Positions 1 to 62,918 are shown, counted from the first letter of the whole stretch. The stretch is DNA of 62,918 nucleotides, filler included, from Phoronis australis (GCA_002633005.1; 5 parts of 5 records of this genome joined end to end with filler, not necessarily neighbours in it), one strand, 5' to 3'. Notes: a model not told the origin generated them from the letters alone. Translations and numbers: made by a program.

Positions 1-476
1 CCCGCCGTATCACTGTATTTTATGGCCGCCATTCTACCTCTACAATTCCTGCCAACAGGCGCATTGTAATCCCTTGTCGGCGAGTCATAACAAGCGTCGA
101 AAGCAGTTGTGGGAAAAGTCATGTGAGAAGTTTGTGCTGCCCTTGTTTCGGTATGTGTGCCTACGTTTTGTAGGGTTTCCAAAAGACGAGGAGGGGAGGG
201 AAGTTAAAAAAGTTCTCTTCCCTGTCAGGTACATTTCTCATCATAACTTAGTCATCTGTAATTCCTCAATCCCCAAATTGAATTCCAGATTTTGTTTGCC
301 GATTTCTAAGTAGACGTCTCGTCCCGTTCACTGCCACTGGTGAACTCTGAATGCCTGCACAAGTATTGTTTTTTAACTCACGTGCCAAATGTCAACTCAC
401 TTGATACATCCCGGAGCGATGAATCGGCGCGGCTTTGTGTGATTTTGCATTTCACATCATAAAGAGTTCCATAGCA

Positions 477-636
477 ACTCGAGTATGAGTGTCAGATTTG
501 AGTACTTTTGGAGTCTACTCGAAATACGACATTAGATACGCTTTTTTGAGTACGACTCCAGTGAGCACGATTTTGAGTATGAAATCTCGAGTATGAGTAT
601 GAGTCTGAGTACGGAGATTGGAGACCGGGCCCGGGC
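477..636. repeat. GAGTAY-rich degenerate repeat, probably the end of a MITE
   Basis: Repeated CTCGAGTATGAGT/TGAGTAC motifs ending in GAGACCGGGCCCGGGCCC; no matching other end identified. Confidence 0.3.
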
Positions 637-2984
637 CCTGGTAGGCTTATAATCAATCCAAAGTCGCCAAGCACACATCTGAGCAACAAGTAAACAGTAG
701 GGAGTCGGAAATATTCGGCACTAAATCGAAAGGGCTCGTTTGTGACTCATGCACACACAAATCGTGTCCTAGGTCCGGGTTATAATCTTTTCACTCACAT
801 TGGAAATTGCTTTCAGCACTTTGCGTTCTACTTTCATACGAATTGAAAATAATTATCAGTTATTCTGTGTTTGAGAATATCATGGATTACGCAAACAAGA
901 GTAGTCAAAATTCGCACTTGGTGACCCCTAGATTTGAGCTAGACGTTAGCTAAGAATTTAAATTTTGAATTCCGGGTGCAAACTCGAACTCATAGCAAAT
1001 CCTGAGGTCCTCAGGTGCAAACTTGAAATACAGATTCATATGCATAAACCCTCATGCACGCAGCAACAGAATAATAGATACTTGGGAATTATCTCCCACG
1101 TACTCGCATTTGCCGAGTTGATGTTATCCTAAGCTTCGAACCCTGCGTATAAATTTATACTGAACCTGCAAATTAATCGGACTAACACGACCACAAATTT
1201 ACAACGTTTTAGTTAAAAGGATACTAAACCGGCGATTTCAACCAGTCTTCGTTCTGTCACCTGCTCATGCATCATTGGCGTCAAGTTGCCAAATTAAAGG
1301 CATGACTCTCCAAACTAAATCAACTAAAAACTCATGCTCCCTATGTCATAGATATTATGGTCCCTGCTGGGTGGTATTTTCCCACAGTTGCCATGTAATT
1401 GACCTATCGCTAGGCTTTTGACTGACGGCTTAACTAACCAATCAGAACGCAGCATTCTCGACACACCTTCGTCTGCGTTTCCAAGCCGCTATTTTACCCG
1501 ACAAACAATGTCGTTGTCGATAAAGCTTATTTTAGACTATAGCTCAAAAAATTGTGCGATAACTATGGCGAAACGGTATTGATATGGCGTGTGTAGTTTT
1601 GACTGCCATTATACAGCTAGAGAAGAATATCCCGTCAATTGTTGGGCATTCTCTAAGCCGAAAACTCTCGACTGTGTAAACGATGGATCAACCTGGGAAC
1701 GGCCGGCAAAAAGACACACGAGCAGCTAAACTTAACAATGTTACTGGATTACTCGAAGGTTAAACACAAATATATTTGTCCCAAGATACGTACTACTTTT
1801 CAGTTTGGTGGTTATACTGTAGACCTATCTGATTTTGACTCCGGAATTTCACTCGTGTGGAGGCCTCTGTCGCGGTATCAGCTGGATCCCAGCACTTAGT
1901 CTAGCGGTAATCCCCGGAAAATTGTTTTTAAGAACATATTTATTATTTTTTATTTCTTTCGACCTATAATGGACATCGTTCTGTTTTGTAGCACAGGTAC
2001 AGTTTTTGTTATTCATATAGACAAGGCTAGCGTTCAACTGAACTTCTCACCGAAATTGATAGATTCGATCGGCACATGCTGGGAGGGCACTATAAATTAC
2101 TGAGCTCAAAACTTCGTTCGAGCTGTTGTCACGAAAAAATAAACAGTTGAATTAGTTTTGTTGAGAACTTCTAGTATACAATACGCCTGTAGAGTTAAGG
2201 AGAGTTCATTTTGTAGTTGTTCAAACACGATACGGGGATTTATGAAGCTTTAAAAAATAATTTTAGTTATTTTTGTAAATGGCCACTTTTTGCCACTACA
2301 CCAGACTCGTCATCGTTTGTTACCATACCAAAACTTAATGATCAAGCTACGTTTAAAGTTAAATGCAAACTACCTTTATGCAATGAAAATACAAACAAAT
2401 ATAAAGCCTAACATAAATGTCTTTATGGTGCACTGAATTTCGGCCAATTCCATGCGTTAATTTGACTTTTGGTCAGAGCCCTGGACCTACCGGATATCGG
2501 CGAATATTCACTGATTTTTTTCGAAATATCCTGACACCTATGGCATCATACAGATAATTCGACTTTAAGGTAAATACCAGCTTTACATGAACGTATCGGA
2601 TCAGTGTTAGTTTTCAAGTGAAGGTGAATCCCGTGTGGGGTTCGGATTTTCTCTGGCTCTGAAATACTTTTCCTCGAACCCCTTTTTTCATCTTGCAGCT
2701 TTACAAATTCTCAAGTCATGAACCACCCCGGCCAACCCGCGATCGAGAACGCCCGGAAGGCGATCGAGAACCAGACCTTGCACCAAAAATGGCAGACGAC
2801 AGTCACGTAACCTATGAGTTTAACTGTCATTTTCTGCTTAAATCATGAGAGGCCACTTTGGTACGAATGTTACATGCAGAAAAGCTTCAGAGTGTAACCT
2901 TTGTTGTGGATCTGAAATAATACTTGGCTTTTGCTTATTTTTTAAACTAAAAAGCCCCGAAAGCAATTGCTTTCCGTAAAATGC

Positions 2985-4334
2985 CTTCTCTTCTCTTCTC
3001 TTCTAGGCGTTGTCCATCCACTGCAGGATGTAGCCCTCCGACAATGCCTTCCAACTTGTTCTGTCTCTTGCTGCTCTCATCCATGTTGTGCCTATCGTTT
3101 TCACGATGTCATCTCTCCATCTGGCTTGGGGCCGTCCTCTTGTTCTCTTTTCATATCTGGGTTTCCACTTTGTTTATATTTTTGTCCATCTGTTGTCCTG
3201 TGCGCTGGCCACGTGTCCGCCCCACCTCCAATTCAATTTCAGAATTGTCTTGATTATGTCCATGACTCTTGTTTGTTCTCTTATCTCTGTGTGTGGAATC
3301 CTGTCTAGTAATTTTATTCCAAGCATTTTTCTCTCCATTGCTCTCTGTATTGTTCTTAGCTTGGCAATTGTCAGTTTTGTTAAGGTCCATTTTTGGCATC
3401 CATAGGTGATTGTGGGGGTGATGCACTGGTCAAATACTTTTCTTTTCAGGGATATGGGTATTTTCTTATCTTGGAATATTTCTCTGTTTTTTCCAAAGCA
3501 ACTCCATGCAGCTGTTATTCGGATTTGTATTTCATTGGTCATACGGTTCACCATTTGTATACATTGTCCCAGGTATTTATATTGTGTGACTTTTTCAATG
3601 ATCTTGTTCTCCACCATTATTTGTTCATCTTTTTCAAAATTTGTCATGTACTTTGTCTTGTTCTTGCGTATCTTTAATCCCACATTGTTGCTTTCTTCAT
3701 TCAGTATATTTAAATTTGTTTCTAATTGTGTTATGTCTTTTGTGCACAAAGCAACATCATCTGCAAATCTTAGGTCTGTTACATGTTCTCCGTCTATGTT
3801 CACTCCCCTTTGAAGGTCTAAAGATTTGAAGATCTCTTCCATTGTCAGTGTAAACAGTTTAGGTGAAATTGGGTCTCCCTGTCGAACTCCTCTCTTTATG
3901 TTGAATCTTTCAGAGACGTGGTTGTCGATGTGTATTCTGGCGGTGGCATCTGTATATATATTTTGCAGCAGTTTTACATATGTTTCATTTATGTTGATGT
4001 TTTTTAGGGTTTCAATGATGGCAAAATGTTCAATTGAATCAAAAGCTTTTTCATAGTCTATGAAACCAACACACAGTGGCAGGTTAAATTCGTTACATTT
4101 TTCAATTGTTTGTCCAAGGGCTTGCAGATGGTCTGTTGTTGAGTAGCTCTTTCTAAACCCTGCTTGTTCTCGGGGTTGATTTTCATCTAGTTGTTTCTCC
4201 ATTCTATTTTGTAATAGCCTTGTGAATAGTTTGTATGTATGGGCTAATAAGCTTATGGGTCTATAGTTCTTTATATCACTTCGGTCTCCTTTTTTTAAAT
4301 AATATTATTATTTTTGCTTCTTTCCAGCATTCTG
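2985..4334 (-). mobile_element. RTE-clade LINE: 3' part of the reverse transcriptase ORF, disrupted, 5' end lost in the gap
   Basis: The ORF at 3174-4202 has the RT motifs QAGFR, FIDYEKAFDSI, GVRQGDPISP, LRFADD and YKYLG. NYRPISLL lies upstream, with a poly-A frameshift near 4290. After the premature TAA at 3174-3176 the frame continues RGRPQARWRDDI...YILQWMDNA to TAG at 3003-3005, followed by an (AAGAG)n tail. Confidence 0.93.
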
Positions 4335-4692
4335 NNNNNNNNNNNNNNNNNNNNNNNNNNNNNNNNNNNNNNNNNNNNNNNNNNNNNNNNNNNNNNNNNN
4401 NNNNNNNNNNNNNNNNNNNNNNNNNNNNNNNNNNNNNNNNNNNNNNNNNNNNNNNNNNNNNNNNNNNNNNNNNNNNNNNNNNNNNNNNNNNNNNNNNNNN
4501 NNNNNNNNNNNNNNNNNNNNNNNNNNNNNNNNNNNNNNNNNNNNNNNNNNNNNNNNNNNNNNNNNNNNNNNNNNNNNNNNNNNNNNNNNNNNNNNNNNNN
4601 NNNNNNNNNNNNNNNNNNNNNNNNNNNNNNNNNNNNNNNNNNNNNNNNNNNNNNNNNNNNNNNNNNNNNNNNNNNNNNNNNNNNNNNNNNNN

Positions 4693-4724
<32 letters not shown>
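4693..4724. repeat. (TG)n microsatellite at a gap edge
   Basis: Direct reading. Confidence 0.95.
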
Positions 4725-4726
<2 letters not shown>

Positions 4727-4907
4727 GTGGAGCCTCGTTCAGGAACTAAGAAATCGACTTAGTATGACCACATGACAATAAAATACAGTGACACTACAAC
4801 AAAGCAAGACCTTTACTAGCCCTGTGATTGACGAGTCGCATGCGTCAAGAGCTTTTTAATAATATAGTAAAACACAGCATATAGCATCGTGCTCAGGAAC
4901 CAAGTCG

Positions 4908-5067
4908 ATTCAGTGTCCTATCTGTGATCAACGTTTCACGGAAAGAGTAAGCCTGCTGCGACACTGCGTCACAGCACGAGGACACTCCTTTTTGTGGTGA
5001 ATGTGGCATGCCATGCAAACAGCATGCCTCCTTCTACAGGCATAGCAAGCAGAAACGTCATGAATGA
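4908..5067 (+). pseudogene. Degenerate tandem C2H2 zinc fingers inside the 2724-6974 element
   Basis: Manual translation gives IQCPICDQRFTERVSLLRHCVT, then a frameshift, then QHEDTPFCGECGMPCKQHASFYRHSKQKRHE*. Both fingers show C-x2-C-x12-H spacing. Not in the ORF track. Confidence 0.7.
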
Positions 5068-8000
5068 AATCATTAAGTCCAGTGCTGAACGTGGTAAGTC
5101 ACTATTTACAAAGTCTGGCTGGTAGTTGTCTGATCTGATAGTATTTTGACGTTTTGTTTTGAACCTTTTTTCCTCAAGTTTCTTTCTATATTTGTGTTGT
5201 TTCAAAAGGATCTTTAACAGAACAAGTACATTTTTGTAGTGTTTGGGTAGATTTAAATGGCCATACTAAGTGTCATTGGGCAATACTTGCATACAATTGT
5301 TCTGACCAATGAGTATTTTAAATGAAAATATATGTCTGTGATTATTATAGAAATTGCTTTCATATTGTTGTTGATTTCCTGTGAGAGACAGTTATATTAT
5401 CAATCAGTCCTAAATACATTGTCTATGATTCAGTGATGATTTAGTCTAATACATTCCAAAAGTAATTCTTTGGAAATGTTCAATGGATTTGTTATGTTAA
5501 TTTCCCTAAAGCAATAAATTTATATATTTTTGTAAGACTAATTTTGAGGTACGTGTGATAAAAGATTAATATTATAATACAAAAGCTATAATATTGATTT
5601 CCTGTGTAAATCACTACAGTGTGTAGTTGAAGTGACGTTAATGACAACATGTTGACTACGTTTTGAGAAAATCACAATATACATGTAGTATGTGTGTTAT
5701 AACTCTCAATCTTTTCCAATGTCACATTAAACTTGAGATCATGAACTGATGATGCAGGTGAACTTAGGACCAAGACTACAAAACAGAAGAGTCAAACACA
5801 ACGTACATTCAAGCCACACGGTGCCACAAGTCAATCTGTTCATCTCTGTATCGATGTTATCAGTAAAACATCAAGTAAAATCCCACCAGTTTACACAACT
5901 TCTGGCCAATTTTTTGATCGCAGACGTTAAACTTTATGATTGGGAATCTTTGAATCATTTCGTGAAGTGTTGTCGCACTCACCTCTCTCCCCATGGGCAA
6001 GCTCATCATCATTCTTTGACTTCACTGGCTATTTATTTTTTTCCTTTTGCTGTCACAATTTTACAAGAAGATTCTACACTCGCTTTCATCTCGGTGCTGC
6101 AACAATTTGTTTAGCTCGGGCTGACAAGCCGCATGGAACAACTCCTGGGTGAGTCTTCAGTTTAGAAACCCTTGTTTTCAGTGGTTTGGTCTAAAAGTAG
6201 ATGCCTGGCCTGTACTTTTCAAAACCCTAGTCGATTGTACCTTCACGTCGTGGGTAACGTGTTCGTTGAAGCTCTCCTCACATTAACAGTGAACTTGTTT
6301 CCTGAAATGAGAATAAGTTCGTTTGTGAAATTATGCTTGATGTACATGGAAATTTAATGGAAATAAAGCTATGTTGTTGTTCAGTTTTGATACTAAAGTA
6401 ACACAGTAACGACACAAAATGTGATTAATTCATTGCACCACTTTTACTTTGTAACCTTTTTCACGTTTTATAAGTAAAAAGTTCATTACAGTTCGACACA
6501 CCACAATGCGTTCCCGATCGCATAAACAAGCACAAATTTCCGTTCCCGATCGCTTATCGTTGCGTTCTCGATCGCATCTTTCAACAGAAAAACCTCGAAA
6601 AATCAGAGATCCTGACAAAACTACCAAAAACAAGCGTTTCACAAGTCATTTCTTTATAACTTCATGGTCAATTTATATTGATTTAGTGCCAAAAATAACG
6701 GCAATTTGCCAAAATGACATGCAAATCACCTTCGGCTTAAGCGATGTCTCGGTCAACTTAACTTTTCTCCTATAATTGGAAGAGAAACTAGCCTAGACTT
6801 GTACCTGCCCTTCCTAAATGTGTTACGCCTTGAAGTCATGTCTCTGTTTTCACATTGGAAGTAAAAACAACGAAAATTCATCAAATTTACTCACCTTGCC
6901 TGGCTTTGCTTCTGGCGCTAAATTTCATTCTCGATCGCTGTCCGGTCGTTCTCGATCGCGGGTTGGCCGGGGTGTGAACGTAATATTCTCAGCTGAAGAG
7001 TACCGCCTGTTGTCTTTGTCAAACCGTTTTCGTAAAGCGCAACAAACGCCCACCAATTCCACCAGGAATGTCGTTTAGCGACTGCGTATTTGCCTCTGAG
7101 TTCTTGCTTGTTTGTCGGGTGTCACGTGACTTTTCGCAAGGTGGCGGAGCTTGCGATAGGCCAATTCGTTAAAAGCGTAGGTTACGCATGCGCGTATAGC
7201 AGACTTTGAAAGGGGTTTTCAAATTTTTCTCCAAACTTTTCAGGATTGTCGATCGAGGGTTACAGAGCATTATTTTGTTTTATAGAACTGGAATGGGAAA
7301 GTCGTTTTTAGTATCTGTTAATAGGCCAAAACCGGATTTGGTATCTTTTTAATGCGTTTTACCTTGAATGCTTTTGTTTAAAAATACGTTCACACCGTTT
7401 TACAAATTTAACGGCAGCTGCCGACTGAAGTATCGCACGATGAACAGAGAGCATTGGATTCCAAGATAAACTATTACGTTACTTTTACTTTTACTTACAT
7501 GTACATGTATATTACTTACCAGTTTTCACAAAGTTGTAAGGCAGTAAACTTAAAAACAAGTTTTAAAAGTATACTTGTAATATGACCGGCAAACGTTACT
7601 TGAAGACTTAATCTTTCTTGTACCATTTAAGCATATTGACAATCGCATTTTGAAACAAAGTGTCATACGTAATTAACCAGAGATTCAATTTTTGAAAGTC
7701 ATTTCGAAATCGTTCAGCCAACTCTTCCGTTTCTTTCTCTCGGTAAGAATTTACCGACACTCCTGTTGCTGGTGAGCTTCTATGCCCACGGATGTGGCTC
7801 AGCTATTTGCGCTGTACATGCGTGTGGTACGGCAACCAGCCTTTGCCCAACGTTGCAGACCATAAATATTTCTATTTTCGTGATTGTGGCGAGAAAACTA
7901 CGTTCCACTGTTAAATAGTATGGATAACTGTACTCACCTGCCGTACCGTTATAGCGCTCATTTTGCTTGTCTGCTTAAGTAAGTCGAATTTCAAGGTCGC

Positions 8001-9238
8001 TTTTGAGGTACAAGTCAACGGAGAGTGAAAATCTAACACACTTTTGATCGAGCCCTGTTGTTTTTAAATTTACTTTTTTATTTTTGTATAACAAGTAAAA
8101 TTAAAAGTAAATATATATAACCTAGCCTACCTGATACTTTCCAAAGGACTTGGCGGCCTATTCGATTGTGCAAACGTGTTCAAAACTTTTGATTTACTAG
8201 GCTATCATTTGTGGCAAAGCCAAACTGCAGTTTCGACGCAGGTTTTAGTTCCTAGATTTCACAAAATCCTGAAAAAGATGCTAATGATGGAAAAAATCGC
8301 TTTCTTTAATTAGTTCCTTTGAACATGAGTATCTCTTTTTATCAGTAGTGAGTCAATGAGTTTCAGTGAGACAATTCTCAGCTCCGCCAGAGGCCGCATT
8401 GAATTTTGTCCGTTCGTGTAGCGCAGACATGTAAAATAAGAACAACACCACGAAGTTTTCTTTGGCGCACTTTTTTGTTTTTTCACTAGCTGCCATGCGA
8501 TGTCTCCCGGTCTCGTCTAGCGGTCATTTTAAACATATTTTGAGTTCTTGACCGAATAATTTGAACCTCAAGAAACACTAATATGTCTTAACAACCCTAA
8601 ATTCGATCGAGTCGAATGCGCTGTCAAGTAATTGTCTCGACATTGCACACGAGCTTGAGCGATAGGGTATCTGTACTGTCCAGGGATTTTCCGTCAAGGG
8701 ATTTTCTGTCCTTCACTTCCACACCACCTTCCGACTATATCCCACTTGTTGTGTGCACAGTATCACGTAAACAAAACGCCAGTCTCATAAGTGTCATCAT
8801 TCCAGTAACAAAGTTGTTTCGTTCACGCAGTACACATATTCATCAAAAGTTTCGACATGTCTGTGAAGTACTCACGGTCGTATGAGTCAAGCGAAAAACA
8901 GGGAAATGAAGTCTCATTTGCTTTCAACTCGCCAGCGGCGTTGCAAGAATACGTACTATAAATAAAATGTCTAAATAAAAATCTCACATAAAATGTCCAC
9001 ATAAGAACGTGGGTTGCTTATGACACACTGTCACTTATCGGGTGTCACATAAACTGTTTGCATTCAGTTTTAACTGAAAAGTTGTAAACAGAGTAATTTG
9101 AAAGGTCCGACTTTGGAATGTGATCCACTCTGTTGCAAAGGTCATGTGCCGGTTGTGCAAAAACAATTATATTTAAATATCTGACCGTGAAACGCCTTAC
9201 CTCAAAGTTGGACAAGCTGAGAAAAGGGTTAGAGAGTC

Positions 9239-11086
9239 CAGAGGCGGATCTACGGGGGGGGTTCAGGGGGTTTAAACCCCCCCCTCGGGCCAGGACCCAA
9301 AAATTAAAAAAACAAAAAACAAAACAAAAACGTCTCCAGCAAAACAAAAACGCCGGCACCGCCAGCGTGTGTAAACCCCAAGTAAACCAACCTGGAAAAA
9401 AATGAGGGGGGCGGGTTCACTCTGAAAATATATTTTTTGCATTGTGAATTGCTGTTATGAAAATCAACGCGTTTCGAGTCTTCGTGGCTCATCGACAAAA
9501 CCCCGGAGATCAATTGTGCGCGCGCTTCCGACGACACTTCTGAAGTAGCCAAGCATTTTAGATGGATCCACCGCTGAAAGAGCAGCTCTATAGCTGATTT
9601 CTTTAGATAACTAGCTTCTTTACTCTAAGATATGTTTTGATTTGATTAGGGAAATACTGTGGTGCCNNNNNNNNNNNNNNNNNNNNNNNNNNNNNNNNNN
9701 NNNNNNNNNNNNNNNNNNNNNNNNNNNNNNNNNNNNNNNNNNNNNNNNNNNNNNNNNNNNNNNNNNNNNNNNNNNNNNNNNNNNNNNNNNNNNNNNNNNN
9801 NNNNNNNNNNNNNNNNNNNNNNNNNNNNNNNNNNNNNNNNNNNNNNNNNNNNNNNNNNNNNNNNNNNNNNNNNNNNNNNNNNNNNNNNNNNNNNNNNNNN
9901 NNNNNNNNNNNNNNNNNNNNNNNNNNNNNNNNNNNNNNNNNNNNNNNNNNNNNNNNNNNNNNNNNNNNNNNNNNNNNNNNNNNNNNNNNNNNNNNNNNNN
10001 NNNNNNNNNNNNNNNNNNNNNNNNNNNNNNNNNNNNNNNNNNNNNNNNNNNNNNNNNNNNNNNNNNNNNNNNNNNNNNNNNNNNNNNNNNNNNNNNNNNN
10101 NNNNNNNNNNNNNNNNNNNNNNNNNNNNNNNNNNNNNNNNNNNNNNNNNNNNNNNNNNNNNNNNNNNNNNNNNNNNNNNNNNNNNNNNNNNNNNNNNNNN
10201 NNNNNNNNNNNNNNNNNNNNNNNNNNNNNNNNNNNNNNNNNNNNNNNNNNNNNNNNNNNNNNNNNNNNNNNNNNNNNNNNNNNNNNNNNNNNNNNNNNNN
10301 NNNNNNNNNNNNNNNNNNNNNNNNNNNNNNNNNNNNNNNNNNNNNNNNNNNNNNNNNNNNNNNNNNNNNNNNNNNNNNNNNNNNNNNNNNNNNNNNNNNN
10401 NNNNNNNNNNNNNNNNNNNNNNNNNNNNNNNNNNNNNNNNNNNNNNNNNNNNNNNNNNNNNNNNNNNNNNNNNNNNNNNNNNNNNNNNNNNNNNNNNNNN
10501 NNNNNNNNNNNNNNNNNNNNNNNNNNNNNNNNNNNNNNNNNNACAGAACACATGTTTATTTCCAGACTAACAGTACAGGTCTTCGTTCTTAAACAACTTG
10601 AGGCTGCTGTTACGCGATCATCTGTTATTCAATGTTTTACTCCCCGTCGGGTGCTCCTTATGCTCTTGAATATTTGGTAGTTGTCTAACCCCCCACACAC
10701 ACCACACTTTTTCATATACGACTTTTCGTATGCTAAAAAGGTGTGTATAAGCAGATGTTCCAACAAAAATTTTTGCTGGTGGCGTAATTCATACCCAGAT
10801 GTGCACAAATATGATTTCACGAAACTTGTGAGCCACGTTCATGCGACGAAATCGAGAAGGGTTTTAAATTATCTTAAGAAAAACTCAAGAGACATGTTAT
10901 TAGTGCCAGAAACTTACCAGGATGCATGGAAATTTCACTATTTGGCTACAAAAACAAAAAAATGGTCTTACACGGAGGGGGGTTTCCCCCCTCCCGACCT
11001 CCCCCCTCTCGGCGCCACGTGCCTCGGATTCGACCTTTGCGGGAATCCTAAACCCCCCCCTTACTGAAAACGTAGATCCGCCCCTG
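9239..11086. mobile_element. hAT-like MITE family with CAGRGGCGGATCTA termini (spans a gap, so may be two copies)
   Basis: CAGAGGCGGATCTACG at 9239 and CGTAGATCCGCCCCTG ending at 11086. Flanks are AGAGTC and AGAGTT. The 3' part is homologous to about 38335-38421. Confidence 0.6.
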
Positions 11087-12659
11087 AGAGTTGTTCATTA
11101 CCATATGATGCCATCAGTTTAATGAATTTAACTGTGTAAGGGAACTGTTAGGTATTCTACTATTTCATCTGACGACTGCGGACAACAATGTACCGAAGCC
11201 ATGCCGAGCCTTCTAAGGGAATGTTATTACTCGCCTTTAGACGCCATACAAATCGTTCTTTGAAGATGCGAGATAGCGCGGCAACAATTTAGTTAACTGA
11301 ATGTGAGACTAATCTAAATTGAATTAATTGTTATTCCAAAATAAATCAAAGCGGATTGAGACAAGACGACTCGAGGAGATCCCTTCATAAATAAGTCAAA
11401 CGGTTCAGGCAAAAGATCATGTTTATCTTTCGAAATAGACTGCGACACAGAAGAGAAAAACGTTCTTTAACAATGCAGAAAAACATAGAATAGTAGAGGA
11501 AACGACACCAGCTAACTGCTGGCGACGACGATATTGCAGATGTTTTTGATGTGATCAGCCACAAAGATTAAATAAACGGCAGTCGGCACTATGAATCGCT
11601 CAAAAAAGGCTTCATTCCTTGACATTTTATAGTATGTACGCTTCCCTAAACTACATTTGTGACCGTCAGCGCTGGCCATTTTACCTTGACGAAAAATACA
11701 TACAATTTTTTTTAAATTTTCATACTTTGTATTTTAGTCTTTGCCTGCTATAAATTTGAAAAAAACACGTACGGTCAGAATCTCTTGGTTCAAAATCACA
11801 TCTATAAAATGTGAAATTAACATGGGATTCTGAAAAGTCACCTTTAATTAAATTGATGATTGATCTTTTTTAATTAATTCCGTTGCACTATGTCAATTTG
11901 ATGTGATTTTCTTACGTCGGCACAAGTAAGTTTTTCCTGGGTTTTGAGTACCTCAAGTTTCAGCGTTTTTGGATTCTACACAGTTACCTCTAATTTTTTC
12001 TTCTTTTATGTCTTATTTTGATGCTCATCGTGTTTCTATGACGTTAGAGGTAAAATAGGGGAGGGGTCACCGAGTTTGTTTTTGAGCTGCCTTAGCTCAA
12101 ACAGCGTCACCTAATAATGCGAACTAAGTTCAAGACCACAATACCCCCGCTGCATATCACTAGGTAGAGATTATATTATGTTGTTGGGATCATGAAATGA
12201 GCTTGTTTGATGTAAACAATCTAAGACAAGAAGTTTTTTTAATCAATTTAAACTCGCAGTTTGAATAAAGTTGCACCCACTGTCTACATCTGGGTTTGCC
12301 TATTATTCAGTATGACGTCATTGTGAAATTTGATGTCGCTATTATTTAAAACTACAGCCACAAAAAGTCAACGCCAAGGCAACATTCTTCAAATTAAAGA
12401 AACAATTATTTCAAATAAAAAATTGTATTCATGTTTCATGAGTCAGTCATTTTCGCAAAACAACGACTGCTTTACAGCATTTTGACAAACTTTGTCGATC
12501 ACAGTAAGTGTAACGCTGCGCTGTTCACGAGATTTATTGTTATTATGTATGTATGTATAACTATGTCTGTTAGCAGAGACTTAATAACAAAAAATAAACG
12601 AAAATGCTACAGTCATTCAGCTAAATTAAGCAAATTATTAGTTTAGGTTTGACTGTAAA

Positions 12660-13020
12660 GTCATATTAGGAGCAGGTTAAGATGTCATGTTAGAAGCAGG
12701 TTAAAACCGATACGTCACAAGAAGGTTACAGTGTCATGATAGAAGTAGGTTACAATGCCATGTTAGAAGCAGGTTACAACTGACATGTTAAAAGAAGGTT
12801 ACAGTGCCATGCTAGAAGCAGGTTACAATGTCATGTTAGACGCAGGTGTCAATACATTGTCAAAAAGGTTACAATATCATGTTAAAAGAAGGATACAATG
12901 TCATCTTGAAGCAGGTTACCATGCCATTTAGAAACAGATTATCATGTCATGTTAGAGACAGGTTACAAAGTCAAGTTTGAAGCAGGTTAAAAAGTAATTA
13001 TTAGAAGCTGGTTACAATGT
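12660..13020. repeat. ~24-bp minisatellite, ~15 degenerate copies
   Basis: Unit is approximately GTCATGTTAGAAGCAGGTTACAAT. Confidence 0.9.
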
Positions 13021-15564
13021 TCAGTTACTACTTCTAATGACTTACTTATGAGGTTACTAAGTTGAGAAGTGCATGATAACCAGGTGATTGCTCGCAAAAT
13101 CTGAAATATAAGGTTTTACAACAAAGTGGTGTTGAGTAGGCGATCATGTTCACTGTACTGCTAGTGGCCCTCTCGTGACACGTAGTGGGTCACCAAGCCT
13201 ACATATGCACCGTTGCCATGGTAATCACGTGTTCGGCCGTCGTCAATGGGTTATTTCAGTTTGATACCATAGTCACGTCTGTCGCGGGTTACCATGCGCT
13301 CTGTCTTAGCCTACCGATCTTCCCTTGAAACTTGGAAGGGTTTCAAACCTGAAACCTCGTTGCAACATTATCAAGGTAATTTAGATTTGACGGCAAAGTC
13401 ATTTTAGAAGGCAATCACACTTATATTGCTTCCAGTGAAATTCCCTAGAAACCTAGGAAGGTTCCCAAGACAAGGCATGCAGCACTGCCACAGTAACCAA
13501 GGCAACGCACTACATTTTGGTTTATATGATTTCATATCAGTTCGATGATAAGTGATTACCAGTAAGATTTTAGTGTGACCATCACTGACAGCATCATTCG
13601 TGGAAAACCACTGTTGATCATTAATCATTACTCAGTAATAAGAAATAAGATTTTCGTATTATGGAAAAAACAGAGTTTAAGTGGGTAACCGAAGCTACGT
13701 TCCCAGATTTCAAAACCGCGTGCACGTGGGCGATAAACGCTTATATATTATGACCGTGAATGAGACAATGTTTATCAATAGATAAACACAAATATGCAGC
13801 AAATTAAGTCAATCGTCAAAATAATTTCTTGTCAACCATTGAAACCGTATCACACCATGTATATTACAATTAGAGCTTAGAGGTTTTTCATGGTAACTTT
13901 GACAGTAATGCAGAGCCCAATGCCGTTGTGAAACGAGTTGGGTGGCAGAGCGGACTGAATAACAGAGTCAGATTGCCAAGGATATTTGTTGAGTGATACC
14001 ATGAATTGTCATTGAATGTTCAAAAATGGCGTCATGCAGTCTCTTGGGGGTTGTCGAAGACGAAGTTCATGATTTCATACAAAACACAACTTACCTTGAC
14101 CTTAAATCAAGCTTGTGTTTAATAAACTGAATGCAAATTATGGGGAAAGTTTTTCAACTGATATTGTAATTTTATGTGACTGATTGATTTTAGCGAAAAA
14201 GATAACGGTGTTTCATATTGATGTAAGTGAATCCATAGTAATTGTGATTACTGTATTTTAAGTATATTTTTGGTCCTCAACGTGTCTGGAAACACATTAA
14301 TCCTATTTTCATCAGATACCAAAGCATCATTTCTGCGTTACTACAAAATTAAATCCTACCGTCACCGACACCAAGTTATTTTGCCAGCAGCGGTACGCAG
14401 AAAAGTCCGTGCCGTGCAAAGACAAAGTGGCATAATTGTATTGTCGCGGATGGTCGGTAGGTTACGCAGACACCCCCAATACCCCCTCTCAACTCCAAAC
14501 GTAACTTACTGTACGTGGTGCACGGTCTTTTTGTTTAAGTGAGTGAGACAGTAACTCCTTAAATGAGAAAGCACTGACTGCTTTTGAACTAAATGCAATT
14601 AAAGGTCCTTCAATATGCTAACACTAATTGCATTTACTGTCCATGCGACAATAGGATGTGAAAGAGCCAGCAAAAAAAGGTCTGCTTCTTGTTTCTGCGT
14701 CTGCTTCCATTCAGCAAACAATGAGCGATTCGCTCTCCAACTTTAACACTAGAGAGAGATCGGAGCCTAATTTAGGGGCTGTTGGTTACCACCTAAAATG
14801 GTAATTCTTAACTTACATTCGTTAGCTGCTGCTTTTGCATACCTGCATGTATGCAGAGTATACTACGAATATTGCTTTCATAAAATCATTCAAAATGACA
14901 CTCTATAAACCAGGTTTTGGCTTAGTAAACAGGTATCAGCGACTTCCCCATTCAGCTATGTGAAGTAAAATAATACTTCTTTCTTCTCACATGAACTTGG
15001 ATTTGTTACAACTTGACTGCTTAATAACACCGAGTACGTAATTTTTTGATATTATATGGGTGAATCACAAAGTAGTGCAAAGTAAAAATCCATACGTCTT
15101 ACATTTTATCATCTGAAAAACGCTAATACCAACAACCAAACAATGCCGGAATTCCGTGAGGTTAAGCAGCATCATGAACGTACTCCTAGTCTGAGGGACA
15201 GGCAAACAACTTCAACGGAACCATTTTTGCAGAGAATTCTATACCCACGTCTATTCAAACGGAGACGACCCCCAACCAAGGGGTGTAGTACAATAGGTGT
15301 GTTCACTCCCCCGTCTTGCCGTTCGCCACCGTGGTTATCAGTCGAAAAACTAGCGCCCCAATCGGCGAATAAGCAAACACTAATTTGGTCCGAACCATGT
15401 AAACGCTGATAAATTCATACTTTAATTACGTTCGACGTGCAATAAAATAACTGTGTGATTGAAAATGGGTAAAATACGTAAACTAACATCCACTCATAAT
15501 CGAATGAGAATGAAAATGTGTGTTTTAATCAATATGAAAGTGTATTTGCCTTCATTCTCTTGAA

Positions 15565-16290
15565 GCTCCCTTCAAAAGCCATCATGCCCTTTTGTTTCAT
15601 GTTTGAGTTCTTAATAAGACAAATTACCGTTCCTAATAACATTTCATGCCTTCATTGATTACATAATTTTATTGATTGCTCCTGGGGATTCGGGGACGAA
15701 GTGACCCCTGGTTCTAGCAAAGGGGTACGAGGGAGGAGTGCAAACCAGGTAAAAACCAGGTGGGCGCCAAATAGTTGTTGACCCCTCCCAGTGGTGTACC
15801 TGGGAGGAGTTCTAAACAGATAAAAAACAACGGAGTATGCCACATGAGTGTTGAGCCCAACCCATCGTCACAAATTTTGATTGCTCCCTGACCATTGACA
15901 ACATGTGTTGAGGTGGTGATGATATTTGGCCCTCGTTTTTTGCATGACCCCAAGGACTTTTGCTCCCTTCAAAAGCCATCATGGTCTGGTTTCATGTTTG
16001 AGTTTTTAATGAGACAAATTACCGTTCCTAATTACATTTCATACCTCCATGGACTACTTAATTTTAGTGATTGCTCTTGGGAGTTCAGGAGGCAGTTGTC
16101 CCCAGGTGCCAGGAAGTGGGGTACGTGGGAGGAGTGCAGAACAGGTAAAAACCAACGGTATGCCACATGGGTGTTGAGCCCCTGCCCCCATCGTCACACA
16201 TTTTGGTTGCTAGATCCCCCTGACCATTGACAACATGTGCTGAGGTGGTGATAAGATTTGTCCCTCGTTTTGTGCACGCCCTCCCCCCAA
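15565..16290. repeat. ~400-bp imperfect tandem duplication inside the P-like element
   Basis: GCTCCCTTCAAAAGCCATCATG...GACAAATTACCGTTCCTAAT...CCCTGACCATTGACAACATGTG occurs at about 15565 and 15962. The second copy has an internal deletion. Confidence 0.85.
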
Positions 16291-17846
16291 GGATATTTTG
16301 TAATGACCGGTGTCCATGCCCCTTTGGTTATGTCGGTACCATCCTGGGTATTTTCCAACTTTTCATTACATGGTGTTCCCAGCTCATTGCTGGTTTCATC
16401 TCTAAAATTTCGCTTGTGAACCCTATTCTATGTACCAGGCTACTACTAATGCAGGCAATTGTTTTGTGCAGTAGGTGTTACACAAGTAAGAAGAAGAAAG
16501 CAAGGCAATTCATCACTACCACAACATTGTAATCCATTTTGATGCACTCTCACATATAATTTTAGAACATTCCATTATTTCTTAGTGACATGTCAGTACA
16601 TGGTAAACTCCTCACTCTCCCACTATAACAACCAATAGTTACTGTAGTCAGTTGCTAACCTGTAGAATACCTCACAACTTACAAAACGTATTAACATTGA
16701 GTATATTATCACTCATAACTAGTCCAAGTTGCAAAATGTCATAACAAAAAGAAGTACTGAACAGCAATCAAAATATTCACTACCCACACAACTTCATACA
16801 AAACTGAACTAAAATGACTTGGATGACAAGACCAAATTTAAATTTCATATACCCACTGTTCCTCTTAAATATTTCAGATAAGTTACAGCCTGACCACGAG
16901 ATCATATCTGTTGCCTAGCCATAACAGGGACTTCTTTTAATCACAAAATCGTACAAAATGGACAACAAGAAAATCTGACCAACTTTCTCACTCTCCATTA
17001 ATTCTCTAGTAAACAACATCTCTTTTTGACAAAGAAATGCGTATATTGTGTTATAAATAAATGTGATTAATTTACTCACATAGGTGTTTGTAATCAAGAA
17101 GCAAACTACTTTTGAATCCATAGCTCAGCGAAAGTGGGACAAACCAACATGACCTCTGCAAATAAGGTTGTTCTGAGAACACAAGAGCAGAGGAAATGTA
17201 CTGTATTTCATCCCCTGTGCTTGGGACAGTACAAAAATCATACGCTCTTCAATACGAGTGAAAATACCAAAACGTTCACTTTACACTTTCAGCTGCAAGA
17301 CTCCACATCTAAATAGAGAAAATGTGGAATTTTTTGCAGAAATATTAATTTTCAAGAAAGTTCTGTTTGATAGTTTGTTTCAAATAATTTAGCTTGGGTT
17401 TGATCAAACTTTCACTCCTTCATTCAGACTCTAAAATACCCATCAGTTTCACTTTGGCTCTCTCCAAATCACAGGCTAACCTTTCATAAAATGTTTCAAT
17501 CTGACCAACGTTGGAATCATGGATAGATTTGAAGCCCTGTGGCTGTGACTGTGGCCGTGTCATTTGACCCATGGCCATGTAGTAAAATTACGCATGCGAT
17601 CGTTCGGATGACCTACAAGTTGACATTTTGATTTGGAATACATGGACTGCAAATATTCAAAAAACCTGACGATCACATCGTTAATCATACATTTAGTCCT
17701 TCCGCCGGCAGCCCGGCTGTGCAGTAGGCTACAGTACAGACGACAGTGGCACCGGCACTGCGATCGGCTTGTCTAACAACCGTGCACAGAACGCACAAAA
17801 TGAAAGACGTTATATATCACATTATTGAATAACAAATAATCCTTAC

Positions 17847-17943
17847 CTTTCTGGATCCTTAAGAAATGTAAAAATAACAGTTCCGGTGTTATCGTGGATG
17901 AATTTATGCAATTCATTGCACTGTAAAAGCCGCCCTTCACCAT
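17847..17943 (-). pseudogene. Degenerate THAP-domain first exon (transposase remnant)
   Basis: MVKGGFYSAMNCINSSTITPEL, then a frameshift, then FTFLKDPER followed by a GTAAGG donor. Resembles the THAP N-terminus C-x4-C...FF-x-FPKD. Confidence 0.5.
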
Positions 17944-18254
17944 TGTTCTCACGCTTCGTACTTGACCATTGCTTATTCGTTACTTGGCGGCGTTAGTAGT
18001 GGGGATAACAGTGAACTCACAAGCGAACACTACTATTGTACAGTACTCTTTGCCCCAACTCAAGAAACCACGCGGTGAGACTGACTATCTGTGCTGTCTC
18101 AAGGTCAATTCAGTGCTCACTCGCGGAGAAGCCCTGCTGACTATTTATAAACATTTGTTATGTTTTAATGTTACAACTCCAAAGAGTATTTACTAGATTC
18201 TATCTTGAACGTTTGTTACCAAAGCTAAATGCAGTTTACAGTTATTACGTTTAA

Positions 18255-18785
18255 AGAGGCCTGGAACGCGATAAATTGCAGTATTGAAAGTGGTTCTCTG
18301 CCACTGAAACAGAATTCAACCTACTCATCAAGTATTTCTAGGGTTTGTCCGTAAAGATTTTTAATTTCTGTTGTAATCAAAGCATTTTTTAGTTTCAAAT
18401 TTAAAAAAAAAACATTTGTCGACTGCTCGCCACTTCGTCGATTTTTGTCCCACAGGGCAAAGCAAGTCTCCTTATTTGGTATGGCAAGACAAAGTCATAG
18501 CACATTTCTCGCGTATGAAAAATGTGACCTTTGACCTCAAGCGAATTCAAACAACTGACTGCGAGCGCATTTATTATAAGTGGGAGGGAGACTGAAACCT
18601 CTGTGGTAACCACATAGTTTTTCCTTCGCGCGTATTTCAAAAATGGTGAGCTTTGTGATATTTTCTGGAAATTTCTTCACAGGGGAAGATGAATTACTCT
18701 GTACTACAGACGTTGCGAGACGGTACTTCCGTCAGGAATTTTTTTTAAAAGATACGTTTGACAACCTTTCGAGCTCTTTGCCTCT
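18255..18785. mobile_element. TTAA-flanked Kolobok-like MITE
   Basis: TTAA-AGAGGC...GCCTCT-TTAA; only a short TIR is visible. Confidence 0.45.
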
Positions 18786-21700
18786 TTAAAATAAAATTAT
18801 TAATAAAAAGAAATTGAGTTCACTTTACATAGCGTAAGTATGTTTTTACAAAAGTTGCGTCATGTGATTGAAAGTTTTAGACATTCGAATTTTTCGGCAA
18901 AAATAACGTTTTTACGGCTCATATGAGAAAACAAATCTTAAACTTGTCTCAGGTTTATGACATGGGCAAAACCTCTTAGAAATTTCGTCAAAATCCCGAG
19001 GCTTAGGATTCTCTATATAACCGTCATCAGCTCTTAAGAGTTTGGAAAACATTTTGAAAACTTCTTGCATAGTCTCAGACGTGACCTATGCATCAGTCGA
19101 CTTACGCGATAATTGTAATGTAAGTCACTCTGAGTACCATTACACCCATTTGGTGATACAGTGAGAATATGTGTTTTGTTGAAATGTGCTTTTATAACTC
19201 AATGGTACATTAGCGTTGAAAGAACGAGGATTGGTTGAAATCAACAAAACTTATTGTCGCGCTTTCTGGTCCTTGTGCCTATATCCGAAATAACGCCTTT
19301 TCCGTGGCTTTTTTACCCAATTGGTTCGCTTATTTGCGCATGCGCCTACGTTTCACATATAAGCCCAAGTAACATTCTCTGCATACGCTATACATTAGTT
19401 CACATATAGACGTTCCCGTTTTGACTACCGCTGTGCCTTCTAATGGCATTTTTTACGTTTGCCTCTGTATCTTTGGAGTTTTTTGGCGTATTTTCAAGAA
19501 ATTTGGTAACTGGTTTTGTGTTATCGTATTGCCGCGCCTTTAACCCCATGGCCAATATCCCAAATGATGCCTTTTTCGCGGCCTATTTTACTCAAATGGT
19601 TTGCATATTGGTGGAAGCGCTAAGTTTCGCATATAAGCGCAGTTCTGCACAGACGTCCATGGGCCTAAAGGGGAGACAATACGGTAGTATGAAAGCGTCA
19701 CTGCTAATCTCTCCAAAATTGTTGCGTTTGTCTTTCAAATGCTTTCAGTAACATTCCGTGACGTCCATGTTTAGGCACTAATATCACTTGATGAATCACG
19801 TCCATGTTTATTAACGCGCAGTTACTAAGAATAAGGAATAATTAGTGAGACTAAAATAAGATTATTTCGTATTTGTTGATTTGCATTACTTGGTGATGCT
19901 TGAAGGGCATGCTTTTGAGAATACTTTTAAACCTGGTTATATCGTCGTACTCGCTGATCTTCGAACAACTATGTTGATAAATAGTACTGAAACAAACAAT
20001 ATTAGTATGTTAACTCGGCGGACAGGTACAATAAAATCCCCTAGTAGCTTCCACGCAGCAACTCTGATACATGAAGCGCAACTGAAACATAATGCTCTGT
20101 TCAAACGTAGAACCAAATTGTTGGAAGCTGTGTTGCTCAACTGTTTGCGTTATAATTAACGTGTGATCAATGATACTGGTCACGGTAAGAGCAACATAAA
20201 CGATAAACTCTGGGAAGGTATTCTGAAATATACACGTGAAGTTCGTGTAAAATACCTCACAATTGATACGGCCTTAGAGTGTTCCAGGCTGTTCCCCTTG
20301 GCATATCTTTCATGACAGATTTTTTTTTTATTTTAGGCGATGGCTTACCTACATGTAATGAATTCTCAATTGAGACGCGGTTCAGTTGGATAACGATTTC
20401 TTTGTACCAACGCTCTTGTCCTGGAAGGAATTTTATGAAAAGTCTGAAGAATTAGCTTGACAAGAATGAACAAAAACGTGGCAAGGTTGGAAAGTGGAAT
20501 TTATAAATATACTCTGTCCGGTTCATTTTAGTAAAAAAACTTCATAAAACGGATTTCAATGCAACCTAGGTCAGTCGAAACTTAATCCCAAATACTGCTC
20601 ATTCAACGCAACGCATATTCTCAAACTTAACTGAGTTTAATGTCATTTATAATTTCATTTCTTATTCTGATTGTGCACCACCAGCTAAAATGGCCGCCGT
20701 AGTGATTGACAACAGACTCGTGCATTATGGGTATTCACTCAACAGCCACCATGTGTAATGAGGTTCCCGCCAATACCCGCCCACTTTGTAAGAAACTTAA
20801 TAGCAAAATAAGGAAAACACAAACAGAAGTGAAAGTTACGACACGTAAATATTTTAGTGATGTCTTTCAACTGACGAAACTCAAAAAGTGTTCTAAATTG
20901 GTGAATGTATGGGAACCCTGCATACCAGTCACATACACGTAGTACAGCGTGAAGGTAAAACAATAGAAATTTGCCCTGGCTGCTTATCCGGGTCTCTGTG
21001 GTCGTCTGCTTGATAAACATATAAGTTGCCTGGTAGAAATTAGCAAATTGTGCCAATTCAATAGCCTTTCTAATTTCCTGAGGGAAAGAGGAAGATTAGA
21101 CAGCTTTACTCACAATGAACCCATGCTGAGGGACTTCTTTGAGTCTTAATCAAGTGATTAGCGCAATGGGCGCAAGTCAAAATGGTGTGCCCAGTTATTG
21201 GCTATAAAGAATATTCTAGTATCAAGAGCGATTAACTGAAATTCTGTAAGCAACTGTTGGGAGTTGGAAGTGACTGCCCAAATTATGCTGCCATAGGAAA
21301 ATTGGAAAGGTGACTAATTTCTGCAGAATGGTTTGTTAATCTAATTAAATGTCAGCTAAAGCTGTTAGAAATACTAGCACATCGCAATCCAGGATCAGTG
21401 TATGACATGCATGTCACATTGGACGAGACCGGTTGGACAAATTGGGCTTCACCAGTCAGGAACTTTTCGCAATCAGGGAATAGGGGACTTTTCATATTGG
21501 TGCTCTCTAGAGTAATGAGAACGAGCAAGCGAATTCCGCTTGGTCGCGACTCAGATTTGGTCGACCTAAATCGACTGCTATATGCAGTCGTTCATTAATT
21601 CAAAAATAGAGGAATAAATCCCATTTGCAACCCCCATTGTTTGATTAGATTAATTTCATTAATTTGTGTTCGGCTGGGATCGAAATTGTACAGTCAACAG

Positions 21701-24700
21701 TTTCCACACGTTCAGACTTATTTCAAATACATAATAGAATAACAACGTTGGCTCCCACAATACACAAAACGACTTTTTTAAAAAGAACTTCTAGTCATTT
21801 CCTTCAGAAAGATGAGAGCTTCAAAATGCCAATGTGTATAAAAAACGCCCCTTTGCTCTGTTTCGGAAAGTCTCCAAAATTACTTCAGTTGACGTTCAGT
21901 CAGAGGGACGCTCTTTCCGAAATCTCAAGTAACTTAACTGGTCTGTTTTCCGTTGACACTACTCAAAAGTGTAGGAATCTGGGACAGGGACAAACGCCAT
22001 TCATGGAGAGGGCAGCACCCCAGCTTCCCATTTAAAGCTGTATTTTGCCCTGTTTAGCTGGTTAAAGCGAAAATTCAAGTAGGCCATTACTCTAAAACGT
22101 CCAGTCTCTACTTGTTTGTGAAGGCTACATGTATAAAAGTCTCGAAGAAGTTAAAATAGGATTGCAAACATCTGTGGCTGGTGGCATGAAATAGTCCCAA
22201 ATAGGCACTCAACGTAAGTCCCTAAATCTTTTTTCCGTGTTTGTGCCTTGATGGACTCACAGATGCAATATTTTTCTATCATTTCATCTTTGTTATGAGA
22301 TCCTGTTTGATTAATGATATTTTGTAATAATATTACTAAACACTGACCCCAGAGTTCATTGAAAATAAATAGGAACTCAGTCCTTAAATTGGGAGTGTTG
22401 CATGAAAAGATCCCGTTATTCTCGATAATATGGACAGTTCACTATCCACGTCAAAAGTTGACTTAGTAATGAAACTAAAACAATACAAGAAAGGGCAGCT
22501 GATGTTTTCACAAGTCCAAAAATACGCAGTGGATTTAGGGAACTTAGTCGAGTCCCTATTTGGGACTGTTTCATGCAACCGGGCACTGAATCTCACAGCC
22601 CATACAATCATTTGATGGCCAGCGACTGAATACGACTCAGTGGTAGATTAGTTTCAAAATAAGAACAAATGATATGAATGGTGTTACAGAAGTGTAGTAA
22701 ATAGGCAGACAACGTTCACTAGGTGGTGGCGATGAACAAGGGCCACACTTTTCAACATGCGGTGCTTAGAGCCGCATTATCATGATCAGGACGATCTTTT
22801 AATGAAAACTCACCTTCTCACACGGTTTTTTGTGACTCCAATATGAGAGTACGGCGCTGGCTGGCGAGGTAACAAAATGCCTCTCACGTCACCCGAACGT
22901 TTTTCAGTCAGTTTCGGGCTGTAAACATTACGCACACGATACTCTGCCACCATCTACTACTCCTAAATAGATTTAAAAGATGTTTCTGTTATTTTCAGCT
23001 GGCATGTTAACTAACCAAAAGAAACGCAGTGCTGATGCTTTACCTGGTGAACAGTATTATTCGTTTTTTCGGAAAATCAATGTATTGAAATAATTTGTCT
23101 TTCAGATGAAATGTGAATGTAACAACTGTTGTCACCAGTATACCTCCTGATTCACATTCAAAATTTGTCTTATTTTGACGGCGTCCAGTTTAATTCAAAA
23201 ACTACTGAAACTGTAGTTTTCCATTTTTCTAGTTATTACAAACAAAATTTTTCCTGAGGAGACTTGCCTCGGTCATTTTGCAACTATAAAAGTTCTTTCA
23301 TTAGAGACCAACAAATTCAAAAAATTAATTTATGGTATCGTTTCAAATGATACAGGAAACTTTCAAAATATTACACACAGATTGAGTTCAGTTCAATACT
23401 TCCTGCCTTCCTCCCTCCCTCCCTCACCCACTCCCTCCCTCCCTCCCTGCCTCTCTCAACACCCCCTCTNNNNNNNNNNNNNNNNNNNNNNNNNNNNNNN
23501 NNNNNNNNNNNNNNNNNNNNNNNNNNNNNNNNNNNNNNNNNNNNNNNNNNNNNNNNNNNNNNNNNNNNNNNNNNNNNNNNNNNNNNNNNNNNNNNNNCTC
23601 TCTCTCTCTCTCTCTCTCTCTCGTTCTCTCCCTATCTCGCATTAATTGAACGGAAATCGGGTATATTCTATATCAATTTGTGATTAAAAAGTTGTATCGG
23701 AACACCTGCCATTGTCGGATTAGTCGTGCGCGACTGTCGTTTAAGAAATGTCATACGAATAATCGAGGTGTGCAGACAGGGTTGGATGATTAAAACTAAT
23801 TCTTATTCTGGCGAATTCATGACTTGTCATACACTTGGCGGTAGACCTACATCTATTTTTGGTTACCGTGAAGGCTTAACCATGTATCTTCTGTCACAAA
23901 TGAAATTAGTAGCAACAATTAGTTGAAATTTTCATCAATTGGCTGGAAATCCTTTTTCTTCAGAGACCGTGCTTACACAACAGAATAATTAGCGAGAGAG
24001 GAACGCGTGCTCTGACGTCATGGAGGGTGTAGTCTTAGTATCGATCTTACATTAGCGTGACTCCGTGTGGTTCGCGTGCAGTAGTGAAAGTTTTGTCGGA
24101 GTGACAACATGAGAGTGACACTGATTGTTCTTAGCACCTGGTTGGTGAGTATAGCTGCAGCATGGTCTGGAGAGCGGACTGCGGCAAAGGCTTGAAGGAT
24201 TAGAGGTGTCCTTAGTTGTGAATACATTTTTTTTCCTGAAGAAGAAAATTTGAAATGAAAAAACTTTAAAAGTTTGCTAATACTTGATTTGTAAAAGTCG
24301 GTTGTACTTTTTTACTAAGTTACGTTTTAACTCTATATAGTCTGTGTTACTGAACCATTGTAAAATGTCTGACGTGCCTGCTTTTTCAAAGGCATACATG
24401 CACATGTACCGAGGATCACGTAGGAATCGGCCTAAACTGTTTTTGACATATATATCTTGTTGGAACAAAAATTATGTCAGTCAATGTGAGAGACACGATT
24501 ATCTTCTTAGTGGGTTCCGTTGCGCAGATTTTGGGCAGCATTGATTTTGTAGTGCGTGTATAGGTTGGTACAATAAAATCAAAGCAAAGTTAGTATACGA
24601 TTTCAAAGAATAAAATGCTTGAGGTCAGGAGCAGTATTAAATTCAGATTTAGCAACTCTTTTAAGATGTATTTCGCTTTGATTAGCTGGCTAAGAAAGGA

Positions 24701-25761
24701 AATCGAAATAGGCGTTTTACTCTAACAAAAGCGGACCTTACCATGATAGGATTATTTATTTTCATTAGCAACTCAAGTCAATGCGTATACACCTTATTCA
24801 CACAATTAGGTTTTAGAAACAATGAATCAGTTCTGCGCGTAATCACAGTACAAAATGTGATTTTTTCGCGTGCTTCATTATATTTATGTCTCAAATGCAT
24901 TGTTTTTAAACCTAAAAAGAGGCTCACTACTAAAATGACGACTGTGTGAATAAGGTGTGTATGGCGCCATTTTAGAATTCTTAATTTCGGGGTTGGCCAA
25001 TCTGAATTAATTCTGAAACGTTTTCTTGAGTCGTTGATGGTTTCGATGTTGTTGATAGGACACTATCACGGTAAAAAATACCTTGAGAGGGATACATGCT
25101 ATTCATTAAGCGTACACTTTGGGGTTGACACCAGACGTACAGAAACTTACTACGTCATTGCTTACGTCTTCATTACTATTATAAACACAGCCAGGCCAAT
25201 AAGCCGGGCTCAGCAAAATAAACTTCTTTTATGAATGTTTTACAAACGTGGTATCCGTTCTCCGGAAGCGATATTTATCCATGAAACAGCATCTCTTAAG
25301 TGATTAGCTGCCAAAAATGAAAACAGAGTTAAGTCACTTTAGCTCTTCACGAAATCGGTATTATTATATTTCTCACGGTGATTTCCATTACCAACAAAAA
25401 CATAGAGGCCTTCAGTGAATCAAGAAAAGCTTTTCCGATTTTAGGGGGGGGGGGGGGNNCTGCCAAATCTTCAAAAATACCCTTTGCCTGATTTGGGCTA
25501 CCTACTCACTCAACAACACAAGATGAGCGTAATGTATTTAAACCACACAGCATTTCGATAAAGAATTCAACATCGGCAATTAGCAACTATAGGCCATTTG
25601 CCGAAAATCTTGATTTTATACCCGTTCATAACATTGCTTCCGCCTTACAGACATTGCAGTTTTCCCGTTTTCATGCTGACGTCGCACGTGAACTACAAGA
25701 AACCGTTAAAACAGTGTTAGCTTATATAATATATATATATACAGCACACATCACGAATTTT

Positions 25762-25922
25762 TGGCCGACCGGTCGGAAATTGGTCGACGGCCGGCCGTCG
25801 ACCGGTCGGCAAATTAGCCGACCGGCAGCCGCCCGCAGTGCCGACTCATAAGGCGACTCCCCAGCCGACCCTTCAGCCGACCCTTCAGCCGACCGGCCAT
25901 CAGCCGACCAACTGGTCGGCTG
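25762..25922. repeat. GCCGACC-rich direct/inverted repeat cluster (probably a transposon subterminal array)
   Basis: About ten GCCGAC/GTCGGC motifs, including the palindrome CCGACCGGTCGG and tandem CAGCCGACCCTT, next to a (TA)n run. Confidence 0.55.
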
Positions 25923-26775
25923 CTATTTTTAGGCTACAGTAGCAGTTGCGTAATAGACTGTCCGGCTGATACCACTTTGCGTGTCGATGCATATACGTCT
26001 TAGCACAGGGTCAAATAAATTAACCTAGTTCCACTGTCTCCGTTGCATGAGTTTACATCGGTTGTGTAACACCAATAATTCGAAAGTTGAAGGCCAGCGG
26101 TAATATTATTGAATTATGGACAGTGCTACAAGTTTTCGTTAAAAGACGTGAATGTTTTCTTTACATTTGACCTTTAATTTCAATCGTGACGTTAACAAGC
26201 TGCATTAGATTGGCTGCTTCCAGGTCAATACAACTCTGTAGTCATTTTGTAAACACAGCTATTTTTGACACTCTTCGCCCACAATTGTTTTTTGTTTGTG
26301 ATACGCAGTACTGCATCTTTTTGCGTTTTTAAAATTCTCCACGGTACTCCTATCACGTGCCCATGATGATGGGATAGTGATTGAGTTGTTACACCGCGAA
26401 GAGCTCTCACTCCGGGGTTTTTATTTTCATATGATTAACCCTTGCCGTACAGAAGCAAACTTCACGGTCCAGAATGCCCTAAGCCCACGGACTTCGATGA
26501 CTCTAACTTCATCATAGGGTTACGATTTCCACGAACTTGGACAGTGACATCAAACACGGAATAGCCACTGTTGAGGCTACAACCAATTCTAGCTTTGCGC
26601 ATTCCGTTTTTAGGGCATCGGTGACGTTAAAATCAGCGCTAGTTACATGTATCAGTTCTTCGTTCACGTTGTTCCAAAAATAAATATTTTCTGTCAACAA
26701 CATATTGACAAATTATGTATAATAAAACAATTCTGAACGGGAAGATGTGAATACGTGGTGAAAAGGTATTTGTCT

Positions 26776-26875
26776 NNNNNNNNNNNNNNNNNNNNNNNNN
26801 NNNNNNNNNNNNNNNNNNNTTAATTAATTAANNNNNNNNNNNNNNNNNNNNNNNNNNNNNNNNNNNNNNNNNNNN
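26776..26875. other. Artificial scaffold-joining linker N44-TTAATTAATTAA-N44
   Basis: The identical 100-bp structure occurs four times; the 12-mer places stop codons in all six frames. Confidence 0.95.
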
Positions 26876-29156
26876 TTACAAAAATGCCACATTTCAATAC
26901 CACGTGTATTTTTTCCGTTTGCCTTCCGTCGTCATGAAGCAGATTGAATAAGTGTTTTCACCAAACTTAATTTTTTGTTGATTTAAATGTTTTTACGTGG
27001 TTACTTACTCTAATAAAACGTTATGTTTTTATTTTTTTATGTATGTGCTTGGTATCGTACGATTCTGGTAACAGACTTGTGCATTTAAGTACCATTATTA
27101 AAAGTTCAATATAAGAGAACCCTGCGAGATCACTTGGTACTTCTTTCTTATTCATAACCCTAGAATAGCACTTTGTTTTGATGAGTCAAATTTGACAATA
27201 ACGAATGAACTTTATTTTTATGAATATTCATTTCGCATTTCGTCATTCTTATTGAGAATTGATACAGTTCTTTTTGTTAACTTACCAGCATTTTTCAGAA
27301 AATCTCACTGCCAAAAAGTGCCGTGAATCAGGTTTCAAGCTCCTCAGCTTAGTTAAACTATACATTAACAAACCATAAAAATGGTTCCAAGTGATCAGTG
27401 CAATGAGCGCTGCCTGCTCACGGCTGGTAAAACGGGTATCATGCAGCTCATGATTTAAAGAAAGGTCTCGTTTTTTTAATTTTGGTCGGGTATAAATTAC
27501 GCAAAAGACCTTGAAATCCTACGAAACACTCCTACCTTACAAATCTGACAATTCTTAGTCTCAGAAAATTTGAGCACCAGGCAAAAGATACTAATGATGA
27601 ATTTCCGGTGATGATAATCACCCGCTTTGTTTATTTACTTCAAAAACACAATTTGAAATTCTTGGTAAAATGAACCCCATTCGAGTAAGCACCATGTGGG
27701 TAAAAGTACTTCCTGTTCATGGAAATATGACAGGTTTATTTCGCAATTTTAATAGGTATTTTCCATGAAAATGCTTGCAGAGGTTATCATCAAAGTGAAA
27801 AATCCGCACAAGAAGTACCACACATCATGTCTGATCTACCTGTAATGTGAGTGAGCCAGTTTTTGGATATGAACTCACCCTGTACAGAGTGGGCGTGCTT
27901 GGTATGTTGGTTCGTGGATGTGCAGCTTATAATGATCAATTCCTTGTGTGAAATCAATGCTCACTTGGTCATCGACAGGCACACGTGTGATACAGTGCTG
28001 NGGCGGACTTTTTTGCCCAATTCGACCCCCCCCCCGGGTGCCCCATGATCAACAGGCATTCTTGACAGTCGTATCATAGGATACTGTAATGAATAGAAAA
28101 GCAAACAACTACCATCGAGTGTTGTCATCCAGCATGTAATTCCAGAACAAACAACTCAAACCATGCCTACATGTATATGGGATTAACGTATTTTAACCAC
28201 CTTATCTGCTACTGCCCACATTACCTAGTTACATTTGTTGACATCGACACCAAGAAATAATATCGGTACCTCCATATTTGTTAAATACTATTCCAATCAT
28301 TCACCGCTAACACGTCATCGCCAACTCGTATGACTGGAAGTACACCTATGGATTTGCTCGTTAGGCCGCTTGAACATCGCAAAAACGATTACCTCAGCTA
28401 AAAATAGAAATACTAGTGCTAGGAGAGTCTCGTGTCCATAATTCGCGATCTTGGGGAGCTCAGTATGCATCACCTAACTATACAGAAATCAAATTACTTC
28501 CATGTGCTCCTCTGCCATGGTCGAAAGAAAGCTCGAGGGCCCCAATCTAAAATTGACCCATTTCAAAGTTGACCCATCTTAGGGTTATCCAATTCGCTTG
28601 CTCCAATTGTACCCTGGCACTAATTTTGCTGATTTAGTTGATGTAAACATTTTTGTATCTTTTGAACGGTCCTAAAAGAATGGACTTTGATGTTCTTCTG
28701 GCCAAGCAAGTTGGCTATGACGTACTGATGGTGAATGTTTGGAATCATATTAAGAACATCTGCTCGTGCTGATAGTACATATTGGTGCCATGTCAACAAA
28801 TGTAACTGGTTAACGTGCGCCGGTCGCAGATGAGGTGTGTGAGTACGTTACTCCACGATATGCGTGAATTGAGTTGTTCCCGAAGTGCCTGGTGGGCGAC
28901 CATATTGGACAGCAGATGTTCACCACTATGGTATAACCTCGAGCGGCTGATAGAGGTGCCAGCGCTTCCATCGGCTTTTTATGAAGAGAGGTGACCACGG
29001 TGCATTTCTCGTGAAATTGAGTCTTTGTGGGAACTTTATTACACAAAGACAAACGGAGCTCCAGATTTGACCATGATATTATTGTCGGAAGGTTTGCTGC
29101 TGAACAAAGAACTGGTGTCAAGTGAATCCCTGCAGTTGTGGCTATGAGGAGATCAG

Positions 29157-29406
29157 GGGCCAGGTGTTCCAAGAAACTGACTTAAGTTCATTTTTGACTT
29201 AAGTATAAGATTTGTCTTAACTTCCATATTTTGAAACTTCCACATCCGGTGAGATAGTTAAAATTAGAACAAAACTTTTACCAAAAACTTAATTCAAACT
29301 TAGCCCTCTTTCTTGAAACGGTCCCTAGACAAATTTAAGTTTTATCTTAAAATATACTAAAATTTAAGATTTGTCATAGCTAAGTCAGTTTTGTTTGAAC
29401 GGGCCC
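29157..29406. mobile_element. PIF/Harbinger-like MITE
   Basis: GGGCC...GGCCC ends with an inverted AAACTGACTTA/TAAGTCAGTTT match; 3-bp CAG duplicated at 29154-29156 and 29407-29409. Confidence 0.5.
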
Positions 29407-29721
29407 CAGATTGCGAAGCATGGCCAGAAAAACCATTAACTACGTAAGCCAACACTGCGTGTATTATCTTACTCATATATGGAGTACATTAGCCTGCGCG
29501 AAAGTAGTTCACTTCTATAATTTTTCTCGGTAGACGGCGCTTTTGTAAACGTGGTGGCTCACGATTTCTGGCTTAGGTAGTAGGGCTATCGCGTTCTTGA
29601 ATCAATGTAAATGTTAGTGAACAACTGTTGCAAATGCCGACTACAATCAATCTCCGAATCGGGAATCTAACCTGGACCAGCCATGTACGACTATACGGTT
29701 GTACTTGCATAAAAAGTGAGT

Positions 29722-29821
29722 NNNNNNNNNNNNNNNNNNNNNNNNNNNNNNNNNNNNNNNNNNNNTTAATTAATTAANNNNNNNNNNNNNNNNNNNNNNN
29801 NNNNNNNNNNNNNNNNNNNNN
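29722..29821. other. Artificial scaffold-joining linker
   Basis: N44-TTAATTAATTAA-N44. Confidence 0.95.
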
Positions 29822-30691
29822 CAAACAGAACTTGAAGAAAACAGTCCGGATTAGCTTAATCGCACAACAATGTCTTGTATCTGCAAAGCCAGTGGATCGG
29901 GGTGCAAGCAGCTGAATATTACTGCAAGAGAGAACAATCTTCGATAGGGCTGAATCACTCGGTGAGAAGTCGAAGAAATTGTTGCTCTTCAGTCAGTGTC
30001 AGTGGACTTGGATAGGGATGAGTGATTGTCATTTTTTTCAAAATTATTCACACTAGCGTAAAATTTTGAATTATTTTGAACAAAAATCAGCCAGAAACGT
30101 GTATTTTGTAATCTACAGGACTTCATTTTATTAAACTTCTACAAAATACACTTAACTACTTGTTTTACTTGCGGTAACCCCTCTTGCCACAAGTGGACTG
30201 ATCCTGTATTATTTAGCTGGGAAATTTATTGACCCAGTTGCAGCAACCCAACATGAATATCACTGCTTTTTGGCTGAGATTACATAATAAGGTCTATATT
30301 CTTTCTAATTTTTGATTATTTTTATTTGTTTATGTTGTTGTGCATACTAATAAGTCTGAAATGTAGTATTCAACTGCAGGTTGCTATGGAAATTTTAAAG
30401 ACACTATCGGCACTTTTTGTCGGCTATTTTCCTTGACTTTTGAAAGCTCTAAATTTTCGCTTTCCCCGACTAGAATTGGCAATAACTCGGTCATTTGTGA
30501 AGTTAAGGACATGTATCATACCTCAAAATGATTAGAAAACACTGTATTTTCAGAAAAAATAATTTAAAAAATGACAAACCCCGACTTAAGACTCATTTTG
30601 TGGTGGTGGGTCACTGTCTCCTCCTGTCACCCCTATTCGTAATGGTTGAGTCGACATAATTGACCTCTGCGGAATGAGGTGGTGGCACTAT

Positions 30692-30706
30692 AGACCCTAT
30701 TCACGC
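30692..30706 (+). repeat. Left terminal inverted repeat
   Basis: AGACCCTATTCACGC, preceded by AT. Confidence 0.88.
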
Positions 30707-30758
30707 CGACAGGAGGCGCGTTCCAAAACGAGGCTCGCTACGATAGCTCCAGTAAACA

Positions 30759-33342
30759 ATGGCTAATCGGCATTGTTGTGTCCCGCATTGCTCGAACGGC
30801 GATAGGAATAATGCAGACCATCGACTCTCTTTTTTTACTTTCCCCAAGGACGCAGATGTTCGGAAGCGTTGGGTAGTTGCCATTCGTCGCGACGAAGGGA
30901 AATATTTTCGGGTAAGATTGGTAAATGTTATCGATCGATTGTAGCTCCTCGTCAAGTATTGTTAGACTACCCTAGGCTAGGCTCGGCAGGGAAAACTCAG
31001 TCACGCTGTTCACTTTCCAATTAAATTCTTTGGTATTGAAGTTTTCAAGAATGTAAAGATATTGGTCCTTGCCCATTGCAATGTTTTACTATTTGGAAGC
31101 TACCCCTATAATGTCAGAGGGGGGCCTATTGACGGTTACATGGCCCAATGGACAAACTCGATTAAACAACTAACAGGGAGTTGTGCTGGAACCACTTGAC
31201 GAAAAATGTTAGGTGTTGTACTGATGTAGTAACTTTCAGCAGTTGACTGTCAAGTCATTTGAAACAAGAATGTACCTGTCAGAGCTGTACCTCGTATATA
31301 ATTATGTCTTTTGATTAGTGAAGTAAGACATCACTGTCATTGTATGTTTCATAGTTGTACATATCTCATCTACTGCATCTTTGTATATATACTCCTCATC
31401 GGTGAATAGCACTTGTTTTGTACTTTCCAGTACTGGTGTAAGCTAATGTTCTACTTACTTACTTATAAAAAAGTTTGATCCCATTTTGTCACAGCTAGTC
31501 TCACTGCGTCTAAATGATAATACATTGAAGCGTAATGCACCACTTTCAAAAAAGGAAAACAATAACCATGCTTGCTCTGCCCAGTTAATTAAAGCTCTAA
31601 AATGAAATGGATTTTCAGGTTATGGTTTTGATGAATGAACTGAGTATCTTCATTTTAAAATTCAACTTGGCCCAGATAGATATATGAAAATCAAAACACA
31701 AATGAAATAGGTGTAAGGATTATTAAAACCTTGAAAACAGAATTGATGGTCAAATAATTTTTGTCTTCAATTACCAGACTGATTCTTTATTATAATAAAA
31801 ACGAATTTGAAGAGCATCAATTATTCTTACAGATCAATGACAAATCAACTGTCGTCTGCAGTTCCCACTTCAAAAGTGGGGACATCCAGAAGTCGATCAA
31901 TGGAAGAAGACTACTCAAGGCTGGAACTGTTCCCTCTATCTTCAAGTGGTCAAAACCAATACATGAAAGAACAAGAAAACATACCTCACTGACCAACACT
32001 TCATTAACCTGTGATACCTCATTTACTTGCGATACCTCATTTACCTGCAATACCTCATTTACGTGTGACAGGTAAGGATTGATTTTTGTGAAAAGTAGAT
32101 GATGACGATAAGTCTCTCAATTTGTTTTTGACATTTGCTTTGTGTTAGTTGCCTCCAGGATAAATTACATTTGACTTACTATATCTCATCATTTTATTAC
32201 TAGTGGATGAAACATGTACATAATTTAATAGTCACTATTTGTTTTCCAGTGAACCATCAACATCAGCTTCCAAAGAAGAGCCTGTTGCAGCCATGGATTT
32301 TCACGATTATGCTGCTCAACCTATTTTGACAACACATGAAAAACTTCAGGCTGCTCTAGAGTATATTGAGAGACTGGAGAAGCAGAATAAGGAACTGGCC
32401 CTAGAAAGATTCTGTGTTAATAAATTTTGTCATGATGACAAAATGATTCGGTTTTACACGGGCTTTGCTACGTATTCACATTTAGAGGCAGTTTTCAGAG
32501 CTCTTCAACCAACAGCAGTGACCATGACAAGGTGGTCCCAAGTCCAAAGGCAAAGAAAAACCGATTTAAACCTCAGGGAGGACTCTTTCCGCTGCGAAAA
32601 ACTGAACCTCTTCAACCAGTTTTTCATGTTTTTGTGTTATGTAAGACAAGGATTGCCCGAATTTGACTTGTCCGTTAAATTTGGAGTGTCACAGCCAACA
32701 GTCAGTCGCATTGTTATCACTTGGGCAAATTATTTATATGTTGTGTTGGGTTTGATGCCAATTTGGGCTAGTAGGGCGAGTATTGACAGGATGATGCCAC
32801 AATGTTTTAAAGACACATATCCTAGGACACGAGTCATTCTAGACTGTACTGAGGTTAAAACTCAATCTCCCTCATCATTATTTATTAACTCACAAATGTA
32901 CTCAAACTACAAAGGCACAGAAACACTTAAGTGTCTTGTTGGGATTGCCCCACATGGTGCTGTCTCATTTGTCAGTGAACTGTTTACAGGCAGCATTTCT
33001 GACAATGAAATTACGAAGAGGTCTGGTATTCTGGAGTTGCTTGATCCACTCGACGGAGTAATGGTGGACAAAGGGTTCACCGTTGACAAAGAGTTGAGAA
33101 CCAGAAAATGCCACACTGTGATACCACCCTTCCTAACGAGTTCCAGAAGCCAGTTTTCAAAGCAAGAAGTGGAGCTGACACAGCAAATTGCCCGTCTCCG
33201 TATTCACGTGGAGCGTGCCATTAAAAGGGTCAAAGAATACAGACTGTTCGATAAAAGCATTTCACTCAGTATTGTTGGGTCAGTAAATCAGTTATGGACT
33301 GTGTGTGTCCTGCTCACAAATTTCCAGGGTCCACTGTATTGA
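30759..33342 (+). CDS. THAP-domain DDE transposase (DDE_Tnp_4/HARBI1-like), 3 exons join(30759..30911,31833..32071,32250..33342), 494 aa, uninterrupted
   Basis: GT-AG introns with compatible phases (0 and 2). The THAP signature CVPHC...FFTFPKD...W...VCSSHF...TVPSIF is split by intron 1. An HTH region (DLSVKFGVSQPTVSRI) precedes the catalytic motifs ILDCTE, VMVDKGF and RIHVERAI, plus YSNYKG. Confidence 0.93.
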
Positions 33343-33365
33343 AAATATCCTAAGGATAGCCTTAA

Positions 33366-33724
33366 AGGAGAATGCCACCAGATTTAATTAGTTTTTGTTA
33401 CTGTATTAATCGGTCTATATCCACATCAACTTGTATTTTATATGTTATCATCATATGTTAGAGGAAGCTTTATTTAGATGTATATACATTATTCAAATCA
33501 TTGTAATTGTACACCATTTCCCTGTACGGTTCTATGGAAGGGGAACATGGCTTTGCAGCCTCCAATGAGTAAGTAGATTTGCAATTTTGCTGCTAATTTA
33601 CCAAAACACTCAAGTGCACATTATTTCTCTGGTTCACTAGTCTAGTCCTCTCCTGAATAGAAGTTTAGTTTTCAAAATTTTCTAAATTGATACATAATAC
33701 GTTGTTTTTTGGTGGCATTCTCCT
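33366..33724. mobile_element. Kolobok-like MITE nested in the ISL2EU spacer
   Basis: TTAA-AGGAGAATGCCACCA...TGGTGGCATTCTCCT-TTAA: perfect 15-bp TIR with TTAA TSD. Related sequence at 39941-39987 and 54946-55726. Confidence 0.85.
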
Positions 33725-33783
33725 TTAACCTAGTTGTTTGTACAATAGTCACATTACTTAACGAACTCAGTTTTTGGCCACAG

Positions 33784-34183
33784 TAAGATTAAAAACCGGA
33801 CGATCGTTGCACAAATAAAAAAGTTCATGTTCAGTCAACCTCAGAGAAAAGCAACATATATAGGCATTGTGTTAGCAACAATCGCCAAGCCAGTTCAGTT
33901 AGTATTATCTGCAGAGAAGCCTATAAAGAATTACCATTAAAGTGTCATTGGCCATTCTGGGCCAGCATGCTACTGATTCTCTGAATAACTATGGTTATGG
34001 CCAGCTGCTGACTATATTCCTTGTATCTCTCACTTCACATTATGGATGTTACCTGAGCTGTATCTTTACACTTGTTGTCCTAAATTGTAAATATGATCCT
34101 GATGGTGTTTAATGAATAGACGAAACTTTGATTGAACATGAAGTTTTTTTATTTGTGCGGCGATCGTCTGGTTTTTAATCTTA
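33784..34183. mobile_element. Second nested MITE with ~50-bp TIRs
   Basis: TAAGATTAAAAACCGGACGATCGTTGCACAAATAAAAAAGTTCATGTTCA (33784-33833) is inverted at 34133-34183. Confidence 0.75.
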
Positions 34184-34206
34184 ACGAACTCGCTTGAGAG
34201 AAAACT

Positions 34207-37069
34207 TTAGTTTTTACAGATATTCTTTAGGTGATGATTGAAATAAAATGTCTCTAAGCTGTCTTTAAGCAGCCGAAAAAAGTCCTGGTCAAATAAAATT
34301 CTTTCTATGTGATAGTCATTTTTACACCATATCATGAAATCGCACCAAGGGGCCCCGGTAAGACCCATCTGACCCATTACTTGAAAATAATACGCATGTT
34401 TTTTTTTTCAATTTGTAGTGACCATTAACAAATTTCAAGCATTTTGCTTCAACAAAGGATTGCACTTGGGGACATTTGATTTCTAACAGTCCAAATGGCT
34501 CGTTCTGTTCACGACTGTCATATACACGTCGGTCAGAAGAGCAGCCAAGGTATGGCAATGTCCAGTTAATCACAAATCCAGCCCTGTACACATTATTACC
34601 AGTTACAGTTGCATACTGCTCAGCAGCTTTTCCCTCATTTTCAACTCCGTATTTCATGGCTGCAGTTTGAATGCTCTTCTTGTTTAAAAGTTGTTCCGAA
34701 AGAACATCAAAGTCACCTTTTCGAGAGTAAATCGACTTAAAGTGTGAGGCTGTCAGTCGATACTTGCGCAATTCATGTCATTCAGAACACTTGGCTTGTT
34801 CTCTAGTTGACTTTTCGTAATCAACTGATTGTTCAACAGTTATAAGCAGACCCTGGTGAAACTCAGATTCTTCTGTTGTTAAACGATCAAGATCAAATCG
34901 TTCATAATGAGGTAAATCATATTGCACAATCTCAGGGGCATTAGGAGTTTGGATGATGTCCTGGTCCTCAGTTACGGTCGGTTTGCGTTGCTGGTATGAG
35001 AGCACACACCCTCTTGGCACGTCACCAAACTTCGTATCGCAATAAACAGTGGGATCACCGGACAGAAGAGTTAAAAACTGCATGCTGGACAATTCAGGAT
35101 TACTGTCTGCAATGTTCTGTAGTTGCTCTGTAAAAGCAACATCTCTAAGAGGGATTGTTACTGGATTATATATCGTCGATTTTACACCGTCAATATTTCG
35201 CCGTTTAGGAACCTGCTTCTGACTAACATTATGCACTCTCAGTTCACTAACAGGCTGGGGTGAAATACCCTGTGACCGTGGGATATGCCACTTCTGAGGC
35301 AAAGAGGTTTTAGTGACAATTGGTGGTATGCTCTTCAGTTTCAACTTCTGGTAGTGGGCAATCTGGTACAACAGGGCTGTCTGATGGTTACAAAAGCCCT
35401 GCCCTGCCTTGCATGTACACGAATGAGATCCAAACCTTTCGTCGTCATTTCGAATGTCGAACTGTAAAAAGGAAAATAAGAGCATATCTTAAATAACAGC
35501 CTCGTTTTAAAACTGTTGACAACCATTATAATGATGAAAGCTAATCAACCGTGGTAGACTCATAATAAAGCAAGTTAGGACTGTACTCACGATGGTGGAT
35601 TGTTGGTCGAAATTTCTCGGAAATTAATTTCATTCTAGTTGTGAGTACACTCCTAACATAATTCATTATGTTTACAACTGTGTTAATTTTTCTTGCAATA
35701 TGCTGTGGGACTGTGTCTATCCCATACGAAAAAAGGCAGTCCATAATCCCAGATAAGGGTGATGACCAATTTAAAACTCTTCTTCTTTGTCTTCTTCTTC
35801 CGGAGATCAACAAGTGATTGAAGTACCGATTCTTATATGTTGGCGCATGTTAGTGAATAAATTTGAACTTTTTGTAACACAAAATAACAAAACAAAGTGC
35901 GAGTTAGTGCCAGGATAAAAACAAGTTTTACTATTTAGTGGGTAAGATTGATGTTTGAGATGCGACTCCTGAACATCAGTATTGTTTCTGATGAAATGGC
36001 ATGATGTGGGAGTCTATTCCAAAGTGAAACAGTACATGGGAAGAATAGTATGCAGTGCGGATATGTGACCTCTCATAGAGAGTGGGAAATGCATGAAATA
36101 TAAATATGTAGGAGTGGAGGGTATGTGTGGCAAACATTTTGTGTACAGTCTTGTACATGAGAAACAGGTTTGTTTTTTTGGAGAGTGGGTCATTTGAGAG
36201 AATGTTAAGCAGACATAACAGAGGAGTATCTGGAGCGATCATTAAGGACGGACTTGACCATTCTATTCTTTCTATCTTGTCAATATTGAAGCATGTGAAG
36301 GGATCCCAGAAAGAGGAAGAATATTCAAGTTTGGGACGGCAGGTAGCCGAGAGTTCAGTTTTCCTCAGAGGTGACTGTCTATGTAAGTGTTCTACTATAA
36401 AGTATTGGTAAAAGTGACCCAAGGTATGGGACTGAATTAATGCATGTGCTCAATTTTTAATACTGCTGTGTTAAAAACTAATGCCTGGCTTAAGCAATAA
36501 CAATGCACGAACACAGTGACATACGTTTACTTTGTGGATCACTTTTTTAGAATATGAAGCATGACATGTTGCCTTCACATCACAACCACCATTGTTTACC
36601 TTTACTGCAAGAAATATATTTATTAGATATGAAGTTGACAAACTTCAAATGAAAAACTTTATAATTAATACCAACTTGAAGGCCTAGACTATTCGTGATG
36701 ATGATATCCTTGATCAACAAATGTAATTTGCACACAACAACAAAATACATGAGCGACCACTGTCAAATATATCTTCAATTCGTCAAAAATATGAACAGAT
36801 GAGTTGGTTCGTGTAGAAAGCAACTTCATCAACAATTTACAAGAAGAAACGTAACCCTGCATTCAACATATGCCGAAATCCATAACACGATTGTCATATT
36901 TACCTTTCATGTTTCCAATGTAGTTTTCTGAAAAGAACTTATAACCTTTCGTCAGGCAACTCTTTGGGGCATTGAGTTGCCCTCTAACGTATTTTTCGAC
37001 GTCTCCGTGGCTTATTATTGGAACATTTCTAAGATTCAATGTCCAGGTTGGACATGAAGTACCAGCCAT
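34207..37069 (-). pseudogene. SWIM zinc finger + YqaJ-like viral recombinase/lambda-exonuclease-family nuclease, complement(join(34207..35461,36525..36604,36904..37069)), ~499 aa if repaired
   Basis: Phase-compatible GT-AG exons (phases 1 and 0). SWIM motif CTCKAGQGFCNH, then TSLPQKWHIPR. YqaJ motifs TREQ...RLTASHF, MKYGVENE, LGCSSDR, LLEIKCP and YYFQVMGQM...WCDF. In-frame TGA at 34778-34780 where W is expected, and one extra base in the T10 run at 34399-34408. Confidence 0.88.
36000..36345 (-). mobile_element. Decayed LINE 3' fragment (CR1/L2/Jockey-like) in intron 2 of the nuclease gene
   Basis: RPKLEYSSSFWDPFTCFNIDKIERIE resembles the post-RT motif RPxLEYxxxVWxP...IxxLExVQ. Confidence 0.6.
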
Positions 37070-37139
37070 TTCACTAGCGCAATGTCAACTTCCGCATTGT
37101 TTATCGCAGTGAGCCTCGCTTTAGATTTTAATGGCCGCC

Positions 37140-37154
37140 GCGTGAATAGAGTCT
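37140..37154 (-). repeat. Right terminal inverted repeat
   Basis: GCGTGAATAGAGTCT, followed by AT. Confidence 0.88.
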
Positions 37155-37567
37155 ATAGGCTTACTCATACTTTCTGGAATGATGAAATTTTTGCGAGGAT
37201 CAACGGCGTTGGTATTTCTTGCATATATTTGTAAGTTTATCTTATACATACGCTGTTTGTCAAGCGAAAATACTAATATTCTTACGCAAGGAGGTAAAGT
37301 ATAGATGACCTCTGCTCGTGTCAGTCAGAGTAGCTGAAGGTGACCTCTAACTACAGTGTATGTAATCTTTGTTTACTTCCGCAACTGAAGTTAGTTGAGT
37401 TGTTCGCCGGTTTCACATTATTAGATCGTTTTGCAACCAAAACTCAGGTGCGCTATTCGAGATGTATTTTTCTGAGAATGTCAACATGACACAAGATTTT
37501 ATTATTTACAATAAACTTATTTGATTACACTTTCGGCCTATATACATACAATGGGGGTAGTCTGGCN

Positions 37568-38001
37568 CGACATAATTGACCTCTGCGGAATGAGGTGGTG
37601 GCACTATAGGCTTACTCATACTTTCTGGAATGATGGAATTTTTGGGAGGATCAACGGCGTTGGTATTTCTTGCATATATTTGTAAGTTTATCTTATACAT
37701 ACGCTGTTTGTCAAGCGAAAATACTAATATTCTTACGCAAGGACCTCTGCTCGTGTCAGTCAGAGTAGCTGAAGGTGACCTCTAACTACAGTGTATGTAA
37801 TCTTTGTTTACTTCCGCAACTGAAGTTAGTTGAGTTGTTCGCCGGTTTCACATTATTAGATCGTTTTGCAACCAAAACTCAGGTGCGCTATTCGAGATGT
37901 ATTTTTCTGAGAATGTCAACATGACACAAGATTTTATTATTTACAATAAACTTATTTGATTACACTTTCGGCCTATATACATACAATGGGGGTAGTCTGG
38001 C
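37568..38001. repeat. Duplicate of the transposon flanks without the element (empty site, probable alternate haplotype)
   Basis: Matches 30652-30691 fused directly to 37157-37566. Differs by 2 substitutions and a 16-bp indel and begins after a single N at 37567. Confidence 0.92.
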
Positions 38002-38221
38002 CCGTCATGAGTAGTTGCTTTCCATGGGCATGCAAACAGACTTAGAAAAATGAAAGACAACACTTAGATGATCAATGATGAATATAAAACTGACATGCAG
38101 CGCCCCACACCGGGAGGCAGTAATCTAGGTGAGCTTGAATGAATGATTGTGTTGAAAAGGGTTTTCAGTGGCAAAATAATACACCCACATAATTTGAACA
38201 TTGAGGGTTGTGCAGTGTCCG

Positions 38222-38421
38222 CAGAGGCAGATCTATACAGGGGTGGTTCAACCTCCCCCCCTCGGGAAAGAATGAAAAGTAAAAATTGAAAAAAAAATTC
38301 GCCAGACAAACAAAATCAGCTACTAAAAGCTACAAAGGTCTTACACGGGAGGGGATTTGCTACGCGCCTCGGATTTGCTCGAATCCTATACCCACTTACT
38401 GAAAACGTAGATCTGCTACTG
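38222..38421. mobile_element. Short hAT-like MITE, same family as 9239-11086
   Basis: CAGAGGCAGATCTA...TAGATCTGCTACTG; flanks GTCCG and GTCCA. Confidence 0.7.
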
Positions 38422-41194
38422 GTCCAATCGACTTCTGGTTATCGTTTTTACCATGTGATCAACCGAATTCAATAGTTAATGTTGAGAACGTCTCGAGCAA
38501 ATTAGGTCAAAGAAAGAGCGTTACACGGCAGTGTCGTTGCCATTACCGACGATACCAAGAGGAAGAACAGCCATTTGAGTAGGTAAAATGCAACATTTTG
38601 ATAATTTTCAATGAGTATTTGCTATTCTGGCTATTTAGGCGATTTGGGCCGGAGTATAGGAGCTTCATACCGTAGTATAGAATTACCTGAGCACAGGAGC
38701 TTCATAAATGTTTCTTCGGATCTGTACATATTCAACCTGCATTTTATACCATCAACTATATTGCCTTTCAGTTTTGAAACATGCACACGAAACAAAGTAA
38801 CCGAGACTCTATGTGCCGTTTTTCCTAGTCAGTTACATCGCCCTGGATGCCGCAGCCATACAGGGGCGATAGAACATCCCCACAAAAAGTTACAAATTTC
38901 AAAATACAAGAAATAAAATCAAATGAAACATGCATATATGCACATAGAGTTATAATTAACACATACCTGGAGACGATTCAGTCAAGATAATTTGAACAAA
39001 TCGATGAAAATCTGCTGTCGCGGTTAGCTCGAGTTTCTCTTACCTTGTGTCAGTTTGAGGAAGTTATATGAAAACACGCATGTTGACGAATAAAACGTCC
39101 AAGGGACACAAATCTTACAAATTTCACCCGATACCATCCCATTCTATTTTGCAAGTGTCGCGCCAGCGAGCGTCACGCGCTTCGCCCAGTCTCACGCTAA
39201 CCTTTTTCTGACTCACCTGACTCACTTGAAATACTTTGTGGTTATCGCGAGCGTGGTGAAAAAGTTAACGATGACAAAATAGTGTAGTTGGAATTCTTCG
39301 CCAAAGTTTTCTTAATTGTCGTAGCTATACTTCATGGACTGGAAGATATGTGTAGAATTAGAAAGAGACACTGAAGAAGGTAAACGCTTTTTTAAGTCAT
39401 AGTATAAAGTGTAGAATGTATTTTCGACGAAGTGAAAACTCTCAATCGGTGACCGGATTTGGTCTACCGCCCGTTTAAAATACACGGACGAAATTCGTAC
39501 AGGGGCGATGGGAATTTGTATAGACCGTAACTGGCCATCCGAGGGGCTACGTGTTGCCTACGTTTTTCCAAGACGTTACAGTTGACAATTGATAGATTTG
39601 GACGGGTCACAAAAGCAAACCAACTGGGAGGTTTTAGTTGTTCAACTGACATGTGTTTTAGGCTGGCCGCACATTACCACGATGTCACTTGAATTTTACA
39701 TTTTAATTCATTGACAATTTTGGGGTAGCACAACTATGTATGACTTGATCGTTTTAATTATGTCACATGAGTCAAACTCTTGAGGTCACCACTTTTATTG
39801 CTTGGAACTTCAAGTTCTGTCCTGCGTGTTTTGTTTTAGTCACGGCTACTAAACAGTGTGGCTCTTATTATCGTATCTGCCGTCAGGTGTCAGGTAAAAA
39901 AAAAAACTGAACTTGCTATTACCGACTGGAACTACTCGATCTAAATTGATACAAAATAGGTTGTTTTGGGGTGGCATTCTCCTTTAAACCGTTCATAGTC
40001 CTCAGTCCATTTTCTTTTTTTTTTGCTGTAAAGCTACTGTAACCAATGACTGCCGAGTTTACCAGTGATAGATAAGAACGCGTGCTACAGAATGTTACCT
40101 GCGTGTTCGGACACGCAGGAAACCAGTGAGGTCAGCTATTAGCGGCCTATGCCTTCTCTGGCCACCCAATTTTGAAATTCTACCATTTCGTGTGATATAA
40201 AAATAAGCCATGCCCGGCTGTTATTAGCATTATCATTATTATTATTTATTGTCACCAGGACAAACTACATTCATCATAAGAAACAGTACTGTGACGTTTT
40301 AGGTCAACCTTGACTAATGGAACAACATATCTGAGTAGACCAGTACAGACCTTTTTTAGTGATAAAGTACATCAGGATCATTCTTTGATCGGACTATAAG
40401 ATCACATGCTAAAAAGGAAAGCGTTTTCATCCAAAAACTCCAACGACGTTTCATTTGTATCAAACGCTGAGTGCCAAATTGGGCACGCTAAAATTGGGCC
40501 TTGCCCCCCCGGCATCAACCCAGAGAGACTGATGTTTCTTGAACCCTAAAATGTGCCTGAAGTTCAGACCAGTTAATTTTATAGGGGTCTATCCTCCGAT
40601 AAATGTAAATAAAAGCGTGTAGGTGCCACAACATCCCCCAAACACCACAACAAATACCCTACAAACTTCAGAACACCCCCACAATAGCCACAGCAGTCTA
40701 AAACTCTCTATAACTTTCCCCACACTCGCCACAACACCCCCAGAATCTTCACAACCCCACCCCATTGTTTGAGCCTTCTCCTGTTCAATGAAACCGGATC
40801 TGACCTTGGTGGTTAACATCCTGCTCCTTTGTTAACTACTGAGTGCTGTTTTTCCTCCGGTATAACAACAGACTTAAAATAGCTTCTGTAGCAGAACTAC
40901 TTTAGATATCAAGTGTCATAGAATTTCGGTAACAAAAATGAACTTAAGTGATGGTTCTGCCAGGGACATGTTCTTTCGATTTGTTAAAAGGGTAGGCCTA
41001 CTAAACCCTGTTTAGATCATCTCAACCCCAAACCTCGTTCTGTCACCTGCTAATGAATCATTGGCGTCAATCTTGAAAGATAACAGGAACAAAACTCATA
41101 CTCCCTATCGCACAAATTGGATACGGTACTTGGTGGGTCCCAAAGTTGCCGTGTAACGTCATCTGTCTGTAATGCTTGGTAAGGGTGTTATAAG

Positions 41195-41565
41195 CAAAAA
41201 TATAACTTTGAATAATGGTGGCCTTAATTTGCATTAATTATACAAAATTATCATGCGCCTACTTGCAAACTGATTTCATTAAACTAATGGACCACAGGAA
41301 CATAGGTGTAACTATGATAACTCACTGTGATGATTGGACCCATACATGTAGCTATTAGAACAAGTAAAATTTTGAATAATGGCAGTCTTAATTTGCATAA
41401 GTTATGCAAATTCACTACGTATTCCCCAAAAAACCTGCACTGTTAAATTCGCTAACCGTAGATATACGGGTGAAAACATCAAAATAATCTGCTTGTAGAG
41501 CTTAGTAACGAAATTATAACCAAAAATAGAATTTTGCTTAATGACGGCCTTAATTTGCAAATTTA
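41195..41565. repeat. ~165-bp degenerate tandem repeat, about 2.3 copies
   Basis: TAATGRYRGYCTTAATTTGCA recurs near 41212, 41377 and 41539. Confidence 0.6.
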
Positions 41566-41879
41566 AAAAAAAAAACGTTCAAGGGCTTCGAACGGCCATC
41601 CTCCTAAATCATGATTATCTATGCCTAGGCAACATAAAACAGCAAAGAAAAAATTATCCAGCAAATCCAGGTTAAGTAAAAAAACAGCATTTGGCTCCCG
41701 GACTACCACTAGAAAATTCTTGTATAAGAACATTCGTCTGCTTTTATGTAAAAAGGTACCATTTGCTCCATGGCTGACGGAATGTACTTTTGGAATATCA
41801 CCTAGCGGAAGATTTGAAAGATTGAGGATGTTACAAATTTGTTCCATTGGTCACCCATTATTCACATATTTTATTTTAG

Positions 41880-42158
41880 GCGTTTTCCAGACAAGCACGT
41901 TCGCCCTTAGCTTGACTACTGAACTTCCAAGAAATCGCGTCAGAACAGGAGAGACTGCAAAATTTGTATGTGAAGCTGAAGGAATGCAAGATGGAGATGT
42001 ACTGCGAATAATGAAAAAATTAGAGATTAGCCAGACATTAGAACTCACCATTGGGCAGCAACTGAAGTCGCCGTATTCCGATCTTGGGAGATATTCTATC
42101 ACTTACTCAAGGAAAGAGGGTACTGAGCAAATCCAGTCGTATCAGTTAGTGATACAAG
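41880..42158 (+). CDS. Ig-superfamily protein, exon encoding the first part of a V-type Ig domain
   Basis: TTTTAG acceptor and G|GTAAAT donor, phase 1-1. Encodes VRTGETAKFVC...GRYSITY...YQLVIQ and splices in frame to 53412. Confidence 0.82.
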
Positions 42159-43215
42159 GTAAATGAGAAGGTGACGATTTTCTTAGTTTGTACTGGGTAG
42201 CAGGTAAATGCTGTTATTGACAACAAGCATAACAAACGCAACGATACGTCGATACAGAAATTATATTTAGGGAAAATTAAAACCCAACGTTTCGAGTTAA
42301 TAGATAAAGAGCAGTAGTTCGGAAAGGTTGGGTTTTAATTTACATCCAAAACACAGCCATCCACATAACCGAAGATTTCTCAGTTAGAGTGTGCAATGCC
42401 AGAAAGGAACTGTATAAATTCTCGAATGAAAACGACATGGAAAATTCAAGCATACGATACTACAAACACATTCACGATAGGAAAACTTATATTATGTACG
42501 ACGACGACAACAAGAGAGTGTTTAACTGCAACAGATAAGATAGGGGCCAAGGCCCACCTCTGTATACAAACGGCATATCCTTGATGAGCTTGAACGCACA
42601 TGGTCTCGCGAAAGAGATTGGACAATCTGAGGTTCTTGACTTTGTATCTAGGTATCATGAAGCAGCAGTCAGTGAAGCATGGGCAAATTAACCAAACCAG
42701 TTTAGTGTATCAGGCTATGTAAGTTTTGATGTGCAAAACATAAAGAGAAGGAAATTTGGAAGAAACTCCGGAGGGGTGAGTGTATTTATCAAATATGATT
42801 TAGACAAATATTTTAGACGGTTGAAGTTTGATCGTATTCACGGGCGACAAAAGGTTGTTTAAGACGGACAACGATGTTATTATTTGCTTTATTTATGTAA
42901 CCCAGAAGGGTCGTCAGTGTATGGAAACTCCGCAGGGAAAAATGGAGTAACCCATCTTGGCCAAGAGTTGTTGAATTTGTCGCAGAAATTTTGTGATTGT
43001 CATTTTGTTGTAATGGGTGACCTAAATGCTAGAGCAGGAAACCTGTAAGACTATATTTTGGATGTCGACTTCTTACCGTGTCAAGATTGGTACGATACTG
43101 AATAACACATTTTGCTCACCCAGGCAGTCTAAGAATGAAACTGTAAATAATTTTGGCAAAACTTTAATTGATATGTGTTTGACTTAAACATGCATACTGA
43201 TAAGGGTAGGAGTCA

Positions 43216-44269
43216 CAGTGGCGGATCTAGGATATCACAAGGGGGGGGGCAAAATTTTGTCTGTAAGCATTTGCGCGAACCACGATTGTAGATGCTCATA
43301 GCACCGAATGGGGGGAGGTCGGGAGGGGAGTTTGCCCCCTCCTGCCTAGGAAATTTTATGTTTTTTCCTCTAAAAATCAAGCATTTTCCTTTATTTCTGA
43401 AGTATTATCCAAGAAAAAATGCAAAAAAAAAAACAAAAAACAGGAAGAACGTGTCAATCAGAAAAAGCTGCGTATAACACAGACCCGAACTCGCGACTTG
43501 GCGAATAGAGCGCGCGTGCTTTACCACTACACCACCACGATTTAACTCCTACTTTGATACTCAGAGACCTACTTGTTTATGGTCCACAGCGTTTGCGCGC
43601 GAAATCTACTTCTTTTTGTAATGCTTATTACACGTTTTATATTTTGTGCAATCGGTTCGTAACAAATTTGTTGTATTTAGCGCGTGTCGTACCCCGGGCA
43701 AAATAGATTACGATAAAAAATAGTCTTCAAGTGCCCAAAAGACCAAATCTGTTTTTCGTGTTGGTAATAATGGCGGGATTGCTTTGGAAATCGTCTTAAG
43801 TTAAGGTTTGAAAAAGAGAGAATCATGAGTTTCTGAGTTATTCACTAAGGCTTCGATTAAAATTCAAATCTTGCCAGCAGCTTCTGTATTTTCATAGTCA
43901 CTCAGGTTCCATTTTCTTTAAAAAATTAAGTAAATTTTCTTCATTGCACAGTGGAGCAGACGACGGAAACGGAGTCGTAGTGCGCAGCGCCACTGCCGGT
44001 CGCCTCGGATATCGCGGGAGAGCCTATACTTTGCCATAGTTCCGTTACGATTGCGCCTTGTACCGAATTTGACACTTGAAATTGGATTTGAGTCCCCCCC
44101 AAACACCAAAATTGCACACATTTAAATCTTGTTTCATCCGTATAATTTTAATTACCGGGGTTAATTAATAAACTCAACATTTCCCTACGCTCTTGCTGTT
44201 TTATTTTTTGTGGCAGCCAAGGGGTGGGGGGCCCAGGCCCCCTGAGCCCCTCCCCTAAATCCACCTATG
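43216..44269. mobile_element. hAT-like non-autonomous element with 5-bp TSD inserted in the LINE endonuclease
   Basis: CAGTGGCGGATCTAGG...CCTAAATCCACCTATG. AGTCA is duplicated at 43211-43215 and 44270-44274. Removing the insert restores GRSQNDEYGEFT. Confidence 0.85.
43477..43539 (-). other. tRNA-derived (Pol III A/B box) remnant inside the MITE
   Basis: Minus strand reads TGGTGTAGTGGTAAAGCA...GCGAGTTCGGGTC; no convincing acceptor stem. Confidence 0.5.
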
Positions 44270-44533
44270 AGTCAGAATGATGAATATGGCGAGTTTACAT
44301 GTCACTCGTCAGGTGGGTGTAGTACTGTAGACTATTTGATCGTGTCAGCAAGTCTATTTCAACACATTTCAGATTTTAGTGCAGACACATTTGACAAGTC
44401 TGATCATTTTCATGTTGTTTGTAATGTTGCAGGTAATTGTGTGTATGACAGTCGTTGTAGCGTTAGGCAATCAACATCGCAATCACATACTCGCCTAGAG
44501 TGGGATAGTGGCCGAGTAGCAGAATTACATGGA

Positions 44534-45890
44534 TAGTCCAGTCATTCTAGGGCTACAGAGGGCCCAACCTGGAAAAAATGCAACACAAGGTTTATTGCGT
44601 AAATGGTATCTTCAAACATCCCTTAGTTCCACAAAAAAGTCTACCGAAATCGTAGTGGCGCAAATCGGTTTTTCAAGATGGCGGAAAAATGGCCGCCAAA
44701 GCCGGTGTTTACTGCTTTCTGGCATGTTACTCATATGTAACAGCTGGAAATAAAACAATTAAGTTTGACATTGATCTTATACTTTTCATAACAGGCATAC
44801 CAATCAAAAGATGCCAATTTTCCATAAAATAAACCCAATGTGGCCGACAAAATGGCGCCCAAAACGGCAATTTGGTAAATGTTGCAAGATTTCTTTTTTA
44901 TATTTTGTCCCGAAAATGGCAAAATTTGTATTCTTTTTTTAAGTTAGACAATTGAAAATATCCAGACTTTATAACTGTCTGACAAAATAACTGCCAAGAT
45001 GGCCGCCAATTCACAAAACCCCAATATACCGCATTTACGTTCTGCAAGCTTAGTTTTTAACCTGATAGTCGTTTACACAAAAACATTTTACAGTCTACAG
45101 TCAGGGTTAATGAGTTGATTGTTTCTAGAATTTGTTTTTAAGATTTAGATACTAACTTTGGAATTTTAGTCACATTTTAGATTATATAACATAAAAGTTG
45201 TTGTTTTTCTGAAAAAGCTTTAGTTGAATTTTCATAATAAATTTCCCTCACTCCATTATTTTTCTGTAAAATACATTCATGTGTGGTATCAAAAATAATA
45301 TTTGTTAGAAAATTATGTTATTCTGGTGGAGTTATTGGCTTATTCATTACACAAACCCTTAATAAAATTGGGCAGGAAGTGGATTTTTTCTCTGCTATTG
45401 GAGGTATTATGAGTTGTTCCCAAGCAATGATTTCGTCTGCTGCTGGCATGTGTTGAGAATTTGGCTGCTGAGTTCACCTGAATTTGATGAAAAGCAAATA
45501 AAATTGTGTAACAAAAGGTAATAAGTCAATTTTAACATTTAGTACTCACCATTTGTTTAATATGCATGCTTTTTAAGAACATAGGTAACTGATTTTAGAG
45601 GAAATTAGTGGCAGCAAACCAAACGACGGTGATCTGCAGTCACTTGTTCTTAGCCAGGCTTGGCAGATTTCATACTGAGACGAGCTTTCTGGGATGTATT
45701 GGATCCGTAATGTCAGGCACAGGGCTTCACGAAGTTCGTGAGACGGTGTATGCATCAAACAGTGTGATCCTTATGTTAAATGGAAAAAGTGTGGATAGAG
45801 CAGTGAGGGGGCATATGGTGGTTGACTCAGCCCTGAATGCTATAGTAAAAGCCAGAACATTCAACATCCCACTTCCAAATATTGACTGAT
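44534..45890 (+). mobile_element. Academ-like DNA transposon remnant (terminus plus transposase fragment)
   Basis: The LINE frame breaks at TAGTCCAGTCA. Repeated AARATGGCSG motifs lie at 44675-45010. The fragment RLGRFHTETSFLGCIGSVMSGTGLHEV...YASNSV...MLNGKSVDRAVRGH at about 45655-45850 matches a motif I associate with Academ transposases. Family call is from memory. Confidence 0.6.
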
Positions 45891-46843
45891 CAAGTAACGC
45901 CAATCCAGAACCAATGAAGAAAGAAGTTCCGGGTCTTCAGAAATTCCAGGAGTCCCGAATATCACCAACACAGAACTCATAGATTCCGTGCCAAGAGGTG
46001 GAGAAATTCAATGCTTGTACATAAATGTTGACTCGTCAGAAAATGGAGACAGATTCTTCAGACATCCCAACTGATCAAAGTAACCAGATGTATAGGCTGG
46101 GGCATGCAATGCACAGCCAGTGTTTTTTGATTCTGAACCGTGGATTACAGTGGAATACCGTCACGAGAGTTCACTTGTGTCTTCCGACCTACTGCCACTG
46201 GTACATGTACATGTATATTCAAACACGACTGAATTAGGGTATACAGGGCTCGACATGACGACCTGCAGATCGCATTTGGGACCTGAAATTTGGAAATGCG
46301 AGCTGAGATTTTTGTCACCTCATATCAAGTCGCAGAATGCGACATGGAATTTCCAATGTATACAAGCTGAGTTTTTACACTTCTTGGCAGATACCTATAA
46401 AGCAACTCGTGTTAATCCGACCGTTCTTGGGTTGTTGCCAAATCCAAGTTCATAAGAACACTAACCGAAAACAGCCCTCCCCATAACTTGTAAGCAAGTC
46501 GCGTGAACATGAGATATGCAGAATCGACCTTTGACGCGTTTCATTGGCTAACATTTTAGGCCACTTTTGTAAATTTTCAGATTCGCCGAAGAAAGTTTCG
46601 GGCCACTGCATAACACGTGATAAAACGTCCCAAAACAGCGGTGCTTCTACTAATTCTTAAGCGATCAACTTACCAAACTTTGTGGGTGGATAAATATGTT
46701 TATTTTTCGCGTAAGATGTCCTTATTACATGTAGCAAATATCCACCACAATGTCCCAGATATCGCACTGCGTTACTGGTCGGTCCCGTTGTTAGCGCGCA
46801 AGCGGTCCCGTAAGATAATCGTGACTTAGAGATGTGCGTCTCG

Positions 46844-48579
46844 TTTTTATGCGCCCACATGTTTATAAGTAGTCGCATATTGCCGTCACTCTCTGTCTGG
46901 GCGTCCGTCGCTGTATCTCCTAAACCCCTTACAAGATCTTGATGAGATTTGTCAGACATGTTCCTATGAAGCTGAAGACGGATGACTACAAATTTCGGAC
47001 CTCTCCAACTACAGGTGTGCCCCCTAGTGGCAATTTTAGTTTTTACGCTTACCTCTGTATCTTCGGAAGTTCTCAACGGATTTTCATAAAATTTGGCAGT
47101 TATGCTTACATTAGCCAGATGACGCAATCCTCCCGTTTTCGGATGGATTCAAGGTGTTTTGCGCCACCTAGTGGCCATATTTACTGTTTTTGAGTCTGTG
47201 TTTTAGCGTCCGCACTTCTATCATCCAAACCGCTTTAGGGATGATTTTGATAATTGGAATATGTTCTTACTGTGAAGAGGGCGGCTGACGATGATTTTCC
47301 GACGGCTTCGACTACTATGACCCCTCCTAGTGGCAGTTTTATTTGTTTTTGCGTCCATGGCTGTATCTCCTCACAAACCCCTCACAGGATTTTGATGAGA
47401 TTTGGCAGATGTGCTCCAATGAAGCTGACAATAGATGAAGACGAATTTCGGACCTGTCCTAGTGGCAATTTTATTTTTTACGCTTACCTCTGTATCTTAG
47501 GAGATCCTCGACGGATTTTCATAATATTGGGCAGTTAGGCATCTGCTAGTGAGATAATAACATGCTCTCATTTTCGGACTGATTCGAGGTACTTTGCGCC
47601 ATTTTTACTGTTTTACGATTCTGTTTTCGGCGTCCGCCGTTCTATCAACCAAACTGCTCTAGGGATGATTTTGAAAATTGGTGTGTTTATTCTAACTGTA
47701 AAAAGGGCAGCTGACGATGATTTTCGGATGAGTTCGACTACTATGGCACCCCTAGTGGCAGATTTGTTTGTTTTTGCGCCCAGGGCTGTATCTCATGAAT
47801 GCTCTACAGGATGTTTATTGAATTTTGCTGGTGTATTTATATGAAGTTGAAAGAAGAGTACGACGACTTTCGAACGGATTGGATTCTCGGTGTGCCCTCT
47901 AGTGGCATTTTATTGTTTTTTACGTTTACCTCTGTATCGTCAAAGGTTCTCAACGGATTTTCATATAAAATTTAGCAAATAAGCATTAGTGAGGTGACAC
48001 TATCCTCTGGTTTTCGGTTGAAATTGAGGTATTTTGCGCCACCTAGTGGCAATTTTTACTATTTTGTAGTCTGTTTTTCGGCATCTGCCCCTCTGTCAAC
48101 CGAATCACTCTAAGGATGATTGTGGAAATTGGCATGTACATTCCTAATATGAAGAGGAGGGCTGACGATTTTCTGATGACTTCGAGACAGTACTGTGGTG
48201 CCTCTTGGTGGCAATTTTTTGCACCCATAACTGTATCTCCTAAACACTACAGGATGTTTAATTAAATTTAACAAATGTATTCATATAAAGTTGACAACGC
48301 ACAACGACGACTTTCAGACGTATCTGACGACCGCTGTGCCCGCTAGTGGAAATTCATTTTTTCCGTTGTCCTCTGTTTCTTTGAAGTTCCTTTACCGATA
48401 TTTATGAAATTCAATAAGTGGCTTTCTATTAAGAATGATGGCAAGTTCCGTTTTCGGATGGATTCAACGTATTTTGCTCCATCTAGTGACCTTTTTATGA
48501 TACAAATAAACACCCCTAGAAACACACCGTTTGCGGTCCATTCGTGGGCGCATTTCAACTCTCTGCGTTGCTCTTGTTT
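46844..48579 (+). mobile_element. Helentron-associated (HINE/DINE-1-like) element with an internal tandem array
   Basis: Starts TTTTTATGCGCCCAC, with the subterminal inverse GTGGGCGCAT at 48544-48553, a short CAAC..GTTG hairpin and a CTTGTTT end. Has a GTCY-type microsatellite remnant and ~145-bp internal repeats containing CTAGTGG. Confidence 0.75.
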
Positions 48580-51500
48580 ATCGCATAAAACGGCCAAAGT
48601 GAAAATGACAACTCTGTTAATCTCCAAACGACGACCACGTCTTTACTTTCAGTTGCCAAGAAATTCTCAAACCCTTTACTTGTTTCTGGGGCTATATGTG
48701 CGCGAATTATGAATCTTTCACATGTTGTTGCCAACATAAAGTGTAGGCCTACTCCAACGATTCAAGTGCGTGAACTCACGCGTGTGCACCACTTCAAAGT
48801 TGCGCATCCAAAGAGAACAGTGACAGTTCTAAATGAAAGATTATACCGGCTGGGCTCTGTAAAGCACCCGGGTACTTGCCAGTGGTTTATTTGAAAATGA
48901 ACTCATAGATTCCCGGCGGTTATAAAAGACCCGATGCTTTATGATATTCCCCGGGACCGATATAACCCAGAACTGATATNNNNNNNNNNNNNNNNNNNNN
49001 NNNNNNNNNNNNNNNNNNNNNNNNNNNNNNNNNNNNNNNNNNNNNNNNNNNNNNNNNNNNNNNNNNNNNNNNNNNNNNNNNNNNNNNNNNNNNNNNNNNN
49101 NNNNNNNNNNNNNNNNNNNNNNNNNNNNNNNNNNNNNNNNNNNNNNNNNNNNNNNNNNNNNNNNNNNNNNNNNNNNNNNNNNNNNNNNNNNNNNNNNNNN
49201 NNNNNNNNNNNNNNNNNNNNNNNNNNNNNNNNNNNNNNNNNNNNNNNNNNNNNNNNNNNNNNNNNNNNNNNNNNNNNNNNNNNNNNNNNNNNNNNNNNNN
49301 NNNNNNNNNNNNNNNNNNNNNNNNNNNNNNNNNNNNNNNNNNNNNNNNNNNNNNNNNNNNNNNNNNNNNNNNNNNNNNNNNNNNNNNNNNNNNNNNNNNN
49401 NNNNNNNNNNNNNNNNNNNNNNNNNNNNNNNNNNNNNNNNNNNNNNNNNNNNNNNNNNNNNNNNNNNNNNNNNNNNNNNNNNNNNNNNNNNNNNNNNNNN
49501 NNNNNNNNNNNNNNNNNNNNNNNNNNNNNNNNNNNNNNNNNNNNNNNNNNNNNNNNNNNNNNNNNNNNNNNNNNNNNNNNNNNNNNNNNNNNNNNNNNNN
49601 NNNNNNNNNNNNNNNNNNNNNNNNNNNNNNNNNNNNNNNNNNNNNNNNNNNNNNNNNNNNNNNNNNNNNNNNNNNNNNNNNNNNNNNNNNNNNNNNNNNN
49701 NNNNNNNNNNNNNNNNNNNNNNNNNNNNNNNNNNNNNNNNNNNNNNNNNNNNNNNNNNNNNNNNNNNNNNNNNNNNNNNNNNNNNNNNNNNNNNNNNNNN
49801 NNNNNNNNNNNNNNNNNNNNNNNNNNNNNNNNNNNNNNNNNNNNNNNNNNNNNNNNNNNNNNNNNNNATTGAGGAGCAAACTCGAATTACCCGATGGAAA
49901 CCCACACGGAGTTTGGAATTATTTCGAGGCTATTCATTTTGTGGGAAACTAATTGTTGAGTACGTAAACAACATAAGTATCACATTTTTGTTGTGAAATT
50001 TGCACTGAATTGTTCCCGCACATCCAAATACGTCATTCGGTTAGGGCATCGTTTCATGGATTTTTTCGACAGATGTTTTTCAAACGTCGAGTTAAGTTGC
50101 AAAAAGTGGAGGGAATTTGCACTCCGAGTTATTTTGGATCTTTAACGACTTTGATGACAGCCAGTAGCAGGTCAGACCTAGCAAAATCGCGGATGCTTTT
50201 TCAACGGGCATTTTCTCCCTTTCCACAATCCAAACTTAACTACTCGAATGCACGTTTCAGTTAGAGAGCGTTCAACTTTCACGTCAGAAACTTGCCTTGC
50301 GCTCTAGAGCTTTTCAACGGCGGTCGTGAAGAACAGTAATGCTGCACCTGCATGAAGGAACTCAATTTTGCGATCTGCAATTTGTGAGTATTTACGCTGC
50401 GGGTAAGAGCATAATCTAAACATTTTCTCGCCAATCTCATTTCAAGATCGCATTATCTCACAGCGCGACAGAAAAGTTTATGGCCGCTGCGCTTCAACCT
50501 CACCCACCGGAACTACTCGCACGACCGGGCTGAAACTGTATGTTGTTAGTAAGCTACCCTTCTCGATGTCTCATTCAGTCTTCTTAAATTTAAAACTGCC
50601 GTTGGTCGCTGGACCCGTGCCTCGTGCATTGTCCCTAGTTAAGAATGAGTCTTTGGTTAGATTCAAGAATCAAGATTGCCAGTGATTGGAACCGAGCTCT
50701 TTTGTGAACAATGTAAATACATGTAAACCTTTTCCGGACTATTCAACTCTTGCACACCCTTTAAATGGTTACTAAATGGACACAAAATGAATACAATACC
50801 TTTTTCATTTTCAGTTCTGAATCGTTGGCAGAAAATCAGAGTAATGGAATGTCTGAATTCTGGTTTCGTAGAATTGTGGACATTCGAAGTGGTGAACTTT
50901 CGAAGGTAGCGAACTTTCGGAGTAGTGAACCTTCGGAAATCTTTCCATGAAAATTGTTGCTCGTGCGAAATCTGCGAAGCTGTGCACCATTGATATTGAC
51001 TGGCAAGAGAAGACTTTCTTCATTAACTAAAGTTTTAATTAGGTCTAGACTTACCTAATAATGTGAACATGGGGGGATTTCTCAGTGCAAGAAAACGCGG
51101 TAGCTAAATGTCTGATTTTTGAGAAACGACAAAGTAGTCAGTGAACATTCCGTCGGCGTGTACTGGATTTGAAAGAACGGAAACGCATGCATGTCAATTC
51201 ACCAATCCACAATCAAAGTGGACAGTTGATGATCAAGATATTTGCGCAGAAAGTGCTATTTTCTTATCTCAAAGTGCATTGGGTAAAAATGTTGGCGGCA
51301 CAAGCACGTGAAAATGTTGAACCATTAGGATGAAAGTGGTTCTTTATCCTCGTCGCCAATATTGTAATGTAGACTGTAACGCGGCGATTTGATATAACAC
51401 ATATAAAGGTTGATGAAGAGATGGTAACTACATATAAAATTGGAATACTAACAAATAGGTCTAGGTAGTATACATGTAGTTACAAAGAGAGGCTTTTACC

Positions 51501-52535
51501 ACACTGAGTGGAGAGTTNGGGGGGGGTGCACTGGGGGACCGGCCCGCCGCCTTGGCTGCAAGAGCGTGAAGCCTGAGGAATTATTGAGATCATTCACTAG
51601 GACCGGTAGCGAAATGGGGGGAGCTCAGAGTTCCTGTATTTTTTTTCTTCCACCGTTAGTAGATTTTCCGAACAGATGTTCACACACCCGGCCCCCGCGC
51701 TTTGCCCAAGTCCCCGAGACAACATGTTGGCACCCCCCTTATGGTATCCTAGATACGCTACTGGTTCAGATGAGTCGCCTAAACCATCAACACATGGTTT
51801 TATGGTGTGTGGTCGGCATACCAGCGCAGCAGACAATAGATCAACGCTAAGCTCCGCCCACGTGACAGCCATATTTGTTTTAGTCGTCTGTTGTGCTTCA
51901 CAAGTTCGCAAAAATGATTAAAACTACGCTGTAAACAAGCAGGTATATCACATTTTCAAACATTAAGTAAATATCAGCTTTATGTCTAGTACATCAACAA
52001 AAATTGGAACATAATGACCGCGCATTCTGAACGAATTTTGACCTCGAGTGGCAATTGATGCCCGCTTAACTTCAAAGCCGTTTTTCTCGGCTCGTGATTT
52101 CAGGGTAGTGATGACAAGATTCTCGGGCCTATTTTTCCGCAACACGTGGGCCAGTTTTTCATAAATTTGCAAATTTGAAATCCTCTAGAACCAGATTTTT
52201 AGTGATTAGACGGAATGTGGCCAAATGACAGAAAGTGGCGTGCTTGCCCGAACTCATACGCAAAAAGTGCCACAAAATCAAGATCATAATGGTTTTGTAC
52301 ATATATTTGGTATGGATAAGTAGGATATTGCGTAAGGAAACAGTTGATGATAATACCTGTGCATTTTAAAAATTATCGAGGTGAAATTGGATTTTTTGAA
52401 AATTAAAAAATACTATAAAAACGAACTACAATTGTTGTCACTTTCAGAGTCATTTCTATCTAGTTAAAACCCCGTTTATACTTATTTTAGATAGGAACCT
52501 GGAGATTTGACCAGTGTATACNNNNNNNNNNNNNN

Positions 52536-53040
52536 CTTGGTGCAAAGAGTTAATGACTTCTATAAGCAATGGCGATCAGAAATTGAGCATAAAGTAAAAC
52601 TTAAATGGTACTGTAACTTTAAAACTCTGTACTGTTTTGAACCATATCTTAAGTTACCCCGACATAATAGTCTTATTCAAGCGTTTACTTGGTTACGTTG
52701 CTCCAACCACAGACTACAAGTGGAAGTGGGTAGACACGAGAAAGTGGAATATTATAATAGATTATGTTTGATTTGCAATGATGGATACCACTTCATGTTC
52801 ATTTGCAAGGGATATTGTGAACTTAGGTCACGATTTATCAAGGAAGTTCAATCGAAGCACCCAACTCAAGAATTCTGTATACGCCTGTTAGCTAATCCAG
52901 ATATATCTGTTGTTAAATATGTATATTCTGCCCTTAAAAGAAGAGAACAACTCTAAAATGGGTTGGCTGCGTGTGCGAATGTGCCTGTTTATTTTTTGTT
53001 AATTGTACTTTGGGCCAGAGGCCTTTAATACAAATAAAGG
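52536..53040 (+). mobile_element. 3' end of an RTEX-like LINE ORF2 (zinc-knuckle region) and 3' UTR
   Basis: FEPYL...LRCSNHRLQVEVGRH...RLCLIC...YHFMFICKGYCELR, followed by GGGCCAGAGGCC and AATAAA. Same strand as 42348-44533. Confidence 0.8.
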
Positions 53041-53411
53041 AACTCTTTTTGTAACAGCATGAACTATCATCTTCACTAAATCCCAAGGTACGTTTTCTGG
53101 ACAGAAGCAATTTTGTTTGTTTGATGCCAGACTTACTATTATTTTGTAAAATGCTAATATTATGGAACTGTGTTATTGAAATCAACGAAAGCTGATTGTT
53201 GAAGATTTTTGTCTCTTGACGATCAAGATATTTAGGATTAAGGTGTCTATTTACGCATCAACTCGAATAACTGAATATCAACCGGCAATACGGTTCCCTT
53301 CATTTTGTGTTTTCCGTTATTTGACATTCAGTTAATACTTCGTAGGTTTACTTCGTCTGCACGCAGTTAAATGTGTTTATAGATTTTACCCATTTCATTG
53401 TTTGCTCGCAG

Positions 53412-53498
53412 CTGTTCAAGCAGAGGACAGGGGAGGTTACAGCTGTAAGGTCGACGGTCAAGCAACAGTCGTCATTACCCGGTTTCTACATGTCTACG
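53412..53498 (+). CDS. Ig-superfamily protein, exon completing the V-type domain (F and G strands)
   Basis: CGCAG acceptor and G|GTAAAA donor, phase 1-1. Encodes AVQAEDRGGYSCKVDGQATVVITRFLHVY with the D-x-G-x-Y-x-C motif. Confidence 0.85.
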
Positions 53499-53674
53499 GT
53501 AAAACCTTTGCATGGTTTTATTAACAGTTGTATCAAGAAATCCAGGGACATGCAACTGATCAGAAACGATTTTATTATCGATTGAATTATCCAAATCTCC
53601 TCTGAAAAAGGCGAAACGCCGCTCATGGGATGTATGACATAACAGTTAGCTGCAAACAGTAATTGCACAGATAT

Positions 53675-53753
53675 GGGGTCCTTAATAGTTCAGTGGTAAG
53701 AGCACATGACCCGCAGTCTTGGGACATGTGGTTCAATTACCAATTGGGGCTCC
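53675..53753 (+). other. tRNA-derived SINE head or tRNA pseudogene
   Basis: A box TAGTTCAGTGG, B box-like GGTTCAATTACC and GGGGTCC/GGGCTCC stem ends; degenerate. Confidence 0.5.
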
Positions 53754-53945
53754 TGACTTGTCTGTGTTTATTTGATGTATTTCACTATGGGTCAACCTCA
53801 GCGTTTATTTAGTTACTAGATCTAAGAAATGAGTTTAATAACCTAAGCTGAGTGTCTACGTGCCTGATATCGAAACTAAGTCGTGTTGTAACTGCATGTA
53901 TTTTGCGGTTGATGTTGCTCGCACATTCACGATGAAGCATTTTTT

Positions 53946-54200
53946 CTGCTGCTGCGGCCGCCGCCGCTGCTGCTGCTGCTCCTCCTTCTGTAAAGCTGCT
54001 GCTTCTGTAAAGCTGGTGCTCCTGCTGCTGCTGATTCTGTTGCTACCGCTGCTTTTTCTCCTGCTGATTCTGCTGCTGTTGCTGCTGCTGATTCTGTAAC
54101 TGTTATGCTGCTGTTGCTGCTGCTGCTGCTCATTCTAGTGACGCTGATTCTGTTGTGATTTTGTTGATTCTGCTGCTGCTGTTACAGCACTGCTGCAATT
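53946..54200. repeat. Degenerate (CTG)n microsatellite, intronic
   Basis: Direct reading. Confidence 0.9.
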
Positions 54201-54295
54201 GCATCACTGTTAAACTGTACTTCTGATGACCTGGTAGCGGTAACAACCTCCTTACAACGCCTAATTTCTAATTTTCACCATTTATGTTCTTATAG

Positions 54296-54522
54296 GGCCC
54301 GTACAATCGATGTACGTGGGACTAACAAAATCAGGCAAACCCCAACAGAAATTTCGTGGGCGAAACAATTCAGTGGATTATGAAATCCTTTCACACAACA
54401 GTGGACAACAGCTGACTTGTCACGTCGAAGGGAGCATCCCGATGCCACAACTTAAAGTGTTAATTGGAGATCGCGATATAACAGGACATTTCATCTCACA
54501 ATCATCCAACTTTACAACCTCT
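54296..54522 (+). CDS. Ig-superfamily protein, exon encoding the first half of a second (C2-like) Ig domain
   Basis: TTATAG acceptor in phase 1 and GTAAGT donor in phase 0. Encodes GPVQSMYV...QLTCHVEGSIPMPQLKVLIGDRDIT. Confidence 0.82.
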
Positions 54523-54945
54523 GTAAGTTTTTAGATTCATATGTAGAAACTAAACTACATGTGATTTAAGTTTCTCTGTGCACGCATGGTCGTCGGTCTG
54601 CACCATCTTGATGTATATACACTCGCCACGGGAGAGGAATCTGTTGGCAATCGTGTTAATAAGTTTGCGCAGGAGTGAGACACAGCTGTTTTGGGAGCTC
54701 CATTTGGGAATTGAATCGCAGCTAAGCCCCGTCCACCAAAGTTACTGTTGCTAAGTCCCAAAAGCGACAAGGCAAAATGACAGACATCTGTTTTTAAACG
54801 TCCTATTGCTGCAGAATGGTGGAACTGCGCCAAAATTCGCAAATAGGAGCATGTAAAACCGATAAGCAATTTTGTTTAAATATTGCACATGTGAACTTGA
54901 TTTATCCGTTATAAAATGTTAGATGTTGACGTGTATTCATGTTAA

Positions 54946-55726
54946 AGAATGCCACCGATTTAATTAGTCTTTTTTTACCGTCTTAATCGGTCTATATCCA
55001 CATCGCCTCGCAAACGGTCGACCTTACCTTGCCGACAGGGTCGCGTTAACCCGTGAGGAAGGTGAGAAACGACGCAGCGACGTCAGAGGTTCATTTGCAG
55101 TGTGAATGCCGCTGTATTGCGGTGCATCGTTTCCGCTTGTCCGGACTATGCAGCTGCGAGGAAAGCGGGTTTATCGTTTTTTCGACTTTCTCGAGAGTTC
55201 GAAATGCTTAGGAAGTGGCTCGCGGTAGTGAAGAATGAAAAATACGCTGTTAATACCAAATATGAGGCCGTGAAACATCTCCGTGTCTGTGGACGGCAGT
55301 GAGATACAATTTGTAATGCCTTTGGAGTATTCGTGGGTGCAAATGTTTTGAGAAGCCAGCCATGAATAAATCACTGCGTTACCGGCTTCAGATGCTATAT
55401 AGGTAGTTGACGGGCACCGAGGCCGTGTGATCGCATGCTAAATCAGTGTTTGCTGACAGAAAGCTGTTGTGAAATAATCACTCGATTTTACATGCTATGG
55501 TCACATGTTAGGGAAATCTTTGTTTAGATATACAAATACATTATTCACATCATTGCTACTGTACAACTTTTGCCCTGACGGTCCGTAAAAGGGCAACTTG
55601 ACTTCGCGGCGGCCCCTGACAAGTAGATTTGAAATTTCGTGACTAATTCACCAAACTAATTACGTGCACATTATTTCTTTGGCTCACTCGTATCGTCTTT
55701 TCGTGACTGGAGGTTTAGTTTCCAAC
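54946..55726 (+). mobile_element. Longer Kolobok-like deletion derivative with a THAP remnant
   Basis: Both ends are homologous to MITE 33366-33724. The extra internal ~480 bp encodes RCIVSAC...LSFFRL...KWL...LRVC (ORF 55102-55302). The 3' end is interrupted at a TTAA by other sequence. Confidence 0.7.
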
Positions 55727-56006
55727 TTAAGCTGGTTTGTGTTCGTGATTTCCGGTCCCGGTGGCCGCGACGGGCCTGATCGGGTTCCAAGGCACTGTCA
55801 GGGATAACAAGCGTTTCGTGTGTTTAGAACTGAAAAAATCGCAAGTCTAAAAGTGCAACACACAGATATCTTTCATGTCTATATTTCACGGAAGAATGAT
55901 TCGAATTTATCACCAAACAGACCCAAACTCCCGCGATCGACCATGATAAATTGGCCTACGGAACCTACTGAGAAGAGTCTACACTCCTTGACCAACTCTA
56001 GGCCAC

Positions 56007-56106
56007 NNNNNNNNNNNNNNNNNNNNNNNNNNNNNNNNNNNNNNNNNNNNTTAATTAATTAANNNNNNNNNNNNNNNNNNNNNNNNNNNNNNNNNNNNNN
56101 NNNNNN
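56007..56106. other. Artificial scaffold-joining linker
   Basis: N44-TTAATTAATTAA-N44. Confidence 0.95.
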
Positions 56107-56408
56107 ATGTCACTGAACTGATTATAATGTTATTGATCCAGGAAACTGGTAATGAGATGTCACTGAACCGATTATAATGTTACTGAAGTAGGGAACTGGT
56201 AATGAGATGTAACTGAACAGATTATAATGTTATTGAATTAGGGAACTGGTAATGACATGCCACTGAACTGATTATAATGTTATTGAAAGGTAATGAGATG
56301 TTACTGAACTAATTATAATGTTATTTATTGAATTAGGAAACTGGTAACGAGATGTCACTGAACTGATTATAATATTGAATTAGGGAACTGGTAACGAGAT
56401 GTCACTCA
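56107..56408. repeat. ~50-bp minisatellite, ~6 copies
   Basis: Unit is approximately ATGTCACTGAACTGATTATAATGTTATTGAATTAGGGAACTGGTAATGAG. Confidence 0.92.
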
Positions 56409-56721
56409 AGTGATTTCAATGTACCACAATAATGACATTAAGACTTGTACTGAAAATTGTGACTGGGTATCAAAACCTTAAATTAATATAAAATAGACTA
56501 TTGAATAATTTTTTTGATAATAAAATGAAAGCTTCTTTAAAAGTCTAATAAACTGAAGATGAGCTGCATACTTAATCGTTTACAAGGGTAATTAAAAATG
56601 CATGGAATCAGGTAACAGCACCTGTACTACGCTGATTAGAAAATTTAATGTGTTTAATTGGACAGTGTAATGATAAAACTACACAATGAAAATTGTGTTC
56701 TATATAATTTTTATCCAGTAC

Positions 56722-56805
56722 CTTTCGTTGAAATACAAGTCCAAACTCTCTTAAATGTTGCAAAAACTTGAGAAGTTCTTCTTCCAATCCTTCAGAGGAA
56801 TAGTC
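56722..56805 (-). CDS. GTF2H4: TFIIH subunit 4 (p52/Tfb2), internal exon
   Basis: Encodes [28 protein letters not shown] between TTTCAG and GTACTG, phase 0-0; continues directly from the 57897-58077 exon. Confidence 0.93.
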
Positions 56806-57150
56806 CTGAAAATGGTAACAACTTCATGAAATTTTACATAACATTATGTAGTCCTGAAAGTGATAAAGAATTGGCTCCACGTAAGTTCTCAAATATTGCT
56901 GTGTTATTTTTCCAGATCATACCATAATCTCAAGTTTAGCCAGATATTTAGACATTTCATCGACTAACAATTTCTGTTCATTAAATTACTAACCATTAAA
57001 TTCCAACATACTAAAAGCAAAGTCTCAATGTTATTTACACGACAACACTACACTTTTGTTGTCATCATTCTTTTAAATACACCACAGATTTGCAACTTTG
57101 ACATTTTCTTGCTAAATATCCTTGAGTAGGTGCCACCCCCTAAACGTACC

Positions 57151-57538
57151 ACATGACCATTCCGTTTACTCACTGAAATTCACCAACAGGTGGAGTGATC
57201 ACTCACCGGTTAGTGTGTCGTGATGGGAAATTCTTGCGTCTATTTTATTGTCCAGTATAGCAGATGACGTACATGCCGGAGGTAAAGAGAGTTATGTCTG
57301 TCAGGTGTCGCTAGTGAATAGCAACGTCATGGCTTATGCCTTAGATCACACATCTCATCCAGTGAGAACATTACAGAGTTGGACGTCCACGAACATATGT
57401 GATTACACAAACTCTAATTTGTTACCTGTGACATCATATTTCAGAGTTAATCACACTTCTGCAATACGTAAGAAAAGAGGAGCTTAGTAATCACTCCACC
57501 TGTTGGTGAATTTCAGTGAGCAAACAGAATGGTCATGT
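57151..57538. mobile_element. MITE with ~53-bp TIRs in a GTF2H4 intron
   Basis: ACATGACCATTCCGTTTACTCACTGAAATTCACCAACAGGTGGAGTGATCACT is inverted at 57486-57538 with 3 mismatches; no clear TSD. Confidence 0.75.
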
Positions 57539-57896
57539 CAATGAATTCGAATTGTGTTCGATTGTCACAGTAGTGGATTTCCAGGTCATTTTGTTTAAAT
57601 ACTTTCCGTGCCAGGGCTTGGAATAACCAATGACAAAAAGAAGTAATATTTCCACGTGGTGTATCCTTCCGCAAATAAAAAGGCTTATGTGCTAGAACTA
57701 TTTTTTGTGTTGTAAAACTCAACTGAAAGAAACAATTTTGCAAGAATAAAGTCAAAATGATAACAAAATGAGACAAAAAAGCAGAGAAAACTGGAAATCA
57801 GAAAAGAGGGAATTGCAACCAAAAAAGACGAAATCATCTTTAAAGAGGACAATCCCAAGCTGTGCCAACTGTATTTATAAAACATTTGCTACTGAC

Positions 57897-58077
57897 CTTG
57901 CCCAGAGTTGAGAAGCTGAGTTGGAAGAGGAAGGACAGCAGTTTGACCAAATTTTGACCACGTGATTGGACAGTGTCCAGGTACTGTAGCATGAAGTGCC
58001 ACACTTGAGACTGGGTGTCCATTAGTAGGAACTGGAACCCTGCTTGAGTGATGACGGGTGCACCGTCGGGGGTTTCA
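57897..58077 (-). CDS. GTF2H4: TFIIH subunit 4 (p52/Tfb2), internal exon
   Basis: Encodes [60 protein letters not shown], matching the conserved p52 segment; TTCTAG acceptor and GTCAGT donor. Confidence 0.93.
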
Positions 58078-59904
58078 CTAGAACAGGATGTAACGCAATC
58101 CTGTCAGTGTAAAGATTGTTTAGAAGTGCAAAAAACTTCCACCAGGTGTCTCACTTTTATCATATACTTGCATGTACAGTGGAAATCAAAACACTTTAAA
58201 ATTAAAATTAAGAAATTGGACTGCATCGTAGTCATTAGATCTAATGAAACGGGGAGATAAGTCTTAATTATTTTCAACACGTACGTGGCGTTCCCATACT
58301 ATAACTATGTCCTTAGTCCCTAGTCACCTTTTCATGAGGCCCGAGTGTAGTAATATCTCGACCACATCACGACTGACTCCATCCGCTGCCTCACGTGATC
58401 CGACCATGAAGTGAAGTATACACTGAAATAACAAAGCTCATTCATTTTATTAAAATTACTGAAATTTACTATTTTATTAGTAATTACTTCAATTCACGTT
58501 TAACCTGTAAAATCAAAACCGTATTTTGGAGACACAATACAGAATCACCAATGTCACTGTGATCTCAACAAATGTTAAAATTATCATTTAAAAAAATAAA
58601 ATTGCAATATTGTCATTCATTCAACTCTGACTTAAGTGTAAGTATCATAATTTCCAAAATAAGCCACTAATTTTTCGCATCATTTACTATGTCACAAGAA
58701 GCCAAAAAAGCGTCAGAGGTCAGTTGCAGCCCTGCGTTCGTTGATAGTTAATCAGTTTCAATACACAATGCTTCAAGTACACATACTGTAGTGTAAATAA
58801 TCAGCCTATGCACTATTTTTGGCTTATAGAAGGACAAATTTGTTTGGCAAAATTGTTTCAGAGTATCGTTCACTGTTTATGTTCATTAGACCCATAAAAA
58901 GTGAATGGCGTAGTCATTAGATTAAATTCGTATTGCTTGTAATTCGTATAATATCCATTTTTCACCAATTTATGCTCCGGGCTGTTCCAGCAAAATCTGT
59001 GTGGGAGGGGGGGAAGGCAACTGAAATAAAAATTTACGGGTGGTTGCGTTTGATTTAAATTCAAAATGGCTGGTGGTCGTACTTCAAGAAAATAAAAATT
59101 TACAGGTCGTTGTTGTTTCAAATTTGGCTTCAGAGCGGTAGTATTTGTCGCCGCGCTTAACAATAACAAGAGCCGCCATTGAAAATCACACCATGCTTTA
59201 CCCAGATGCCCCGGCAATGTTGACAATTTATGTTCCTCCGAAACATAAAGACTTCCGCTTTCCGAGGTGAACGTCGTCTGCAACGCCGCGGTAAAAAAGG
59301 AATTTGCCGAGGAAATTTCATATCAAATCCGATTTTTTTTACGCGGAAATATTATAAAAAAAGCAGAAAGCACATTTCAAAAAAGCGGAAATCCGCGTTT
59401 CCGCGGAAAATTCCAAGCCCTGATAAACAATCCGCACAGAATCAAAAACTGAAACAAAAATGCAACTTGCAAAAAGCTCCGACTTTTTCACTCCCTCCGA
59501 TCTCCTCATCGGCATGCCCATAACACCATTTAACCACAGGTGCTCGAATTTTTCGACAGCTAATAACCATATAAAAGAAACATATCTTTTCTTAGTAATG
59601 AATGACGTTAGTGGTGATGGAGGAACAGATAAACACAAGCGCCTGTGCAGTCAACCACAAGAACAAAAAAAATTACGGGTGGTTGCATTTCAAACTTATA
59701 AAAAATTACGGGTGGTAGGCTGAAGAAATAAATGGAAAATGTGGGTGGTGGGTGCGAAAAAAAGGTGCCTTCCCCCCCTCCCATACAGATTTTACTGGAA
59801 CAGCCCTCCAAAGATTCTCTGAAACCAGGGACAAATAAAAGTAAAAATCCATCTTTGTCAATATGAAATGCTTTAGCAATAAGAAAAGTGAACTGACCAT
59901 TGCC

Positions 59905-60000
59905 AATCCTAGTGTATAATGCATAGAGTAGTCAAATCCACTAGTGTATAATGCATAGAGTAGTCAAATCCACTAGTGTATAATGCATAGAGTAGTCAAA
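59905..60000. repeat. 32-bp tandem repeat, 3 copies, running into the linker
   Basis: Unit AATCCACTAGTGTATAATGCATAGAGTAGTCA. Confidence 0.92.
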
Positions 60001-60100
60001 NNNNNNNNNNNNNNNNNNNNNNNNNNNNNNNNNNNNNNNNNNNNTTAATTAATTAANNNNNNNNNNNNNNNNNNNNNNNNNNNNNNNNNNNNNNNNNNNN
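60001..60100. other. Artificial scaffold-joining linker
   Basis: N44-TTAATTAATTAA-N44. Confidence 0.95.
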
Positions 60101-60178
60101 GCATTGTCTGGACTAAATGAAACATTGAGTACCCATGACTGGTGACCCGACATAGTGCCTGCAAGGTTAGCATGTTGA
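60101..60178 (-). CDS. WDR61: WD repeat protein 61 (SKI8/SKIC8), exon truncated by the linker
   Basis: Encodes [25 protein letters not shown] after a TTCCAG acceptor; phase 2 matches the preceding exon. Confidence 0.92.
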
Positions 60179-60497
60179 CTGGAATGAAAGGATTGTATTG
60201 TTACCAAAGTAAAACAGTTTTCATTCAATGTTTAAAAAAGAGTTGAAGAAAGCAAAGTATGAAGAACACTTATCTGAAAGATAGTTCACTATGAAAATGC
60301 AAGTGAAACAACGGCTGACTTAAAAATAGCAACAGATGAATGTCTGTTATCTTCACTGCATGCAAAATGTATTTTTTGCGAGCATACAAATTCAATCAAA
60401 ATTGAATGTCTTGATTAGTACATCAACCATCAAATGTATTCTGCAACAGTATCATTTACCAGAATAAGATATAACTTTCTGCCAGCAGAGAACTTAC

Positions 60498-60591
60498 ACG
60501 TCATACATCTTGATGTGACCATCATCAGACGCAGTAACCAGAAGTTGAGAGTCAGGTGAAAAACACAAAGAACGGATGGGAAGGGCGTGGC
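60498..60591 (-). CDS. WDR61: WD repeat protein 61 (SKI8/SKIC8), internal exon
   Basis: Encodes [32 protein letters not shown] between AACAG and GTAAGT; near-identical to the WDR61 segment as I recall it. Confidence 0.93.
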
Positions 60592-60872
60592 CTGTTGACG
60601 AGCAATTTCAGTGTAAGTTAGCGTTATGATCTTTGCACAAAATGTAACAAATAAAATGCCATGATAGGCGACAAGTTAAAAATTTCTAAAAAGAAGATGG
60701 TGTCATGAAATCAAGCATGACACCAGAAGAGTTCAATGACAAACAACTGTACTGTGATTGCCTTACAGTATGACTGGCTATTCTGCTAATTGCATCATTA
60801 TGGGACAACAAATATTCAGTGGTTAGTACCTACCATGAAACTGAGTATGAATTTCACTCAATACATATAAAT

Positions 60873-62090
60873 TACAAGGAAGATTTGCAAAATGTCAGAT
60901 TAATTCTATGCACCTTAGTGCCACCCTTTCCTTCAAGTAAATGATTACAGACTAAACAAGAGCAATGCAGGGCATTGGTATGCACCCACCATGTACATCA
61001 CAAATGACAAAGATTTAAGGTTGTTTGTTTTATCAAACATTACATCAGTCAGATCCATCTGAAAGTCAGTATCAGTGGAGTTCCCCTCATTAAAAACACA
61101 CACTTCAAATCTGATGAAGATCAATCGAAGAACTCGGTAGATAAAAGGCAAACGAAATTCCAATTTTCACCACTATGGGGCATTACTGTAGTGAGATCCA
61201 TCCAAAAGTACATGCCAGCCAAACTGTCCTTGATGGGAAAACACATGCCTAATATCATGAAGATCCACCAAGAACTTGGTAGATATTGAGGCAGACACAG
61301 AGAAAACAAGGGAGCACCACAGTAGTCAGATCTGGCCAAAAATCAACACCACATGCCAAACTTCATGAAAATCTATCATAGAGTTGGTACATATCGATGT
61401 TGGCACAAAAAAAAAAACAAAATTGCCACTACAGGGCACTACAATAGTTAGCACTGTACTAAAATCAATGGCGACTGGACTCTCCTCAATAAGACCACAT
61501 ACGCCAAATTTCAAAAAGATCCATAGAATTTGATGGATAGTGAGGTACACGCAAAGAAAACTAAAATTGCCACTAGGGGATGCCACAGTAAGTCAGGCCG
61601 AAAATTACTGCCAGCCATACTATCCTCAATAGGAACACATCTGCCAACTTAATTCCTCAATCAGTTTGGCGGATAAGGAAGCAATGCCAAAAAAAGATCA
61701 AAAATAAGAATGTCTACTCAGAAACACAGACTGAATAAGTCAAATCTGTCTGAAATTGGGCAGCTGCCCTGGTCTCCTTCACAGAAACTTGTAAGTCAAT
61801 GAAATGTCATGAAAATCTAGTCAACTTAATGAACTTGATAGATATTGAGGCACACACTTAGGAAACCTTAATTTCCACTAAGGGATGTTACAGTAGTTGG
61901 ACTCACCCTAACATCAACAAGTCGGGCACTCCCAATAGCAACCTATACAACAAATGTTACTAAGGTACATCAAGGAACTTGGGCAAATATTGATGCAGAG
62001 GCAAAAAATGAAATTGCAACTAGGAAGCGCCACAGAAACAATAGTCGCACCAGTCTGAAAATCAGTGTCAGTCATGCTCTCTACACTAAG
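60873..62090 (-). mobile_element. Second, more decayed Helentron-associated tandem-array element
   Basis: Recurring CCACTA-GGG-type motifs (about 61172, 61427, 61570 and 61876) are the reverse complement of the 46844-48579 core; an ACAAG (CTTGT) end lies near 60874. Confidence 0.55.
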
Positions 62091-62093
62091 AGC

Positions 62094-62640
62094 TAGTGCT
62101 GCAGTGATTTCAAATCCATAATCGAATCGTGAATATTTGGACAAGATTTGATAACAAATTCGCGGATCATGATGATAAGATTATTTTATCATATAAAAAT
62201 AATTCAAGATCTGTTTTTCATTTTTTTCTGAAATCACTCACTTGTTACTTGCGAACTAAGTGTCTTATTCGCTTGACAATGTACATAACAATCTCTTTTG
62301 GCTATGTTCTTTGAGAGGTACAAAACGACCGTTTTGCCAAAAGAGTCTAATCTCGTCCAATCACATCAACATGGCAGACGACAAAATCTTCTACTCGCCG
62401 AAAAAAAATTCAAGTCTGGAAATACCTCTGTTTCCGGAGTGCAAACAATTTTCAAAAAGGAGCGCGTGTGTAAGTTTTATTTCAAAGACATCATATATCC
62501 CAGTTCTGGGTCCAACTTTATGCAACATTTGAAACGACATCAAAGCGTCGATGTTCATAAAAACAGTGAAGATGCAACTTGTGCAGAGGCAAAAAAGCAC
62601 AGAAAGGAACACAACCAAAACCAACGGCAGCGCGCCACCT
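62094..62640 (+). mobile_element. hAT transposon 5' remnant with a decayed BED zinc finger
   Basis: TAGTGCTGCA terminus with an AATCGAATCG motif. From ATG 62371, across frameshifts: MADDKIFYSPKK / VWKYLCF / VCKFYFKDIIYPSSGSNFMQHLKRH. Confidence 0.62.
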
Positions 62641-62876
62641 GAAATTTGGGAGGTGTCATCATCATCTACATAGAAAACCTATCTGGGAAATGTCAAAAAA
62701 TCATTCAAGGAACTTTGGCAGAGGAAAACATAAAAAGGGCACAGGGGTCATCAAATCAGACTGAAAGTCTTCCTCTGTCCTCAGCTTCTTAGCAAAATTT
62801 CATTTAGACCCTGCCAAGGGTTTAGGAGATGCACCTGCATATGTTGCATGTCAGAGATGAGGATAATATGTAGCTA

Positions 62877-62880
<4 letters not shown>

Positions 62881-62918
<38 letters not shown>
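62881..62918. repeat. (TG)n microsatellite
   Basis: Direct reading. Confidence 0.95.

What the first reader, a model, noticed from the sequence alone, without database searches (positions are those of the whole stretch)
30692..37154. Complete two-gene transposon coupling a THAP-DDE transposase with a SWIM-YqaJ (phage-type exonuclease) partner
Seen in sequence: TIRs enclose two convergent three-exon genes, reconstructable with phase-compatible splice sites. One is a 494-aa THAP-HTH-DDE transposase and the other a ~499-aa SWIM + YqaJ nuclease. Established: this pairing defines ISL2EU-type elements, where the YqaJ protein takes the place of the Myb/SANT partner of classical Harbingers, and YqaJ belongs to the lambda-exonuclease PD-(D/E)xK fold used in phage recombination. 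Inference: the nuclease may resect or process donor or target ends. The class is known, but this family and the nuclease function are uncharacterised as far as I know.
Basis: partly seen in the sequence, partly recalled or inferred. Interest (0 to 1): 0.85.

Follow-up and report, generated by a model that had tools for sequence, protein, structure and literature searches.

The report
Half-broken ISL2EU transposon with nuclease gene
This is one copy of an already described kind of animal jumping gene (ISL2EU) whose cut-and-paste enzyme gene is intact, while its second gene, for a protein predicted to chew DNA ends, is broken in this copy; relatives keep both genes together, so the nuclease likely helps the element spread, but its job is untested.

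Summary
The element is real: 30692-37154, 15-bp inverted ends (14/15), an AT target duplication shown by an empty copy of the site in the same window. Gene 1 splices to a 494-aa THAP-HTH-DDE_Tnp_4 transposase with no stop. Gene 2 is a SWIM-like plus YqaJ nuclease, but this copy has an in-frame stop, a frameshift, and Ser at a Pro invariant in 82 of 82 homologues, so 'complete' holds for anatomy, not function. Two small unrelated elements sit between the genes. The pairing is general: 47 of 47 related loci with 1 kb or more downstream (28 clusters) carry the convergent nuclease gene, with catalytic and 5'-phosphate-pocket residues conserved and a lambda/LHK-Exo fold. This is the ISL2EU group of Han et al. 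2015 (PMC4482050), which calls the second gene's function unknown. Small departure: ends are AG/AC, not GG; the target is not A|AT|T. Most likely the nuclease resects the break left by excision; untested. The scan met this kind before on other DNA. New member of a known kind; interest 0.3.

The parts
30690..30691 (.). left target-site duplication, AT
   Evidence: empty site at 37568-38008 holds one AT; reads from other copies stop matching at 30690 with mixed flanks, agreement 0.40-0.47
30692..30706 (+). left terminal inverted repeat, 15 bp, begins AG
   Evidence: (I14)
30726..30745 (+). left subterminal motif, inverted copy at 37102-37121 (17 of 20 alike); likely THAP binding site (inferred)
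   Evidence: sequence; part of it recurs in the small element at 24787-24962
30759..30911 (+). transposase exon 1 (first half of THAP)
   Evidence: Pfam THAP 1.2e-10; GT donor at 30912
31833..32071 (+). transposase exon 2 (second half of THAP, then an 18-bp tandem repeat in the linker)
   Evidence: Pfam THAP 8.4e-6; repeat family D3
32250..33342 (+). transposase exon 3: HTH_Tnp_4 and DDE_Tnp_4, triad D329, D404, E452
   Evidence: PHIS spacing pattern matched once; 1025 homologues at E<=1e-20, best 59-61% identity
33366..33724 (.). nested non-autonomous element, TTAA duplications and AGG...CCT ends (Kolobok-like by the rule in PMC9587614)
   Evidence: (I11); many contigs with mixed flanks at 33362 and 33728
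33768..34182 (.). second nested non-autonomous element, begins CAG, flanked by an 8-bp direct repeat (33760-33767, 34183-34190), right tip about 17 bases short; hAT-like (recalled rule)
   Evidence: (I2, I9); loose ends at 33767
34207..35461 (-). nuclease exon 3: SWIM-like motif (35384-35419), linker, YqaJ/lambda-exonuclease domain with D (34532-34534), E (34481-34483), K (34475-34477); broken by a stop (34778-34780) and an extra base in 34399-34408
36525..36604 (-). nuclease exon 2 (donor at 36524 aligns better than 36530)
36904..37069 (-). nuclease exon 1
   Evidence: N-terminal 82 residues align with full-length homologues
37140..37154 (-). right terminal inverted repeat, 15 bp
37155..37156 (.). 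right target-site duplication, AT
37568..38008 (+). empty version of the insertion site, starting right after a single N; most likely the other allele laid in tandem by the assembler
   Evidence: direct repeats D8, D2, D1; contig pieces mixing both flank versions

Best explanation
This is a non-autonomous-by-damage copy of a two-gene ISL2EU cut-and-paste transposon: an intact THAP-HTH-DDE transposase gene that is predicted to cut the element out and insert it at AT dinucleotides, and a SWIM-YqaJ gene, broken in this copy, whose intact form likely acts as a 5'-to-3' exonuclease on the broken donor ends left by excision. Steps: (1, shown) ends, AT duplication, empty site, both genes. (2, from family knowledge) the transposase binds the ends through THAP/HTH and makes staggered cuts; Harbinger relatives cut through the duplication and leave a donor break (PMC4561436, abstract). 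(3, inferred from conserved residues and fold) the partner is a metal-dependent nuclease that grips a 5'-phosphorylated end. (4, inferred) it resects the donor ends, steering repair from end joining towards copying from the sister chromatid, which would put the element back at the donor site and turn a cut-and-paste move into a net gain of one copy; aborted copying would give the many internally deleted derivatives. (5, inferred) the SWIM-like module would keep the nuclease at the transposase complex.
For: Identity of the element (about 0.95): against PMC4482050. The partner is kept: 47 of 47 loci with >=1000 bases downstream of the transposase have the gene, always downstream and on the opposite strand; 28 of 28 clusters at 90%. 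It is under purifying selection: L067/L077 dN 0.043, dS 0.332; pN far below pS in the more distant pairs. The two genes diverge together: Spearman 0.73 over 14 non-redundant loci, 0 of 2000 permutations reach it (kinship alone would give this). Catalysis is kept: over 82 homologues D 82/82, E 82/82, K 81/82, Q 78/79; the LHK-Exo 5'-phosphate pocket (Arg12, Thr17, Ser19, Ser100; PMC3239189 passages) maps to R 77/81, T 69/81 (S 10), S 75/81, S 78/82. Fold: profile hits LHK-Exo at 3.6e-18; the model of homologue P0126 matches LHK-Exo Z 18.4, rmsd 2.4, 174 aligned and lambda exonuclease Z 18.2, rmsd 2.8, 193 aligned. LHK-Exo digests dsDNA from 5' ends (abstract). The sister group Spy transposes in HeLa cells with transposase alone (PMC11304231 passages), so a PHIS transposase can cut both strands by itself, which points the nuclease at a step after excision. 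Homology-dependent repair makes mPing transposition replicative (PMC10288884 abstract). Deletion derivatives exist: joints 31852 to 36689/36696 in X5-X8 and 31850 to 36683 in X1.
Against: No experiment on any ISL2EU nuclease was found; steps 4 and 5 are inference. Deletion derivatives are common in one-gene transposons too. Near-universal retention of the gene fits a required step in transposition better than an optional copy-number boost. Sequence cannot tell exo- from endonuclease or DNA from RNA: KSHV SOX and mimivirus R354 are also hits. RNA reads gave no cover of nuclease exon 3 between 34224 and 35179 and almost none of transposase exon 3 in about a fifth of three runs, so expression and splicing are not shown. 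Even the near-identical second version in this sample keeps Ser at the invariant Pro, so it may not be active either.
Confidence: 0.4

Rival explanations
1. The nuclease is a required second catalytic subunit: it cuts or trims the non-transferred 5' strand at the element ends, as TnsA does beside the DDE enzyme TnsB in Tn7 (recalled), or removes 5' flaps at the new junctions.
For: Gene retained in 28 of 28 clusters with catalytic residues intact; same PD-(D/E)xK superfamily as TnsA (recalled). Kolobok lineages also carry lambda-exonuclease-like or DEDDh nucleases (PMC9587614 passages). Earlier scan notes report an XPG/FEN1-type 5' nuclease in the same slot in algal relatives (unchecked).
Against: Spy, the sister clade, moves with transposase alone and Harbinger needs no nuclease (PMC2836001 passages). 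The conserved 5'-phosphate pocket suggests a free end as substrate, not an internal nick. None of 30 SWIM-module proteins scanned had an XPG domain (30 of 150 listed, of 2996 hits).
Confidence: 0.3
2. The second protein works like Harbinger's Myb partner: it binds the ends or the transposase and brings it into the nucleus; nuclease chemistry is secondary.
For: It holds the same genomic slot; Han et al. call it a DNA-binding protein; Harbinger ORF1 does this job; the N-terminal SWIM-like module is conserved.
Against: The transposase has its own THAP and HTH domains. Metal ligands and the phosphate pocket are near-invariant, which a scaffold would not need.
Confidence: 0.15
3. The nuclease counters host silencing or clears excised or extrachromosomal nucleic acid, like herpesvirus shutoff nucleases, and has no part in end chemistry.
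For: Weaker matches to KSHV SOX and EBV alkaline nuclease; Pfam Viral_alk_exo co-hits.
Against: The closest profile and structural matches are dsDNA end exonucleases; no evidence here on RNA targets.
Confidence: 0.1
4. The gene pair is a host-domesticated module or an assembly artefact rather than a mobile element.
For: An N and a duplicated flank lie next to it.
Against: Terminal repeats, AT duplication, empty site, three sequence versions in the DNA contigs and many end-sharing derivatives; gene 2 is decaying, which a domesticated gene would not.
Confidence: 0.02

Closest known systems
[quoted passage not shown] 2014 PMC4122938, 2015 PMC4482050 (families such as ISL2EU_DRer = IS4EU-2_DR, ISL2EU_BFlo = IS4EU-1_BF, ISL2EU-4_CGig)
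   Same: AT duplication; THAP + HTH_Tnp_4 + DDE_Tnp_4 transposase (494 aa; listed ones with all three domains 426-576 aa); second ORF with YqaJ (about 499 aa; listed 200-647 aa); short terminal repeats; about 5.7 kb without the nested elements; animal host likely.
   Different: Ends are AG here and AC in 5 and GC in 1 of 6 cleanly resolved relatives, against 'usually GG'; target is A|AT|T in 0 of 7; the SWIM-like module is not mentioned in the three ISL2EU papers (0 occurrences); this copy's nuclease is broken.
PIF/Harbinger (Harbinger3_DR, Ping/Pong)
   Same: DDE_Tnp_4 transposase, two element-encoded proteins, many non-autonomous derivatives.
   Different: 3-bp duplication and a Myb/SANT partner; transposase without THAP.
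Spy
   Same: Sister clade by transposase tree (PMC4122938, PMC11304231).
   Different: One gene, no duplication, AAATTT target.
KolobokE (PMC9587614)
   Same: A eukaryotic DDE transposon with a lambda-exonuclease-like PD-(D/E)xK nuclease.
   Different: Different transposase superfamily, TTAA duplication, nuclease placed downstream of the transposase domain.
LHK-Exo (PDB 3syy) and phage lambda exonuclease (1avq, 3slp)
   Same: Fold, metal ligands and 5'-phosphate pocket of the C-terminal domain.
   Different: Viral relatives are short single-domain proteins (median ORF 216 aa); 0 of 80 viral loci carry the SWIM module or the transposase. Trimer ring not tested.

Membership tests
ISL2EU (Han et al. 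2015) | AT dinucleotide target-site duplication | tested here: met
   empty versus filled site; read ends at 30690; AT on both sides in 6 relatives
ISL2EU (Han et al. 2015) | Transposase with THAP, HTH and DDE domains and the PHIS residue spacing | tested here: met
   Pfam; D(19-29)K(29)D(18-40)D(11-19)P(18-28)R(3)E matched at D329-E452
ISL2EU (Han et al. 2015) | Second ORF with a YqaJ exonuclease domain | tested here: met
   YqaJ 4.4e-13, 5e-12; gene present but disrupted in this copy
ISL2EU (Han et al. 2015) | Terminal inverted repeats of 6-259 bp | tested here: met
   15 bp, 14 alike
ISL2EU (Han et al. 2015) | Tendency, not a rule: ends 'usually GG' and target A|AT|T | tested here: not met
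   AG ends and T|AT|A here; AC or GC ends and no A|AT|T in 6 relatives. The paper words the first as usual and the second as speculated from its families, so I read this as a subtype difference
ISL2EU (Han et al. 2015) | Transposase falls in the ISL2EU clade of a tree with named Repbase members | not testable with these tools
   no Repbase/Dfam sequences on hand; no tree with named references was built
PIF/Harbinger proper, Pangu, NuwaI, NuwaII | 3-bp duplication and Myb/SANT second protein | tested here: not met
   2-bp AT; second protein is YqaJ, no Myb hit
Spy | No duplication, AAATTT target, single gene | tested here: not met
   two genes; AT duplicated
Lambda-exonuclease / YqaJ nuclease family (second protein) | PD-(D/E)xK metal ligands, 5'-phosphate pocket and fold | tested here: met
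   the window copy has Ser for the Pro before the catalytic Asp
Lambda-exonuclease / YqaJ nuclease family (second protein) | Processive 5'-to-3' dsDNA exonuclease activity, ring-shaped trimer | not testable with these tools
   needs biochemistry
SWIM zinc finger (second protein) | C-x-C-xn-C-x-H motif in the SWIM fold | tested here: inconclusive
   motif invariant in 18 of 18 aligned; no Pfam hit for the window, 4 of 8 homologues below cut-off, one relative above it (P0292); profile hit to ZSWIM8 E 0.14 and structural match to ZSWIM8 Z 7.4, rmsd 3.3, 97 aligned. Likely a divergent SWIM

The most novel reading that the evidence does not exclude
ISL2EU elements are two-enzyme transposons in which a phage-type 5' exonuclease, tethered by a SWIM module, is an obligatory catalytic partner of the DDE transposase or drives donor-site gap repair that makes transposition replicative; this family belongs to an undescribed subclade with A[CG]AC ends and a relaxed N|AT|N target.
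Probability: 0.35. Interest if true: 0.65.

Novelty: new member of a known kind. Interest (0 to 1): 0.3.

Why it matters
The element itself is ordinary for its group. The open question it touches, stated in PMC4482050, is what the YqaJ protein does. The data here show it is kept by selection as an enzyme that grips 5'-phosphorylated ends. If it resects the donor break or cuts the second strand, that would be a transposition route not yet shown in eukaryotes and would explain why unrelated transposons (ISL2EU, KolobokE) picked up the same nuclease. This copy is a poor substrate for the test; intact, nearly intron-free relatives found here (for example L057, L067, both ends and both frames whole) are better.

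Tried and rejected
No whole genome is held for this window, so copies could not be counted; contig depths are not copy numbers and were not used as such. No RNA holder was listed for the stretch; three RNA runs of the same species label gave no joints at the predicted introns, so splicing stays unconfirmed. Other readings of the palindromic CTATAG site were rejected: 0-bp, 4-bp (TATA) and 6-bp duplications do not fit the read ends at 30690 or the variable base before AT in relatives. A model of the window's own exon 3 was poor (pLDDT 55.6) and gave no Foldseek match at E<=0.001; the full-length homologue P0126 was used instead. A transposase-nuclease complex prediction returned no fold and no verdict; binding is untested. 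No viral contig encodes a relative of the transposase. Rfam found nothing in 30000-38100. The XPG-swap lead from earlier notes was not reproduced among 30 SWIM-module proteins (18 YqaJ/Viral_alk_exo, 10 no family, 1 SWIM only, 1 GTPase-like plus weak SWIM), but only the top of 2996 hits was seen. Synonymous sites were saturated in nearly all family pairs. A first splice attempt was off by one base and corrected. The inverted-repeat search covered 29 loci; ends were clean on both sides in 6, offset or cut in 6 (L004, L046, L052, L057, L059, L060), doubtful in 1 (L028), and not found in 16.
Full report
Observation. The element runs from 30692 to 37154. Its ends are 15-bp inverted repeats, 14 bases alike, with a second inverted motif about 35 bases inside. 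An inverted match of this quality is reached by 3 of 300 random end pairs of the window, so the ends alone are only suggestive. The window supplies better proof: right after a single N at 37567, the sequence repeats the 42 bases left of the element joined directly to the right flank (D8, D2, D1). This empty site has one AT where the filled site has one on each side. The site lies in the palindrome CTATAG, so 0-, 2-, 4- or 6-bp duplications are formally possible. Reads from other copies stop matching at 30690, the A of AT, with mixed flanks (55-68 reads in each of three runs, agreement 0.40-0.47), and in six relatives with both ends clean only the AT is constant. The duplication is therefore AT. 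The empty site is most likely the other allele laid in tandem by the assembler (inference from its position at a contig junction and from contigs that mix both flank versions), which would make the insertion recent.

Gene 1. Exons 30759-30911, 31833-32071 and 32250-33342 with GT-AG introns give 494 aa and no stop. Pfam finds THAP split over exons 1 and 2, HTH_Tnp_4 and DDE_Tnp_4. The PHIS spacing pattern of PMC4122938 (passages) matches once, with triad D329, D404, E452. The spliced protein aligns end to end with mollusc, fish and lancelet proteins at 47-51% identity. Exon 3 has 1025 homologues at E<=1e-20, none above about 61% among the 120 listed.

Gene 2. Exons 37069-36904, 36604-36525 and 35461-34207 on the minus strand total 1501 bases; the first 82 residues align with full-length homologues. 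This copy carries an in-frame stop at 34780-34778 and one extra base in the T run at 34399-34408, and has Ser where 82 of 82 homologues have the Pro before the catalytic Asp. DNA contigs of one sample, possibly the source of the assembly and so not independent, show three versions: one like the window, one about 99% alike and one about 90% alike. The 99% version (X1, X2; 9 differences and 1 gap in 1143 bases) reads a tryptophan codon in place of the stop; five of its nine differences are synonymous; the place of its gap is not listed, so its frame is not shown; it shares the Ser. X3 holds the window's version with the stop, so the stop is not an assembly error. About a fifth of each of three RNA runs gave no cover of 34224-35179, almost none of transposase exon 3 and no joints at the predicted introns; 93-97% of laid reads ran on into other sequence and come from related repeats.

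What the second protein is. YqaJ hits at 4.4e-13. A profile of 25 sequences finds LHK-Exo at 3.6e-18, mimivirus R354 at 2.7e-5, lambda exonuclease at 0.007 and KSHV SOX at 0.009. A model of homologue P0126 (pLDDT 77, about 96 over the nuclease) matches LHK-Exo (Z 18.4, rmsd 2.4, 174 aligned) and lambda exonuclease (Z 18.2, rmsd 2.8, 193 aligned), and its N-terminal part matches ZSWIM8 (Z 7.4, rmsd 3.3, 97 aligned; a middling score, but the same protein as the weak profile hit). Across 82 homologues the metal ligands and the 5'-phosphate pocket described for LHK-Exo (PMC3239189, abstract and passages) are near-invariant. The C-x-C-xn-C-x-H motif is invariant in 18 of 18 aligned sequences although Pfam SWIM misses the window's copy. 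Viral relatives match only the nuclease domain; 0 of 80 viral loci have the SWIM module or the transposase.

Co-occurrence. Of 80 metagenome loci found with the transposase (the best 80 of 479), 47 have 1000 or more bases downstream, and all 47 carry the nuclease gene downstream on the opposite strand; 5 of the 33 shorter ones show its tail, 28 are too short to tell. The 47 fall into 28 clusters at 90% identity, all positive. Among 14 non-redundant loci with both frames open, the two genes diverge together (Spearman 0.73), as expected from joint descent. The one informative mid-distance pair gives dN/dS of about 0.04 for the transposase and 0.13 for the nuclease. Inverted ends enclose both genes in 12 of 29 loci examined. 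Joints that skip about 4.8 kb inside the element and a 176-bp element with similar ends at 24787-24962 show non-autonomous derivatives.

Mechanism. I commit, at about 0.4, to: the transposase excises and inserts the element; the nuclease resects the 5' ends of the donor break so that repair copies the element back from the sister chromatid. For this: the fold and phosphate pocket fit a free 5' end; Spy, the sister clade, moves with transposase alone (PMC11304231, passages); Harbinger relatives leave a staggered donor break (PMC4561436, abstract) and become replicative through homology-dependent repair (PMC10288884, abstract). Against: retention in every family fits a required step better, which keeps a TnsA-like second-strand or flap-trimming role (recalled analogy) at about 0.3. 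A Myb-like scaffold role (PMC2836001, passages) is less likely given the catalytic conservation. None of this is tested.

Comparison with what is known. PMC4482050 (passages; Table S2 and Fig. S1 text) defines ISL2EU by an AT duplication, a THAP-HTH-DDE transposase and a YqaJ second ORF, lists 25 families in 14 animals, and says the function of the second ORF is unknown; PMC9179366 (passages) repeats the description. All core features are met. The differences are small: ends AG here, AC in five and GC in one relative, against 'usually GG'; A|AT|T in 0 of 7 sites; and the SWIM-like module, which those three papers do not mention. KolobokE carries a similar nuclease (PMC9587614, passages). Searches for ISL2EU with YqaJ or exonuclease, IS4EU, Harbinger with lambda exonuclease, and YqaJ with SWIM and transposon (listings seen) found no functional study; Repbase Reports and subscription journals are outside the library. 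The scan's own notes hold four earlier findings of this kind in other genomes.

Verdict. Observation confirmed, interpretation supported at the class level, new member of a known kind. The copy is half dead and ordinary; the lasting interest is the untested nuclease, for which intact relatives are the better material. Interest 0.3.

Noticed in passing
window 24787-24962: 176-bp element with AT on both sides and ends ACACCTTATTCAC, like the ends of the big element and its relatives, with the same internal GAGGCTCACT motif: a non-autonomous element of a related ISL2EU family.
   Followed up: partly
window 33366-33724; pieces also at 54946-55725 and 39940-39987: TTAA-flanked element with AGG ends (Kolobok-like), abundant in DNA contigs and RNA reads.
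   Followed up: partly
window 33768-34182: Element starting CAG with an 8-bp flanking repeat; its right tip is about 17 bases short, perhaps deleted between short repeats.
   Followed up: partly
window 31998-32068: 18-bp tandem repeat in transposase exon 2 encoding (T-S-F/L-T-C-D/N)x4 in the linker after THAP.
   Followed up: no
window 3177-4304 (-), inside inverted repeats at 2724-2770 and 6928-6974: Reverse transcriptase frame (RVT_1, 7e-38) lying within a 4.2-kb span bounded by 47-bp inverted repeats.
   Followed up: no
window 22171-22589, 28180-28854, 57151-57538, 58979-59806, 35561-35670: Further inverted-repeat-bounded small elements; the last lies in intron 2 of the nuclease gene.
   Followed up: no
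window 46901-48482: Tandem array with a unit of roughly 450 bases at about 70% identity.
   Followed up: no
L057:788-4945, L067:1101-5269, L046/L048/L055, L061: Compact 4.2-5.5 kb relatives with both genes in long open frames and longer terminal repeats (26-80 bp); L042 and L061 have an extra N-terminal segment on the nuclease frame that looks like a SAP-type motif (recalled label, not tested).
   Followed up: partly
P0345: The SWIM-like module fused behind a septin/GTPase-like stretch (all hits below cut-off); may be a gene-model artefact.
   Followed up: no
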